NCBI GenBank assembly: GCA_963826115.1
Contig: CAWGVS010000007.1
Coordinates: 64,001-128,000 of the forward strand
DNA length: 64,000 nucleotides
From: an uncultured Candidatus Rokubacteria bacterium
GTDB taxonomy: Bacteria; Methylomirabilota; Methylomirabilia; Rokubacteriales; DASRDR01
Direction: 5' to 3'
The translations under genes and the position numbers were made by a program. The notes beneath the pieces are model-generated. The model was not told where the DNA came from. It saw nothing but the letters and a program-made list of their open reading frames with translations, and did not search any database. Numbering within the stretch: position 1 is the first letter of the stretch; each line of letters opens with the position of its first letter. Positions 1 to 64,000 of the stretch are shown one piece after another.

Positions 1-457
1 CGTCGGCGTAGCTCTGGACCTTGCCCTTCTTGACCGCGACCAGCATGACCTCGAGCTGCGGCCCGTCCTGGCGAAGGATCTGGAAGTCGATGTTGACGTC
101 GTCGATGTCGAAGGGGATGTGCTGCTCGGCCTCCCAGCGGATCGACTCGCCGAGCTCGCTCTCCGACATCTTCGGCAGGTTGACGCGCTTCGCGATGACG
201 GAGCCACCCGACACGCCGATCACCGCCTCGGTGGCCTGGACGCCGCCCTGCACGAGCGCCTGCCGGATGGCCTGCTGCACCGCGTCCGGCTGCTTCACTT
301 CCCCGCCCTGGATCGCTCCCGCGGGGATGTGGGCGATGCCGAACCCGGCCAGCTCGTAGCCTGACCCCTTCGGCTTGAGCTCGACCACCTTGACCGCGCT
401 CGTGCCGATGTCGAGGCCGACGACTTCCGGTCGCTTCTTCTTCTTCCAGAACGTCAT
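1..457 (-). CDS. pilM: Type IV pilus assembly ATPase-like protein PilM (5' part; runs off the window start)
   Basis: Not in the ORF track. Manual translation gives MTFWKKKKRPEVVGLDIGTSAVKVVEL...SESELAESIRWEAEQHIPFDIDDVNIDFQIL; GAGGA RBS upstream. Confidence 0.93.
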   Translation of the reverse strand, partial: MTFWKKKKRPEVVGLDIGTSAVKVVELKPKGSGYELAGFGIAHIPAGAIQGGEVKQPDAVQQAIRQALVQGGVQATEAVIGVSGGSVIAKRVNLPKMSESELGESIRWEAEQHIPFDIDDVNIDFQILRQDGPQLEVMLVAVKKGKVQSYAD

Positions 458-572
458 GGGTTATTCCTCACTGCCCGCGAGTCTCCACCAGCCCCCGCGA
501 AAACCCAAAGCTATTTTTTTCGACTCTTCCACTGTGTTGTTTACAGATCTTGGTAGTTATTAAGTGTACGTG

Positions 573-601
573 AGTATGACTCGCAGGTTCAGGGGAGTCA
601 A
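573..601 (-). promoter_or_regulatory. Sigma70-type promoter upstream of pilM
   Basis: TTGACT-N17-CATACT on the minus strand in an AT-rich intergenic region. Confidence 0.55.
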
Positions 602-641
602 GTTTTAAAACGTCCAGGAAAACGAGGCAGTTACGAGACGG

Positions 642-1964
642 CTAGCCGCGCTTGCGGCCGGCCAGAAGCCCGCGAACGGTGGTCAGGAACTCCTGAATGT
701 CGAACGGCTTCGAGATCACCAGGTCGACGCCGAGCTCCCTCGCGCGACGCGTTGCGCGCGCGCGATCGAACCCCGAGAGGATCACGACGGGCGTGGCCGC
801 GTCGACCTGCTTGACGGCCTCCACGACCTCCCATCCCGGAACGTCCGGCATGCCGAGATCCGTGATGACGAGATCGTACGGGCCCTCGCGCTCCCGGACC
901 TTGGCGATCCCCTCGAGCCCCGAGCCCGCGAGCGTCACCGCGTAGGCGGCGCCGCGCAGCATGTCCCCCACCGCCGTGCGCACCGTCTCGTCGTCGTCGA
1001 CCAGCAGCACCTGCGGGCGGTCCGTCTCGGCGGCCGTGACCAGAGGCGGCGCGCCTTCGCCGGCCGTGGGGAGGCGCAGCGTGACGGCGGTGCCGCGGCC
1101 CTCCTCGCTGTCGACCGTGGCGTCACCGCCGTGGCGGGCCATCACGCCGTACACCATCGAGAGTCCGAGACCCAGGCCCGTCTCGCCCTTCGTGGAGAAG
1201 AACGGCTCGAACGCGCGCCGGCGCACGGTCTCGGACATGCCCACACCGGTGTCCGACACCGACACGGTCGCGCGGCCGGCGTCGAGCCCGGTGCGGATGG
1301 TGATGGTGCCGCCGCGCGGCATCGCGTCCACGGCGTTGTGCAGGAGCTGCACGACGGCCTCGAGGAGCTCGGACTCCGCGCCGATGAGCTGAGCGTGCGG
1401 TCCGAAGTGGGTGATCAGCTCGATGGGGGTCCCGCGCGAGCTCGGCTCGTCCCGCCACCGCGCTCGCGTCTGCTCGACCGCGCGCTGGACGATGTCGTTC
1501 AGGTCCACGGGGGCGAAGGGCTCGGCCGGCCGCGAGCGACTGAACTCCTGGATCCGCGAGAGGGCGTCGATCCCCGTCCGCGTGGCGGCCTCGATCTCGT
1601 GGAGCCCGGAGGCGATCTCGCGGGACTTCTCCCGGGACGCGCGCTTCACGAGGAGCTGCGTTCGGCCGAGGATCCCCGCCAGGACGTTGTTGAAGACGTG
1701 CCCGACTCCGCCCGCCATGTTCAGGAGGGCCTGCATCTTTTCGTCGATGGGGACGCGGCCCGCCCGCGCGGCCATCTGGTCCTGCGCGTTCTCCAGCTCC
1801 TCGAGCCGCCGGCGGAGCCTCCGGAGCTCCTCCTCGTCGATCTGGGTGGTGTCGCGAAGGACCTCGCGGACCACCTCCCGATCGACGGGGACCTCGCGCA
1901 CGATCTCCACGGGGACGTCGCGGACGATCTCCCGGACGACCTCTACCGGGACCTCGCGGATCAC
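642..1964 (-). CDS. Hybrid sensor histidine kinase, C-terminal part (end of VPV repeats, coiled coil, HisKA, HATPase_c, REC)
   Basis: H-box-like GVGHVFNNVL, N-box LLHNAVDA, G1 DTGVGM, F-box FEPFFSTK, G2 GLGLGL; receiver LLVDDD...ITDLGMP...ISKPF. Confidence 0.9.
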   Translation of the reverse strand: MIREVPVEVVREIVRDVPVEIVREVPVDREVVREVLRDTTQIDEEELRRLRRRLEELENAQDQMAARAGRVPIDEKMQALLNMAGGVGHVFNNVLAGILGRTQLLVKRASREKSREIASGLHEIEAATRTGIDALSRIQEFSRSRPAEPFAPVDLNDIVQRAVEQTRARWRDEPSSRGTPIELITHFGPHAQLIGAESELLEAVVQLLHNAVDAMPRGGTITIRTGLDAGRATVSVSDTGVGMSETVRRRAFEPFFSTKGETGLGLGLSMVYGVMARHGGDATVDSEEGRGTAVTLRLPTAGEGAPPLVTAAETDRPQVLLVDDDETVRTAVGDMLRGAAYAVTLAGSGLEGIAKVREREGPYDLVITDLGMPDVPGWEVVEAVKQVDAATPVVILSGFDRARATRRARELGVDLVISKPFDIQEFLTTVRGLLAGRKRG

Positions 1965-2644
1965 CTCCCGGTCGACCGGAACCTCCCGAGCCGTCGAACC
2001 ACCTCGACCTCGCGGATCACCTCGACGGGCACTTCGCGCACGACTTCGCGGTCGACCGGCACCTCCCGGATGATCTCCTTCAGGAACTCCACGGGGACTT
2101 GAACCGGGACCTCCCGGAGCACCTCGACCTCGCGGATGACCTCGACCGGCACCTCCCGCACGACCTCGACGGCCACCTCGCGCACGACTTCCCGGTCGAC
2201 GGGGACTTCGCGGACGACCTCCACTTCACGCACCACCTCGACCGGGACTTCCCGCACGACTTCCCGGTCAACGGGGACTTCGCGGACGACCTCCACTTCA
2301 CGCACCACCTCGACCGGGACTTCTCGCACGACTTCCCGGTCGACGGGGACCTCGCGCACCACCTCTCGGAGGAACTCCACGGGCACCTGGACCGGGACCT
2401 CCCGGACGACCTCCACCTCGCGGACGACCTCGACCGGGACCTCCCGGACGACCTCCCGGTCGACCGGCACCTCGCGCACGACTTCGCGGTCGACCGGGAC
2501 CTCCCGCACGACCTCGACTTCGCGGATCACCTCGACGGGTACTTCCCGGACGACCTCGCGGTCGACCGGGACCTCCCGCACGACCTCGACTTCGCGGATC
2601 ACCTCGACGGGCACCTCGCGGACGACCTCCTTCACGACCTCCAC
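1858..2644 (-). repeat. Coding tandem repeat (REVPVDREVV / REVPVEVI / REVEVV units)
   Basis: Directly visible; synonymous third-position variation between units shows that the minus strand is the coding strand. Confidence 0.95.
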
Positions 2645-3484
2645 GGCCGAGGCGGCCGGGGCCGGCTGGGCGGCCTTCATCGAGGACGCGAGGATACCGG
2701 CTGCGAGCTGGGAGGCCAGGAGCTCGTCGGGCGTCGCAGCGCTGTCGCCCGACCGGCCGACAAGCAAGAGGCCCAGCACGGCGTCGCCCGCGCGGAGAGG
2801 CAGCACGCCCGCGGTCCCGACACCCTTGCTCGGCCGCGTGAGCCACAGCGGCTCGCCCCGCCCAAGCACCTGCTTGACCTTGTCGGCCGGCAGCCGCGAC
2901 AGCGCCATGCTCTCGGGCGCAGCCACGACCCAGGACAAGGCCCCATCCGCGGCCGACAAGGCCAGGGCGGCCCACTCCATCCCCGTGGCCCGCGCCAGGC
3001 TCGGAAGGAGCGCCTTGACCGCTTCGTCGGGCGCGCCGCCGTGCCGGAGCGCCTCCTGGAGCGCCGCGGCCAGCGGCTCGAGCAGATGGAGACCGTCCGT
3101 CGCGGCCGGCGCAGCGACTCCCGCCTCGCCGCCACCCGGAACGACCTCGGCCTTCTTCAGGAGGTCCATGAGGAGCCTCGCCCCACGGACGCTCATCACC
3201 TCGACACCGGGCGGCTTGATGGACAGGAGCCGCTCGTATTGCCGCTCGTCGCCGCTGACCTCGAGGACGAGATTGGCCTCGGTCTTGAATACCTCCATCG
3301 CGTTCTTGACGACCTGCAGATGGAGGGTGCGTGCGAGCTTGCCCCCCTCGGAGCGATCGCTCGCGTCCGCGACAATCGCGATGGTGACCCCCGAAACGGT
3401 TCGCAGGGACTCGATGGCCTGGACGAGGTGAATCCCCGTCCCGACCAGCCCTACCTTGTATCCGGTACTCGGGGGCGGCGGCAT
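1961..3484 (-). CDS. Sensor N-terminal part: Rossmann-like domain, GAF-like domain and long VPV repeat (probably frameshifted from 642..1964)
   Basis: KVGLVGTG...IVAD start; GAF-like VLPLRAGDAVLGLLLVG; then ~215 aa of REVPV(D/E) repeats that continue in another frame after ~1990. Confidence 0.75.
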   Translation of the reverse strand: MPPPPSTGYKVGLVGTGIHLVQAIESLRTVSGVTIAIVADASDRSEGGKLARTLHLQVVKNAMEVFKTEANLVLEVSGDERQYERLLSIKPPGVEVMSVRGARLLMDLLKKAEVVPGGGEAGVAAPAATDGLHLLEPLAAALQEALRHGGAPDEAVKALLPSLARATGMEWAALALSAADGALSWVVAAPESMALSRLPADKVKQVLGRGEPLWLTRPSKGVGTAGVLPLRAGDAVLGLLLVGRSGDSAATPDELLASQLAAGILASSMKAAQPAPAASAVEVVKEVVREVPVEVIREVEVVREVPVDREVVREVPVEVIREVEVVREVPVDREVVREVPVDREVVREVPVEVVREVEVVREVPVQVPVEFLREVVREVPVDREVVREVPVEVVREVEVVREVPVDREVVREVPVEVVREVEVVREVPVDREVVREVAVEVVREVPVEVIREVEVLREVPVQVPVEFLKEIIREVPVDREVVREVPVEVIREVEVVRRLGRFRSTGR

Positions 3485-3536
3485 GGGAGCATTATACGCA
3501 GGGGGCCTCAGACTCGAAGATGTTGTGAAACATTCG

Positions 3537-3566
3537 AAAATGCCCTTCGGAAGCGCCTTCGGGGGC
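3537..3566 (-). terminator. Possible intrinsic terminator after the pilX-like gene
   Basis: Imperfect GC stem GCCCCCGAAG-GCG-CTTCCGAAGGGC followed by ATTTT on the minus strand. Confidence 0.35.
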
Positions 3567-5125
3567 TATCGGCAAGGGGTCCCGCCGGTGGTGTCCGCCG
3601 CGTAGTCCGCACACACGCTGATCGACTTGCGGATCAGGATCACAGCGCGGCCCGGGCCGGCCGGGAACCCCGGGGGTGGGGAGGCGCCGCCGTAGGTCGG
3701 GTCATAGGTGAACCGGGTGTCGGCGGACTGGGTCTGGATCTCGAACGCCACGACCCCGCCGTCCAGGGCGATGGGACCGAATCCGACGTGCCCGCCGGAG
3801 TACACGATGCCGTGAACCTCGCTCCCGGTCCCACTTCCCATATCGGCCACCGTTTCCTGAGGCGCCAACGGATTCGCCGAGGGCGCCGGCAGCCGGGGGT
3901 CGTAAACGAGGTACGCAAGGGGGTAGCCGTACACGGGCCGCCCGTGGGCCACGTTCGTCGGCTCCGCCCGCGCGATCGCCTGGGTCCCGTGCCGGAGGTC
4001 GTCGTTCCCGCCGCCGTCGCCCTCCACCACGACGACCCCGTGCACCGCGTCGTGCGCCACCGAGAAGGTCCCGTCCATCACGTACAGGTTCCGGCCGTCG
4101 CCCGGAGCGCCGACGCTCCCGTGGCCGTCCCACGTCACCGCGCCGACGAAGACCATTCCGCTGTGGGCGCCGCAGGCGCCGGACGCGGCGCTGTGGTAGC
4201 GCTCCGGGTCGGCGAGCCGCGGGTCCCCGGCGGGCACGCACGCTCGCCGCGTCGGCACGCAGACCGGCGCCTCGCAGGGCGTGGTCAGCGCGCAGTCGAA
4301 GTAGCCGCGGAAGGTGACGCCACCGAACGTGCCGCAGTCGCCGCGCGCGGCATCACCCTGCACGACGAGCCGCTTGCCCGGCGGATACGGGTAGGCGTAG
4401 GTCTGTCCGGGAGGACAGTTCGCCTCGGTCTCGTGGTGGAGCGTCACGTCGATCACGGAGCATCCGAGCTGGGGGCGCGGTAGGTCGTCGTAGGCCGCGG
4501 GGCCGCCGGAGGACTCGTTCGGGTCGGCCGGCGCGATCGCCGGGCGGCCGTTCCGGCCCGCGGGCTCGTTGCAGTGGCCCGGCGGGTTGTCCCGGCTCGA
4601 ACTCGCGCACACGTGCTTCCAGGGGTGATCGATCGCGACCAACGCCCGCACTCGCGCCCGCCCGAGGCCGCTTCCAGCTTCTGCCCAAGCGGTGAGCACC
4701 GCGGTCTCGTTCGCATCGCGGGCCGGCGCGGCACCGCTACACGCCGGGTCCTGGATCGCCGGGGGCACGAGGGGGCTGCAGTCGTTGTCGACGACGGCGG
4801 AGTAGCGGCCGGCGCCCAGCGCGGCGTCCGCGGAGAGCAGGGACGCCAGCCCGGCCCCGCATCCCCACGCGGCCGAGCGCCCCGGATCCGTCCACCGCGT
4901 GAACCCGCACGGGTCCCCGGCGGCCGGCCGCAGGTGGTCCCGTCCGCGCTCGAGGCCGGCCTCGGCGAGGGCCTCGGCCTGCGCCTGGGCCTTGTAGCTC
5001 GCCCCGGTCGTCACCTCGATCCGGGACAGCAGCGCGAACGAGAAGCTCAAGATGCCGAGGACGAGCATGGCGACGACGGCCAGGACGAGAACCGATCCGC
5101 GCTGGTCGGCTCCGATCGCGTGCAT
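3566..5125 (-). CDS. PilX-like minor pilin with a large Cys-rich C-terminal region
   Basis: MHAIGADQRG|SVLVLAVVAMLVLGIL (no E5, as is typical of PilX); QAEALAEAGLERG motif; GGAGG RBS. Confidence 0.8.
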   Translation of the reverse strand: MHAIGADQRGSVLVLAVVAMLVLGILSFSFALLSRIEVTTGASYKAQAQAEALAEAGLERGRDHLRPAAGDPCGFTRWTDPGRSAAWGCGAGLASLLSADAALGAGRYSAVVDNDCSPLVPPAIQDPACSGAAPARDANETAVLTAWAEAGSGLGRARVRALVAIDHPWKHVCASSSRDNPPGHCNEPAGRNGRPAIAPADPNESSGGPAAYDDLPRPQLGCSVIDVTLHHETEANCPPGQTYAYPYPPGKRLVVQGDAARGDCGTFGGVTFRGYFDCALTTPCEAPVCVPTRRACVPAGDPRLADPERYHSAASGACGAHSGMVFVGAVTWDGHGSVGAPGDGRNLYVMDGTFSVAHDAVHGVVVVEGDGGGNDDLRHGTQAIARAEPTNVAHGRPVYGYPLAYLVYDPRLPAPSANPLAPQETVADMGSGTGSEVHGIVYSGGHVGFGPIALDGGVVAFEIQTQSADTRFTYDPTYGGASPPPGFPAGPGRAVILIRKSISVCADYAADTTGGTPCR

Positions 5126-5136
5126 GGCGTCCTCCG

Positions 5137-5961
5137 CTAGGAGCGGTTGCGGAGCGTGACTTCGGTGGCGAGCGTTCGGCTGAGCGTCTGCCCCGCCACC
5201 CGCTGGCGCGCCGTCACCGAGATCCGGATCCGGCCGACGTTGTCGGCCTCGGCCTGGCTCGCGAGCGGCAGAGAGAGCGGACGGTCGCACGCACCGGCCA
5301 CCCCTGCGCACGGCCCGAAGCCCGCGCGCGGGTAGTACGTGAAGGCGAGCTCGTCGACGTCCACCGCCACCAGCGCCGCCGGGCCCGTGCCGTCGTCCCG
5401 CGTGACGCACCGGGGCACTCCCGGCGGGCAGCTCGCGGTGGAGAGTGCGTAGACCACGTCCTCCTCGCCTCGATCTGCGGTCGACGCCGGCGCCGTCACC
5501 GCGTTGTCCAGACCGGCGATCCGCCCGTTGTGGTTGCGGTCGGAGCGGACGCGCAGCGTCGTGGCGGTCGCCTGAGCGAACGGGATGGCGTGCACACCAG
5601 AGCATCCCGAGCCGCCGAGCCCGTTGGGCGCGTCCCAGGCCGGGGTTCCGGACCCGCCGAGCCGAGCGGCGCAGCGCGCCACCTTGGCGCCGTCGCAATC
5701 CTGCGACGCGGCGGTCACGAAGTCGAACGCGCAGACCGTGGCATCCCGGCCCGCCGCCCGGATCTCCCGGGCCATGAAGTCCAGCGCCGCCCGCACGTTC
5801 TGCTGCATCTCGGCCGATTCCAGCCCGACGAGGTACGCCTCCTGGGCCTTGCCCCAGGCGCCGGCCACGCCCGCCATCATCAGGGCGAGGAGCGCCAGGA
5901 CGATGACCAGCTCGGTGAGACCGACCCCGCGTCCGTCGCGCGCCACCGCCCGTCTCGACAT
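5137..5961 (-). CDS. PilW-like minor pilin
   Basis: DGRG|VGLTELVIVLALL; MQQNVRAALDFMAREIRAAG; C-terminal RTLATEVTLRN. Confidence 0.85.
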   Translation of the reverse strand: MSRRAVARDGRGVGLTELVIVLALLALMMAGVAGAWGKAQEAYLVGLESAEMQQNVRAALDFMAREIRAAGRDATVCAFDFVTAASQDCDGAKVARCAARLGGSGTPAWDAPNGLGGSGCSGVHAIPFAQATATTLRVRSDRNHNGRIAGLDNAVTAPASTADRGEEDVVYALSTASCPPGVPRCVTRDDGTGPAALVAVDVDELAFTYYPRAGFGPCAGVAGACDRPLSLPLASQAEADNVGRIRISVTARQRVAGQTLSRTLATEVTLRNRS

Positions 5962-5975
5962 GTCGCCCCTCCCGC

Positions 5976-6395
5976 TCAGTTGGACCGGATCGTCACGAGG
6001 GTGGTGCGGTGGACGGCGCCGGGCCCCGCGCCGCCGAACTCGACCACGGCGGTGATCGTCGTGCTGGTCGGCGTCGGCACGCCGCTCTCCACCGCGACGC
6101 ATCGGCCGAATCCGGCGAGAGCCGCCACCGGACGCAGCCCGGCGTCGCAATCGGCGGGGGGCGGCGCCGACGACCCGTCGAAGCTCAGGCTCGGCAGACT
6201 CGCGTAGTCCACACTCTGGGCGCGCTCGATCGCCTCCTGGGCGAGGAGCGTCGCCGTGGTCTGGACGCCGGCGGCGACGATTCCATACAGGGAGTACGGG
6301 ATCGCAGCCGCCAGCACGAGGAGCGCCACCGCCATGAGCACCATGGCCACCATCAGCTCCACCAGGCTGACACCCCGCTGATTCTGCGTATTCAC
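5976..6395 (-). CDS. PilV-like minor pilin
   Basis: GTG start, NQRG|VSLVELMVAMVLMAV; TATLLAQEAIE motif. Confidence 0.82.
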   Translation of the reverse strand: MNTQNQRGVSLVELMVAMVLMAVALLVLAAAIPYSLYGIVAAGVQTTATLLAQEAIERAQSVDYASLPSLSFDGSSAPPPADCDAGLRPVAALAGFGRCVAVESGVPTPTSTTITAVVEFGGAGPGAVHRTTLVTIRSN

Positions 6396-6606
6396 GGCTT
6401 CTCTCCCGCTCTCCGTCGGAGTTCCCCGCGTCCCTCCGCCCCGGCGTGATCCACGGCCACCGGATCGGGACACTGCTCCGGAGTGCAAGCGATGGGCCGA
6501 GGGCTCGAGCACCGCGCGTGGCGCGCCGGCGCTCAACGATGGCGGCGACGTCTAGCGGTGTGGGAGGCGCGGAGACGACGACATCCGTCCGCCGGGGGTG
6601 GGCGGA

Positions 6607-7503
6607 TCAGCTGGCCGTGGGGACCTCGTCGCTCTTGGGGGGGTAGCCGGTGACGCGGTTCCGGCCCGCGCGCTTCGACCCGTAGAGGGCCTCGTCGGCC
6701 GCCCAGACGATCTCGTCCGAGTTCCGGCCGTCCTGAGGAAACGCGGCGAGACCGATGCTGACCGTGATGGGGTTCAGGCTGTCGGGCGCCATGACGCTCG
6801 ACTCGACCCGCCGGCGGAACCGCTCGGCGAACACGAGCGCGTCGGACTTGCCCGTCTCGGGCAGGATGAAGGCGAACTCCTCGCCGCCGACACGGCACGG
6901 CACGTCGCCCTCGCGCGAGGCCGAGCGCATGAGAGCCCCGAGGGCGCGCAGCACGGCGTCGCCCTTGGGATGGCCGAACTCGTCGTTGAACTTCTTGAAG
7001 CCGTCGATGTCGATCATCAGCAGGCTGAACGCGTGGCCGAAGCGGCTGGACCGGCTGATCTCCTCGCGGAGTCGCAGGTCGAAGTTCCGCCGGTTCCCGA
7101 CCTCCGTGAGCTCATCGGTGTGCGACATCTCCCGGAGCCGGAAGTTGGCCAGGCGGAGCTCCTCGACGATCCCGTCCGCCCGGGCGCCGCTCATCCGTAG
7201 CCGCTCGAGCTCCTCGTCGAGGCTCCGCTGCATGTGCCCGAGGACGTCGCTGTAGATCATGTAGAAGCCGGCGAGCTCGAGGAACGCGAGGATCGCGAGG
7301 AGCGCGAAGAAGACGGGCGCCCCCTTCGGATAGAGGGGCGCGTTCGCGGTCGACGGCAGCATGACCGGGAGGCCCAGGTAGATGAGGAACAGCAGCGGGA
7401 GCAGCCCCGCCATGAGGAAGGCAAAGAGGAACTTCTTCCGGATGTCGCGCCCGGGCAGCACCACCCGGGGTCGGCCGGGCCGAGTCGGCTCCCGCTCAGC
7501 CAA
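6607..7503 (-). CDS. Membrane-anchored diguanylate cyclase (2 TM + GGDEF)
   Basis: DELTEVGNRR, DIDGFKKFNDEFGH, RxxD I-site (REGD) and GGEEF. TTG start overlaps the pilD stop; start position uncertain. Confidence 0.9.
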   Translation of the reverse strand: MAEREPTRPGRPRVVLPGRDIRKKFLFAFLMAGLLPLLFLIYLGLPVMLPSTANAPLYPKGAPVFFALLAILAFLELAGFYMIYSDVLGHMQRSLDEELERLRMSGARADGIVEELRLANFRLREMSHTDELTEVGNRRNFDLRLREEISRSSRFGHAFSLLMIDIDGFKKFNDEFGHPKGDAVLRALGALMRSASREGDVPCRVGGEEFAFILPETGKSDALVFAERFRRRVESSVMAPDSLNPITVSIGLAAFPQDGRNSDEIVWAADEALYGSKRAGRNRVTGYPPKSDEVPTAS

Positions 7504-8527
7504 GGTACCACTCCATGATGGGCCGGCCCCAGACGGCCGCCACGATCCCGCCGGCCGCCAGGAAGGGCCCGAAGGGCAGGTACTCGCCGAAGCGCCGGCG
7601 CCCCGAGACGAGCAGCCCCGCCGCCACCACGCCGCCCAGCATGATACCGACGAACGCGGCCACGAGCCCGCCGCCCACGCCGAGCGCCGCACCGATGAGT
7701 CCCGCGAGCTTGATGTCGCCCCCGCCCAGGCCCGTGCGTCCGAGCACCGCGTAGCTCACCCAGGCGACCACGAAGAACAGGCCGCCCGCGATGATGCAGC
7801 CCGCGACCACGTGGTCGACCTGGGCCAGCACCCTGAACGTCAGCGGCACGTCCGGCATCGTCAGGGTCGCGACGTCCACGACCGCCAGCTGGCGCCCGAC
7901 CAGCGCGCCCCACGCGCCGGCCCAGTAGACGTCGAGGCGCCGGCGCTCCGCGGGATCGACCTCGTCGTCGCCCTCGGGCGCCGGTGGAGGCGGCCCACCT
8001 TGCGCGGCCGCCCGGCGCGCCCGCATCGCCGCGATCAGGCCGAAGACGACCCCGCCCACGATGGCGCCGAGGCTCCCCCGTGAGAGGCCCTCGGGCGCCA
8101 GCACGCAGGCGCCGACCACCGCCGGGAGCGTGATGCGATCCGGGATCCGGCGCGTCTCGAGATCCGTGAACGCCGTCGCCACCATCGCCAGGCAGAGGAG
8201 AAAGACGCGGAACGCCTCCCACGTCGGACCGAGCTGCCACAGCGCCAGCGCGCCCATGAGGATGGCGAGGGCCTCGACCAGCGGGTAGCGCCAGGGGATG
8301 GCCACGCCGCAGGCCCGGCACCGCCCGCCGAGCACGATGTAGGACAGGAGCGGGATGTTGTCGACGGGCCGGATCGGGGTGTGACACTTCGGGCAGTGCG
8401 AAGCGGGCAGGACGATGCTCTCCCCCCGCGGCAGCCGCGAGATGCACACGTTGAGGAAGCTGCCCAGGAGCGCGGCCAGGATGACCCCGGCCGGCCAGGC
8501 CACGACGGGCGGGAGCGTGGTGCTCAC
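7496..8527 (-). CDS. pilD: Prepilin peptidase/N-methyltransferase
   Basis: GSFLNVCISRLP, SHCPKC, GRCRAC, YPLVE, TDLE, GGGDIKL, PFGPFL. Confidence 0.95.
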   Translation of the reverse strand: MSTTLPPVVAWPAGVILAALLGSFLNVCISRLPRGESIVLPASHCPKCHTPIRPVDNIPLLSYIVLGGRCRACGVAIPWRYPLVEALAILMGALALWQLGPTWEAFRVFLLCLAMVATAFTDLETRRIPDRITLPAVVGACVLAPEGLSRGSLGAIVGGVVFGLIAAMRARRAAAQGGPPPPAPEGDDEVDPAERRRLDVYWAGAWGALVGRQLAVVDVATLTMPDVPLTFRVLAQVDHVVAGCIIAGGLFFVVAWVSYAVLGRTGLGGGDIKLAGLIGAALGVGGGLVAAFVGIMLGGVVAAGLLVSGRRRFGEYLPFGPFLAAGGIVAAVWGRPIMEWYLG

Positions 8528-8832
8528 GTCCCGCGCTCCGCGTCAGCCGCGCCGTACCGCTGGATCGCGCGCGCCAGCACCTGGGGCCAGCGGCCGCGGT
8601 CCCGGAGCGCCCCGAAGCCCTCCGGCGCGAGCACCCGCTCGACCTCGGCCCGGCTCACCGACACCTCGCCCTCGCCGCCGGCGAGCACCACCGTGTCGAG
8701 GACCGAGAAGCGCTCGAACACGCGGATCGCGGTCGCGAGCGCCAGGGTCTCGCGCTCGGCGGGCAAGGGGTCCGCCGCGCCCACCCGGAGCGTTACCCCG
8801 GCCAGGCTGACGTTGTCGACCCAGGTCTTCAC
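8524..8832 (-). CDS. Small hypothetical protein (102 aa)
   Basis: GTGA start/stop overlaps with both neighbours; globular-looking composition. Confidence 0.65.
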   Translation of the reverse strand: MKTWVDNVSLAGVTLRVGAADPLPAERETLALATAIRVFERFSVLDTVVLAGGEGEVSVSRAEVERVLAPEGFGALRDRGRWPQVLARAIQRYGAADAERGT

Positions 8833-9989
8833 GCCGGCACCTCGACGGGCATGCGGTCCCGCATCATGCGGAGCGTCCGGTCCAGCACGCGGACGAGCCG
8901 CGGGTCGAAGGTGCGGCCCGCCTCGTCCCGCACGAAGGTGCGAACCTGATCGAGCGGGATCGCCCTCTTGTACGCGCGCCGCGACGTCATCGCGTCGAAG
9001 ACGTCGGCCAGGCACGCGAGGCGGCTCACCGGGTGCTGGCGCCAGCCTTCCCGGACGAACGGATAGCCCTTGCCGTCGTACCGCATGTGGTGCTCGAACG
9101 CCACGATCAGCGGGAGCCGGTTCGACCCCGGCAGCCGGGCGAGGAGATCGGCCCCCAGGACCGGGTGCCGGCACATGATGCGCCATTCCTCCGCGTCGAG
9201 GAGCCCGGGCTTGCGCAACACCTCGACCGGGATCGCGATCTTCCCGAGATCGTGGAGCATTCCGGCCATTCCGAGCTCGCGGAGGAGCTCATGGGGCAGG
9301 CCGAGCGCGAGCCCGATGCCCATCGAGATGAGGGCAACGTTGACGGAGTGGTAGAGGGTGTACTCGTCATACGACTTGATGCTGGCCAGCCTGAGCACGA
9401 GGCCTGGGCTTTGCAGCATTTGTTCCAAGATGGTGGAGGTGTACACCCGCAGGGTCCCGACGTGCTCCACCGTGAGGGCCCGCCGGGCACGGATCAGGGA
9501 CTCCACGTCCCGCAGCACCTCGATGGACCCGTAGTAGGCGCGCCGGGCGACCCCTTCCCCGCTCTGCCGGTCGGGCTGGCTCGGGGAGGCCAGGTGGAGG
9601 TGCGCGAGCCGCCGCTGGGCCACCCACTCCTCGAGGGACGGCCCAACCCCATCGGTCAGCGCCTCGAGGAGGGCGTCGATCTCCCGGTCCTCGAGGCCCG
9701 CCGTGAAGCCCACGACGCCGATCCCCCGCTCGCGCTGGCAGGTCTCGAGGAAGCGTCGGTACAGGAGGCTCTCGCGCGGGAGGATGCGGTCGTTGGCAAC
9801 GAGGAGGTCGCCCATGAACCGGTACGTCAGCCGCCCCTGCCCGCCCAGATAGGCGGTCAGGGCCTGGAAGAGGGTCTGCTTCGCGCGACGCGTCTGGGGG
9901 TGCGTCGGCAAGTAGAGACCCGCGGCGCGCAGCATGCCGTGCATGTACGTAAAGATGAGCTGCGGATCCGGCCGCGGTGCGTCACTCAT
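8829..9989 (-). CDS. HD-GYP domain cyclic-di-GMP phosphodiesterase
   Basis: YTLYHSVNV, MLHDLGK, EHHMRYDGKGYP, ADVFDAMTSRRAYK. Confidence 0.92.
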   Translation of the reverse strand: MSDAPRPDPQLIFTYMHGMLRAAGLYLPTHPQTRRAKQTLFQALTAYLGGQGRLTYRFMGDLLVANDRILPRESLLYRRFLETCQRERGIGVVGFTAGLEDREIDALLEALTDGVGPSLEEWVAQRRLAHLHLASPSQPDRQSGEGVARRAYYGSIEVLRDVESLIRARRALTVEHVGTLRVYTSTILEQMLQSPGLVLRLASIKSYDEYTLYHSVNVALISMGIGLALGLPHELLRELGMAGMLHDLGKIAIPVEVLRKPGLLDAEEWRIMCRHPVLGADLLARLPGSNRLPLIVAFEHHMRYDGKGYPFVREGWRQHPVSRLACLADVFDAMTSRRAYKRAIPLDQVRTFVRDEAGRTFDPRLVRVLDRTLRMMRDRMPVEVPA

Positions 9990-12021
9990 CGCGGTCGTCC
10001 TCGACGTCGGCGCGCGCGGCCAGCGCGGTCGCGGCCATGTCACGAAGGCGGCGCTCCGTCCGCTTCCAGGGCCAGACGCGGCGGTGCGCCAGGGCCGCGA
10101 GCGCGTCGCGCGCCCCGGGGTCGGTGATCGCGCCGAGGGCTTCCACGGCCTCCTGGCGCAGCGCCAGGTCGGCGCCCACCGCCCCCGTGCCCGCGGCCAC
10201 GTCGCGGAGAACCGGGACCGCCTCCCCGCGGCGGAGCGCCCCGAGCGCGCGCACGGCCTCCACCCGCACCTCGGGGTCGGCGTCGCTCGCCACCGTGACG
10301 AGGGGCGCCGTGGCCCGGGCCGGCGCGATGAGCGCGAGCGCGCGGGCGGCCTCGATACGGACCCGCGGATGGGGGTGCCCGAGCAGCGTCACGACCGGCT
10401 CGAACACGGCCTCGTCGCCGACCTTGCCCAGGATGAGGGCCAGATTGCGCACGAGATACCAGCGGGGATCCTCGAGCCACTCCAGGAGCACGGGCACGAC
10501 CGACGGGCCGACCTTGGCCAGCACCTGGCACATCCGCGCACGGACCTGGCGGTCGCGCTCCTCGGCCAGGAGCTGCGTGAACTCCCCCACGGCCTGCCGC
10601 GCCACGAGGCCGAGGTACTGGGCGATCAGCTCCAGCTGGCGGTCGTTGCCGCCATGCTGCCGCAGGAGTCCGCCGAGGAGGGCGACGTGCGTGCGGCCGC
10701 CCAGGCGCTCCTGGAGAACCGTGAGGTGCTGGACGCGCTCCCGGCTCCGCGCGTCGGCCTCGCGGACGGAGGCCTCGATCGACGACAGCACGTGCGTCGC
10801 CAAGTCGACCCGACCCCGGGCCAGCGCCTCGCCCAGGATCTCCTCGAGCGCGTCCGTCGCGGACGTCCCGTACTCCTCGCCGTCGACGTTGAGCACGAGG
10901 GCGAGGAGGATTTCGGCACTGCGCTCGAGGAGGGGATCCGGCTGGCACGAGGCCAGGATCTCCTCCCGCAGCTCCGCGACGAGCGGATCGTCGGCCTCGA
11001 CCACCACGCCCTCGTCCCCGAGGATGCTCGGCGCCCCGTCGCCCTGCACCGCGGCCGTGATCGCCTCGACCAGCCGGCGTCGCTGGACCTCCTCCCACGG
11101 GAACTCGAGGAGCTCCGAGCTCAGGGCGAGGAGCGACTCGTGGGGCACCAGCCGGGCCGCCATGTGTCGGATCTCGTCCTCGGTCATCTGGCTGAGGAGG
11201 TTGAGGGCGAGGACCTCGCGACCGGCCAGCGGGATGAGGTGGTCGGTGAAGAACGGTCGGAGGAGATCCTCGGGCAGCCCCAGGAGAGCCTCGACCAGGG
11301 TCCGCGTCCGCACCTCGCGGTCGGGGGCGGCCTCGACGAGCCCGTGAATCATCCCGACCGCGGCGTAGAGCCGGTCGGGGCCACCGGCCGCCGTCGCCTG
11401 GAGCCACACGACCATCGCGGGACGGTCGTACGTCAGGTCCGCGAACCGCGCCTCGACGAGCCCGACCACGGTCTCGGCAAAGAGGTCGACCACGTCGTGG
11501 CCGGTCTCGAGCATCCGCCGGGTCGCGTCGGTCGGGTCCGCGTCCCCCTCCGCCGCGTCGCCCGGCGCCGCGACGCGCACGCGCAACACGCCGCGGGTCG
11601 TCAGGAAGGCGCTCGCTCCGCCCAGCTGGCGCAGCTCGCCGTCGGGCGTGTTCAGGAGGTCGAGGAGCGCCTGGATCTCCCACTCTTCGACCGCGGCGTC
11701 GATGTCGAGCTCCCGGATGCCCCGGCTCTCGAGGTCGAACCGGAACGCCTCCAGCGCGGGATCCCGGGTCCGGAGATCGGGCCCGACCCACACGAACCGG
11801 TCGGCCTCCACGCGGAGCGGGAACGCGAGCCCCTGCTGGAAGAACTCGGCCAGCGTGCGATGCAGGCGACGGACCCACGACGAGGCGATCTCGCTCCCCG
11901 CCGGATACAGGCTGAGCGACTTCCGCGACGCCATGAGGGCCCGCAGGAAGAGGCCCAGGACCCGCTCGCCGCCTGCGGTTTCGGCGGCCTGGACGGTGTC
12001 GCTCGCGCCGCGGGCGGTCAC
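9982..12021 (-). CDS. HEAT-repeat protein
   Basis: C-terminal repeats DPRWYLVRNLALILG, HPHPRVRIEAARAL, DADPEVRVEAVRAL; GTGA coupling to the upstream gene. Confidence 0.87.
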   Translation of the reverse strand: MTARGASDTVQAAETAGGERVLGLFLRALMASRKSLSLYPAGSEIASSWVRRLHRTLAEFFQQGLAFPLRVEADRFVWVGPDLRTRDPALEAFRFDLESRGIRELDIDAAVEEWEIQALLDLLNTPDGELRQLGGASAFLTTRGVLRVRVAAPGDAAEGDADPTDATRRMLETGHDVVDLFAETVVGLVEARFADLTYDRPAMVVWLQATAAGGPDRLYAAVGMIHGLVEAAPDREVRTRTLVEALLGLPEDLLRPFFTDHLIPLAGREVLALNLLSQMTEDEIRHMAARLVPHESLLALSSELLEFPWEEVQRRRLVEAITAAVQGDGAPSILGDEGVVVEADDPLVAELREEILASCQPDPLLERSAEILLALVLNVDGEEYGTSATDALEEILGEALARGRVDLATHVLSSIEASVREADARSRERVQHLTVLQERLGGRTHVALLGGLLRQHGGNDRQLELIAQYLGLVARQAVGEFTQLLAEERDRQVRARMCQVLAKVGPSVVPVLLEWLEDPRWYLVRNLALILGKVGDEAVFEPVVTLLGHPHPRVRIEAARALALIAPARATAPLVTVASDADPEVRVEAVRALGALRRGEAVPVLRDVAAGTGAVGADLALRQEAVEALGAITDPGARDALAALAHRRVWPWKRTERRLRDMAATALAARADVEDDRDE

Positions 12022-13667
12022 GGCGCCCTCCCCGCCCCAAGGGCGCCCGGCGGCTGGGCGGTGCGCGCCACGACGCCGAGCGCGGGCGCCCCGTCCCGGC
12101 TCCCGGGCGATATCGCAGCCGACCCGCGGCCGAGGCGGTCCAGGAGCGGCCGGTTGGCGTCCGTCTCCCGGACGAAGACCACGGCCTCGCGCTCCGTGAA
12201 CACCAGGCGCCATCCGCCCTGCGCGAGAAGGGTCTCGGTGAGGGGCGAGACCCGGAGTCCGAGGATCGTCTCGACGCGCCACTTGTCCAGCACCGCCTGC
12301 CAGCGCGGGCTCACGTTGACGACGTCGAGGAACTCCTTCAGCACGTCGGCGCCGTACACGTGCGTGCGGCCGTCCATGAACATCCGGTACTCCGGGTAGA
12401 GACGCCACAGCTCGTACCCGCCCCAGGCGTACACGCTGAAGAGCCGCGCCGGCAGCTGGTTCTCCCGGATGAATGCCATGGTGAGACCCGGATAGCGGCT
12501 CTCGGCGAGGTCGAGGCGGAGCGGATTCGTCGGAACCCCGGCCATCGCCACCCAGTGCGCGGACACCGCGGTCAGGAGCAGGATCGCGCCCGCGACCGCC
12601 GGCGCTCCGGGGGCCGTCAGGGCCGGCGCGAGCGACGGCAGGCGCCGGCGGACGGCGTCGCGGACGCGCGCCCAGTCGATCCGCCGCGCGCGCGCCATGG
12701 TCTCGTGGAGCCCGACCGCCAGCGGGGCGGCAGCCACGACCGCGAACAGGGGGACGTGGCGCACGGAGGTGAGCCCGAGGTTTGCGAACACGCAGATGAG
12801 TCCCACGTCGACCGCGCTGAGCCGACCGCGGCCCCAGGCGAAGGCCGGGAACAGCAGGAGCAGCATGAGCTCGAGCGGCCGGAAGCTCGCGTGGTGGAAG
12901 TTCGGGGGGAACCACTCGATGGTCGAGGTCATGAACGGCACGCTGCTGACCACCTCGAGCGGGAACAGGATGGCCCGCACCCCGAACGGATTCACGAGAC
13001 TCGCGGTGGCGGTGGCGAGCCCGAGGGCCGCCGTGAGCCCGACCACGCGCCAGCCGGCGGTGCGGCGCGCCGGGTCCACCACGAGGGGCAGCGCGGTCCC
13101 GAGTCCGACCACGGCGATCATGAGGAACGCCATCACGAAGCCCGCGTGGAGGTTCACCCAGAGCACCGTCAGCGCGGGCACCAGCACCAGCGTGTGGCGC
13201 CGGTCCACCCAGCCCGGGCGGAGGAGCCAGCCCAGGATCGCCATGAACAGGTACGTGAACGTCTGGGGCCGCGCGTGCCAGAACTCCGCGCCCGTCCACG
13301 CGGCGAGGAGCGTCACGGTCGACGCCAGGAGGGGGTGGACCCCGCGCGCCCGCATCGAGGCCAGGACCACGCCGAAGGTGGCCACCACGAGCGCGGTCTT
13401 GAGCCCGATGAGCGCGAACCGGCCCCATCGCTCCCAGAGGACCGTGAAGAGCACCTGCGTCGCCCACATGTGATTGACCCACGGCCGCCCCGCGGCCGTG
13501 TAGGAGAACGGGTCGGTCGTCGGCACCGAGCGCGTCTCGAGGATGCGCTGGCCGGACGCGAGGTACCACCAGAAGTCGAAGACCGTGAGCGACGACAGGG
13601 CGATCGTCGCCACGACCAGGAGCGTGGCCACGACGAGCGCCCCGTGGGCGGCTCGTGCCGCGGTCAT
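12018..13667 (-). CDS. Polytopic membrane protein, putative GT-C glycosyltransferase (paralog 2)
   Basis: DFWWYLASG..DPFS..WVNHMW..RPQ..LWVNLHAGF..NPFG..WGGY..DGR; many TM segments. Confidence 0.75.
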   Translation of the reverse strand: MTAARAAHGALVVATLLVVATIALSSLTVFDFWWYLASGQRILETRSVPTTDPFSYTAAGRPWVNHMWATQVLFTVLWERWGRFALIGLKTALVVATFGVVLASMRARGVHPLLASTVTLLAAWTGAEFWHARPQTFTYLFMAILGWLLRPGWVDRRHTLVLVPALTVLWVNLHAGFVMAFLMIAVVGLGTALPLVVDPARRTAGWRVVGLTAALGLATATASLVNPFGVRAILFPLEVVSSVPFMTSTIEWFPPNFHHASFRPLELMLLLLFPAFAWGRGRLSAVDVGLICVFANLGLTSVRHVPLFAVVAAAPLAVGLHETMARARRIDWARVRDAVRRRLPSLAPALTAPGAPAVAGAILLLTAVSAHWVAMAGVPTNPLRLDLAESRYPGLTMAFIRENQLPARLFSVYAWGGYELWRLYPEYRMFMDGRTHVYGADVLKEFLDVVNVSPRWQAVLDKWRVETILGLRVSPLTETLLAQGGWRLVFTEREAVVFVRETDANRPLLDRLGRGSAAISPGSRDGAPALGVVARTAQPPGALGAGRAP

Positions 13668-15127
13668 CCGCGCCGCTCCGGCGGGTCGAGCACCGTGGCG
13701 ACGCGGTCCTCGTAGCGGACCACCCAGCCCGCGGCCCGGAGGGCCGCCACCAACGGCGACCCGCTCCGCACCACGGCCGCCGCCACACCCTGCCGGGCCA
13801 GGACGTCCTGCCAGCCGGGCTGGACCTCCGACACCATCAGGTGCTCCGCGAAGCGCGCGGGGCCGTACACGGCCATCCGGCCGTCGATCGACACCCGGAG
13901 CTCCGGATACAGGTGCCAGATGAGATACCCCCCCCACACATACTCGTTCCAGAGCGTACCCCGACGACCCTCCCGGCGAAGAAAGTCCACTGCGCCCGCC
14001 GGCAGGGTGTCGGACACGCCGAGGGCCGGCCTGAGCTTGCTCCAGATCGCGTCGGGGCGGCGCGAGCCCGCCACCAGGCTGCACGCCGAGAAGACCAGGC
14101 CCACAGCCCCGACCGCGACCACGCGCCGGCCGAGCCCCGGCAGGGCGGGCCAGCGGGCCGCGACGCACGAGGCGACCGCCCGTCCGATGATGGGCGTCCC
14201 GACGATCACCAGGAGGGGCGTGTTGCGCACGGCCTGGAGGGCCAGGTGCACGAGCGGCACGAGCACGCCCAGGTCGCGCCACGGCACCGGCCGGGCCGTG
14301 CCGAGCGACAGGAGCAGCATGAGCCCGAGCATGATCTCGAGGACGAGAACCTGCGGGTGACCGAACGGCGGCGACGCCCACTCGGCGATCCAGGTTTGCG
14401 ACAGACGCTCGCCCATCACCTGGAAGGGGAAGAGCACGGCATGGTAGTGGAACGGGTTCGCCAGGGACGCCAGCGCGCTGACCGCCGTCCACGCCCCGAG
14501 CCCGCGCGCCCGGGCGAGGCCGCCGTTCCGTCCCGTCTCGTCGCCGAGCGCCCACCCGACGAGCTCGCCGCCGGCGCAGAGTGCCACCAGGGCGGGCCCG
14601 GCGAGGAACCCGGCGTGCAGGTTCGCCCACAGGGCCGTCAGGATCGGGAGCCACCACAGGCGGTTCCGCCGGCCGGCCTGGTAGTCGGCAAGGATCGCGG
14701 CGAAGACTGCCAGGATCAGATACGTCACCAGCTGAGGGCGCGGCGACCAGAACCCGTGCGTCGCGAGCGCGCCGAGGCTCAGCAGCGCGAGCGCCCATCC
14801 GGACCCGACGCCCTCGCGGCGAAGGAGCCGGTAGAGGACCCCGAACGTCGCCGCCGCGGCCAGACCCTGGAGGAGGATCACGCCCGTGGTGCCGGCCAGC
14901 GTGTACACCGCGTAGACCGCCAGCTCGAAACCCCACGCGTGATTCAGCCACGTCGAGCCCTGCGCGGTCGCCGAGAAGGGATCCGTGGTCGGGAAGGTGC
15001 GCGTCTCGACCATGTAGCGGCCGCCGCGCAGGAGCCACCAGAAGTCGGCATCGTCGATCGGCTGGAGCGCCGTGAGCCCGATCGCCGTCAGCACCGCCAC
15101 GGGGATCAGCCGACGGAGTGCCGTCAT
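13664..15127 (-). CDS. Polytopic membrane protein, putative GT-C glycosyltransferase (paralog 1)
   Basis: DADFWWLLRGG..DPFS..WLNHAW..RPQ..LWANLHAGF..NPF..WGGY..DGR; same motif order as its neighbour. Confidence 0.75.
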   Translation of the reverse strand: MTALRRLIPVAVLTAIGLTALQPIDDADFWWLLRGGRYMVETRTFPTTDPFSATAQGSTWLNHAWGFELAVYAVYTLAGTTGVILLQGLAAAATFGVLYRLLRREGVGSGWALALLSLGALATHGFWSPRPQLVTYLILAVFAAILADYQAGRRNRLWWLPILTALWANLHAGFLAGPALVALCAGGELVGWALGDETGRNGGLARARGLGAWTAVSALASLANPFHYHAVLFPFQVMGERLSQTWIAEWASPPFGHPQVLVLEIMLGLMLLLSLGTARPVPWRDLGVLVPLVHLALQAVRNTPLLVIVGTPIIGRAVASCVAARWPALPGLGRRVVAVGAVGLVFSACSLVAGSRRPDAIWSKLRPALGVSDTLPAGAVDFLRREGRRGTLWNEYVWGGYLIWHLYPELRVSIDGRMAVYGPARFAEHLMVSEVQPGWQDVLARQGVAAAVVRSGSPLVAALRAAGWVVRYEDRVATVLDPPERRG

Positions 15128-15202
15128 CGCCCCGCTCCGGATGGACGGCGCGGGGCGGCAGCTATCGTGCGGCCGCGTCGAGGACCGGGGCGGAGCGCCC
15201 CG

Positions 15203-15802
15203 TCAGACCGTCCCGTAGACGAGGACCCAGGGAAACGCCCCGGTCCGCACCCGGATGTCGAGCTCGCGCTCGCAGAAGGCCGCGAAGTCCCGCGCCCCCC
15301 AGTGCTGGAGATGGTCCGAGGGATCGCCGAGCCGGGAGAGGTTCTTCCCGCGCATGAGGTTGCCGAGCCGGAAGAACGGCTCATGCGGCACGCTCAGCAG
15401 GCATCCGGCCCGCGCGACCCGGCGAAGCTCCCGGAGCGCCCGCGCCGGCTCGGGGAGATGCTCGAGGACCTCGAGGCAGACCACGAGGTCGAAGCTGTCG
15501 GCCCCGAAGGGCAGCGCGCATGCGTCCCCTCTCACGAGCGCGGCGCCGGGGCAGCGCGCGCGCGCTCCCTCCAGCGCCGTCTCATCGAGCTCGAGTCCGT
15601 CGAGCCGCACCCCCGGCAGGCGAGTCGCCAGGGTCGCCAACACGATACCCTCGCCGCATCCAACTTCCAGGATGCTGCGAGGGCGCTCGGCCACAGCCAG
15701 ATCCGACACCCGGCGCAGGAAGCGCCCCACGAGGTGTCGGACGACCGGATTCTTCGTCCGATACTTCCCCTCGTTGTCGCTGCGCGGGGCGCCGGCGATC
15801 AC
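15203..15802 (-). CDS. Class I SAM-dependent methyltransferase
   Basis: ILEVGCGEG, GDACALPF, FDLVVCLEVLEH. Confidence 0.88.
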   Translation of the reverse strand: MIAGAPRSDNEGKYRTKNPVVRHLVGRFLRRVSDLAVAERPRSILEVGCGEGIVLATLATRLPGVRLDGLELDETALEGARARCPGAALVRGDACALPFGADSFDLVVCLEVLEHLPEPARALRELRRVARAGCLLSVPHEPFFRLGNLMRGKNLSRLGDPSDHLQHWGARDFAAFCERELDIRVRTGAFPWVLVYGTV

Positions 15803-16734
15803 TCCAGGCGACGCCGGATCGAGACGTCGTCGGTCCGCGTCTGGTAGCTGAGCACCAGCTCGCTCAGGAGGCCGACGGCGAAGAACTGGACGCCCACGAG
15901 CATGCTGAGCACGCCGAAGGCGAGGAGCGGCCGGTGCCCGATCGGCTGCGCGCCCGACAGCCAGATACCGGTCAGGTACGCGTTGACCACGAACCCCACC
16001 GTCCACGCGATCAGCCCGAGCCCGCCGAAGAGGTGCAGCGGCCGGCGCGTGTACCGGGTCAGGAAGAGCACCGTGAGCAGATCGAGGAAGCCCCGCCAGA
16101 GGCGGGCGGAGCCGAACTTCGACCGGCCGAACTTCCGCGGGCGGTGGTGGACGGGGACCTCCGTCACCTGGAAGCCGCGCCAGGCGGCCAGCGCCGGGAT
16201 GAAGCGGTGCAGCTCGCCGTACAGGCGAAGCTCCTGCGTCACCTCGCGCCGGTAGACCTTGAATCCCGAGTTGAAGTCGCGAAGCTGCACACCCGTCAGC
16301 CGGCCGGTGATCCAGTTGAACAGCCGGGAGGGCCACGTCTTCGACCGCGGGTCGTGGCGTTCCTTCTTCCAGCCCGACACGAGGTCGAACCCCTCCTCCA
16401 GACGCGCCAGGAGCTTCGGGATCTCGGTGGGATCGTCCTGGAGGTCGGCATCGAGGGTCACGACGATCTCGCCCCGGGCCTCGCGGAACCCGACGGCGAG
16501 CGCGGCGGCCTTGCCGAAGTTGCGGCGGAGCTGGAGACCGCGGACCCGCGGATCCTCGATGGTCAGCTTCTCGATCAGCTGGAAGGAGCCGTCGCGGCTC
16601 CCGTCGTCGATGAAGAGGATCTCGTACGAACGACCGAGACGCTCGAGCGTCTCGGTCAGCTCGCGGTGGAGGACACCCAGGCTGTCAACCTCGTCGAGGA
16701 CCGGCAGGATCACCGAGACCTCGATCTGCTTCAC
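15799..16734 (-). CDS. GT2 polyprenyl-phosphate glycosyltransferase (GtrB/ArnC-like)
   Basis: IDDGSRD, RNFGKAAAL, TLDADLQDDP, two C-terminal TM helices. Confidence 0.9.
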   Translation of the reverse strand: MKQIEVSVILPVLDEVDSLGVLHRELTETLERLGRSYEILFIDDGSRDGSFQLIEKLTIEDPRVRGLQLRRNFGKAAALAVGFREARGEIVVTLDADLQDDPTEIPKLLARLEEGFDLVSGWKKERHDPRSKTWPSRLFNWITGRLTGVQLRDFNSGFKVYRREVTQELRLYGELHRFIPALAAWRGFQVTEVPVHHRPRKFGRSKFGSARLWRGFLDLLTVLFLTRYTRRPLHLFGGLGLIAWTVGFVVNAYLTGIWLSGAQPIGHRPLLAFGVLSMLVGVQFFAVGLLSELVLSYQTRTDDVSIRRRLE

Positions 16735-16768
16735 CTGGGCATCCTCCCCCGCTCGCGCTGCTTGCAAC

Positions 16769-17101
16769 TTACGGGCAGCTCGCCACGGTGGCCGTGAAGT
16801 CGAGCTTGCCGTTGCTCGCGGTGTAGGTGGGGACAACGCCGCACTGCCAGGTCGGGGACGGCGTCACCAGACCCTCGATGAAGACCTCGGTCGGGGGGAA
16901 GACGCCGTTCTTCTTGCCGTAGTAGATGGCGACGGCGGACCGCATGGCGGCCACGTTGCCCTGGTCGGCCGCGAGCTTCGCCTTCTTCTGGATGTCCTGG
17001 AACACGGTGATGGCCACTGCGGCGATGATGGCGATGATCGCCACGACCACCATGAGCTCGACGAGGGTCAAGCCCTTCTGACTCCGGAGCTGCTTGAACA
17101 T
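16769..17101 (-). CDS. pilA: Major type IVa pilin
   Basis: MFKQLRSQKG|LTLVELMVVVAII; C-terminal Cys pair; GGAGG RBS; lies directly downstream of pilR with a sigma54 promoter. Confidence 0.88.
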   Translation of the reverse strand: MFKQLRSQKGLTLVELMVVVAIIAIIAAVAITVFQDIQKKAKLAADQGNVAAMRSAVAIYYGKKNGVFPPTEVFIEGLVTPSPTWQCGVVPTYTASNGKLDFTATVASCP

Positions 17102-17182
17102 CTGTCTACCTCCGCTGGTTGGGGTGAACTGCATCGGATCTCTGTCTTGAGCCCGCTTCTCAACGCACACGACGCTTGGTAG

Positions 17183-17199
17183 AGCAATTCCGGTGCCGA
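17183..17199 (-). promoter_or_regulatory. Sigma54 (-24/-12) promoter of pilA
   Basis: TCGGCACCGGAATTGCT (GG-N10-GC) on the minus strand. Confidence 0.85.
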
Positions 17200-17281
17200 C
17201 CCTCCAGAGACCATTCCGGGCCTTTCCGGGGCCTCCCCGGAGGGTCCCACGAGGTCCCGGAACCGCACCCAGCAGGGCATT

Positions 17282-17328
17282 TTGAGACCTAAAGGCACGT
17301 CTCAATTGACGAATATGGTCGCTGTCAA
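17282..17328. promoter_or_regulatory. Two tandem palindromes, candidate PilR upstream activating sequences
   Basis: TTGAGAC-N10-GTCTCAA and TTGAC-N13-GTCAA, about 85-130 bp upstream of the -24 element. Confidence 0.55.
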
Positions 17329-17355
17329 GATTGGCCACGGCCGCTTCGCAAATTG

Positions 17356-18768
17356 TCATTGCGCCGCGTCGTCCGGGCCGCCGTCAGGGCCCGTGCCGCG
17401 CTCGATCATCCCGTACTTCTGGAGACGATAGCGGAAGGACCGGAAGCCCGTCCCGAGGAGCTGCGCCGCGCGGCTCTGCACGCCGTCCACGCGATCGAGC
17501 GCGCGCCGGATCAGATCGCGCTCGATCTGCTCCATGAGCTTGTCGAGGTCGATGCCCTCCGGCGGGAACTCGACGTGGAAGGCGTCGGGCGGCCGCGGGC
17601 GCCGGAGGGAGTCCGGCAGGCTCTCCGGGCGGATGATCGGCCCGGGCTCGAGGGTCACGGCTCGCTCGACCACGTTCTCCAGCTCCCGGATGTTGCCCGG
17701 CCACGCATAGGCCTCCAGGCACGCGAGCGCCTCGGGGCTCAGGACCTTCGGGGGCGCCCCCGCCAGCTCGGTGAACTTCTGGAGGAAGTGGTTGGTGAGC
17801 AGCGGGATGTCCTCGCGGCGCTCGCGGAGCGAGGGCAGCGCCACGGCGATGACGTTCAGCCGGTAGAAGAGGTCCTCGCGGAAGACGCCGCGCGCCATCG
17901 CCTGGGCGAGATCCCGGTTCGTGGCCGCGATGATCCGCACCTCGACGCGGACCGGCTTGGTCCCGCCGACCGGCCGCACCTCGCGGTCCTCGAGCACGCG
18001 GAGGAGCTTCGCCTGGAGGTGGGTCGACATCTCGCTGATCTCGTCGAGCAGGAGCGTGCCGCCGTCCGCGGTCTCGAACAGCCCCTGCTTGTTGGCGATG
18101 GCGCCCGTGAACGCGCCGCGCACGTGGCCGAAGAGCTCCGACTCCATCAGCTCGTTGGGGATGGCCGCGCAGTTCACGGCCACGAACGGCCCGTTCTTCC
18201 GGCTCGAGTTGAAGTGGATGGTCTTCGCGAGCAGCGTCTTGCCGGTGCCGCTCTCCCCCGTCAGGAGGACCGTCGCCCGGGACTCGGCCAGCCGGCTGAT
18301 GGTCGAGAAGAGCTCCTGCACCTTGGCGCTCTTGCCCACCATGTTGCCCAGCGTGTAGCGGAGCTCGACCTCGCGTCGCAGCCGCTGGTTCTCCCAGCGG
18401 AGCCGCCGCTCCTCGAGCGCCTTCCGCACCACCAGCTTCAGCTCGTCGACCTTGAACGGCTTGATCAGGTAGTCGTAGGCGCCTTCCTTGAGGGCCTGGA
18501 TCGCGGTCTCGGTCGTGGCGAAGGCCGTGACGATCACCACCGCCACCGTCTCGCTGATCTCCTTGAGCCGCCGGAGCGTCTCGAGCCCGTCCATGCCCGG
18601 CATCTTGAGATCCACGAGCGCGAGGTCCGCAGGCGCCTCGGCCATGGCCTTGAGGGCCTCGGGGCCGGACGCGGCCGCGACGACCTCGAAGCCGTCCCGC
18701 CCGAGAGTGATCGTGAGGAACTCCCGGAGGCTCTGATCGTCGTCGACGACGAGGACGCGTTCGATCAC
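17356..18768 (-). CDS. pilR: Sigma54-dependent response regulator PilR
   Basis: REC, GESGTGK, GAFTGA and C-terminal HTH; located between pilS and pilA. Confidence 0.9.
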
Positions 18769-18772
18769 GGGT

Positions 18773-20449
18773 CTAGCCCTCGCTCAGGGGGAGTGAGATG
18801 GTGAACCGGCTCCCCCGGTATGGCTCGCTCTGCACGTGGATCTCGCCGCCGTGGTCCTCGACGATCCGGTGCGCGATCGCGAGCCCGAGCCCGGTTCCCT
18901 GGGGCTTGGTCGTAAAGAATGGCTCGAAGACCTGGGCCAGCTCGGCGGCGCTGATGCCGACGCCGGTGTCCTCGACGGTGATCTCCTGCACGGGCTTGGC
19001 CGAGCCGGCGCCCACGGTTCGGACGCCCACCCGGAGCTCCCCGCCCTGGGGCATCGCCTCGACCGCGTTGAGGCAGAGGTTCCACAGGGCCTGGCGCATC
19101 TGCGAGGGGTCGACGTCCGCCTTCGCCGTCGGCTCGGCCATGTCCCGCCGCATCTGGACCGGCGCCGCGCCCCCGCTCTTGGTGCCCCGCTGGTGCGAGA
19201 GCATCAGCAGGATCTCGTCGAGCATCGCCGGCATGTCGGTGGGGACCCGCACCAGGTGGGGCGGCCGGGAGAACTGGAGGAAGTCCCGGATGATCGCGTC
19301 CAGCCGGTCCGACTCCCGGAGGACGATGTCCATGAGGCGCCGGTCGTCCTCCTGCGGATCGAGACTCCCGCGCAGGACCTCCACCGAGCCGCGAATGGAG
19401 CCGAGGGGATTCCGGATCTCGTGGGCGAGCCCGGCGGCCAGGCGCCCGATGGCCGCCAGGCGGTCCGCCTGCCGCACCTGCTCCTCCATCCGCCTGATCT
19501 CGGTGAGGTCCTGGAAGGAGCAGATCGCGCCGCGGCCGCGGCGGAGGAACGACAGGCTCATGCCGACCGGGATCCGGGAGCCGTCGGGGCGCACGAGGTC
19601 GGCCTCGGAGCGGGTCCGCCGCGCGCTTCCGCCCTCCAGGCTCTCCCACACGCTGGCGAACGGCGACGCGCCGGGGAACAGCGTCTCCCACCGGGCCCCC
19701 CGGAGCTCCATCTCGCGGCGGCCGCACAGGCTCTCGGCGGCCCGGTTGACGGAGGTCACGACCCCTCGGCGGTCGAAGGTCAGGAGCCCGCTCGCGACGC
19801 TCTGGACGATATCCTCGTGGAGGGCGCGCAGGGCCGCGAGGCTCGCCTCGTTGCGATGCGCCTCGCCGCGCGCCTGGCGGAGCCGGCCGGCCAGATAGGT
19901 CCCCAGGTACGCCATCAGGAAGCACGCGCAGAAGTTCGTGCTGATGATCAGGATGGTGAGGCTGCCTTCCATCCCGACGTTGCGCGCCAGCAGGTGGTCC
20001 ACCGCCGGCGGGAGCCAGCGGTAGAACTGGGCGCCCAGCGTCACGCCGTGGAGGAACACCGCGACGGTCGCGACCCCGAAGCTCTCCCGCGGCGCCACGA
20101 TGATGCTGGCCGTGAGGATCGACACGAGATAGAGGAACGGAAAGACACTGTACGGCCCGCCCGTGAGGTAGATCAGGATCGTCGCGAGGACGATGTCCCC
20201 GTAGATCTGGACCTCGGCCAGCCAGACGGGGTTGCGGACGTGCCCGAGGAGCGCGAGGTAGACGGCGGACAAGAGGTATGTCGCCGCGAGAAGCGTCAGG
20301 ACCGGCGGGAGCGGGAACAGGGTCAGGCCGCTGAGGCTCGCCCCGATCAGCGCCGCCGCGAGCAGGGACACGAAACCCGTCCGGCCGTAGACCAGCCAGC
20401 GGACCGTGCCCTGTCCCTCGGGTGGCGTGATCATCCCGCTCCCCACCAC
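18773..20449 (-). CDS. pilS: Sensor histidine kinase PilS
   Basis: Six-TM N-terminus with TGG..SVFPFLY, PAS-like region, AHEIRNPL, HATPase. Confidence 0.88.
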   Translation of the reverse strand: MVGSGMITPPEGQGTVRWLVYGRTGFVSLLAAALIGASLSGLTLFPLPPVLTLLAATYLLSAVYLALLGHVRNPVWLAEVQIYGDIVLATILIYLTGGPYSVFPFLYLVSILTASIIVAPRESFGVATVAVFLHGVTLGAQFYRWLPPAVDHLLARNVGMEGSLTILIISTNFCACFLMAYLGTYLAGRLRQARGEAHRNEASLAALRALHEDIVQSVASGLLTFDRRGVVTSVNRAAESLCGRREMELRGARWETLFPGASPFASVWESLEGGSARRTRSEADLVRPDGSRIPVGMSLSFLRRGRGAICSFQDLTEIRRMEEQVRQADRLAAIGRLAAGLAHEIRNPLGSIRGSVEVLRGSLDPQEDDRRLMDIVLRESDRLDAIIRDFLQFSRPPHLVRVPTDMPAMLDEILLMLSHQRGTKSGGAAPVQMRRDMAEPTAKADVDPSQMRQALWNLCLNAVEAMPQGGELRVGVRTVGAGSAKPVQEITVEDTGVGISAAELAQVFEPFFTTKPQGTGLGLAIAHRIVEDHGGEIHVQSEPYRGSRFTISLPLSEG

Positions 20450-20462
20450 GCCCTGCGGGGCC

Positions 20463-21692
20463 CTACTTGACCAGCGTCACCACCTTGAAGATCGGCAGGT
20501 AGATCGCGATGACGATACCGCCGATCACCACGCCGAGGAACACGATCAGCAGCGGCTCGAGCAAGGCGGTCAAGCCGGAGACCGCCACGTCGACCTCGTC
20601 CTCGTAGTAGTCGGCGACCTTCGCCAGCATGTTGTCGAGCGCGCCGGTCTGCTCGCCGACGATGACCATCTGGACGACCATCGGCGGGAACACCCCGCTG
20701 TCCTTCAGGCGCTCGCCGAGGGTCTGTCCGGCCATGACTCGCTCGCGAGCGGCCATGACCGAGTTCTCGACGACGCGGTTGCCCGCGGTCTTGGCGGTGA
20801 TGCGCAGCGCGTCGATGATCGGCACGCCGCCACCCAGGAGCGCCGACAGGGTGCGCGTGAAGCGGGCGATCGAGATCTTCCGCACCAACGGCCCGAAGAT
20901 CGGGGCCCGGAGCAGGAAGCGGTCGACCGCCAGCCGGCCCGCCACGGTCCGGTACCACATCCGGAAACCGTACATTGCGGCCACCCACGCCGCGATGATG
21001 ATGTACCAGTACCGCACCACCCCGTTGCTGATCGCGATGACGATGCGGGTCGGCAGGGGCAGCGGCACACCGGCGTTCTCGAAGAACGCAGAGAAGATCG
21101 GGATGATGAAGACCATCAGGAACGCCACGACCAGGACCGCGATGGTCATGACGAGGATCGGGTACACGATGGCCATCTGCACGCGGTGCTTCAGCGCCTG
21201 GGCCTTCTCGAGGTACGTGGAGAGCCGCGAGAGCATCGAGTCGAGCACGCCGCCCGTCTCGCCGACGTGCACCAGGTTCACGTACAGCTCGTCGAAGACC
21301 CGCGGGAACCGGCCCAGCGCGTCGGACAGGGTGGACCCCGACTCCACGTCGGACGCGACCTTGGCGATGATGTCCTGGAAGCCCTTCCGCTCCATCTGCA
21401 TGCCCAGCGTCTGAAGGCACTGGACGAGCGGGAGACCGGCCGCGATCATCGTGGCGAACTGCCGGCTGAAGACCGAGATGTCCTTGCCGCGGACGCCGCC
21501 GACGAGCGCCTTGATCCCGGGCAGCTCGTTGAGGGAGAACGAGGCGTTGACACCCCGCTTCACGGCGATGTTCTGGACGACGATCCCCTGCGAGCGGAGC
21601 TGGCGCGCCGCCGCGCGCTCGTCCGGCGCCGTGATCTCCGCCCGGACCTGCCCGCCGCCCGCCGTGACGCCCCGATACGTGAAGTTCGGCAT
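20463..21692 (-). CDS. pilC: Type IV pilus inner-membrane platform protein
   Basis: FSRQFATMIAAGLPL, GETGGVLD, GEQTGALD, LEP motifs. Confidence 0.95.
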   Translation of the reverse strand: MPNFTYRGVTAGGGQVRAEITAPDERAAARQLRSQGIVVQNIAVKRGVNASFSLNELPGIKALVGGVRGKDISVFSRQFATMIAAGLPLVQCLQTLGMQMERKGFQDIIAKVASDVESGSTLSDALGRFPRVFDELYVNLVHVGETGGVLDSMLSRLSTYLEKAQALKHRVQMAIVYPILVMTIAVLVVAFLMVFIIPIFSAFFENAGVPLPLPTRIVIAISNGVVRYWYIIIAAWVAAMYGFRMWYRTVAGRLAVDRFLLRAPIFGPLVRKISIARFTRTLSALLGGGVPIIDALRITAKTAGNRVVENSVMAARERVMAGQTLGERLKDSGVFPPMVVQMVIVGEQTGALDNMLAKVADYYEDEVDVAVSGLTALLEPLLIVFLGVVIGGIVIAIYLPIFKVVTLVK

Positions 21693-21711
21693 GGCTTCCC
21701 CCGTGTCGGCC

Positions 21712-22803
21712 CTAGCGGGCGGCGATCGCCGCCGGCTGGTCCATCATGCGGAGCAGCTCCTCCGGATACGAGCTCCGGGATAGCGCCTCCGGCCGCGAGA
21801 CGTGGCCACGGAGGTACAGGTTCGCGAGCGACTGGTTCATCGTCTGCATCCCGAACTTCTGGCCCGCCTGCATCGCCGAGTAGATCTGGTGGACCTTCTC
21901 CTCGCGGATCATGTTGCGGATCGCGGGGGTGGCGATGAGGATCTCCATCGCGAGCGACCGGCCGCGGCCGTCGCGTCGCGGGATCAGGAGCTGGTTGAAG
22001 ACGGCCTCCAGCACGAGGGCCAGCTGGGCGCGCACCTGGGACTGCTGGTGCGGCGGGAAGACGTCGATGATCCGGTCGATCGACTGGGCGCACGAGTTGG
22101 TGTGCAGCGTCGCGAACGTGAGGTGCCCCGTCTCCGCGATCGTCAGCGCCGCCTGGATCGTCTCGAGGTCGCGCATTTCGCCGATCAGCACGACGTCCGG
22201 GTCCTGCCGCAGCACGTACTTGAGGGCGGCCGGGAACGAGTGGGTGTCGCTCCCCACCTCGCGCTGGTTCACGAGCGCTTTCTGATGCTGGAACAGGTAC
22301 TCCAGCGGGTCCTCGACCGTGACGATGTGGACGTCGCGCTCCCGGTTGATCCGGTCGAGCATGGCCGCCATCGAGGTCGTCTTCCCGTGCCCGGTCGGTC
22401 CCGTGACCAGGATGAGCCCCTTGTGCCGCTGGATCAGCTGGGTGCAGATCTCCATCGGCAGCCCGAGCTCCTGGAAGCTCTTCGGCTGGTGGGGAATGGA
22501 CCGCAGCGCGACGCCCACCGCCCCCCGCTGCCGGTACACGTTGACCCGGTACCGGGAGAGCCCCGTCACCCCGTACGAGAAGTCCAGCTCGTGGTTCGAC
22601 TCGAACCGCTCCCGCTGCTCCGCGTTGATCAGGCTGTACGCGAGAGCCTTCGTCTGCTCCCCGTCGAGCGGCGCGTAGTCCAGGGCCACCAGGTGGCCGT
22701 GGACACGCAGCGTCGGGGCCGCGCCGGCGGTGATATGGAGGTCCGACGCGTTCCTCTCCGCCATCGCGACGAGAAGATCGCGCATCGACACGTTCTGGTT
22801 CAC
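21712..22803 (-). CDS. pilT: Pilus retraction ATPase
   Basis: ASDLH, GPTGHGKTT, LRQDPD, TLHT, AIRNMIRE, GMQT. Confidence 0.95.
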   Translation of the reverse strand: MNQNVSMRDLLVAMAERNASDLHITAGAAPTLRVHGHLVALDYAPLDGEQTKALAYSLINAEQRERFESNHELDFSYGVTGLSRYRVNVYRQRGAVGVALRSIPHQPKSFQELGLPMEICTQLIQRHKGLILVTGPTGHGKTTSMAAMLDRINRERDVHIVTVEDPLEYLFQHQKALVNQREVGSDTHSFPAALKYVLRQDPDVVLIGEMRDLETIQAALTIAETGHLTFATLHTNSCAQSIDRIIDVFPPHQQSQVRAQLALVLEAVFNQLLIPRRDGRGRSLAMEILIATPAIRNMIREEKVHQIYSAMQAGQKFGMQTMNQSLANLYLRGHVSRPEALSRSSYPEELLRMMDQPAAIAAR

Positions 22804-22823
22804 GGCTCTTCCCCCTTTGGCCC

Positions 22824-24527
22824 TCAGTCGGCGAACGTCACGCGGAGAACCTCGTCGATCGTGGTCAGGCCGTTGGCGACCTTCCGGAGCCCGGTCTGGC
22901 GCAGGGTCCGCATCCCGGCCTTCACCGCGATGTCCTTGAGCTCGTTGGCCGGCCGCTGCCGCACGATCGCCTCCTGGAGCTCCGGGAGCATCCACATGAT
23001 CTCGTGGACGGAGATCCGGCCCTTGTACCCGGTATTCGCGCAGGTCGCGCAGCCCTTGCCCGCGTAGACGCGCACCCCCTCGGCCTCCTCGGGGCGGAAG
23101 CCGACGTCGATCAGGGCGGACACCGGCACCTGCACGGGCTCGCGGCACTCGAGGCAGATCCGACGCACGAGGCGCTGAGCGATCACCAGGAGCAACGACG
23201 AGGAGATCAGGAACGGCGGAATGCCCATGTCCTGGAGACGGGTCACGGTGCTCGGCGCGTCGTTGGTGTGGAGCGTCGAGAACACGAGGTGGCCGGTCAG
23301 GGCCGCACGGATCGCGATCTGCGCCGTCTCGAGGTCGCGCATCTCGCCGACCAGGACGACGTCGGGGTCCTGCCGCAGGAAGGCGCGCAGGGCCGCGGAG
23401 AACGTGTAGCCGATGTCCTCACGCACGAGCACCTGATTGACCCCGGCGAGGCTGAACTCGACGGGATCCTCGGCCGTGATGATGTTGATGTCGGGGCTGT
23501 TGATGGTCGCGATGGCCGCGTAGAGCGTCGTGCTCTTGCCGCTGCCCGTCGGCCCCGTCACCAGGATCATGCCGTAGGGCGTCGTGATGGTCTTCTTGAA
23601 CCGCACGAGGTCGTCCTCCTCGAACCCGAGGCGGGTGAGGTCGAGGACGACGGCGCCCTTGTCCAGGACGCGCATGACGATCTTCTCGCCGAAGGTCGTG
23701 GGCAGGGACGAGACGCGCAGGTCGATCTCGCGGTTCTGGAACTTCACCGAGAGCCGGCCGTCCTGGGGGAGGCGCCGCTCCGCGATGTCGAGGTTCGACA
23801 TGATCTTGACGCGCGACAGGATGGCCGCCTCCATCTGCTTGGGCGGGTTCATCATGTCGTGCAGCACGCCGTCGATGCGGTACCGCACCCGGAAGACCTT
23901 CTCGTACGGCTCCAGGTGGATGTCCGACGCGCGCTTCCGGATGGCGTCGGCGATGATCAGGTTGACGAAACGGATCGTCGGGGCTTCTTCCGCCTCGCGC
24001 CCGAGCTCCGCGATGTCGACCTTCATGCCCTTGTCGACCAGCTCGAGGTTCGTGTCGATGCCCGTCGACTCCTGGTCGATCAGCTTCTTGATGTCGTCGA
24101 CGCCCGAGCTGTAGTTGTGGTCGATCGCCGCCCGGATGGCGCTCTCGGCCGCGAGCACCGGAATCACGTGGAGCCCCGTGGCGAACTGCACGTCGTCGAT
24201 CGCGAGGACGACGGTCGGGTCCGAGAGGGCCAGCGTCAGCGTGTTCCCGACCTTGCGGACGGGGAACACCTGGTACTTCTGGACGATCTCCTTGCGCACC
24301 AGGCGCAGGATGTCGGGGTCCACCTCGACCCGGCCCAGGTTGATCACGGGGATGCCGTACTTCCGGCTGAGGAAGTCGAGCAGCTCGTCCTCGGGGATGA
24401 ACCCGAGCCGCGTGAGGACCGTGGCGAGCCGCTCGCCCGAGCGGCGCTGGTCGGCGATGGCCTTGCCGGCCTGGTCCTGGGTGAGGAGGTTCTCCTTGAC
24501 GAGCAGCTCGAGCAGGCGCGGATTCAC
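22824..24527 (-). CDS. pilB: Pilus extension ATPase
   Basis: ASDIHLEP, RLPQDG, GPTGSGKS, Zn motifs CLEC and CATC. Confidence 0.95.
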   Translation of the reverse strand: MNPRLLELLVKENLLTQDQAGKAIADQRRSGERLATVLTRLGFIPEDELLDFLSRKYGIPVINLGRVEVDPDILRLVRKEIVQKYQVFPVRKVGNTLTLALSDPTVVLAIDDVQFATGLHVIPVLAAESAIRAAIDHNYSSGVDDIKKLIDQESTGIDTNLELVDKGMKVDIAELGREAEEAPTIRFVNLIIADAIRKRASDIHLEPYEKVFRVRYRIDGVLHDMMNPPKQMEAAILSRVKIMSNLDIAERRLPQDGRLSVKFQNREIDLRVSSLPTTFGEKIVMRVLDKGAVVLDLTRLGFEEDDLVRFKKTITTPYGMILVTGPTGSGKSTTLYAAIATINSPDINIITAEDPVEFSLAGVNQVLVREDIGYTFSAALRAFLRQDPDVVLVGEMRDLETAQIAIRAALTGHLVFSTLHTNDAPSTVTRLQDMGIPPFLISSSLLLVIAQRLVRRICLECREPVQVPVSALIDVGFRPEEAEGVRVYAGKGCATCANTGYKGRISVHEIMWMLPELQEAIVRQRPANELKDIAVKAGMRTLRQTGLRKVANGLTTIDEVLRVTFAD

Positions 24528-24555
24528 GGCCGGGCGACCTCCTCGGCGAGCCCGG

Positions 24556-24933
24556 TCACGTCCGCGCCTTCGGCGACGCGCCCAGCGTCTCGTTCACGAG
24601 TTCAAGGAAGCGATCCAGGCCCGACCCCTTCTCGAAGAAGGAGACGGCCTTGTGGTGAGCGACCTTTTTGGCAAGGGAATCGCCGACGAGGCCGGTGATC
24701 AGGATCACGGGCAGCTCTCCGCTCGTCCGGCGGATGGCGTCCAGAACGACCAAGCCGTCCATGTCGGGCATCATGATGTCGATCACCGCCAGCTCGGGCG
24801 GAGACTCCTCGAACCGCCGGAGCGCCTCCTGACCGGAGGTCGCCCGGATCACTTGATGGCCCTCGAGTGTCAGGATGTCATCCAGGACATCCAGGACAGC
24901 CGGGGCGTCGTCGGCAACGAGGATGCGTGCCAT
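24556..24933 (-). CDS. Single-domain response regulator
   Basis: ILVADD, VIDIMMPDMDG, ITG, EKG. Confidence 0.88.
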   Translation of the reverse strand: MARILVADDAPAVLDVLDDILTLEGHQVIRATSGQEALRRFEESPPELAVIDIMMPDMDGLVVLDAIRRTSGELPVILITGLVGDSLAKKVAHHKAVSFFEKGSGLDRFLELVNETLGASPKART

Positions 24934-25049
24934 CTCAGGTTCGGCCGGGTGAATTTTGGCAGCCTCGCGGCCAGAACAGGCAAATGTTTGTCATCGGCGA
25001 ACAGTAAGGAGCAAAGGCCGTACCAGTGACGACTGGGGCGTCAGCCGGG

Positions 25050-25595
25050 TCAGCTCGCTCGCCGGGCGCTCGTCAGGCCCAAGAGAGACCCAAACGCGTG
25101 ATAAGCATCGTCCTGGAACAGTACCAGAAGAATGCGCCGGAGGCTCGATTCCTTCGCCTCGGCGAAGTGGGCCCGCACGGCCCCGATCATCGCGACCGCG
25201 CAGTCCTTCGGCTCCACCCGGCCGGCCCCGGTCCCGAACGCCGGGAAGGCGACGCTGTGGAGGCGGAGGTCCTCCGCCCGGCGGAGGGAACTCAGCGTGG
25301 CCTGCCGCACCAGGTCCGCGTTCGACCGCTGGTCGGGCCCCATGATCGCGGCGTGGATGACGTAGTTCGCGGGAAGGTTCCCCGCGGTGGTGACCACGGC
25401 CTCGCCGCCCTCCACGGGTCCCTGCCGCATCGCTTCCTCCTCGACGATCAAGCCCCCCTTGCGCTTGATCGTCGACGCGACGCCCGTGCTCATGGAGAAC
25501 TCGCTGTTGGCGGCGTTGACGATGGCATCGACCTCGCACTCGGTGATGTCACCGCGCTCGAGGTAGATGTCAGCTGGGCCCACCCGAACCTTCAT
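25050..25595 (-). CDS. Macro (ADP-ribose-binding) domain protein
   Basis: GDIT, VDAIVNAAN, VIHA, FPAFGTG. Confidence 0.9.
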   Translation of the reverse strand: MKVRVGPADIYLERGDITECEVDAIVNAANSEFSMSTGVASTIKRKGGLIVEEEAMRQGPVEGGEAVVTTAGNLPANYVIHAAIMGPDQRSNADLVRQATLSSLRRAEDLRLHSVAFPAFGTGAGRVEPKDCAVAMIGAVRAHFAEAKESSLRRILLVLFQDDAYHAFGSLLGLTSARRAS

Positions 25596-25607
25596 CGCAG
25601 TCTCCCC

Positions 25608-26414
25608 TCACACCTTTCGCTGGACCGGTGGCTCCAGAGACTTTGCGTACGACCAGAGGCGCTCGAGCTCGTCGGCCGACAGGCCGGCCAGGTGGCGGCC
25701 CTCGCCCCGGGCGGCCTCTTCCATGGACGCGAAGCGCCGGCCGAACCGGTCAACGGCCGACTGCAGCGCGCCCTCGGGATCCACGTCCGCCAGCCGGGCC
25801 ACGTTGACGACGGAGAACAAGAGGTCCCCGAGCTCTTCCCGGAGGGCCTCGGCGCCGCCCCGGTCCAGCGCTTCGGCGACCTCGCCCAGCTCCTCCCGGA
25901 CCTTCTCGAGCGCCCCCGTCGCGTCCGGCCAGTCGAAGCCCACGCGGGACGCCTTGTGCTGCACGCGTTGGGCACGATGGAGCGCCGGCAGGGCGCGCGG
26001 CACGCCGGCGAGGGCCGATCGCGATCCCTCGTTCTCCTTGTCCTTGATGGCTTCCCACTGGGCCAGCGCCTCGGCGGCGCTGCCGACGGGGCGGTCGCCG
26101 AAGACGTGGGGATGCCGCCGGGTCATCTTGGCGACGAGCGCCGCGACGAGATCGGCCATCGTGAACTCGCCGCGCTCCCGCGCGATCTCCGCGTGGAAGA
26201 CGACCTGGAAGAGAAGGTCGCCGAGCTCCTCGCGGATGCGGCCGGCGTCGCCGGTCTCGAGGGCGTCGAGAACCTCGTAGGTCTCCTCGACGAGGAAGGG
26301 ACGGAGCGATTCGCGGGTTTGCTCTCGATCCCACGGACACCCGCCTTCGCCGCGCAGGCGGGCCATCATCGTCAGCAACTCGAGGAAACGCTGGCCGGCG
26401 TCGGCGCTCGACAT
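25608..26414 (-). CDS. mazG: Nucleoside triphosphate pyrophosphohydrolase
   Basis: GCPWDREQT, EETYE, two EELGDLLF motifs, RRHPHVF. Confidence 0.95.
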   Translation of the reverse strand: MSSADAGQRFLELLTMMARLRGEGGCPWDREQTRESLRPFLVEETYEVLDALETGDAGRIREELGDLLFQVVFHAEIARERGEFTMADLVAALVAKMTRRHPHVFGDRPVGSAAEALAQWEAIKDKENEGSRSALAGVPRALPALHRAQRVQHKASRVGFDWPDATGALEKVREELGEVAEALDRGGAEALREELGDLLFSVVNVARLADVDPEGALQSAVDRFGRRFASMEEAARGEGRHLAGLSADELERLWSYAKSLEPPVQRKV

Positions 26415-26594
26415 CTGAGGCCCCATCGTGGGCGTTCTGCGGGGTCGATGACGGCTGACCGCCGCAGGGCGCGGCCAGTATAGCACGGGCCTCTCGGGAC
26501 GCTCCGCGCTTGTCCGGGGTAGGTTCGTGTGCTAGCGTCAGTTCGCTTCCGGCGGGCTCGGCCCCGAGCCCCGCACTCGAGGGAGGAGCCATCG

Positions 26595-27062
26595 GTGTCC
26601 GAGCGAGAGCCCGATCCCGGTTTCAGCTTCGTGGATCGCCGCCGGCGTGGCGGCGAGGAGGAGTCCGCCCCGTCCCGACCGGCGCCGACGCCCACCCCCG
26701 TGGTGGAGCCGCCGCGTCCCAAGGCCCCGCCGCCGCCGGCCGCCCCGTCGCCACTGGCCGCGCCGGGACCCGGGGCCGCCTCGGGCGGGCCGGCGGGGGC
26801 GCCGAAGGCCGACCTGACGTCCCTGCTGGTGATGCTCTACGGGGACGCCATGGCCAACATGGGGCAGGCCCCGGACCCGGCGACCGGGCGCCCGCACCTC
26901 GACCTGGAGCAGGCGCGGTTCGTGATCGACCTCCTGGCGATGCTCCAGGACAAGACGCGCGGCAACCGGACGCCGGAGGAGGATGCCGTCATGGAGGAGA
27001 TGCTCGGCGCCCTCCGGATGGGCTTCGTCCGGCTGAGCCAGGCGCGGCGCGGAGGGCGCTGA
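26595..27062 (+). CDS. DUF1844-family protein
   Basis: FSFVDRR N-terminus; DLEQARFVIDLLAMLQDKTRGN; GGAGG RBS. Confidence 0.8.
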   Translation: MSEREPDPGFSFVDRRRRGGEEESAPSRPAPTPTPVVEPPRPKAPPPPAAPSPLAAPGPGAASGGPAGAPKADLTSLLVMLYGDAMANMGQAPDPATGRPHLDLEQARFVIDLLAMLQDKTRGNRTPEEDAVMEEMLGALRMGFVRLSQARRGGR

Positions 27063-27069
27063 GAGCTTC

Positions 27070-27723
27070 CTAGCCGGGCGCCCCGTGGCCCGCCCCGCGG
27101 CGCCGCGTATGGATGACGAGGCGCCCGGGCTCGACGTCAACCCGCTCCACGATCCGCGGCATCCGCCAGGTGAGCGCCCGCGGACGCCCACCCATCACGG
27201 TCCAGAGCCACGAGACCGGCACCCACTGCTGGCCGACGGCGGCCGTCTCGGCGAGGAACTCGGCCTGGCCCGTGGCCGACACTGAGATGCGGCCCCGCGC
27301 CGCGACCCAGACCGGATAGTCCGCCAGGGCGCGCGGCGTCAGGCGGGCCATCGTCGATCCCAGCCCCGCCTCGACCAGCCGCCCGAGGGTCGTCAGGCCG
27401 CCCAGTTCCGCGCCGTCCGGATCGATCCGGGCGCGGACCGGCCAGACCGGGGCGTCCCGGACCTCCACATGCTGGGCCAGGAACGCGTTGACCTCGGCGG
27501 CCGAGAGGACCAGGGGGTCCTGGCGTGAACTGAGGCCGGCCTCCCGGAGCAGCAGCTGAGCCACGACGCTCTGGACGTGGATGCTGGCCTGCGGGTCCGG
27601 GGCCGGCGGCGGGCCGTCAGGGAGGGCCAGGGTCCGTCCCAGGAGGGTCATCGCCGCGATCCCGGGCAGGAGGACGGCCAGGACGAGGACGATCCCCCGC
27701 CAGCGGCCCTTACGGCCCCCCAT
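27070..27723 (-). CDS. Hypothetical membrane-anchored protein
   Basis: N-terminal hydrophobic helix, LSAAEVNAFL segment, high-GC3 codon usage. Confidence 0.65.
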   Translation of the reverse strand: MGGRKGRWRGIVLVLAVLLPGIAAMTLLGRTLALPDGPPPAPDPQASIHVQSVVAQLLLREAGLSSRQDPLVLSAAEVNAFLAQHVEVRDAPVWPVRARIDPDGAELGGLTTLGRLVEAGLGSTMARLTPRALADYPVWVAARGRISVSATGQAEFLAETAAVGQQWVPVSWLWTVMGGRPRALTWRMPRIVERVDVEPGRLVIHTRRRGAGHGAPG

Positions 27724-27760
27724 GGCGCCACCATACGGGCTCACCGGCAGAGAGGCAACC

Positions 27761-27813
27761 TTGACATGAGTCATATCAGCTTGTATATGAACTAGAGACT
27801 CAGGTCACTCTGG
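27761..27813 (+). promoter_or_regulatory. Heat-shock operon promoter with degenerate HAIR-like sites
   Basis: TTGACA-N17-TATATG overlapped by CATGAGT-N7-GCTTGTA, plus CTAGAG..CTCTGG; hspR lies in the same operon. Confidence 0.55.
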
Positions 27814-27816
27814 AGG

Positions 27817-28272
27817 ATGGCTTCCATGGATCGATGGCGGATCGAGCGGTTGGACCCCTTCCGAGAGCTGACGGACATGCAGACGGAGATCAACCGGGCG
27901 TTCGACGCCTACTTCGGGCCTCGGACGGCCGCCCCCGAGCGGACCTGGGCGCCCGCGATCGATGTCTACGAGACCCGCGACGATCTGGTCGTGGCAGTCG
28001 AGTTGTCCGGGGTCCGCGAGAAGGACATCCACCTCTCCATGATGGGCGACGTGCTGAGCCTCCGCGGGCAGCGGGGCACCGCCGCGGACGCGCGCGAGGA
28101 GAACTACCACCGCATCGAGCGATGGTCCGGGCCCTTCGAGCGCCACGTCCAACTGCCGATTCCCGTCCAGGCGGACAAGATCCGGGCCAGTTACCGCGAC
28201 GGCGTTCTCGAGATCCGGCTCCCGAAGCTCCCCGAGGTGCGGCCGCGCGAGATCAAGATCGAGGTCGGCTAG
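27817..28272 (+). CDS. Small heat shock protein (Hsp20/alpha-crystallin)
   Basis: [29 protein letters not shown]. Confidence 0.95.
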
Positions 28273-28330
28273 GAAGGACACCCCGGGCGTCCCGCGGAGG
28301 GCAGCCCGAATTTCAAGGAGACAGCACGCA

Positions 28331-30253
<1,923 letters not shown>

Positions 30254-30286
30254 CACCGGGACGAGGGCGCCGGCGAGGAGCGACGG

Positions 30287-31327
30287 GTGAGCAAGCGCGA
30301 CTACTACGAGGTCCTCGGGGTCTCGCGAGAGGCCCCGGCGCTCGAGATCCGTCGCGCCTACCGGCGCCTCGCCCGGCGCTACTCGCCGGACGTCAACCTC
30401 TGGGACGTGCGCGCGGAGTCGCTGTTCGAGGAGATCCAGGAGGCGTACCGCGTGGTCGGGGATCCGGCCGCGCGGTCCTTCTACGACCGCCTCGGGCACC
30501 AGGCCGTCGCGCCGGGTCGGGACGCGCCCGCCGGCGGGCCGGCGCCGCGCGGCGAGGACATCCACTCCGTGATGGAGCTGGACCTGGAAGAGTCGCTGCG
30601 GGGAGTGCGGGCGGAGATCGAGGTCACGCGACTCGAGCCGTGCGAGGCCTGCCGGGCCTCGGGCGGGGCGGGCAGCCAGGCCGCGTCCCCCTGCGCGGTG
30701 TGCGAGGGCCGGCCGGTACGGGTCGGGATGCACCGGGACCGCCCGGTGACAGCCCGCTGCGCGGCGTGCGGCGGGACGGGCTGGCGGCTGCCGCCGCCCT
30801 GCCCCGCGTGCCAGGGGCGCGGCACGCGACCCCGGCCCGTCCGGATCCCGATCGCGGTCCCGCCCGGCGTGGACACGGGCGCGCAGGTGCGCGTCGTTGG
30901 CGAGGGGCACGCCGCCCCGGCCCCCGGCCGCCGCGGCGACCTGATCGTGATCACGCGGGTCCGGCCGCATCCTTTCTTCACCCGGAAGGGCGATCACCTC
31001 CACTGCGAGGTACCGCTGACGGTGCCGGAGGCGGCGCTCGGGGCGCGGATCCAGATCCCGACGCCCGAGGGTCCGGTGGTCGTGACCATCCCGGCCGGGA
31101 CCCAGGCGGGCCAGACGCTCCGCGTGCGGGGCAAGGGCTGTCCCCGCCTCGGGCGCGAGGGGCGGGGGGATCTCCTCGTGGAGACGCGGGTCCTGATCCC
31201 GCGGAACGCCGATCCCGCGCTCGAGGAGGTGCTGCAGGCCCTCCGCCGCCTCCTGCCGGAGGACCCGCGGGCGGATCTCTGGCGGGCCCAGGACCACCCG
31301 GGGGTGCGGGGCGAGGGGCGCCGGTGA
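30287..31327 (+). CDS. DnaJ-like protein with four CxxC motifs and a non-canonical J domain (SPD)
   Basis: KRDYYEVLGV, RRYSPDVN, CEAC/CAVC/CAAC/CPAC, DnaJ C-terminal domains. Confidence 0.9.
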   Translation: MSKRDYYEVLGVSREAPALEIRRAYRRLARRYSPDVNLWDVRAESLFEEIQEAYRVVGDPAARSFYDRLGHQAVAPGRDAPAGGPAPRGEDIHSVMELDLEESLRGVRAEIEVTRLEPCEACRASGGAGSQAASPCAVCEGRPVRVGMHRDRPVTARCAACGGTGWRLPPPCPACQGRGTRPRPVRIPIAVPPGVDTGAQVRVVGEGHAAPAPGRRGDLIVITRVRPHPFFTRKGDHLHCEVPLTVPEAALGARIQIPTPEGPVVVTIPAGTQAGQTLRVRGKGCPRLGREGRGDLLVETRVLIPRNADPALEEVLQALRRLLPEDPRADLWRAQDHPGVRGEGRR

Positions 31328-31710
31328 GCGAGCGGGGGCGGCCGCTCTACCGGATCAGCGTGGTGGCCGAGATGCTCGAGCTCCACCCGCAGACGCTCCG
31401 GCTCTACGAGCGGAAGGGCCTCATCCGGCCGAGCCGCACGACCGGGAGGACGCGGGTGTACTCCGCGGAGGACGTGGAGGACATCCGGCTGATCCTCCGG
31501 CTCGGGCGGGAGCTCGGAGTGAATCTCGCGGGGATCGAGATCATCTTAAAGATGCGCCGCCAGATGCAGGCGATGCAGCAGGAGCTGGAGGCGGTGGCCT
31601 CCCACGTAGGCCGCGAGCCCGGCACCCCCGTCCCGGACGGAGCGGCCGCGGCCCGCGGCGGCTTGGTCCGGGTCGCGGACCGGCAACTTCGCAAACTCGA
31701 TGTCGGCTAG
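31324..31710 (+). CDS. hspR: Heat-shock repressor HspR (MerR family)
   Basis: YRISVVAEMLELHPQTLRLYERKGLI...LGVNLAGIEIIL; GTGA overlap with the dnaJ-like gene. Confidence 0.88.
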   Translation: MSERGRPLYRISVVAEMLELHPQTLRLYERKGLIRPSRTTGRTRVYSAEDVEDIRLILRLGRELGVNLAGIEIILKMRRQMQAMQQELEAVASHVGREPGTPVPDGAAAARGGLVRVADRQLRKLDVG

Positions 31711-31723
31711 GACGGGGGCGAGA

Positions 31724-32164
31724 ATGACACGTTCGCGATCGAGCAAGCGACCCGCCGACGTGCAGGCGGAGCTGAAGGCGCTGCTCCTCCAGAAGCGCGC
31801 CGAGCTCGTGGCCAAGCTGAAGGACGAGCGCGAGGGTCGCATCGAGGCGACGGCGCGGCGCGAGAAGGTCGAGGGCATGCCGTTCGGCGACCGCCCCGCC
31901 CTGTCGCCCGACGACGAGATGGGGTTCGCGGTGGCGGACCGGCGGGCCGGCATGCTGGCCCAGGTCGACCTCGCCCTGAAGAAGATGGAAGAAGGCAGCT
32001 ACGGGCGCTGCGAGGCGTGCGAGGAGGAGATTGCGGCCGCCAGGTTGCGGGCCCATCCCTTCGCGGTGCGTTGCACGCGGTGCCAGGAAATATTTGAGCG
32101 CGATCAGTCGCGCTCGGAGGCGGGTGGGTCCCGGACTCGAGGCCTGCCCGAAGACAACGCATGA
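31724..32164 (+). CDS. DksA/TraR C4 zinc-finger protein
   Basis: [26 protein letters not shown]...CTRCQ. Confidence 0.88.
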
Positions 32165-34617
32165 ACGAGACCGACATCCGCATCGAGACGAGCCCGGCCC
32201 CCGGCGGCGCGGTCCGCCCCGAGACCGGTAAGCCGGACGAGCTGGCCATCTTGCCGCTCCGCGAGACCGTGCTGTTCCCGCAGGCCGTGATCCCGCTCGC
32301 GGTCGCGCGGCCGTCCTCTGTCCGCGCAGTGGACGAGGCCGTCCTCGGGCACCGCCTGATCGGCGTGCTCACCCAGCACGACGCCACCCAGGAGACGCCG
32401 GCGCCACAGGATCTCCATCGCATGGGGACCGTGGCGACCATCCACCGGATGCTCAAGCAGTCCGACGGGACGATCCGCCTGGTCGTCCAGGGCCTGGAGC
32501 GGTTCCGGGTGGTGGAGTTCACCCAGACGACGCCACACCTCCGCGCCCGCATCGAGCGGGTGCCGGACCTCGCGCCGGCCGACGACGACGTGGAGGCGCA
32601 GGCGCTCGCCCGCCAGGCGCAGACGCTCTTCCAGCGCATCGTCGAGCTGTCGCCGACCCTGTCGGACGACCTCCTGCCCCTGGTCACCGGCGCGGGCGAC
32701 GCGGGCCGGGTGATCGACCTCATCGCGTCGACCCTGCCCTCCCTGACCACGGTGGAGCGGCAGACCCTCCTCGAGACGCCGGACGTCAAGGCGCGGCTCC
32801 AGGCGCTGGTCGAGTCGCTCACGAAGGAAGCCGAGGTCCTCGAGCTCGGATCGAAGATCCACTCGCAGATCCAGAGCGAGATGACGAAGACCCAGCGGGA
32901 GTACTACCTGCGCGAGCAGATGAAGGCGATCCAGAAGGAGCTGGGCGAGGGCGACGAGCGGGGCCAGGAGCTCACCGAGCTCCGCGAGAAGATCGAGGCG
33001 GCCGGCATGTCCGAGGAGGCGCACCGGGAGGCGCTCCGCGAGCTGGACCGGCTCACGAAGATGCCGCCAGCGGCCGCCGAGTACTCGGTCGCCCGAACGT
33101 ACCTCGAGTGGCTCGTGGCCCTGCCGTGGCGCAAGGAAACCCCGGACGACATCGACCTCGCCCGGGCCCGCGCGGTCCTCGACGAGGACCACTGGGGCCT
33201 CGGCAAGATCAAGGAGCGCCTGCTGGAGCACCTGGCGGTCCGCAAGATCCGGCCGGAGGGAAAGGCGCCGATCCTCTGCTTCGTGGGCCCGCCGGGCGTG
33301 GGCAAGACCTCGCTCGGCCGCTCGATCGCGCGGGCCCTCGGGCGGAAGTTCCACCGCATCGCCCTCGGTGGCATGCGGGACGAGGCCGAGATCCGCGGGC
33401 ACCGGCGGACGTACATCGGCGCCCTGCCCGGGCAGATCGTCCAGGGCCTCCGGCGCGCCGAGTCGAAGAATCCGGTGTTCATGCTGGACGAGATCGACAA
33501 GCTCGGCTTCGACTTCCGGGGCGACCCGGCGTCGGCGCTCCTCGAGGTGCTGGATCCGGAGCAGAACTCGACGTTCCGGGACCACTACCTGGACGTGCCG
33601 TTCGATCTCTCGCGGGTGCTGTTCGTCACGACCGCGAACCTGCTCGACCCGGTCCCGGCGCCGCTCCGCGACCGGATGGAGATCATCGAGCTGCCCGGCT
33701 ACACGGAGGACGAGAAGGTCGAGATCGCCCGGCGTCACCTGGCGCCGAAGCAGGCCGGCGAGCACGGTCTCGTCCTCGACCGCGACGTCGTGCTGACCGA
33801 GCCTGCGCTCCGGCTCATCGCGCGGAGCTACACGCGCGAGGCGGGCGTGCGGAGCCTCGAGCGTGAGATCGCGGCCATCTGCCGGAAGATCGCGCGTCGC
33901 CGGGCCGAGGGCGACCTCGAACCCGTCACCGTGGACCCCGCGCGGGTGACCGCGCTCCTCGGATCGCCGCGCTTCCTCATCGAGGAGGAGGTCGCCGAGC
34001 GGACGCGCACCGCCGGCGTGGCGGTGGGGCTTGCGTGGACGCCAACCGGCGGCGACGTGTTGTTCGTCGAGGCCTCGCGGATGACGGGGGGCAAGTCGCT
34101 CACCCTCACCGGGCAGCTCGGCGACGTCATGAAGGAGTCCGCCCAGGCGGCGGTCTCGTGGGTCCGTGCCCACGCGGCGGAGCTCGGCATCGCGCCCGAC
34201 TTCTGGATGCGCTCCGACCTCCACCTGCACGTCCCGGCCGGCGCCATCCCGAAGGACGGCCCCTCGGCGGGCGTGACCATGGCAACCGCCCTGGTCTCGC
34301 TCCTCCGGCGTCAGCCGATCCGGCCCGGGCTCGCGATGACGGGCGAGATCACGCTCTCCGGCCGGGTGCTGCCGGTCGGCGGCATCAAGGAGAAGGTCCT
34401 GGCCGCCCACCGAATGGGCCTGACCGCGGTGATCCTGCCCCATCAGAACGAGCGGCAGCTCCTCGAGGACGTCCCGGCGGACGTCCGGGCCCAGCTGGAG
34501 ATCCACCTGGTGCGCAGCGTGGCCGAGGTCTTGCATTTTGCTCTGCCCGATGCGTCGCACTGGAACCCGCTGGACGGGGAGCTGGAGCTCGAGCTGGCCG
34601 GGAAAGGTTCGCTCTGA
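32161..34617 (+). CDS. lon: ATP-dependent Lon protease
   Basis: [34 protein letters not shown]. Confidence 0.97.
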
Positions 34618-34636
34618 CGGCAAGATAGCAGTCAGA

Positions 34637-34665
34637 TTGACAGGCCTAGAGGGGCTCCGTAGACT
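34637..34665 (+). promoter_or_regulatory. Sigma70-type promoter of the lytic transglycosylase gene
   Basis: TTGACA-N17-TAGACT. Confidence 0.65.
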
Positions 34666-34684
34666 GGCCTCCGGTTACCCAAGC

Positions 34685-35413
34685 ATGGGGCGAATCCTGC
34701 CAGTTTGCGCCAGCCTCCTCGGCCTGGTCGTCACGGCCACCCCCGCCCTCGCCGGCTCCATGTACCGGTTCGAGGACGAGCAGGGGGTGGTCCACTACAC
34801 CAACGTCCCGGGTGACCCCCGCTACGCGTTCGTTCGCAAGGAGGCCGAGCCGCCCACCCCCAAGCCCGCCGCCGAGGTGAGCGGGGGGCTCTCGCAGGGT
34901 CTCCGCACCTACGCCCACGTGATCCGCGCCGCCGCCGAGCGCTACGGCGTGGAGACGCGACTCGTCGAGGCGATCGTACAGGCGGAGTCGGCCGGCAACC
35001 CGACCGCGGTCTCCCCGAAGGGCGCACGCGGGCTGATGCAGCTCATGCCCGAGCGCGCCGCGCTCCTGGGCGTGCGGAACTCCTTCGACCCGCACCAGAA
35101 CGTGGACGGCGGGGTCCGGCACATCCGCGACCTGCTTCAGAACTTCGGCGGGGACGTGACGCTGGCCGTCGCGGCCTACAACGCCGGCGAGGGCGCGGTG
35201 CGGAGCTACGGCGGCGTGCCGCCGTTCGCCGAGACGCGCGAGTACGTCCGGCGCGTGCGCGCCCTCTACGACGGCGGCAGCGCGCTCGCGTCGAAGGCCG
35301 TGGCCCTCGTCACCGCGCCCCAGCGCGTCTACCGCGAGGTGGCCGAGGACGGCACGCTCACCTTCACGAACGTGCCGCCCCGGAGCCCGGCGCCCGGCGC
35401 CGGCCGCTTCTAG
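34685..35413 (+). CDS. Secreted lytic transglycosylase (SLT) with a DUF4124-like N-terminus
   Basis: Signal peptide; YRFEDEQGVVHYTN; AESAGN, GLMQLMP, AAYNAG. Confidence 0.92.
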   Translation: MGRILPVCASLLGLVVTATPALAGSMYRFEDEQGVVHYTNVPGDPRYAFVRKEAEPPTPKPAAEVSGGLSQGLRTYAHVIRAAAERYGVETRLVEAIVQAESAGNPTAVSPKGARGLMQLMPERAALLGVRNSFDPHQNVDGGVRHIRDLLQNFGGDVTLAVAAYNAGEGAVRSYGGVPPFAETREYVRRVRALYDGGSALASKAVALVTAPQRVYREVAEDGTLTFTNVPPRSPAPGAGRF

Positions 35414-35439
35414 CCCGCCGGCGTCTCGATCCGCCTTCG

Positions 35440-35460
35440 CGTCCGCGGCGCCCGCGGACG
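35440..35460. terminator. Hairpin between convergent genes
   Basis: CGTCCGCGG-CGC-CCGCGGACG perfect 9-bp stem; no U-tract. Confidence 0.4.
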
Positions 35461-35467
35461 GCCTCCG

Positions 35468-35974
35468 CTACCCGAACGCCTGACCGTAACGCTCCCGGTG
35501 GGCGACCGCCTGGAGGGGCTTCCGGTCCTTCCTCCCCTTCCCGACCGCACCGGCGGGATAGCCGAGTGGCAGGATGGCCAGGACGTCGAGCTTGGTTGGG
35601 ATAGCGAGGAGCGCCCTGACCTCGTCCAGCCCGCCGAACCCGACCCAGTTGGAGCCCACCCCGTCCGCCCAGGCGGCAAGCAGCATCGACTGGATCGCCC
35701 GGCTCGCGTCCGAAACGGCGAACGGGGTCTTGTCCACGGCGACGACGACCGCGGCCGCCGCCTGCGCGACGTGCCCGCCGGTCCGGGCGAGGGCGCCGAG
35801 CTTCTGGAGCGTCGCGCGGTCCTGGACCACGACGAAGTGCCACGGCTGGAGGTTCTTGGCGCTCCCGGTCAGGCGCCCGGCCTCGACCACGCGCCGGAGG
35901 GTCGCCTCCGGGACGGGCTTGTCCTGGTAGCGCCGGATCGCCAGCACCGTGCGGATCGCCTCGAACGTGTCCAT
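35468..35974 (-). CDS. Nitroreductase family protein
   Basis: IRRYQDKPV, SAKNLQPWHFVVV, GVGSNW, LPLGYP. Confidence 0.9.
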   Translation of the reverse strand: MDTFEAIRTVLAIRRYQDKPVPEATLRRVVEAGRLTGSAKNLQPWHFVVVQDRATLQKLGALARTGGHVAQAAAAVVVAVDKTPFAVSDASRAIQSMLLAAWADGVGSNWVGFGGLDEVRALLAIPTKLDVLAILPLGYPAGAVGKGRKDRKPLQAVAHRERYGQAFG

Positions 35975-36501
35975 CAGGCTCCTTTTGGCGCCTCGCGCCC
36001 TGGTACGTCCCGGACCATCTCGAGCACCGTCTCGGTGGGAGTGTGTTCGAGCGGCTCCCGCCCGCCGGTCGGTCTGAACCCACAGCGATGGTACAGGCGA
36101 ATGGCCTCGTGGTTCGTGGAGGTCACTCCGAGATACAGGTGCGCGGCACCCCGCCCGCGGGCCCAATCGGTCACCGCGCCCACGAGCGCTGCCCCGATGC
36201 CCTGCCCCCGGGCCGCGGGCTCGACGAACATGCCCACGAGCGCGAAGCGGGACCCCATCGTCTCGTCCACCATGCCGGTGACGAGACCGACCCAGCAATC
36301 CCTGTCCTCGGCGACGAACGTGACGCGATCCACGCCCGCAGCGCCGTGTCGCGCGCGCTCGTGCCAGACCGCGTCATCGAACGCCTGCTCTCGCGCGAGC
36401 GTCGAGCCGTATGCCAGCGGCGTGTCGGCCAGGGCCTGGAGGCGCAGCGCGCGCACGCGCAGGCCCTCGTCTGGCCGGACCCGGCGGATCCGGACGCTCA
36501 T
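35974..36501 (-). CDS. GNAT acetyltransferase
   Basis: MFVEPAARGQGIG, NHEAIRLYHRCGF. Confidence 0.9.
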   Translation of the reverse strand: MSVRIRRVRPDEGLRVRALRLQALADTPLAYGSTLAREQAFDDAVWHERARHGAAGVDRVTFVAEDRDCWVGLVTGMVDETMGSRFALVGMFVEPAARGQGIGAALVGAVTDWARGRGAAHLYLGVTSTNHEAIRLYHRCGFRPTGGREPLEHTPTETVLEMVRDVPGREAPKGA

Positions 36502-36911
36502 CCCCGCCGCGGCCGCCGGCGCTCCCGGAGGTACTTGCGCCAGGGCTGCCAGTAGTACGTCTTCCACCCGTCGGTCACGCCGCGGGCGTCGCGGTCCGCC
36601 ACGTTGACGTGGACCAGCCGGATGCGCCCCGACCGGCCGCGGGGCTCGAAGCTGAGGACCAGGATCGAGTCGGGGTCCCGCAGGCCGAACCCGGTCGAAC
36701 GCCAGGTCTGGACGATCATGCGTCCGGGCTCCGTGTGGAGCATCCGTCCCGAGAGGGCCCCGTTGAATGCGCGGAAGGGCGCGCCGGGCCTCGCGCCGAT
36801 CCTCACCGGTGCGCCCGTGATCGCCGCGTGGCGCTTCGGATCGAGGTACATCCGGTAGAGCTCCCCGGCCGGCGCCGGGAGCGTCACGCGCTGCTGGATC
36901 GTCTTCGGCAT
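36498..36911 (-). CDS. SRPBCC/AHSA1-like protein
   Basis: IVQTWRS, LVHVNV, GWKTYYWQPW. Confidence 0.85.
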   Translation of the reverse strand: MPKTIQQRVTLPAPAGELYRMYLDPKRHAAITGAPVRIGARPGAPFRAFNGALSGRMLHTEPGRMIVQTWRSTGFGLRDPDSILVLSFEPRGRSGRIRLVHVNVADRDARGVTDGWKTYYWQPWRKYLRERRRPRRG

Positions 36912-36929
36912 GGTCGCCGCCCTCCGGGG

Positions 36930-37547
36930 TCAGTTCGGCTCGAGCGTGACGACGCTCGCGCGCGGGTCGATCGTCACAGAGAAGAGCGCGAGGAAGTCCC
37001 GTCCGAGCAGCCCGTCCGCCTGCGGGATGCCCGCATCGTGGGCGACGATGGCCAGGGGGCCCGCGCGCGCGTTGCCCACCTCGACCGAGTCCACCCAGAA
37101 CACCTCCGCGCGCGTCACGCCGGTCACGCCCCTGATCTCCGCTTCCTGCGTCTGGGTTGGGTAGACGCCGAGGCGGGCCAACGCCGCCGGTGCCACCATG
37201 GTCCGGTCAGCCCCCGTGTCCAGGACCAGCGTGACGGGGCCCGCGCCGTTGATCCGAGCGGCGACGACGATCGGCGAGCCCGCGACGAACGGGATGGTGG
37301 TCGAGCCGGACCGCGCCGGCGGCGGCGCAGGTGGTGCCGCGTCGACGGGAGACGTCGCCAGGGCGCGCGCCGCGGCCCGGTAGCGCTCCGGCACGCTCTC
37401 AATACCGGTCGTGTAGTGGACGACACCCTGCTCGTCCACCCAGTGGTAGACCTGCGCCCTCGCGTCCGTGGCGAGGGCGCAGGCCAGGAACACGACGAGG
37501 GTGATCGAGGATCGGGACGAGCGACGACGGCGCCAGCGCCGACTCAC
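36930..37547 (-). CDS. Secreted retropepsin-like aspartyl protease with a DUF4124-like domain
   Basis: YHWVDEQGVVHYT; LVLDTGADRT; GLLGRDFL. Confidence 0.88.
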   Translation of the reverse strand: MSRRWRRRRSSRSSITLVVFLACALATDARAQVYHWVDEQGVVHYTTGIESVPERYRAAARALATSPVDAAPPAPPPARSGSTTIPFVAGSPIVVAARINGAGPVTLVLDTGADRTMVAPAALARLGVYPTQTQEAEIRGVTGVTRAEVFWVDSVEVGNARAGPLAIVAHDAGIPQADGLLGRDFLALFSVTIDPRASVVTLEPN

Positions 37548-37611
37548 CGCCGTGTGCTCCTCACCACTCGCACCCCGGGTCGCCCGATGTGCCCAGACGG
37601 GGCAGCCGGCC

Positions 37612-38037
37612 CTAGGGGGAGCTCTCCTCGGGATACTCGACGGAGTGGAGACGCACGTCGAACCGCTGTTCGGTGCCGCGCGGCCGCAGCGGGATGCTGA
37701 ACGACTCGAGATCCGAGGCGGACCTCCAGTGGACCCGGACCGGCGCCGTGAAGCTCACGACGGCGCCGGTCACGTCGAATCCGAGAAGCTGCACCCAGGC
37801 GCTCCCGAGGAGGTGCTGGCGGCGCTCGACGAGCCCGGTGGCGACGACGAGCCGAGGGTCCAGGCTGAGCTGCCAGTGGAACTCCACCGGGGGGGCCGAC
37901 GTGTGGAACGGGAAGTCCGCCGGCCGCGGGCCCGGCGTGGCCGCGCAGCTCGCCGCGAGGAGACCGATGACGAGGAGCGCCGCCGCCCGGCCCCGGACCC
38001 CACGCCATCGCGCGCCAACGTTCGCCTCCGTCACCAC
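37612..38037 (-). CDS. Hypothetical lipoprotein
   Basis: Lipobox-like LLAASC after a hydrophobic stretch. Confidence 0.65.
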   Translation of the reverse strand: MVTEANVGARWRGVRGRAAALLVIGLLAASCAATPGPRPADFPFHTSAPPVEFHWQLSLDPRLVVATGLVERRQHLLGSAWVQLLGFDVTGAVVSFTAPVRVHWRSASDLESFSIPLRPRGTEQRFDVRLHSVEYPEESSP

Positions 38038-38128
38038 CTGCCGCCCGCGACTCTCACGGTCTCACCGCGGTGCGCGCCGCACAAGAGCGCGCTCCTCGAC
38101 GGCTCGCGCCGCGGCGGCGGCCGGGGTC

Positions 38129-39172
38129 TCAGGCGAAGCGCGGCAGGTGGCGGCGGACGAACTGGCCGATGACGCGACGATCGAGCGAGAGGAGGAAGTT
38201 CTGCTCGACCAGACAGGGCGAGTAGCACGCCACGCACCCGTGGCCATGGAGGCGACGCCAGGCGGTCTCGACCCCGTCGGCGACGACGCTCCCCCCCGTG
38301 ATCCGGCCGGCGGTGGCCACGCAGGGATAGGCGGTGCCGTCCGGGTCGATCGACAGGTAGAAGCGCCCGGCCTGGCACTGCGGGCCGTCGCGCCGGCGCG
38401 GGTCGTCAGCGGGTAGCTCGTGCGCCTCGAACCGGTCGCGCGCGTAGTCGCCCCAGCGCATCGCGTAGCGGTACGTGACCTCGGAGAACAGGACGCGCGG
38501 GTTCCGGCGGGCGAGGATCGCGAGGCGGTCGAGGAGCTCGCGGATGGCCTCGTCCTCGGCCTTGAGCGTGGCCGCCTGGTGCCAGAGGTCCGACGCGCCG
38601 CTCCGCATCACGTTCACCGTGACGTGGAGGTCGCGAGCCTCGCAGAACGCCAGCAGCGCGTCGAGGTGCGGCGCCGTCCGGGCCGACATGACCGCGTTCA
38701 GCTTGACGGGGATCCCCGTCGCCCGGGCGGCGGCGAGGGCCCGCTGCACGGCGGCGAACACGCCGGCGCCCCGCTGCGCGTCGTTGGCAGGCCCGGGCGC
38801 GTCGAGGCTCAGGACCAGCGTGTCGAGGCCCCGGATGTCGTCGATCCGCCGGGGGACCATCAGGCCGTTCGAGGTGAGGACGCACGCCATGCCACGCGCG
38901 CGCACGTGGTCGATGATCTCCCCGACGTCGGGCCGGAGGAGGGGCTCGCCGCCGAGGATCCCGACCCGGCGGCAGCCCAGGTCGGCCAGCTGGTCGACCA
39001 CCCCCAGCCACTCGGCGGTGGTCAGCTCCGGCGTGTTCCGGTACGGCGAGCTGCAGTAGAGGCACCGGAGATTGCACCGGTGGGTCAGGTAGAGGCCCGC
39101 CGACAGGAGGGTCGGCGTCCCCCGCCAGTGGGCGGCGAGCACGCGGGCCGCGGTGGTCAGGGTGGTGGTCAC
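38129..39172 (-). CDS. Radical SAM protein with a SPASM/twitch-like C-terminus
   Basis: CNLRCLYC, GGEPLL, CQAG..DGTAYPC, CVACYSPC. Confidence 0.9.
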   Translation of the reverse strand: MTTTLTTAARVLAAHWRGTPTLLSAGLYLTHRCNLRCLYCSSPYRNTPELTTAEWLGVVDQLADLGCRRVGILGGEPLLRPDVGEIIDHVRARGMACVLTSNGLMVPRRIDDIRGLDTLVLSLDAPGPANDAQRGAGVFAAVQRALAAARATGIPVKLNAVMSARTAPHLDALLAFCEARDLHVTVNVMRSGASDLWHQAATLKAEDEAIRELLDRLAILARRNPRVLFSEVTYRYAMRWGDYARDRFEAHELPADDPRRRDGPQCQAGRFYLSIDPDGTAYPCVATAGRITGGSVVADGVETAWRRLHGHGCVACYSPCLVEQNFLLSLDRRVIGQFVRRHLPRFA

Positions 39173-40257
39173 CGCCCCGCCTGCTCCGGGCGCCGCGCGG
39201 CCTCGCCGCCCGACGGCAGCTCGGCCGACGCCGCCACCGGGCGGCGGGCGAGGTAGCCGCGCCAGAAGTTCGCGAGGACGGCCGGCCGGAGGTCGAAGAT
39301 CGCCCGGTTCTCGTTGAGCCACGTGTTGTAGCAATCGAAACAGGAGTGGTGCTGGGCGTGGCGCCACGCGGTCTCCACGCCGTCGCGGAGCGCGTTCTTC
39401 GGCTTGAAGGTGCCGACGTGGAGGACGCACGGGTAGATGTCGCCGTTCGGCTCCATCTGGAGGAAGTAGCGGCCCGCCGTGCACGGGGAGACCTCGCCCG
39501 GCCGCTCGACCCGCTCGAGCCGGAAGTCGTCCCAGGCAAGCGTGTGGCGGTAGGAGCGCGTGGTGAAGAGCACGGGCTCCCCCGCCTCCTTGGCCGCGAT
39601 GATCTTGGCGAGGATCGCGCGGATCTCGGGGTCCGACGGCAGGTGCGTCGCGGCGCCGGCCCCGTACATCTCCTCGTTGGACTGGAGGATCTGGAAGTTC
39701 ACGGACACGCCGAAGCGCCGAGCGGTGGCGAGGAGCCAGTCGATCTCCCCCGCGCTCTCGCGCGTGATGACGGCGCTCAAGAAGAAATCGAGGCCCTCGC
39801 GGGCGCTGACCTCGATGGCTCGCATCACCCGGCGCCACGACCCCGCGCCACGCTGCCCGTCGTGCGCTGCCTCGCGCCCGTCGATGGAGATCACGAGCTC
39901 GTCGAGCCGGCGCACGGTGTCGATCTTCTGGGGGATGAGGAAGCCGTTGGTCACCATCGCCGCCCGCATCCCCAGACGCCGGACCTCCTCGACCAGCTCG
40001 CCGATGTCCGGGCGCAGGAGCGGCTCGCCGCCGAGGAACTTGACGCGCACCGTCCCCAGCCCGGCGAACTCGGCGAGGAGCGTCCGGTGCTCGGCGGTGG
40101 TGAGCTGCGGGTCCTCGCGGTTGGGCGAGTTGCAGTAGACGCAGCGCGCGTTGCACCCGTTCAGGAGCGAGTACTGGACGAAGAAGGGCCGCGCCCCGCC
40201 GGTGAGTCGCGCGGCGAGGATCTGCGCGCCGATCCCGAGCTTCTGGCCGGGTGTCAC
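39169..40257 (-). CDS. Radical SAM protein with a SPASM/twitch-like C-terminus (paralog)
   Basis: CNARCVYC, GGEPLL, CTAG..NGDIYPC, CFDC. Confidence 0.9.
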   Translation of the reverse strand: MTPGQKLGIGAQILAARLTGGARPFFVQYSLLNGCNARCVYCNSPNREDPQLTTAEHRTLLAEFAGLGTVRVKFLGGEPLLRPDIGELVEEVRRLGMRAAMVTNGFLIPQKIDTVRRLDELVISIDGREAAHDGQRGAGSWRRVMRAIEVSAREGLDFFLSAVITRESAGEIDWLLATARRFGVSVNFQILQSNEEMYGAGAATHLPSDPEIRAILAKIIAAKEAGEPVLFTTRSYRHTLAWDDFRLERVERPGEVSPCTAGRYFLQMEPNGDIYPCVLHVGTFKPKNALRDGVETAWRHAQHHSCFDCYNTWLNENRAIFDLRPAVLANFWRGYLARRPVAASAELPSGGEAARRPEQAGR

Positions 40258-41432
40258 CGGACGGCCTCGCCGGCGGCGGATCGGCCGGCCACCGCCACCT
40301 TCTCGAACGAGGCCCGCTGCCGCCAGAGCGGCAGGGCAAGCAGGGCCACCACGAGGGTGGGCGCGATCACCCCGGCCAGCGCGAGGAGCGCGGCGGCCTG
40401 TCGGGCCCGACGCGAGATCCAGCAGGCGATGGCGGCCAGGCTCACCGCCCCGCCAAGGGCGAGCCGCCCCGCCGGCGAGGTCATTGCCTCGCCCAGCCCG
40501 GCGAGAGCGAGGCCGGCGGTGACCAGGAGCAGGAGCGGCAGGATCGTCAGGTGGGCGGCGCGCCACAGGAAGACCGTCCGGGCCGCCGGCGTCATGGCGG
40601 CCACCCGGGGCAGGAACCGGAAGACCTCACGCAGGTAGGCGTGCGCGCGGCGAAACTTGTGGCGGACGAGCTCGCCGAGCCGGCGGGGCGAGCGCAGCTC
40701 GGTGACGGCGACCTCGATCAGCTCCACCCGTCGGCCGGCCGCCATCGCCGTGAAGGCCACGTGGAGGTCGTCGGCCACCACGTCGTCGGGCCAGGCGGTC
40801 AGGAGCTCGCGCCGGACCGCGAAGCACGGACCCGCCACCAGGGACGCGCAGCCGAGCCGCCCTTCCCGCCCGCGCAGGTAGTTGCCGAGCCGCCAGTGGA
40901 GGGCCTCGAGCGGATGCGGTCCGGCAGGGGTCACGGGCGCGCCGACCACGCCCACCGCGCGGTCGGCTTCCCCGGCGGCGACCAAGCGTTCGAGGGTCTC
41001 CGCCGGCAGGCGGGCGTCGGCGTCGGTCACGACGACCCAGGGCGCGTCACCGCGGCGCAGGCCGGCGTTCAGCTGGGCCGTCTTGTCGGCCTGCGGGAAC
41101 CGGACGAGCGAGAAGCGTGCATCCCCCACGATCTGCGCCGCGACGAGGGCCGCGGTGCCGTCCGACGAGGCGCCGTCCACGACAAACACGCGCAGCCGGT
41201 CGGGGGGATACCGGAGCTCGAGCAGGTCCCGGAGCTTCCCCTCGATCCAGCCAGCCTCGTTCCGCACCGCCACGATCACGTCGACCCGCGGCCACGTCGC
41301 GGGCCGTGGCGCGGGATCGGCAGCGGACGCGTCGTGCCGGGCGAGCCACGCGAGATACCCGAGGACGAGGCCGCCCTCGAGCAGGACGGTCAGGAGCGCG
41401 AGCCATGCCCAGTCAGGGAGGCTCAGCGCCAC
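40254..41432 (-). CDS. GT2 glycosyltransferase with N- and C-terminal TM helices
   Basis: VIVAVRNE, VDGASSDGT, TDAD, ADDL; start position uncertain. Confidence 0.85.
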   Translation of the reverse strand: MALSLPDWAWLALLTVLLEGGLVLGYLAWLARHDASAADPAPRPATWPRVDVIVAVRNEAGWIEGKLRDLLELRYPPDRLRVFVVDGASSDGTAALVAAQIVGDARFSLVRFPQADKTAQLNAGLRRGDAPWVVVTDADARLPAETLERLVAAGEADRAVGVVGAPVTPAGPHPLEALHWRLGNYLRGREGRLGCASLVAGPCFAVRRELLTAWPDDVVADDLHVAFTAMAAGRRVELIEVAVTELRSPRRLGELVRHKFRRAHAYLREVFRFLPRVAAMTPAARTVFLWRAAHLTILPLLLLVTAGLALAGLGEAMTSPAGRLALGGAVSLAAIACWISRRARQAAALLALAGVIAPTLVVALLALPLWRQRASFEKVAVAGRSAAGEAVR

Positions 41433-41622
41433 GCGCGCCTCACCGAGCGTCCGCCGTCCGTCGTCACGGACCGAACTGGCATCGCCGCTCCTCGTGTCGA
41501 GATCGCCGCGAACCGCCCACGGGCACCGCGCCGCCGCGTTCCGGGAAGCCTGGCGGAGTGTAGCGTGGGCCGACGCGTCCCGGCAAGCGGCGAGCGAACT
41601 CCGCCACGACGGCGGGCCGAGG

Positions 41623-41724
41623 CTGCGGCAGGCGAGCACCTCGGTCAGGTGCTCCAGGCCGATCGCGACGGCGCCCGCCAGGTCCGCGATCGCCCGCGCG
41701 AACCTTCAGCACGCGATCGCGCGC
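41623..41724 (-). pseudogene. Degenerate duplicate of the comM 3' end
   Basis: Reads (S)ARDRVLKV/ARAIADLAGAVAIGLEHLTEVLACR with a 1-nt insertion; aligns by eye to ~44191-44292. Confidence 0.85.
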
Positions 41725-41914
41725 GGATCCGCGACCCGACACCGACCCACCGGGCGGATATGACGGCCTACGGCCGCCCTGAGCGGGCGATCGGGAGCCT
41801 TAGGACGTGCGGCCGTGACTGACGGTGCGCGACGGCGCCGGGCGTACCCTTCCCAGGGCGGCGCAGTCTGACCGCGCGCAACTCCCCGCGCGGAAGGTCC
41901 CCTCCAGCCTGAGA

Positions 41915-43960
41915 CTAGGACGCTGGAGTCCAGGAGTTGCCGGGCCGGCACGCTGCCGGATCCGCACTCTCGGGCGCGTCCGAGAAGGTAGCCGTCATTG
42001 CCGAGATTCTCCGCGAATCGGCCGCGCTGATGGTGCGGTTCCCCTGGATTGACTCGAGCCGACCACCGGCGAGCCGCAGACCACAGAGATCCTCGTACCC
42101 GACCAAACGCCGGGTCGAGCCTTGAAACTCGACGTACTCGATCCGGGCGTTCACGCGAGCCGCATCGCTCGGCTTGTACACCGTGACTCGCCACGACCAC
42201 TTCCAGTCCGGCTGACGCCGATCGACGACTCCGAAGCGGATTGCGACGACTTCAATGGGGGAGGTGCTCGATTCCTGCCTCGCCGAGACCTTCCCGACGA
42301 TCGGAGGCGTTCGGTCGGACGACACCACGGGCCAGCCGAGGAGGCCGGCCCCGATCAATACCATGGCAAGCCCAGTCGCGAATCCTCCCACGGCGGTCAT
42401 CGGGGTCCGCCACGCGCCCCATCGCTCGTGGCCAAACTGGCGCTGGGTCGACGCGGCGACGGCCATGCCGAGAACGACCGCGGCGCGGCCCGGGCTGCCA
42501 AGATATCCCGCCCATGTCTGGCGCGCGGGAGTCAGACCGCTCGCCGCGCGGACCAAGCGCCGTCGGCGCGTCCCGACCACGCCGGCGCCCAGCGTGGCCA
42601 TGGCCTGGCCCGTGTCGCGCAGACGAACCGCCGCTCGCGACGCGCTGGTCAGCGCGCTGAGCGCGCCTCGCCCCGCCGCCTGCAGCCCGTGCCGACTCCT
42701 CGCCACCACCGCACCGCCCAGCGTGCTCGCCCCGCGGCCCGCGCGCTCGAGTCCTGCCACCCCCGCCCGCGCCGCCCCGCTCACCCCGCTCAGCACGCCT
42801 CGCCCCGCCGCCTGCAGCCCGTGCCGACTCCTCGCCGCCGCCGCGCCGCCCAGCGTGCTCGCCCCGCGGCCCGCGCGCTCGAGTCCTGCCACCCCCGCCC
42901 GCGCCGCCCCGCTCACCCCGCTCAGCACGCCTCGCCCCGCCGCCTGCAGCCCGCGCCCACTCGCCACCACCGCACCGCCCAGCGTGCTCGCCCCGCGGCC
43001 CGCGCGCTCGAGTCCTGCCACCCCCGCCCGCGCCGCCCCGCTCACCCCGCTCAGCACGCCTCGCCCCGCCGCCTGCAGCCCGTGCCGACTCCTCGCCACC
43101 GCCGCGGCGCCCAGCGTGCTCGCCCCGCGGCCCGCGCGCTCGAGTCCTGCCACCCCCGCCCGCGCCGCCCCGCTCACCCCGCTCAGCACGCCTCGCCCCG
43201 CCGCCTGCAGCCCGTGCCGACTCCTCGCCGCCGCGGCGACGCCCAGGGTAGCTAGGCCGTGGACCGGGCCGCTCAGGCCTACCGCGGCGTGGGGCACGCG
43301 GGCCAGCCCCTCGAACGCTCGACGGCCCGCCTGGCGCACCTGACGCTGGTTGACCACGGCCCCGAGAATGTGCCCATGCACCGCCTCGAGCTGCTCCGTG
43401 GCGCGACGGACCACGAACTGCGGCACCTTGCCGCCTATCACGAGAAGAATGCCGTCGACCACCGGCGCCAGCGTCGTGGCATCGCTCGCCGCCAGAACCG
43501 GAGGGGAGTCCAGAAGGACCACATCGTATTGCTCGGTCACGGCCTGGAGCAGCTCGCGCATGCGCCGAGAGAACAGGAGATCCGAGGGATTGCCCGCGAA
43601 GGGTCCGCTGGGGATGACGGAGAGGTTGGGGACCGACGTCCGCGCCACGACCGTCTCGAGCTCGGCTGTGCCCGCGAGGTAGGACGATAGTCCGACAGCA
43701 CTAGGCACCTGCAATAGCGTGTGAAGGACCGGGCGTCGGAGGTCGGCGTCCACGAGCAGCACGCGGCACTCGGCTTGGGCCAGCGAGATCCCGAGGTTGG
43801 CCGTGACGCTGGACTTGCCGGCGCCCACTTCCGCGCTGGTGACCAGCACGCTGCGCGGCGTCGGCATCGCGTGGTGGAGGTAGTTCCGCAGCATTCGATA
43901 GGCCTCCGCGGCCGATGACCGCGGATCGTCCAGCAACACGGGTCGAGGAGTATGTGGCAT
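41915..43960 (-). CDS. CpsD/CapB-like BY-kinase domain fused to a 44-aa repeat region, a TM helix and a C-terminal domain
   Basis: AEAYRMLR, TSAEVGAGKS, LVDADLRRP, LLDSPP; no Tyr cluster; alternative GTG start at 43978. Confidence 0.8.
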   Translation of the reverse strand: MPHTPRPVLLDDPRSSAAEAYRMLRNYLHHAMPTPRSVLVTSAEVGAGKSSVTANLGISLAQAECRVLLVDADLRRPVLHTLLQVPSAVGLSSYLAGTAELETVVARTSVPNLSVIPSGPFAGNPSDLLFSRRMRELLQAVTEQYDVVLLDSPPVLAASDATTLAPVVDGILLVIGGKVPQFVVRRATEQLEAVHGHILGAVVNQRQVRQAGRRAFEGLARVPHAAVGLSGPVHGLATLGVAAAARSRHGLQAAGRGVLSGVSGAARAGVAGLERAGRGASTLGAAAVARSRHGLQAAGRGVLSGVSGAARAGVAGLERAGRGASTLGGAVVASGRGLQAAGRGVLSGVSGAARAGVAGLERAGRGASTLGGAAAARSRHGLQAAGRGVLSGVSGAARAGVAGLERAGRGASTLGGAVVARSRHGLQAAGRGALSALTSASRAAVRLRDTGQAMATLGAGVVGTRRRRLVRAASGLTPARQTWAGYLGSPGRAAVVLGMAVAASTQRQFGHERWGAWRTPMTAVGGFATGLAMVLIGAGLLGWPVVSSDRTPPIVGKVSARQESSTSPIEVVAIRFGVVDRRQPDWKWSWRVTVYKPSDAARVNARIEYVEFQGSTRRLVGYEDLCGLRLAGGRLESIQGNRTISAADSRRISAMTATFSDAPESADPAACRPGNSWTPAS
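42660..43245 (-). repeat. 132-bp coding tandem repeat, about 4.4 copies (one unit 129 bp)
   Basis: GCCGACTCCTCGCC anchors at 42691, 42823, 43084 and 43216. Confidence 0.95.
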
Positions 43961-44168
43961 CGTCACATCGATTCCCACTTCGACTTCCGGTCGGCAGGAA
44001 TGAATTGCAAACGCGACGAAGACAACCGAGGCGCGGACCCCGCGCCCTACGAACCTCGGCGCCTTTCTGCGGCACCTCCCCGGGCCAGCCCGTCCTGGCC
44101 CACCGCCTGACTATAGGCCGATCGGATCGGAGCGGCAATAGCTCGCCGGCGGGCCGGCGCCCCTGCAT

Positions 44169-45692
44169 CTAGATCAGGCGGCGATCGAGCGTGCGGTAGG
44201 CGAGCGCTTCCGCCAGGTGCTCCACGCCGATCGCGTCCGCGTCCGCCAGGTCCGCGATCGTCCGCGCCACCTTGAGCACGCGGTCGTGCGCGCGCGCCGA
44301 GAGCCCGAGCCGCGCCGACGCGCGGAGTAGAAGGTCTCGCCCCGCCGGTCCGAGGGGACAGTGCCGCGCGAGCTGCCGCGGCGTCAGGCGCGCGTTCACG
44401 CGCCCGCGTCCCCGCTCGCCGCGCGCCCGCTGGCGCACCCGCGCCCGGGCCACCCGCCCCTGCACCGCCAGCGACTCCGGCGAGGCCCCGTCGCGGACGC
44501 CGGGCACCTCCGGCGGCACGGGGCCCACCTCCACGTGGAGATCGATCCGGTCGAGGAGCGGCGCGGACAGGCGGCCCAGGTAGCGCGCGCGCTCCGCCGG
44601 CGTACAGACGCACCCGTCCACGCTCCGGCAGCCACGCCGGCAGGGGTTCATCGCGCCCACGAGCTGCACCTCCGCCGGCAGCCGCACCGTCCCGCCCGCG
44701 CGCGCCACCGTGAGCACCCCGTCCTCCAGCGGCTGCCGGAGCGTGTCGAGCGCGTGGGGCGCGAACTCCGGCAGCTCGTCCAGGAAGAGCACGCCGAGGT
44801 GCGCGAGGCTCACCTCGCCCGGATGCGGGAGCCGGCCGCCGCCCACGAGTCCCGCGGCGGAGACCGTGTGGTGCGGCGCCCGGAACGGCCGCCGGGTGAC
44901 GAGCCCCTCCGCCGGGAGCAGTCCCGCCACGCTCCACACGCGGCTCACCTCGATCACCTCGGCCACCGTGAGCGGCGGCAGGATCGTCGGGAGCCGCCGC
45001 GCGAGCAGCGTCTTCCCGGTCCCCGGCGGGCCGATCAGCAGGAGGTTGTGGCCGCCGGCGGCGGCGATCTCCAGGGCTCGCTTCGCGTGGGCCTGACCCC
45101 GCACGTCGCCGAGGTCCACGTCGTCGGGCAGCGCGGCGACGAGAAGCTCCGCCGGCTCGGCGGGCGTCCGCGCGATCGGCTGCTCGTCGTTCAGGAACGC
45201 CGCCGCCTCGGCGAGGGAGCCCACGGCGTATACCGCGAGGGCCTCGAGCACCGACGCCTCCGCGGTGTTGCCAGCGGCCAGGAGGCAGCCGTCGAGCCCC
45301 GCGTGGCTCGCCCGGAGCGCCATCGGGAGCACCCCGCGCACGGGATGGATCGTCCCGTCGAGGGCGAGCTCGCCCACCACCAGGAGGCGCGCGAGCCGCT
45401 CGGGCTTCACCGCGCCCGTCGCGGCGAGGAGGCCGAGCGCGATGGGAAGGTCGAAGCTCACTCCCTCCTTCCGGAGGTCCGCCGGCGCCAGGTTGACGGT
45501 GACTCGCTCGAGCGGGAACGCGAAGCCGGAGTTGCGGATGGCCGTGCGGACGCGCTCCCGGCTCTCGCGCACGACCGGGTCCGGCAGGCCGACCGTCGAG
45601 AACGTGGGCAGACCCTGGCTCACGTCCACCTCGACGCGGACGAGCGCGGCGTCGACGCCGGCGAGGCAGGCGGAGAAGACCCGGGCCAGCAT
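44169..45692 (-). CDS. comM: YifB/ComM Mg-chelatase-like AAA+ ATPase
   Basis: VGLPD..VRESRERV, NLAPADLRKEG, GPPGTGKT, PFRAPHH, LFLDELPEF. Confidence 0.95.
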   Translation of the reverse strand: MLARVFSACLAGVDAALVRVEVDVSQGLPTFSTVGLPDPVVRESRERVRTAIRNSGFAFPLERVTVNLAPADLRKEGVSFDLPIALGLLAATGAVKPERLARLLVVGELALDGTIHPVRGVLPMALRASHAGLDGCLLAAGNTAEASVLEALAVYAVGSLAEAAAFLNDEQPIARTPAEPAELLVAALPDDVDLGDVRGQAHAKRALEIAAAGGHNLLLIGPPGTGKTLLARRLPTILPPLTVAEVIEVSRVWSVAGLLPAEGLVTRRPFRAPHHTVSAAGLVGGGRLPHPGEVSLAHLGVLFLDELPEFAPHALDTLRQPLEDGVLTVARAGGTVRLPAEVQLVGAMNPCRRGCRSVDGCVCTPAERARYLGRLSAPLLDRIDLHVEVGPVPPEVPGVRDGASPESLAVQGRVARARVRQRARGERGRGRVNARLTPRQLARHCPLGPAGRDLLLRASARLGLSARAHDRVLKVARTIADLADADAIGVEHLAEALAYRTLDRRLI

Positions 45693-46185
45693 CACGGTCT
45701 TCGCCAGCGGCGCGATGCTCGCCCGGCGCGCGCGGCGTGCCCAGCGGTCGAGTCCACGCTTGGAGCTGTTGCAAGCAGTGATCCGGACCGGGCGACTCAG
45801 CGAATTGTGGATCCATGCGGCTGTCCCGCCGGGAGCCGCCTCGAGCGGCGGCGAGACGATACGGCGTGTATCTGAAGTCACGCCTCCCCATTTACTCCGC
45901 CTCGGCGATGCTACGGATCGGATATGGCTGGGATACGATGGGCGGACACAATGGAGATGCGAGTTCGAACATCCACGTCCATCCCCTTCTCCGCTCCCGT
46001 ATTGGTCGCGCGGCGCGGCGGCAGGCGGCACGCCACGGCCTAGACGTGATGACGACGAGCTACGAAGAGCTTCTCCGGCGACTCGCGCGCCACCCGTGCC
46101 GGGCGCCACTTGACGCGCTGCGAGCGTCCGCCCCGGGACAGGACCATAGATTGTGGTGCGAGTGCCTCGGGAACGTGACTTGACA

Positions 46186-47033
46186 ATGCCGGCGCTCGTG
46201 AAACGGGCGGCGCGCCGCGCCGGGTCACGCCCGTAACCGGCCTGCCCTCGCCGGCTCTCGGGCGCGCCACCTTCCGGATCGAGCTGGTCGATGGCCGTGT
46301 CTTGAAAGGACGGCGCTTCGACCACCCCTTGCACGCGGAGAGCCTCGTCCGGCTGACCGGACTCCTAGGACTCGAGTGTCTCTCGCGGGTGGTGGCGCGA
46401 CGGGGCGCGGCGACACTGGAGGAGTGGGTGCCCGGCCCCACCATCGAGGGCCTGGCGCGCACGCCCGCCGTCCTGGAGGCCTGCGGAGCCATCCTTGGAC
46501 GGATCCACGCCCGGCCCCCCCTGCCGAGTGACCTGGTCAGCGCCCCGAGCGTCGAAGGTCGCCGTGCGGTCGCGGAACAGCAGGTCGGACAGCTCGAGCG
46601 ACTGGGCCTCGTAACCTCCGGTCTAGGCCCGCAGCTCCGGGCGCTCATCGCCGCCGAGGCCCCAGTCACGGCGACCGCCGGCTTCGTCCACCGCGATTTC
46701 GCGCCCGGGAACCTCGTGCTCAGCCCGGAAGGTCGGCCAGTGGCCGTGGACAACACCACGCTGGGGATCGACCTCCATGACTTCGACCTCGGCCGCACCT
46801 GGTATCGCTGGCCGATGACGGCGGACGAGTGGACGGCGTTCGCCAGGGGGTACCGCCGCGAGCGCAGCCCGGACGCCTTCGACGCGCACTTTCGGTTCTG
46901 GGCCGTGGCGGCGCTCGTTGATGCCGCCCTCTTTCGCTACAACGCCTGCGTCGACGGCGTCGAGATCCCGCTCACGCGGCTGGCGCTGCTCGCACAGGCG
47001 CGAGGGGCCGGCTTCGGCCCGGAGGCCGCGTGA
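46186..47033 (+). CDS. APH/choline-kinase-like phosphotransferase; 5' end possibly frameshifted
   Basis: HRDFAPGN catalytic loop and VD. The in-frame reading extends upstream of the 46302 TTG, but the nearest ATG (46186) is in another frame. Confidence 0.65.
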
Positions 47034-47434
47034 CGGCTCCGGGCGGCGCGGTGCGCCTCACCTGCAGCGATGTCACCATCGGGGTGAGCAGCGCCACCGC
47101 GGCCCCCGTGCGATGGCTGGAGGAGTTCCTCGAGCCCTGGTTCCGGGTCGACCGCGCTGGGACGGTGGGTGTGACGGTGACCCTCACTCTCGACGGCGAA
47201 CGCCTCCGCGCCCTGCGCCGCGACGTGGGAGCCGGCGCCGCGCTGGTCGACACGTTCGTGCTCGACAGCCGGGTGACGCGATGTCCCGCCCTGGAGCACC
47301 CGCGTGGCCGCTGGACGGTGCTCGACGAGGCCATGGGCGCCGCCGCCTGTCAGATGCGGTCCAGGGCGTTCCGGCACGTGGAGACGATCCCGTCGGCAGG
47401 CGTCAAGGACGCTCCGGTCAAGGGGAGCCAGTGA
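47030..47434 (+). pseudogene. Short or truncated hypothetical protein (possibly the N-terminus of an HPr-kinase-like protein)
   Basis: GTGA-coupled to both neighbours; WLEEFLEPWF; no P-loop reached before the stop. Confidence 0.4.
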
Positions 47435-49071
47435 GAAGAGCGGCGTGGCTGGCTCATCCCGGCCGGGGAGCGGCCCTGCTGCTCGCGGCGTTCGTGGTCC
47501 TCGAGGTCGGAAGCCTCTGGCATATGACGCTCACGACAGACGAGGTCAGCCACTATGCCTACGGCTGGCAGATCGCCAACTTCGACTCGACACGGTTCGG
47601 CTACAGCAAGATGCCGTTCTCGGCGCTCAACGCGCTGCCGCGTCGGCTGGCCTCGGGGCTCGAGCCGGGGGCCCTACGGAGCCACCTGGAGACGATCGAG
47701 TTCGGCCGGTACGCGACGGTGGTCTGTGCGGTGTGGCTCGGGTGGCTGGTCTTCCGCTGGGCCGGAGCGCTCTACGGGCCCGCGGCGGGGCTCCTGGCAC
47801 TCACGCTGTTCGTGTTCGATCCGAACATCCTGGCGAACGCGGGGCTCGTGACCACCGACCTGTACGCGGCGTCGATGATCGCGCTCGCCGTGTGGTCCTT
47901 CTGGCGATTCCTCAACCACCGGGGGCCGGGCGTGTGGCGGGCGGCGACGGTGAGCGCGGGGCTGTTCGGCCTGGCCCAGCTTGCCAAGTACACGTCGGCG
48001 TATCTCATGCCGATTCTACTGCTGATCGCGCTCGGGCACGCGACCCCGGCTGTCTGGGCCCTCGGGCGGGCCGGGGAGTGGCGCGCCCTGGCCGCGCGGG
48101 TCGTCACGGCCGGGAAGTACGCGGGGCTCTATGTGGTCGCGTTTCTGGTCATCGTCAACCTGGGGTACTGGGGCCAGGGCACGTTCCGGCCGCTGGCGAC
48201 CTACGGGTTCCGCTCGAATCACTTCCAGAGGGTGCAGGCGGCGTTCCGGCCGGTGCCCGGTCTCCGGGTGCCGGTGCCCTCGGCGTACGTCGAGGGCATC
48301 GACTTAACGCTCTACAACGAGCGCTTGGGGAGGAACGTCTACCTGCTGGGGCAGATGGGCAAGGACGGTGTGCCGGGACGACGCTTTCCGGAGTACTACG
48401 CCGTCGCGTGGCTCTACAAGGAGCCCATTGCGACCCAACTCCTCCTGCTCCTCGCAGTCGTGGCCTACGTGGTCCGCTGGCGGCGGTTCGACTTCCGCCG
48501 CAACGAGTGGTTCCTCATGTGCCCCGTCCTGTTCTTCGCCTGGTATTTCACGTTCGTGTTCAACATGCAGATCGGGTACCGGTTCGCGTTGGTCGTGCTG
48601 CCGTTTCTCTTCGTGTTCACGAGCAGCCTCCTGCGCGATGCGGCGACGATGAGGCGCGGGCCGAAGCTCCTGATCGGGGGCCTCGTGCTCTATCTCGTGG
48701 TCTCCGTGCTGTCGTACTACCCCCACGTCATTCCGTACTTCAACGAGCTCGTCTGGGACCGGACGAAGGCGTATCGGATCCTGGCCGACTCGAACTTGGG
48801 GTGGAGCCAGAACAAGTGGTACGTCGAGCGGTACCTCCGCCGCCACCCGGACGCCCTTTTCGAGCCGGACGTGCCGCAGGCCGGCACGATCGTCGTCTCG
48901 GTCAACAAGTACGTCGGGCTCTGGTCCGCGGAGCGGTACCGGTGGCTGCGGGAGAACTTCGAGCCCGTCGGGCACGTTGCCCACGGGCACCTGATCTTCA
49001 GGGTTACTCCCGAGAAGCTCAGGCAAATAACGGATCCGCTGCCCGCCGATGCGGGGGACAAGCAAGACTGA
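47431..49071 (+). CDS. GT39/ArnT-like (GT-C) membrane glycosyltransferase
   Basis: TTDEVSH loop, DPNILANAGLVTTD, LAKYT, LADSNLGW; multiple TM segments. Confidence 0.82.
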   Translation: MRRAAWLAHPGRGAALLLAAFVVLEVGSLWHMTLTTDEVSHYAYGWQIANFDSTRFGYSKMPFSALNALPRRLASGLEPGALRSHLETIEFGRYATVVCAVWLGWLVFRWAGALYGPAAGLLALTLFVFDPNILANAGLVTTDLYAASMIALAVWSFWRFLNHRGPGVWRAATVSAGLFGLAQLAKYTSAYLMPILLLIALGHATPAVWALGRAGEWRALAARVVTAGKYAGLYVVAFLVIVNLGYWGQGTFRPLATYGFRSNHFQRVQAAFRPVPGLRVPVPSAYVEGIDLTLYNERLGRNVYLLGQMGKDGVPGRRFPEYYAVAWLYKEPIATQLLLLLAVVAYVVRWRRFDFRRNEWFLMCPVLFFAWYFTFVFNMQIGYRFALVVLPFLFVFTSSLLRDAATMRRGPKLLIGGLVLYLVVSVLSYYPHVIPYFNELVWDRTKAYRILADSNLGWSQNKWYVERYLRRHPDALFEPDVPQAGTIVVSVNKYVGLWSAERYRWLRENFEPVGHVAHGHLIFRVTPEKLRQITDPLPADAGDKQD

Positions 49072-49295
49072 CCTCGCTCGCGCGCGCGGCCGCCCGGGCT
49101 GCCTGAGCCCGACGCCCGACGCGGGGGGCCCGCCCAGGGGTCCAGCGGGGCGCCCCACGAAGTACGACAGGAAGGGTGTCCGGATGCTAGTCTCTCGTCC
49201 GGCGGCGGATCCCCAACGGGCATCCCACCGCACTAGCCGGAGCTTGGGGCCATTCAGATTGACCCCCTGGCCGACGGGAGGCGCGAGGAAGCGCA

Positions 49296-50093
49296 GTGAT
49301 GCTGGTTGCCTTCTCGATCATTGCGGTGCTCGCCTTCGCGGCGGAGCGGCTATGGCCCGCGCGGCCCCAGGTTGTGTTCCGTCCCGGCCTCGTGACCGAC
49401 GGCATCTACCTCGCCATCAACATCGTCCTTCGCATCGCGTTCACCAACACCCTGGCGATCGCCGTCTCGCGCGCCGGTCAGCAGCTGTTTCCTCGCCACA
49501 CCGTGTCGGTCCTCAGCGACGCGCCGTTCTGGGTACAGACCGTGGCGGTGATCGTGGCCATCGACTTCTGCTTCTACTGGATGCACCGGGCCAAGCACCA
49601 GTGGGCGTGGTGGTGGCGCCTCCATGAGACGCACCACAGCTCCCGCGAGCTCGACTGGTTCTCGAGCGTGCGCTTCCACCCCCTCGAGAAGATCCTCGAC
49701 CGTCTCCTCTACTTGCTGCCACTCCTGTTTCTCGGGGTCTCGGACGCGGCTCTGCTGGTCCTGTCCATCCTGGATGCGACGGTGGCCACCTTCGCCCATG
49801 CGAACACCACGTTCCGGATCGGGCCGCTGATCTACCTCTTCGTGGGGCCCGAGATGCACCGCTGGCATCACGCGCGGGACCCCAGATTCCAGAACGTGAA
49901 CTTCAGCAACAACCTCTCGATCTTCGACTGGATGTTCGGCACCGCGTATGTCCCGGGGCAGGCACCAGCGGAGTTCGGCGTCGACGACGAGGCCTATCCG
50001 GAGGGGAACATCGCCCGACAGTTCACGTACGCATTTCGGCCGATGGAGTCCGTCGCCGCCGCGCCGCATGCCCGCTTGGCGGAAGACGCCTGA
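49296..50093 (+). CDS. Sterol desaturase/fatty-acid hydroxylase family protein
   Basis: His boxes YWMHRAKH, HETHHS, HAN, HRWHH. Confidence 0.9.
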   Translation: MMLVAFSIIAVLAFAAERLWPARPQVVFRPGLVTDGIYLAINIVLRIAFTNTLAIAVSRAGQQLFPRHTVSVLSDAPFWVQTVAVIVAIDFCFYWMHRAKHQWAWWWRLHETHHSSRELDWFSSVRFHPLEKILDRLLYLLPLLFLGVSDAALLVLSILDATVATFAHANTTFRIGPLIYLFVGPEMHRWHHARDPRFQNVNFSNNLSIFDWMFGTAYVPGQAPAEFGVDDEAYPEGNIARQFTYAFRPMESVAAAPHARLAEDA

Positions 50094-50132
50094 GGTGCCG
50101 AGCCGCCTCACGCCGGGCGGCGAGACGGGCTG

Positions 50133-50855
50133 ATGTACGGCGGGTTCCGCGTGATTGCGATGGCGCCGATGCTCGACGAGGCGCGGAAGATCGGCAGCGT
50201 CGTGGCCCGGACCCCGCGCCCGCTCGTGGATGAAGTACTCGCCATCGACGATGGCTCCCGGGACGCCTCCGCCGAGGTGGCTCGGGCCGGCGGTGCCCGG
50301 GTGCTGCCACTCGGACGGACGGTCGGCGTCGGGGCCGCGCTCCGGGCGGGCTTCCGCTACGCCGTCGACGCCGGCTTCGACATCGTCGTCGTGATGGCCG
50401 GCAACAACAAGGACTCGCCGGAGGAGATCTCGCTCTTGCTGGATCCGATCGTCGAGGGTCGGGCGGACTTCGTCCAAGGCTCCCGGTTCCGCAAGGTCAA
50501 TCCTGACTTCGGGGAGATGCCCTTCTACCGACGGGTTGCGACGCGCGTCCATCCCCGGCTGTTCTCGCTCGTGGCGCGCCGCCGGGTGACCGACTCGACC
50601 AACGGCTTTCGGGCCATCCACCGTCGGCTTCTCACGGATCCACGTCTCGACCTGGCGCAACCGTGGCTCGACCAGTACGAGCTGGAGCCCTATCTCTACC
50701 TCCGCGCCATCCAGCTCGGCTACCGGACCGTGGAGGTTCCCGTCACCAAGCGATACGGAAGCCGGGCCCTCGGCCAGACCAAGATGCCGCCGGTGGTCGG
50801 CTGGTGGTCGATCCTCTCCCCCATCGTGTACCTGGGACTTGGTCTCAAGCGATGA
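50133..50855 (+). CDS. DPM1-like GT2 glycosyltransferase
   Basis: IDDGSRD, GVGAA, FVQGSRF, TDSTNGFRA. Confidence 0.85.
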   Translation: MYGGFRVIAMAPMLDEARKIGSVVARTPRPLVDEVLAIDDGSRDASAEVARAGGARVLPLGRTVGVGAALRAGFRYAVDAGFDIVVVMAGNNKDSPEEISLLLDPIVEGRADFVQGSRFRKVNPDFGEMPFYRRVATRVHPRLFSLVARRRVTDSTNGFRAIHRRLLTDPRLDLAQPWLDQYELEPYLYLRAIQLGYRTVEVPVTKRYGSRALGQTKMPPVVGWWSILSPIVYLGLGLKR

Positions 50856-51871
50856 TCCGCGTGGCCGTGGCCGGCGCCGGCCACTGGGGTCCCAATTTCG
50901 TCCGAAACTTCCAGAGCCCGCCGCGTGCCGAGGTGCGCTGGGTCGTGGACCACGATCCGGCCCGGCTCGCGGAGGTCCAGGCGCGCTTCCCGGGCATCCG
51001 CCTGGATCGTGACCTCGGGCGGGCACTGGCGGACCCGGAGGTGGACGCGGTCGTCGTGGCAACCCCGACCGCCACGCACTTCCCCCTCGCGTGCGCGGCG
51101 CTGGAGGCCGGGAAGCACGTGCTCGTCGAGAAGCCGATCGCGACGACCATGCGCCAGGCAGAGGCGCTCGTCGAGCTGGCCGACCGGAACCGGCGGGTGC
51201 TGCTGGTGGGCCACGTCTTCCTCTACAACGAGGGAGTGCGACGGGTGAAGCAGTACATCGACGAGAACGCCCTCGGGCGCGTCTACTACATCTCCATGGT
51301 GCGGACGAACCTGGGACCCATCCGCCCCGATGTCAACGCCGCCTGGGACCTGGGATCTCACGACGTCTCCATCGCGTACTACTGGCTGGGCCAGCTCCCC
51401 GTCAGCGTGACGGCGGTTGGGGGCACGTGGATCAACCTCGGCCTCGAGGATGCGGTGTTCGCGACGCTCCGGTATCCCGACGGTGTGCTGGTGAACCTCC
51501 ATCTCTCCTGGCTGAATCCCCGCAAGGTGCGGGACGTGACCGTGGTCGGCGAGAAACAGATGCTCACGCTGGACGACATGAACCTCACTGAACCCATCCG
51601 GCTCTACGACAAGCGCGTCGCCGGTGAGCAGGCTCACCCAGGCTACGTCGACACCTTCGCGCAGTTCCGTGCTAGCGTGCGCGACGGCGACATCACGATC
51701 CCCAAGGTGTCGCTCGGCGAGCCGTTGCGTAACGAGTGCGACGACTTCCTAGGCTGCATCGAGAGCGGCCGGCGCCCGGTCGCAGGGGGAGCCGTGGGGA
51801 CCGCGGTCGTGCGAACCCTGGAGGCGATCGCCCGCTCGATGCGGCAGGGTGGCGCGGAGGAGGCCGTGTGA
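50852..51871 (+). CDS. Gfo/Idh/MocA oxidoreductase (WbpB-like nucleotide-sugar dehydrogenase)
   Basis: GAGHWG, HVLVEKP, DLGSHD. Confidence 0.9.
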   Translation: MIRVAVAGAGHWGPNFVRNFQSPPRAEVRWVVDHDPARLAEVQARFPGIRLDRDLGRALADPEVDAVVVATPTATHFPLACAALEAGKHVLVEKPIATTMRQAEALVELADRNRRVLLVGHVFLYNEGVRRVKQYIDENALGRVYYISMVRTNLGPIRPDVNAAWDLGSHDVSIAYYWLGQLPVSVTAVGGTWINLGLEDAVFATLRYPDGVLVNLHLSWLNPRKVRDVTVVGEKQMLTLDDMNLTEPIRLYDKRVAGEQAHPGYVDTFAQFRASVRDGDITIPKVSLGEPLRNECDDFLGCIESGRRPVAGGAVGTAVVRTLEAIARSMRQGGAEEAV

Positions 51872-52989
51872 GCATGTCGAGGGTTCCCCTCTGCGACCTC
51901 GCCGCGCAGCATGAAGAGGTGGCATCGGAGATCCGGGAAGGGTTCGATCGCGTGTTCGGGCGAAGCGCTTTCATCGGTGGACTCGAGGTGGCGGAGTTCG
52001 AGGCCGCGTTCGCCCGGTTCGCAGGTGTCCCGCACTGCGTCGGAGTCGGCAACGGAACCGATGCGCTGGAGCTCGCCCTGCGCGCCGTCGACGTGCGCCC
52101 CGGCGACGACGTGCTTCTGCCCGCGAACACGTTCGTGGCGACCGCGATGGCGGTCGTGCGCTGCGGGGCCCGCCCGGTTCTGGCCGATGTCGATCCGGAC
52201 CATCTCTTGCTGGACGTGGCCAAGGCAGCGGCGCGGATCACTCCGGCAACCCGCGCCATCGTTCCCGTTCACCTCTTCGGCCAGCTCGCTCCCATGGAGC
52301 ACGTGCTCGCCCTGGCCCGGACGCGAGACCTCGTCGTGGTCGAGGATGCCGCCCAGGTGCACGGTGCCCGCCGCAACGGGCTGCACGCCGGCCAGTTCGG
52401 CGCCGCGGCCTCGACGAGCTTCTATCCGGGGAAGAACCTCGGCGCCGCCGGCGATGCCGGCGCCGTCCTCACGACGTCCGACCAGGTGGCCGCCCGGATT
52501 CGGGCGATCCGCAATCACGGGGGGGAGCGGTCGTACGAGCACGACGTGCTCGGGTTCAACTCGCGACTGGACACGTTGCAGGCGATCGTGCTGTCGGCCA
52601 AGCTCGCGCACCTCGCCCGGTGGAATAACTGCCGACGCGAAGCGGCCCAGCGCTACGACGCCCTCCTCGAGGAGCTGCCGGAGGTGGTGCGCCCCCGGAT
52701 ACTCGCGGGCAACGAGCACGTCTTCCACCTCTACGTCATCCGGCTGCCCCGCCGGGACCGAGTTCTCGCGCGTCTCGAGGCGGCCGGAGTGGGCGCGAAG
52801 GTGCACTACCCGACGCCTCTTCACCTGGTCCCCGCGCTCCGCGGGCTCGGGTACGCGCGGGGCGATTTTCCGGTCAGCGAGCGCGCGGCTCAGGAGATGA
52901 TCTCGTTGCCGATCTACCCTCACATCACGCCGCGGCAACAGGAGCACGTGGTCAGCGTCCTGCGGCGCGCTCTGGGCGAGCCAGTCTGA
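51868..52989 (+). CDS. DegT/DnrJ/EryC1/StrS aminotransferase
   Basis: GNGTDAL, EDAAQ, SFYPGKNLGA, NSRLD. Confidence 0.93.
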   Translation: MSMSRVPLCDLAAQHEEVASEIREGFDRVFGRSAFIGGLEVAEFEAAFARFAGVPHCVGVGNGTDALELALRAVDVRPGDDVLLPANTFVATAMAVVRCGARPVLADVDPDHLLLDVAKAAARITPATRAIVPVHLFGQLAPMEHVLALARTRDLVVVEDAAQVHGARRNGLHAGQFGAAASTSFYPGKNLGAAGDAGAVLTTSDQVAARIRAIRNHGGERSYEHDVLGFNSRLDTLQAIVLSAKLAHLARWNNCRREAAQRYDALLEELPEVVRPRILAGNEHVFHLYVIRLPRRDRVLARLEAAGVGAKVHYPTPLHLVPALRGLGYARGDFPVSERAAQEMISLPIYPHITPRQQEHVVSVLRRALGEPV

Positions 52990-52994
52990 CACCG

Positions 52995-53729
52995 ATGCGC
53001 CCGCGGGCGAACGGGGCTCGTGCTTCGAGTCGGCGCTCCAGTCTCGCGCGGGCGCGCCGCTCGTCAGTGGCCGCCCCGTCGACCGCACGGTCGCTGTTCG
53101 TGCATCCCCAGGCGCTCTGCGAGAGCAAGGACGTCGGTCCGGGTACGCGGGTGTGGGCGTTCGCCCACGTCATGGCGGGTGCCCGCGTGGGAGCGGGCTG
53201 CAACCTCGGCGACCACGTGTTCGTGGAAACGGGAGCGTGGATCGGCGACCGGGTGACGGTCAAGAACCAAGTCCTCGTGTGGGACCGGGTCACGCTGGAG
53301 GATGAGGTGTTCGTCGGCCCGGGCGTCGTCTTCACGAACGATCTGCGGCCGCGCGTGCGCTTTCGGACGCCTCCGGAGGATTTCCTGCCCACCCGGGTCG
53401 AGCGGGGTGCGTCGATTGGCGCGAATGCCACGATTCGGTGCGGGGTGACGGTGGGGGCGAACGCGTTCGTGGCGGCCGGCGGGGTGGTGATCCGCGACGT
53501 TCCGCCCCACGCCCTCGTGGCGGGCAACCCCGCCCGCCAGATCGGTTGGGTGTGCGAGTGCGCCGAGCGGCTCGGGTCGGGTCTCGCGTGCCGCTGCGGC
53601 CGGCGGTACCGGCCCGCGGCGGCCGGCGTGGCCGGCCTCGTCCTCGACGGCCGAGGTGCCGGGCGGTCCGTGCGGCGGCGCGCCGGCGGCAGGCGTGGGA
53701 ACCGGAGAGAGGCCGGCCCGCCACCTTGA
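52995..53729 (+). CDS. Hexapeptide-repeat N-acetyltransferase (WbpD-like); start uncertain (possibly 53067)
   Basis: VFVGPGVVFTND, GASIGANAT, AGNPARQIGWVCEC. Confidence 0.88.
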   Translation: MRPRANGARASSRRSSLARARRSSVAAPSTARSLFVHPQALCESKDVGPGTRVWAFAHVMAGARVGAGCNLGDHVFVETGAWIGDRVTVKNQVLVWDRVTLEDEVFVGPGVVFTNDLRPRVRFRTPPEDFLPTRVERGASIGANATIRCGVTVGANAFVAAGGVVIRDVPPHALVAGNPARQIGWVCECAERLGSGLACRCGRRYRPAAAGVAGLVLDGRGAGRSVRRRAGGRRGNRREAGPPP

Positions 53730-53863
53730 CACGATCGCGCCGACCTTCAATTCTGCGGAGCGCCACGCAGATCTGGGACGCGGGCCGGGCGGGCTTCTTC
53801 GGCTACTGCGTTGGCTGCCGTCTGCCCGGCGGCCCCGTGCCGTAGCGCGAACCGAACCACACG

Positions 53864-53909
53864 GGGGCCACGGGGCGGACGGACGGGCCCACCACCCGTG
53901 GCCCCTTTT
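53864..53909 (+). terminator. Terminator-like hairpin
   Basis: GGGGCCACGGG-N20-CCCGTGGCCCC followed by TTTT. Confidence 0.5.
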
Positions 53910-54011
53910 GCTTGTTCGGCACGCGCCGGGTTCGGACCGCCGGGAGGGACGCGAGAGCTCGGCGCCCCGGCGACCCAGCCGTACGGCACGTATCCGATCG
54001 GACGGGGCCCT

Positions 54012-54040
54012 TTGACACCGCCGCGCCCCTCCCGCACGAT
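54012..54040 (+). promoter_or_regulatory. Sigma70-type promoter
   Basis: TTGACA-N17-CACGAT. Confidence 0.6.
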
Positions 54041-54088
54041 CGAGGTCGTGAGCGGCCCGGCGGACTCTCGCCGGCCGAGGGAGCGGAC

Positions 54089-55252
54089 ATGGCCGAGCGG
54101 GCGACGATCGCGGAGCTCTCCGCCGAGGCCCACGCCTCGGCGATGGTCGACTACATGCGCGAGGGCGAGGCGCGTGCCCTCGCGCTCGGCAACCGGGGCC
54201 CGCTGCGCTTCGAGGCGGACGGCACGGTGCATCGCGACATCCTCGAGGCCTACTGGCGCGCGGGCTTCTACGTCCTCGAAGGCGTCATCGACGCGGAGGA
54301 GCTCGGGGAGCTCCGGGCCGACGTCGAGCGTGTCGTGGCCGGCGCGCCGGTCGAGCCGGGCGCGGCGATCGACGCGCGCGGGCGGCCGGCCATCGGAGCG
54401 GGGCTCGCGCGCCCCTCGTTCAGCTTCGCCCGGCCGCTCAGCGATCCGCTCGGCGGCACCGGCCGCTACCAGGGCCGGCACCCGGTCAAGATGCAGGAGC
54501 CGACGCCGACGGCGGGCGCGCCGGAACGCACCGTCGAGCTCCTTCTCGGCCACCTCCAGATCATGGACTCGTGCCTCCGCCTCTACGGCCATCCCGGGCT
54601 CCTCACCCTCGCGGAGGCCGTGAACGGCCCCGACTTCGTGCCGTTCAACGAGGTGGTCTTCATGAAGGAGGCCGGCCTCGGCGTCTCGGTCGCCTGGCAC
54701 CGGGACGGGACCACGCACTGGGCGAGCCCCGCGTTCCATCCCGGCTCCCACGGCTTCAACTTCATGGCGCAGCTCTACGGCAGCACGCCCGGCAACGGCG
54801 TGTGGGCGCTGCCCGGCAGTCACGTCCACCGCGAGGTCGACGTCCCGGCGCTGGTCGAGGAGAGCGGGTCCGAGCGCATCCGGCACGCGGTGCCGATGGT
54901 GTCCGGTCCCGGCGACGTGATCATCTCGAACCGCCAGCTGGTCCACGGCTCGTTCGCCAACACGTCTCCCGACCGGCGGGTCACCGTCAACTTCGGGTTC
55001 CTGCCCCGGGCCTCCGTGCTGAACGTCACCGCGACCCAGCTCGACGGCCGCGTGGAGACCTACGACGCCGCCCGCGTCCACCGGCGCTCGCGGATGATCG
55101 CCGTCGCCATCGACGCCCGGCACCGGCGCTTCCCGCGGGAGCGGCGCTACGTCTACCAGCCGCTTCGGGGCGAGGAGGACGCGAACCGCTTCACCGAGGC
55201 CGTCCGCGAGAGCGTCGTCCGGAACTACAACCTGCTGGACGTCCACATCTAG
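54089..55252 (+). CDS. Phytanoyl-CoA dioxygenase (PhyH)-like Fe/2OG oxygenase
   Basis: GFYVLEGV, WHRD, LPGSH, VHGS..N...RR. Confidence 0.88.
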   Translation: MAERATIAELSAEAHASAMVDYMREGEARALALGNRGPLRFEADGTVHRDILEAYWRAGFYVLEGVIDAEELGELRADVERVVAGAPVEPGAAIDARGRPAIGAGLARPSFSFARPLSDPLGGTGRYQGRHPVKMQEPTPTAGAPERTVELLLGHLQIMDSCLRLYGHPGLLTLAEAVNGPDFVPFNEVVFMKEAGLGVSVAWHRDGTTHWASPAFHPGSHGFNFMAQLYGSTPGNGVWALPGSHVHREVDVPALVEESGSERIRHAVPMVSGPGDVIISNRQLVHGSFANTSPDRRVTVNFGFLPRASVLNVTATQLDGRVETYDAARVHRRSRMIAVAIDARHRRFPRERRYVYQPLRGEEDANRFTEAVRESVVRNYNLLDVHI

Positions 55253-55330
55253 CAGCGCCAGGGCGGCGGTGATGGCGGCGCTCCCGGGCGCATCCGGGCC
55301 GCGGGCGGCGGTGGCCCGACCGACCGAGCG

Positions 55331-56419
55331 TCAGGAGCGGGACCGCCGCCCCAGCACGCGGCGGAGGCCGGCGCCCGGGACGGCGGCGAGCGAGCCGAGG
55401 TGCCAGACCGCCTGGAGATGCCGCGGGAACGTGAGCGCCGCCCGGGCGAGGCCGCCGGGCGCGGAGCGCCGGTGGTTGCACCAGTACACGAGCGCCCACG
55501 GCCGCCGCCGGTCGCGCACGCTCCACCGCTGCTCGAAGCGCTCGATCCGCGACACGGGGGCCGACGCGAGGGCGGCGAGCGCGTCCGCGGGGATCGGGGC
55601 GTCGAAGGCCGTCCGGAGGTACTCGAGCTGGAGCCGCATGCGGAGGACGAAGCGGCGGCGCGCGGATTCGGCGACGAGCCGGTCCCAGCGGACCCGACCG
55701 CGCCGGATGAGCGTGACGGCGTCGGCAATCCAGCGGATCCCCGGCACCCGCACCCACTTCTCGGCGTGCACGCACGCGTGGAGCAGCTGGTCCTCCGCGG
55801 CCGGGACGCGCGTCGACGCGCCCCCGAGCGCGACGGGCACCGAGGCGGCCCAGAGCGGCTCGTCGTCGTCGGGCCGGCAGCACTCCTCGAACACGTGCCA
55901 GTGGAGATCGACGGCCACGTTGTGGGCGTGCCGGAACGAGACCGAGTGCGTGAAGCGCGTCACGGTCGGCGTGAGCGGCGCGTCGGCCGTGAAGCCCTGC
56001 GTCTCCAGCACCCGGGCGGCGGCCGCCGCCCGATCGAGCGGCACCAGGACGTCGAGGTCGGTCATCGGACGCTCCCCGGGATCGGCGTAGCCGTCGACCA
56101 GGAGGGCCGGCCCCTTGAGGAGCAGGGTCGGGATCCCCGCGGCGCGGAATGGCTCGAGCACCTGCGGAAGCTGGGCGACGAGACGGGCGTTGGCGTCTCG
56201 CGCGGCGAGGTACCGGGACGCGAGCGCCTCCACCTCGACCCCGTGGCGCCGGAGATGGCTCCAGACGAGCGGCAGGAGGCGGGCAGCGCCGCGATCGAGC
56301 GCGGCGAGGTCGAGGGCCGGGGCGATCTCGCGCCAGGCCGCGATCGCCGCCGGTCCCGGACAGAGCCCGGCGCGGAGGAGGAGCGTCTGGCGCGTGTCGG
56401 GCCAGAGCCGACCCGTCAC
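55331..56419 (-). CDS. Nucleotidyltransferase (NTP_transf_5-like)
   Basis: LLLKG, RPMTDLDVLV, VDLHW, LHACVH, WIAD. Confidence 0.85.
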   Translation of the reverse strand: MTGRLWPDTRQTLLLRAGLCPGPAAIAAWREIAPALDLAALDRGAARLLPLVWSHLRRHGVEVEALASRYLAARDANARLVAQLPQVLEPFRAAGIPTLLLKGPALLVDGYADPGERPMTDLDVLVPLDRAAAAARVLETQGFTADAPLTPTVTRFTHSVSFRHAHNVAVDLHWHVFEECCRPDDDEPLWAASVPVALGGASTRVPAAEDQLLHACVHAEKWVRVPGIRWIADAVTLIRRGRVRWDRLVAESARRRFVLRMRLQLEYLRTAFDAPIPADALAALASAPVSRIERFEQRWSVRDRRRPWALVYWCNHRRSAPGGLARAALTFPRHLQAVWHLGSLAAVPGAGLRRVLGRRSRS

Positions 56420-56727
56420 AGCGCCTCGAGCAAGGTCCGCGGCCGCGCGCCGCCGTCGAGAAGCCGGCGGAGGTGGACGAGCGCCGTGGCGCGGTCGCAC
56501 TGCGCGTGACTGAAGGTCTTCACCGTGCGTGCCTCGTCATGCCGGGGTGCGCTCGCGCGCTTCATTCTGTCACACAGTAGACCGGAGGCGCGCGCACGCG
56601 GCGCACGCTGCCAGGGCGCGCAACTCCGCCTCACGCGCCGGACAGCCCCGGCCAACCTCGCGGGACGGGCGTTGATCGCGCTGGCCGCGACGGAGCGCCG
56701 TCGCCGGCCGTAGACGGGGCGTATCCC

Positions 56728-57132
56728 TCAGGGCGCCCATCCGTCGAGGCCGAAGGCATGCGGAATGTGCCGCACCGCCGTGACAGCGCCCGCCTCGTCC
56801 AGCGCGACGCCGACCACGTCGAAGCGGCAGGCCGGCTCGCCGAGCCGGTGCGTCGCGAGGTACCCGAGCGCGAGCCGGCCGAGGCGGAGGCGCTTCCGGG
56901 TGTCCACCGCCGCCTCGGGCGGCTCGGCGGCCGGGCCGCGGCGCGTCTTCACCTCGACGAACACGAGCGTCGACCCGTCGCGGGCGACGAGGTCGATCTC
57001 GCCGAGCCGCGACCGGAGGTTCCGCGCGACGATCACGAGGCCGCGGCGCTTCAGGTACCGCACCGCCGCGGCCTCGCCGGCCTGGCCGAGGGCCCGCGTC
57101 GAAGGCGAGACCCGCGCCTTCCACCACCGCAT
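56728..57132 (-). CDS. yraN: YraN (UPF0102) family endonuclease-like protein
   Basis: GQAGE, GEIDLV, LVFVEVKTR, RFDVV, HIPHAF. Confidence 0.93.
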   Translation of the reverse strand: MRWWKARVSPSTRALGQAGEAAAVRYLKRRGLVIVARNLRSRLGEIDLVARDGSTLVFVEVKTRRGPAAEPPEAAVDTRKRLRLGRLALGYLATHRLGEPACRFDVVGVALDEAGAVTAVRHIPHAFGLDGWAP

Positions 57133-57168
57133 GCCGGCTCCTGTGCAAGGAACCGACCAGGGCGGCGG

Positions 57169-57846
57169 TCAGGACCGGGGCGCGCCCTCCAGGATCCGCA
57201 CCACCTCGACGTAGCCGCGCGCGCGGGCGTGAGCGAGCGGCGTCAGGCCCTGCCGGTCGGCGAGGTCGACGCGCGCCCGCGCGTCGACGAGGATCCGAAC
57301 GACGGCCACGTGGCGCGGCCCGCCGTCGCCCAGGATCACGGCCTCCAGGAGCGCCGTCCAGCCGAGATTGTTGACGTGGTCGAGCGGCGCGCCCGCGTCC
57401 ACGAGGACCCGCACGACGTCCACGTGGCCGAGGTGCGCCGCGGCGATGAGGGCCGTGCCGTCGTAGGGGCTCGTCACGTTGCGCGGGCTCGCGCCGAGCT
57501 GGAGGACGAGCCGGAGCGTCGGGACGTCGCCCCGCACGGCCGCGATCGTGACCACGTCGTAGCGCTGCGCCTCGAGGGCATTCGGGTCCGCCCCGCCCGC
57601 CACCAGCGCCGTGAGCGCGTCCGTCTGAGCCCCGAACGCGGCGACGTGGAGCGGGGTCCGCCCGCGACCGTCCCGCGCGGCTGGATCCGTGCCGGCCGCG
57701 AGGAGCCGTCGGATCTCCGGCGCATCGCCACGAGCGGCCGCGGCGTGGAGCCCCGTGTAGGCGCGCAGCTCGTCCGGACCCGGCGGCGTTTGCGCGGACC
57801 CGGCGCGCGCGACGAGGAGCGCCGCGACCCCGGCCAGGGCCCACAT
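57169..57846 (-). CDS. Secreted ankyrin-repeat protein
   Basis: Signal peptide; GRTPLHVAA, GTALIAAA, GWTALLEA, GLTPL. Confidence 0.9.
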   Translation of the reverse strand: MWALAGVAALLVARAGSAQTPPGPDELRAYTGLHAAAARGDAPEIRRLLAAGTDPAARDGRGRTPLHVAAFGAQTDALTALVAGGADPNALEAQRYDVVTIAAVRGDVPTLRLVLQLGASPRNVTSPYDGTALIAAAHLGHVDVVRVLVDAGAPLDHVNNLGWTALLEAVILGDGGPRHVAVVRILVDARARVDLADRQGLTPLAHARARGYVEVVRILEGAPRS

Positions 57847-57887
57847 CGTTGCGCGGCGACGCACCGCTCGACCTGCGGGCGCCGGGG

Positions 57888-58799
57888 TCAGTCCGCGGCG
57901 ACCGAGGGCAGCTCCACCCCCGCCAGCGGGTCGGACTCCGGGTGGTAGTACATCCACTCCACGGCGCCCTCGGCGACGGTGCGATTCAGCGCGCGGGCCT
58001 GGCGCTCGCCCAGGTCGCGCACGATCTCGCCCGCGGGCGCGTGGCGCGCCACGATCAGGGCGTGGCGGGCATCGAGGGGGACCCGAACCTCCCGCGCGGA
58101 GCCGAGGCCGACCTGGTAGACCTTCGCGGCGTCCGACGGCGCCCAGCGCACGACCGGCGTGTCGCTCGTGAGAAGCACGGGCGCGGGGAAGCGGACGAGC
58201 TGCCACGTGCGGGCCGCCAGCTGGCGCGCGAGGGCAGGCATCGCGGCAAGCGAGCGGCCCACGCGCGGCTGGCCCGGGAGGGTCACGTCGGGCGGCCGCG
58301 GGGGGATCGCCGCCGGCGCGGCCTCGAGCTCGGGGTCGGCCGCGGCCGCGCCTTCGCTCCCGGACCCGGACTGCTCGTCGTCGGCGTCGTCCTCGTCGGC
58401 CTCGGCCTCCTCGATGGTCGTCATGATGAGCTGGCCGACCAGCGCGGCCGCCCGGCCGGCCTCGGCCCGGTGGTTGCGCCCGAGGAGGAGCTGGACCGCG
58501 AGGACCAGAGCGAGGCTCGCGCGGTCGCCGGCCGATGGCGGGAACTCTCCGCCAATGATCCGCCGCGCCACGTCGGCAGCCCGCGCCTCCGCCTCGGCGA
58601 GAAGCTGCGCGAGGGCCGCTGCGTCGGCGCGCTCCGCCGGCACCTCGTAGCCGCCGAGCTCCGCCACCGCGGCGTCCACCGTCACGAGCCGGCGGCGCGT
58701 GCGGTCCCGTCGCTCGGCCATGAGCTGGCCCGCACCGTCGGCGAAGCCGCGGAGCAGGAAGCGCGGCACGAGGGGACGCTCCAGCGCGAGCGGGCTCAT
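57888..58799 (-). CDS. DUF4238-like protein
   Basis: VPRFLLRGFA, LLTSDTPV, VPLD, LN motifs; acidic insert. Confidence 0.7.
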   Translation of the reverse strand: MSPLALERPLVPRFLLRGFADGAGQLMAERRDRTRRRLVTVDAAVAELGGYEVPAERADAAALAQLLAEAEARAADVARRIIGGEFPPSAGDRASLALVLAVQLLLGRNHRAEAGRAAALVGQLIMTTIEEAEADEDDADDEQSGSGSEGAAAADPELEAAPAAIPPRPPDVTLPGQPRVGRSLAAMPALARQLAARTWQLVRFPAPVLLTSDTPVVRWAPSDAAKVYQVGLGSAREVRVPLDARHALIVARHAPAGEIVRDLGERQARALNRTVAEGAVEWMYYHPESDPLAGVELPSVAAD

Positions 58800-58800
58800 C

Positions 58801-59502
58801 TCAGAATGGCAGCAGGAGCGACGGATCCCCCGGCGTCGCCGGCGCCTCGCCCGTCGGATGCCCCACGCCGTGAAAGGACCGTCGGTGGAGCGGGCACGGC
58901 CCGAGCCGCGCGAGCGCGTCGAGATGGGCGGTGGTCGCGTAACCCTTGTGCTGCCGGAAGCCGTACTCGGGGTAGCGCCGATCGGCGCTCGCCATGAACG
59001 CGTCCCGGACGACCTTGGCCAGGATGGACGCCGCCGCCACCGAGGCGGAGCGGCGATCCCCCCCGATGATCGCCCGCTGGGTGCACGTGACGCCGGGAAT
59101 GCGGAGGTTCCCGTCGACGAGCACGAGACCGGGCGCCAGGTGCAGTCGCGCGAGGGCGGCGCGCATCGCGGTCCACGTCGCCTGCAGCACGTTGATCACG
59201 TCGATCTGACGCGGGCCGACGCGCCCCACCGCGAAGGCGAGCGCGTGGGCCCGGATCTCGCGCGCAAGACGCCGTCGCTGCCGGGATGTGAGGAGCTTCG
59301 AGTCGCGGAGCCCGTCGATCGGGGCCGTCGGGTCGAGGATCACCGCGGCGGCGACGACCGGCCCCGCCAGGGGGCCGCGCCCCACCTCGTCCACCCCCGC
59401 GACCCAGAGGCCCCGGGCCCAGGCGCCGCGCTCCTGGGCGTAGAGATCCTCCTCCAGCTCGAACAGCGTCGCTTGCGGGGGACCGGACAGGCGCCGGGGC
59501 AC
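58801..59502 (-). CDS. rnhB: Ribonuclease HII
   Basis: GVDEVGRGPLAGPV, DSK, AAASILAKV, HKGY. Confidence 0.96.
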   Translation of the reverse strand: MPRRLSGPPQATLFELEEDLYAQERGAWARGLWVAGVDEVGRGPLAGPVVAAAVILDPTAPIDGLRDSKLLTSRQRRRLAREIRAHALAFAVGRVGPRQIDVINVLQATWTAMRAALARLHLAPGLVLVDGNLRIPGVTCTQRAIIGGDRRSASVAAASILAKVVRDAFMASADRRYPEYGFRQHKGYATTAHLDALARLGPCPLHRRSFHGVGHPTGEAPATPGDPSLLLPF

Positions 59503-59565
59503 TCGAGGACAGGCCCGCGCGGCGCGCCGGTGTCTGGCCGGCGCGCCGGGGAGCGCGTCGCGCGG

Positions 59566-59961
59566 CTACTCGTCGCTCGCGGCGGGCGCCGCGCCGGTCC
59601 CGGCCGGGTGTGGCTGGCGCTTCTCCCGGAGGCGCGCCGCCTTGCCGGTGCGCTCCCGGAGGTAATAGAGCTTCGAGCGGCGGACGTACGCGGACTTCAC
59701 GACCTGGACGCGCTCGACCCGCGGGGAATGCAGCGGGAACGTCCGCTCGACGCCGACGCCATAGGACACGCGCCGAACCGTGAAGGTCGCGCGGGCGCCC
59801 CCGCCGCGCTTCCGGATGATGATCCCCTCGAAGATCTGCACCCGCTCCTTCTCGCCCTCGATGACCTTCACGTGCACCCTCACGCTGTCCCCGGGCGCGA
59901 ACGCCCCCCGGTCCCGCTTGAGAGCGCTGGCCTCCACCACCGCGATCGCATCCGTCGCCAT
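59566..59961 (-). CDS. rplS: 50S ribosomal protein L19
   Basis: [27 protein letters not shown]. Confidence 0.97.
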
Positions 59962-59995
59962 GTTCGTCTCCTCGGTGCTCGCTCGTCCTGCCGCG

Positions 59996-60742
59996 TCAAT
60001 CGCCCGCGCGCGTCAGCTCGCCGCCGCGCGCCATCTCGTCCATCCACTCGCGCTCCTCGCCCGTCGGGGGCACGGCCTCCAGGAGGTCCGGCCGCCGCAC
60101 GAGGGTGCGCCGGAGCGCCTCGCGGCGTCGCCACCGCGCGATCCGACCGTGGTCCCCCGACAGGAGGACCTCCGGCACCCGCCAGCCCCGGAACTCCGCG
60201 GGGCGCGTGTACTGCGGGTAGTCGAGCCGGCCCGCCGCGAACGACTCGCGGGCCGCCCCCGCCGGGTCGCCGAGCACGCCCGGCAGGAGCCGGACCACCG
60301 CGTCCAGCACGACCAGCGCCGGCAGCTCGCCGCCCGTCAGCACGTAGTCGCCGATCGACAGCTCCTCGTCGACCAGCTCGGCGCGGACGCGCTCGTCCAC
60401 ACCCTCGTAGTGCCCGCAGAGGAGCACGAGGTGCCGGGCGCCCGCCAGCCGCTCCGCCGCCGCCTGCGTGAAGGTCGGGCCCTGGGGGCAGAGCAGCGCC
60501 ACGCGGCTGTCCGGCCCGCGGAGCCCCTCGACCGCGGCGAACAGGGGCTCGGGCTTCAGCACCATGCCACCGCCGCCGCCGAACGGGTAGTCGTCCGCCA
60601 CGCGGTGCCGGCCCTCGGTGTACTCCCGGAGGTCGACGACCCGGATGTCGACCGCGCCGCGCTCGCGAGCGACGCGGAGCATCGACTCGCCGAGCACCGC
60701 CGGGAACATCCCGGGGAAGAGCGTGACGACGTCGATGCGCAT
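59996..60742 (-). CDS. trmD: tRNA (guanine37-N1)-methyltransferase
   Basis: [32 protein letters not shown]. Confidence 0.97.
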
Positions 60743-61296
60743 CACGCGTCGAGCTCCACCAGGCCCTCGGGCGGCTCCACGACCACGCGCCGCCCGGCGA
60801 GGTCCACCCGCTCGACGATCGCGGCCACCGCCGGGAGGGGCCAAGTCCGCCCGTCCCGCTCGACGGTCCAGTAGTCGTGCCCCGGACCCGCGACGACTTC
60901 CACGATCCGGCCGAGCGCCGTGCCCGCCGGAGTCTCGACGGCGCAGCCGACGAGGTCGAACGCGTAGTACCGGTCCGGCGGCAGGGGCCGCACCGCCGCA
61001 CGCGGGATCGTGATCAGCCGGCCCACGAGCCCCTGCGCGTCCGTCATGGTGTCGCACCCGGCGAGCTTCACCACCGGAATCCGCCCCTGGAACCACACGG
61101 CCTCGACCGCGTGACGCTCGCCCGCGGTCGGCGGGACGAGCCAGCACTCCCGCAGGTCCGCGAACCGCTCGGGCGCGTCGGTCAGGGGCTCGACGCGGAC
61201 CTCGCCCCGGCGGCCCTGGGTCCGCACGATGCGCCCGACCGCGACCAGCGCCCCCGCCGCGGCCGGCGGGGTCGCGGCGACCGTCGCCTCGCCCAT
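60742..61296 (-). CDS. rimM: Ribosome maturation factor RimM
   Basis: [21 protein letters not shown]-barrel-like C-terminus; position in the operon. Confidence 0.93.
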
Positions 61297-61321
61297 CCCT
61301 GTCGCTCCGTTTCGCCCGCCT

Positions 61322-61570
61322 CTAGCTCGCGCGCACCCCGGCCCGGGCCAGAAGGTTCCGCACGGTGTTCGAGGGAAGCGCGCCCTTCTTGATCCAGGCC
61401 GTCGCCTTGTCCGCGTCGATCCGGATGGTCGGGGGCTCCGTGAGCGGGTCGTAGAAGCCGATCTGCTCGATGAAGCGCCCGTCCCGCGCGGTCCGCCCGT
61501 CGGCGACCACCACGCGGTAGGACGGCTTCTTGGTCGTGCCGGTCCGTCGTAGCCGAATCCGTGCTGCCAT
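61322..61570 (-). CDS. rpsP: 30S ribosomal protein S16
   Basis: RIRLRRTG, YRVVVADGR, RDGRFIEQIGFYDP. Confidence 0.97.
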   Translation of the reverse strand: MAARIRLRRTGTTKKPSYRVVVADGRTARDGRFIEQIGFYDPLTEPPTIRIDADKATAWIKKGALPSNTVRNLLARAGVRAS

Positions 61571-61596
61571 TGCCCTCTCCTGTCTCTGTCGTCCGT

Positions 61597-62946
61597 CTAG
61601 CCTCGGAGGAACGGCATCGCCCGGCGCAGGTCCCTGCGTCCGGGCCGGCCGCTCATGCCCTTCATGTCCTTCATCATCTTCCGGAGCTGCGCGTACTGCT
61701 TGAGCAGCCGGTTCACGTCCTGCACCGACGTGCCGCTCCCCCGCGCGATCCGGGACCGCCGCTCGCCGTTGATGATGGCCGGCGTCCGCCGCTCGCCCGG
61801 CGTCATCGAGCCGATGATCGCCTCGAACCGTCGGAGGTCACGCGACTCGGCGTCGAGCTCCGACTGGCCCGGCTTGGCGCCCTTGAAGAACGGCACCATG
61901 TCGAGGATCTGCTCGAGCGGGCCCATCTTCCGGAGCTGCCGGAGCTGCTCGGCGAAATCCTCGAGCGTGAAGCTGTCCTCGCGGATCTTCTGCGCGAGTT
62001 CCTCGGCCTTCGAGGCATCGACCGTGGCCTGCGCCTTCTCGACGAGCGACAGGACGTCGCCCATCCCCAGGATCCGCGACGCCATCCGGTCCGGGTGGAA
62101 CGGCTCCAGCGCGTCGACCCGCTCGCCGACCCCGCAGAACACGATGGGCTTCCCGGTGACCGTGCGGATCGACAGCGCGGCGCCGCCACGCGCGTCGCCG
62201 TCGAGCTTCGTGAGGACGATGCCGTCGTACCCGACCTCCTGGTTGAAGCGCTGGGCCATGGTCACCGCGTCCTGGCCGGTCATCGCGTCGACGACCAGGA
62301 GGATGTGGTGCGGCTTGACCTCGCGCCGGAGGACCTTCAGCTCCTCGACCATCGCCTCGTCGATGTGGAGCCGGCCCGCCGTGTCGAGGAGAACCGGGTT
62401 CCATCCGTTGGCGGCCGCCTGGTCGACGGCCTCCCGCGCGATGTCCACGGGCTTCTGCCCCTCGGCCCCGTGGACCGGCAGCCCGAGCTCCCCGCCCAGC
62501 ACGCGGAGCTGCTGGATCGCGGCGGGCCGGTAGACGTCGGCGGCGACCAGGAGCGGGCGGAAGCCCTCGCGCTGGAAGTGGCGCCCCAGCTTCGCGACGC
62601 TCGTCGTCTTGCCCGAGCCCTGGAGGCCGAGGACCATGATCACCGTCGGCGGCCGGGCGGCCATGGTGAGTCGGTGCGCGGCGCCGCCCAGGAGGTCGAC
62701 CAGCTCGCCGTGCACGATCTTCACGACCTGCTGGCCGGGCGTGAGGCTCTGGAGGACCTCGTGTCCCACGGCCCTCTCGCGGATCCGCTCGACGAAGGAC
62801 CGGACCACCTTGAAGTTGACGTCGGCCTCCAGGAGGGCGACGCGCACCTCGCGGAGCGCCTCCTGGATGTTGTCCTCGGTCAGGCGGCCGGCGCCCCGCA
62901 GGCGGTCAAAGATCGCCTCGAGACGCTGCGTCAGGGCTTCGAACAT
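61597..62946 (-). CDS. ffh: Signal recognition particle protein
   Basis: GLQGSGKTT, DTAGR, DGDARGG, RILGMGD, M domain. Confidence 0.98.
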   Translation of the reverse strand: MFEALTQRLEAIFDRLRGAGRLTEDNIQEALREVRVALLEADVNFKVVRSFVERIRERAVGHEVLQSLTPGQQVVKIVHGELVDLLGGAAHRLTMAARPPTVIMVLGLQGSGKTTSVAKLGRHFQREGFRPLLVAADVYRPAAIQQLRVLGGELGLPVHGAEGQKPVDIAREAVDQAAANGWNPVLLDTAGRLHIDEAMVEELKVLRREVKPHHILLVVDAMTGQDAVTMAQRFNQEVGYDGIVLTKLDGDARGGAALSIRTVTGKPIVFCGVGERVDALEPFHPDRMASRILGMGDVLSLVEKAQATVDASKAEELAQKIREDSFTLEDFAEQLRQLRKMGPLEQILDMVPFFKGAKPGQSELDAESRDLRRFEAIIGSMTPGERRTPAIINGERRSRIARGSGTSVQDVNRLLKQYAQLRKMMKDMKGMSGRPGRRDLRRAMPFLRG

Positions 62947-62990
62947 TGGGTCCTCTCGGGAGCTCGCGGGGAAATCGCGAAAAGCACTTA

Positions 62991-63019
62991 AGGCTACAGG
63001 ACATCCACGGGGGCGTCAA
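62991..63019 (-). promoter_or_regulatory. Sigma70-type promoter of the ffh operon
   Basis: TTGACG-N17-TAGCCT on the minus strand. Confidence 0.55.
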
Positions 63020-63047
63020 GGAAGGCGGCCCCACCGGGCCGCCCCGC

Positions 63048-64000
63048 CTACGACGCCAGCGGGAAGGGCGTGACGAAGACCCGGGGCGGGCAGCCGCCGG
63101 GCGGGCCCCCCGGCCGCGCCGCGCCGAGGGCGGCCGCGTCCTGGAGGAGCCGGCGCGCGAGGTCGCTCCGCTCGTCCAGCGTCGCCGCCCGGCGGGCAAA
63201 GGTCTCCGCCTCCGCCCCGCAGCCCGCAGCGAGCGCCGTCCGCGCGAGGAGCAGCGCCGTGTCGAGGAACTCGGGCTCGAGCCCCCGGATTCGCGACAGG
63301 GCCGCCGCGGCCTTCTCCGGCTGGCGGAGCACGGTCGCCAGCTGGGTGACGCCGTACCACGCGTCGAACGAGGCTGGGACCTCGCCCGCCAGCCGCTCGT
63401 AGAGCTGGAGCGCCTCGGGGCGCCGGCCCTCGCGCTCGAGCCAGTGGGCGAGGCCCTGCTCGGCGTCGGGATTCATGCGAGCCGCCATGGGCCCCTGCCC
63501 GACATTCGCCAGGAGGTAGACCGCCACCGCGACGACGGCCGCCAGCGCGCGTCCTCTCGCGCGGGCCTCCACGAGCGCCCACTGCACCCCCGCCGCCGCG
63601 AACAGCGCGAGCAGCGGCACCAGGGGGGCCCGGTAACGCGCGGTGACGAAGAACGCGACGACGGTGAGACCCAGCAGGACGACCGACGCCCCCAGGACCG
63701 GCGCCCGCCTGGCGGCCACGCCCAGCCCGACCACGGCGAGCGGCAGGAGGAGGCCGAACGGGAACGCGAGCCCCGGGACCTTCCACAGGAGCGCCCGGAG
63801 GACCGGCGACCACGCGCGGACCGGATAGATCTCCTGGTTCCGCGGGATCTCGTCGCCGCCCAGCAGCAGGCGAAGCTTCCGGAGCTGGAGCGCCACGAAC
63901 CCGAGCGGGTCCTGCCGCGCATACGCCGTCACGCGCGCGGTGAAGAAGCGCGAGGCCGGCCCCGCGCCGGTCACGCCGTGAAGCACCGGCGCGCGGACGA
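63048..64000 (-). CDS. Membrane protein (GT-C-like) with C-terminal TPR-like repeats; 5' end outside the window
   Basis: TM segments with FFVTARYRAP; helical TPR-like tail. Confidence 0.65.
   Translation of the reverse strand, partial: VRAPVLHGVTGAGPASRFFTARVTAYARQDPLGFVALQLRKLRLLLGGDEIPRNQEIYPVRAWSPVLRALLWKVPGLAFPFGLLLPLAVVGLGVAARRAPVLGASVVLLGLTVVAFFVTARYRAPLVPLLALFAAAGVQWALVEARARGRALAAVVAVAVYLLANVGQGPMAARMNPDAEQGLAHWLEREGRRPEALQLYERLAGEVPASFDAWYGVTQLATVLRQPEKAAAALSRIRGLEPEFLDTALLLARTALAAGCGAEAETFARRAATLDERSDLARRLLQDAAALGAARPGGPPGGCPPRVFVTPFPLAS

Follow-up and report, generated by a model that had tools for sequence, protein, structure and literature searches.

We found that an uncultured soil bacterium (Methylomirabilota) carries, within a type IV pilus gene cluster, the gene of a hybrid histidine kinase in which a 260-aa repeat rich in Val, Glu, Arg and Pro (1857-2644) is inserted between the sensory part and the kinase core. 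The reading that we favour, at a probability of about 0.5, is that the repeat acts as an extended non-helical spacer or tether in a Methylomirabilota-specific cytoplasmic hybrid kinase of the pilus cluster. The gene lies on the minus strand of the window, i.e. the whole 64,000-nt stretch of DNA analysed, and all features located below are on this strand.

The initial annotation treated positions 642-3484 as encoding a single product, which proved incorrect: a frameshift that had been overlooked splits the region into two open reading frames. ORF-A (1961..3484, 507 aa) comprises an N-terminal domain, a linker, a GAF domain and 216 residues of the repeat (part A, 1997..2644), followed by an 11-residue out-of-frame tail (RRLGRFRSTGR) and a stop. 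ORF-B (642..1964, 440 aa from a GTG; frame open from 2018) comprises the remaining 44 repeat residues (part B, 1857..1988), which form the most conserved stretch of the repeat, then a coiled coil, the DHp, the catalytic domain and a receiver. The frame is shifted by 8 extra nt inside the repeat (1989..1996) that are lacking in 7/7 orthologs. Compared to these, the window contains 26 extra nt, accounted for by one 18-nt REVEVV unit and the 8 nt in question. The insertion thus deprives the window of the uninterrupted hybrid kinase frame present in all seven orthologs. It represents either an assembly, consensus or sequencing error in repetitive DNA or a genuine split of the gene; errors are plausible here since the frame-breaker and one extra unit occur at the same spot. 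A programmed frameshift was rejected by inspection: there is no slippery heptamer near 1961-2010 and the orthologs are all in frame. With its gene broken in the window, this organism may not produce the fused protein, and the annotation of this kinase gene should carry a frameshift flag.

The orthologs come from Methylomirabilota/Rokubacteria genomes and in 7/7 cases consist of one ORF, 903-932 aa long, with the same repeat over 216-248 aa. The gene order is HD-GYP, PilD, GGDEF, minor pilins, kinase, PilMNOQ, and PilB, PilT, PilC, PilS and PilR are encoded in the same window. The next gene downstream of the kinase is pilM, whose start lies at 2..457 (PilM_2, E = 1.5e-74 in the L002 ortholog), and the kinase is directly upstream of pilMNOQ in 7/7 ortholog loci. 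The placement of the kinase inside a pilus locus, as originally proposed, is therefore borne out by a conserved type IV pilus cluster, and both repeat and synteny persist across the orthologs. Beyond these, the kinase family includes at least 35 further clusters, in which only the kinase and receiver parts bear a name in the source databases; the family is currently labelled there as no more than a generic kinase or response regulator. Among 27 complete members, the repeat is always present and varies about 7-fold in length (about 40 to 287 aa) with constant flanks, while the GAF domain is present in 21 and absent in six.

The domain order previously read from the minus strand was recovered in full: alpha/beta N-domain, GAF fold, V/E/R/P repeat, coiled coil, H-box, HATPase_c and REC. 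The N-terminal alpha/beta domain (3152..3460) is modelled by AlphaFold2 with pLDDT of 90-96 and shows a GxxGxG motif in conserved columns (3434-3451) and a conserved Asp after strand 2 (Asp40). Foldseek matched it to 1nvm_D and 4jn6_B (E ~4e-4), and the leads from the Atlas (best 0.87) were GFO_IDH_MocA, DapB_N, CoA_binding and NAD_binding_3. No Pfam or NCBIfam match was obtained, nor any in a profile search of PDB sequences (E <= 10), so that its identity rests on the fold and Atlas leads. The domain is probably Rossmann-like, a weaker statement than that made initially, and binding of an NAD(P) cofactor is only putative. It is joined by a flexible Gly/Ala/Pro-rich linker (3092..3151, pLDDT 36-50) to the GAF domain (2669..3091). 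Foldseek aligns the latter to many GAF structures at a probability of 1.0, with target-normalised TM-scores of 0.63 to 3cit_B and 0.73 to 4g3k_B. Pfam GAF_3 stays below its cut-off in the window (22.5 bits versus 27, E = 1.6e-4) and exceeds it in the paralog P0161 (32.7 bits). Of the sensor described initially, the GAF fold therefore stands through its structural matches; the GAF_3 score is below the Pfam cut-off and the Rossmann-like part is devoid of any profile match.

Downstream of the repeat, a predicted helix or coiled coil (1755..1856; helix at residues 507-530 in the model of the ortholog L001) leads to an H-box (1665..1718) of the HxFNN type, with its phospho-accepting His at 1698-1700 and, in the AlphaFold2 model of L001, helices on both sides. 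Then come the HATPase_c catalytic domain (1065..1376; Pfam 82.1 bits versus a cut-off of 26.4), with its N box (1320-1346), G1 (1236-1253), F (1188-1211) and G2 (1158-1178) motifs, and a receiver (663..1013; 80.8 bits versus 30.2) with its phospho-acceptor Asp at 858-860. All three parts of the proposed HisKA-HATPase-REC transmitter were thus located, the weak point being Pfam HisKA, which scores E = 0.58 only. Judged by its motifs, the protein qualifies as a hybrid histidine kinase: a DHp with His, HATPase_c with N/G1/F/G2 and a C-terminal REC with Asp. It has no membrane segment.

The repeat itself is composed to 87% of four residues (V 41%, E 23%, R 15%, P 8%), and its 216-aa part contains a single Ala and no Gly, Ser or Thr. 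It is built from the units REVPVDREVV, REVPVEVV/I, REVEVV, K/REVV and REVPVQVPVEFL, with unit lengths of 4, 6, 8, 10 or 12 aa and a Pro every 6-10 residues; at the DNA level, Tandem Repeats Finder reports arrays whose period ranges from 12 to 144 nt. A strict two-residue rhythm governs the whole: R/K all fall at odd positions and E/D/P all at even ones, in the window as in 7/7 orthologs. Across 20 repeat regions (542 units), none of the 109 distinct unit strings is of odd length. The pattern sorts the residues onto two faces, V with R/K on the first and E/D/P on the second, and the hydrophobic moment is highest at 180 degrees (1.29, versus 0.41 at 100 degrees).

The initial annotation proposed, from synonymous variation among identical peptide units, that selection acts on the protein, and this is well supported. 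The eight copies of REVPVDREVV are encoded by 8 different DNA versions (mean identity 0.86). The whole repeat has a dN/dS of 0.12, falling to 0.057 over the final 66 aa; the G/A/P linker stands at 0.43, and the folded domains range from 0.03 to 0.16. These values indicate that the repeat is under purifying selection. With a charged-residue fraction of 0.43 in well-mixed acid-base dyads, the repeat has a mean hydropathy of 0.517, which exceeds the charge-hydropathy boundary (0.455 for this composition) and falls in the ‘folded’ range; the repeat is therefore not a typical disordered linker. In the AlphaFold2 monomer model of L001 (full-length mean pLDDT 51.7), built from a 9-row alignment, residues 278-506 have a pLDDT of ~25 and no secondary structure, neither helix nor strand; with so shallow an alignment, this low value cannot separate disorder from structure formed only in assemblies. 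Prediction of a two-copy complex (L001 residues 284-499, same alignment depth of 9 rows) returned ‘no answer’ with a score of 0.00, which speaks neither for nor against binding. Fully extended, 260 residues would span up to about 88 nm.

Similar repeats occur in other proteins. Searches returned 409 representatives at E <= 1e-3. Among the matches listed, a compositionally biased run reaches 100 aa or more in 92 of the 129 lacking the N-domain, and in 39 of these 92 both parities are >= 0.9. The protein P0275 consists of a lipoprotein signal, ~13 copies of REVPVDREVV and SBP_bac_5; in another protein, 200 aa of such a repeat lie between PAS and an MCPsignal domain. Other partners of the repeat are PadR, SPOR, PTS_EIIC_2, G5, Trypsin_2, DUF2760 and HHH_5, and eukaryotic matches include dinoflagellate and gregarine (apicomplexan) proteins. 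By its sequence, the V/E/R/P block thus belongs to a widespread period-2 class of Val/Pro/acid-base repeats lying between modules of unrelated bacterial and eukaryotic proteins.

The members of the kinase family begin with the Rossmann-like N-domain, with or without a GAF domain after it, and continue with the repeat, the coiled coil, the DHp, the catalytic domain and the receiver; the gene is part of the pilus cluster, sitting between the minor-pilin genes and pilMNOQ. In our proposal, the repeat would hold the N-terminal sensing or docking module away from the kinase core, at a distance free to evolve, and would not relay a conformational signal in a register-dependent manner. Control of the kinase may then operate via proximity, localisation or oligomeric state. 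The variable length of the repeat among homologs favours a spacer or tether and disfavours register-dependent signalling. The spacer role, one of several suggested initially, also fits the use of REVPVDREVV as a lipoprotein stalk. Besides the hydropathy value and the broken gene of the window, two observations temper the tether reading: the proteins in which the repeat forms a stalk lie outside the cytoplasm or are tethered to a membrane, unlike the kinase with its lack of a membrane segment, and the strict two-residue rhythm together with folded-domain-like dN/dS exceeds what a passive spacer needs, pointing to strand pairing or a specific partner.

The strongest alternative, possible but on balance unlikely, makes the repeat a self-associating beta-ribbon or cross-beta scaffold, as has been proposed for alveolins and articulins. 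Lacking structure by itself, the repeat would pair with a second chain, either the other subunit of the dimer or many copies, into a long ribbon or a lattice through which the kinase would be clustered at the pilus machinery. The perfect period-2 pattern with its two distinct faces is as expected for such an element, as are purifying selection as strong as in folded domains and a hydropathy over the disorder boundary. The dinoflagellate and gregarine proteins among the eukaryotic matches point the same way, as does the precedent of alveolin domains, which are disordered as AlphaFold monomers but become a twisted beta-ribbon once suitably partnered (PMC12465100, section 2.6). Composition also agrees. 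According to PMC6212826, articulin-type ABD domains are defined by acid-base dyads with V/I-rich strings between them, more than three VPV modules, near-exclusion of G/A, few S/T and a prediction of beta-strand or coil without alpha-helix. In its dyads, VPV modules and near-lack of G/A/S/T the repeat qualifies, with 41 dyads and 18 VPV modules in the 216-aa part and four VPV in the 44-aa part; on the structural side, AlphaFold2 predicts no helix for it, but no strand either, at a pLDDT of ~25, and the hydrophobic moment has its maximum at 180 degrees.

Several results stand against this alternative. The repeat class also serves as a lipoprotein stalk and in many unrelated architectures, which a generic spacer fits better; the ~7-fold length variation includes versions of 40-50 aa; and parallel in-register pairing of identical chains would be expected to stack like charges. 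Self-assembly, clustering and rigidity, all put forward in the initial annotation, find no support in our results; over the repeat, the monomer model has a pLDDT of ~25. Furthermore, the alveolin profile failed to recognise it: Pfam IMCp (PF12314) gave no match for ORF-A or ORF-B (E <= 1) nor in L001, L004 and L005 (E <= 0.1), and 0/114 repeat-bearing matches were positive at E <= 1e-4, a language-model search providing one weak lead (an Atlas cluster bearing IMCp, score 0.82, rank 6). Alveolins have a 12-residue periodicity according to PMC4303705. In the repeat, self-identity peaks at lag 24 in the window and at lags 22 and 44 in L001, and at lag 12 it amounts to 0.39 and 0.37, respectively. 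Membership of the alveolin family is ruled out by the absence of both an IMCp match and a 12-residue period, and the repeat cannot be called alveolin-type as had been suggested; what stands of the articulin/alveolin likeness is its compositional, ABD-like part.

A bolder version of the same idea, which we regard as doubtful, makes the repeat a bacterial counterpart of the alveolin/articulin module, pairing into a beta-ribbon tens of nanometres long, or into a lattice. If true, a cytoskeleton-like element able to self-assemble would underlie a signalling kinase for the first time. The kinase would be placed or clustered at the type IV pilus machine by a ribbon whose length is tuned by gain and loss of units, and the period-2 rule would mark a general structural element, uncharacterised so far, in hundreds of unrelated proteins of bacteria and eukaryotes.

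It is improbable that the repeat is instead a Val/Pro polyampholyte spring, responding to temperature, ionic strength or force so as to alter the geometry of the kinase dimer in a pilus-linked mechanosensing circuit. The Val/Pro-rich composition with its 0.43 of charged residues in well-mixed dyads would suit a spring, as would a GAF domain that is dispensable in 6/27 complete members and a repeat that is always kept; the pilus cluster that holds the gene also encodes c-di-GMP enzymes. However, Pro amounts to just 8% and Gly is absent, unlike in elastin-like segments or titin PEVK, and nothing anchors the protein at both ends.

Still less probable is a low-complexity slippage product without specific role, kept for being harmless. 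Its very variable length, the lack of a confident predicted structure and the frameshift tolerated or suffered in the window would agree with such a linker. But dN/dS is 0.06-0.12 against 0.43 in the neighbouring true linker, synonymous differences separate the units, which are old, odd-length units are missing from all 109 types and none of the 27 complete family members has lost the repeat.

A solenoid of short helices akin to MgtE_N or FliG repeats is very improbable. Pfam MgtE_N does match the Lys-rich repeats of the paralogs P0169 (29.7 bits) and P0161 (40.6 bits; cut-off 25.9) and several unrelated repeat proteins, but MgtE_N (PF03448) was found neither in the window (E <= 1) nor in L001, L004 and L005 (E <= 0.1); AlphaFold2 predicts no helix, the hydrophobic moment is weak at 100 degrees, and 41% Val, a Pro at intervals of 6-10 residues and units of irregular length are at odds with helices. 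Finally, that the long repeat is a mis-assembled expansion, an idea fed by the 8-nt frame-breaker with one extra unit at the same spot, is ruled out for the repeat as a whole by 7/7 independent ortholog assemblies and many metagenome proteins with similar repeat length and unit order.

Returning to the spacer reading, its bearing on signalling is best seen by comparison with known systems. In textbook histidine kinases, the signal passes from sensor to DHp through continuous helices (signalling helix, HAMP) in which register matters. The repeat occupies the same place as these canonical linkers, and the DHp retains a short coiled coil in front of it; the repeat differs in being predicted non-helical and about 7-fold variable in length among homologs, which is incompatible with register-dependent helical transmission. 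A conserved, selected kinase family thus puts 40 to 290 apparently non-helical Val-rich residues at the sensor-DHp junction. Either the N-terminal module acts by proximity, localisation or oligomerisation, or the repeat class has an undescribed structure and mechanics. The kinase core most resembles CckA, PRK13557 and EspC-type kinases, its best NCBIfam likenesses over DHp, catalytic domain and receiver (E 1e-38 to 1e-43); its scores of ~147 bits are far under the family cut-offs (631-1200), so that it is not a member of these families, and the input region differs. Titin PEVK, a low-complexity block of Pro, Glu, Val and basic residues regarded as an extended elastic spacer, offers a parallel by description; compared to it, the kinase repeat is far poorer in Pro, far richer in Val and strictly periodic at two residues.

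The closest bacterial parallels are the stalk or spacer proteins (P0275, PadR-repeat-membrane, DUF2760), in which REVPVDREVV or close variants form a block always between two modules; unlike the kinase, they are mostly membrane-anchored or extracytoplasmic. In the literature searched, which covered few subscription journals, we found no characterisation of these proteins, no description of such a kinase and none of the bacterial repeat beyond a remark in PMC6212826, which mentions articulin-like proteins in Caulobacter. The novelty initially claimed for the architecture accordingly holds as regards the literature searched; in sequence databases the architecture is not unique, as the PAS-repeat-MCPsignal protein shows.

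Among eukaryotic systems, alveolins share with the repeat Val/Pro/charged tandem repeats and the lack of a confident AlphaFold monomer structure. Articulin/epiplastin ABD domains of the euglenid, ciliate and cryptophyte membrane skeleton, as presented in PMC6212826, have V-rich blocks, acid-base dyads and VPV modules as in the repeat, and likewise ordinary flanking domains; in the low-confidence AlphaFold2 model, the repeat also has no predicted helix. Differences are seen in V content (41% versus 25 +/- 7% in that epiplastin survey), in the base used (R in the repeat, K in articulin ABD domains, with base-acid (RE) order dominant in the repeat) and in the flanks, which are signalling domains here and head and tail regions in articulins. 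Articulins are moreover membrane-skeleton proteins, and this organism is not known to have a cortical skeleton. As the likeness is compositional, homology to articulins does not follow from it. The period-2 repeat recurs in hundreds of protein clusters, from lipoprotein stalks, PadR regulators and a PAS-MCP receptor to dinoflagellate and apicomplexan proteins. With the class spread over bacteria and eukaryotes, one solved case would inform both the bacterial examples and the poorly understood skeleton proteins of the alveolin/articulin type.

The initial annotation had read window positions 642–3484 (−) as one open reading frame. Two ORFs are found there instead, split by an insertion of 8 nucleotides (1989–1996, minus strand) that had escaped notice. 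ORF-A (1961–3484, −; 507 aa, ATG start) encodes the N-terminal part of the kinase, and ORF-B (642–1964, −; 440 aa from a GTG, in a frame open upstream to 2018) its C-terminal part. The break lies inside the Val/Glu/Arg/Pro repeat: past the repeat, ORF-A runs into an out-of-frame tail, RRLGRFRSTGR, and then a stop, while the repeat resumes in the frame of ORF-B. The ORF-A stop (TGA) overlaps the opening GTG of ORF-B. DNA alignment with orthologs gave 26 extra bases in the window at this point, that is, one 18-nt REVEVV unit and the 8 bases. No slippery heptamer was seen on inspection of the window sequence at the break. Two explanations are left: the gene is really disrupted, or repetitive DNA has led to an error of consensus or assembly. 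Long antisense ORFs also cross the repeat, at 2099–4483 (+; 794 aa) and 2136–3431 (+; 431 aa, reading TSTGTSRTTS...); both are by-products of GC-rich repetitive DNA, not genes.

The fused kinase gene is real in other genomes. Scanning one genome per species with the N-terminal query gave 9 loci, 7 of which span the entire query at 75–82% identity; six of these seven are named Methylomirabilota or Rokubacteria and the seventh record is called ‘uncultured bacterium’. In all seven, N-domain, repeat and receiver are joined in a single intact frame of 903–932 aa, so that the repeat itself is also real. Two kinase loci, L007 and L008, come from one MAG, with a contig break exactly at the start of the kinase gene: L008 stops after its first 28 codons and L007 begins 46 nt upstream of it. 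This suggests that the kinase locus is hard to assemble.

The repeat occupies 1857–2644 in the window (216 + 44 = 260 aa; V 41%, E 23%, R 15%, P 8%), compared with 216–248 aa in the orthologs. It obeys a strict rule of period 2, absent from the initial annotation: all R/K stand at odd positions and all E/D/P at even positions, in the window and in 7/7 orthologs, the sole exception being one Gln in the ortholog at L002. None of the 109 distinct unit strings from 20 repeat regions (542 units) is of odd length, and the hydrophobic moment has its maximum at 180 degrees (1.29; at 100 degrees it is 0.41). Self-identity is highest at a lag of 24 in the window and at lags of 22 and 44 in the ortholog at L001, not at 12. 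The unit REVPVDREVV is present in 8 copies, written in 8 different DNA versions with a mean identity of 0.86. Comparison of the orthologs gave a dN/dS of 0.12 across the repeat and 0.057 over its last 66 aa, the latter value being given more weight because alignment within repeats is ambiguous. The G/A/P linker has a dN/dS of 0.43, the N-domain 0.13, the GAF domain 0.16 and the receiver 0.03. By the charge-hydropathy boundary formula, the mean hydropathy of the repeat (0.517) lies above the boundary (0.455), at a charged-residue fraction of 0.43. In an AlphaFold2 model of the full-length L001 protein (9-row alignment), residues 278–506 are without secondary structure, with a pLDDT of ~25.

The domain order proposed initially is right. 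In the window kinase, Pfam scores HATPase_c at 82.1 bits and Response_reg at 80.8 bits, and HisKA only weakly (E = 0.58). The sequence has an H-box carrying the His, all four catalytic boxes (N, G1, F, G2) and, in the receiver, the Asp. The closest NCBIfam families to the kinase core are PRK13557, CckA and EspC type kinases, every score being far under cut-off. GAF_3 reaches 22.5 bits, under the Pfam cut-off of 27. The AlphaFold2 model of residues 1–281 (22-row alignment, mean pLDDT 80.9) shows two domains joined by a linker of low confidence. The first is alpha/beta; the second is placed by Foldseek among GAF structures with probability 1.0 (e.g. 3cit_B, 4g3k_B). In the N-domain, the loop motif GxxGxG is present and an Asp following strand 2 is conserved; the Atlas leads for this domain, at 0.87, are all NAD-binding Rossmann N-terminal domains, and the acetaldehyde dehydrogenase chains 1nvm_D and 4jn6_B are also among the Foldseek matches. 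Sequence profile searches of Pfam, NCBIfam and PDB gave no match for the N-domain, and ‘Rossmann-like’ is therefore a supported lead, not membership. Among possible ligands, NAD(H) or NADP(H) would be candidates for the N-domain, and small molecules such as cyclic nucleotides for the GAF domain. The N-domain defines a separate, uncharacterised family (proteins P0010–P0016, P0018 and P0024). It also occurs in small proteins of ~200 aa, some with an Arg-rich tail and some with membrane segments; elsewhere among P0010–P0024 it stands directly before a short repeat followed by a receiver or a coiled coil.

A word-indexed search added at least 35 further family clusters, whose source names read only ‘signal transduction histidine kinase/...response regulator’ or ‘response regulator, partial [Methylomirabilota bacterium]’. 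The flanks of the repeat are constant in the family: the N-domain precedes it, and coiled coil, DHp, catalytic domain and receiver follow it. Repeat lengths read off the sequences are ~38 aa (P0176), ~140 aa (P0157) and ~290 aa (P0161) in members with a GAF domain, and ~45 aa (P0183), ~150 aa (P0171) and ~235 aa (P0169) in members lacking it. Across 27 complete members, incomplete sequences being dropped, the repeat is absent in none and spans 40–287 aa by a looser scripted mask which over-reads it by ~10 aa (e.g. 228 versus 216 for L001). On a maximum-likelihood tree of the kinase core, midpoint-rooted for drawing only, repeat length changes both between and within clades, and the GAF-bearing P0173 adjoins the GAF-less P0183 and P0184, their cores being almost identical.

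Beyond this family, the repeat class is widespread but uncharacterised. A phmmer search with ORF-A against 1.84 billion representatives returned 409 matches at E ≤ 1e-3, the majority of those listed covering the repeat region only. Among the 129 matches listed without the N-domain, 119 contain a biased run, which reaches at least 100 aa in 92; both charge parities are at least 0.9 in 39 of these 92. Pfam families were detected at E ≤ 1e-4 in 31 of 114 matches scanned. Partners include PadR, HHH_5, DUF2760, SPOR, PTS_EIIC_2, SBP_bac_5, G5, Trypsin_2, PLDc_2, CAP_GLY and PH, with PAS_4 and MCPsignal together in one match. In P0130, a soluble chemoreceptor-like protein, PAS_4 is followed by 200 aa of EVPVE/EKIVE repeat that keeps the period-2 register perfectly, and then by the MCP signalling domain, a further instance, unrelated to the kinase, of a repeat set between sensor and output. 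In the lipoprotein P0275, ~13 tandem copies of the exact REVPVDREVV link the lipobox signal to a solute-binding domain (SBP_bac_5); this repeat gives a weak Extensin_1 cross-match in Pfam. Named eukaryotic matches (the dinoflagellate Effrenium voratum, the gregarine Blabericola migrator and the basidiomycete Rhizoctonia solani) are no proof of homology, because the sequence is of low complexity. On Lys-rich forms of the repeat (P0169, P0161 and others), the Pfam profile MgtE_N exceeds its gathering cut-off; this is probably a low-complexity cross-match, and could mislead automatic annotation.

In histidine kinases, signalling from sensor to DHp passes through helices of defined register. A non-helical segment whose length varies ~7-fold among otherwise collinear homologs, as that of the repeat does, cannot work that way, and no helix is predicted in the repeat. 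All contexts of the repeat class have in common that it separates two modules, for instance as a stalk between lipid anchor and binding domain. From this shared role and the variation in length, we give a probability of about one half to the repeat being an extended spacer or tether between the N-terminal module and the kinase core; control of the kinase would then operate via proximity, localisation or oligomeric state. By a chain scaling law, the ends of the repeat would lie ~13 nm apart in a coil and as much as ~88 nm apart at full extension. Such a spacer does not account for so strict a period of 2, nor for the strength of the purifying selection. Both are a signature of strand pairing and speak for a scaffold or beta-ribbon, as does the behaviour of alveolin domains, for which AlphaFold likewise predicts no structure in the monomer, although with partners they form beta-ribbons (PMC12465100). 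We nevertheless hold a scaffold or beta-ribbon to be rather unlikely. Of the two functions suggested in the initial annotation, the spacer is thus plausible and the scaffold unproven.

The kinase gene lies in a pilus cluster, immediately upstream of pilMNOQ in 7/7 loci. Following transcription on the minus strand of the window, the order is a stand-alone receiver; PilB, PilT, PilC; PilS, PilR; further genes; HD-GYP, PilD (prepilin peptidase), GGDEF; minor pilins; the repeat kinase; and PilM. The L002 cluster runs on with PilN, PilO and the PilQ secretin. The GGDEF diguanylate cyclase (6607–7692, −) and the HD-GYP-type HD domain protein (8829–10043, −) flank the prepilin peptidase gene, an arrangement kept in L002–L005, and their presence points to c-di-GMP control of pili. 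The segment from PilS to the stand-alone receiver (PilS, PilR, PilC, PilT, PilB; 17359–24933, −) includes the canonical pair PilS (6TM_PilS, PAS, HisKA, HATPase) and PilR (REC, sigma-54 activator, HTH_8); the cluster therefore has, in the repeat kinase, a second regulator besides this pair. A PilT-like T2SSE ORF (21715–23148, −) overlaps the PilB ORF (22827–24527, −) by ~320 nt; its T2SSE match covers residues 225–398 only, and its true start is probably further downstream. Elsewhere in the window are two DUF4124-containing proteins (34538–35410, +, and 36933–37547, −), one with an SLT transglycosylase domain, the other with a retropepsin-like aspartyl protease domain.

Hybrid kinases themselves are known; what is new here is one whose domains are separated by an unusual repeat, under selection and predicted without helix. 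Searches of a literature collection that includes few subscription journals found no kinase described as having an insert of this kind. The likeness to alveolins drawn initially does not extend to family membership: IMCp, the Pfam model of alveolins, is found in 0/114 repeat-bearing matches scanned (E ≤ 1e-4), and the kinase repeat has neither an IMCp match nor the 12-residue periodicity given as an alveolin feature in PMC4303705. In PMC6212826 and PMC4303705, bacterial articulin-like proteins are noted only in Caulobacter, with no function given. With articulins the resemblance is one of composition, the kinase repeat falling within the compositional definition of articulin-type ABD domains as set out in PMC6212826.
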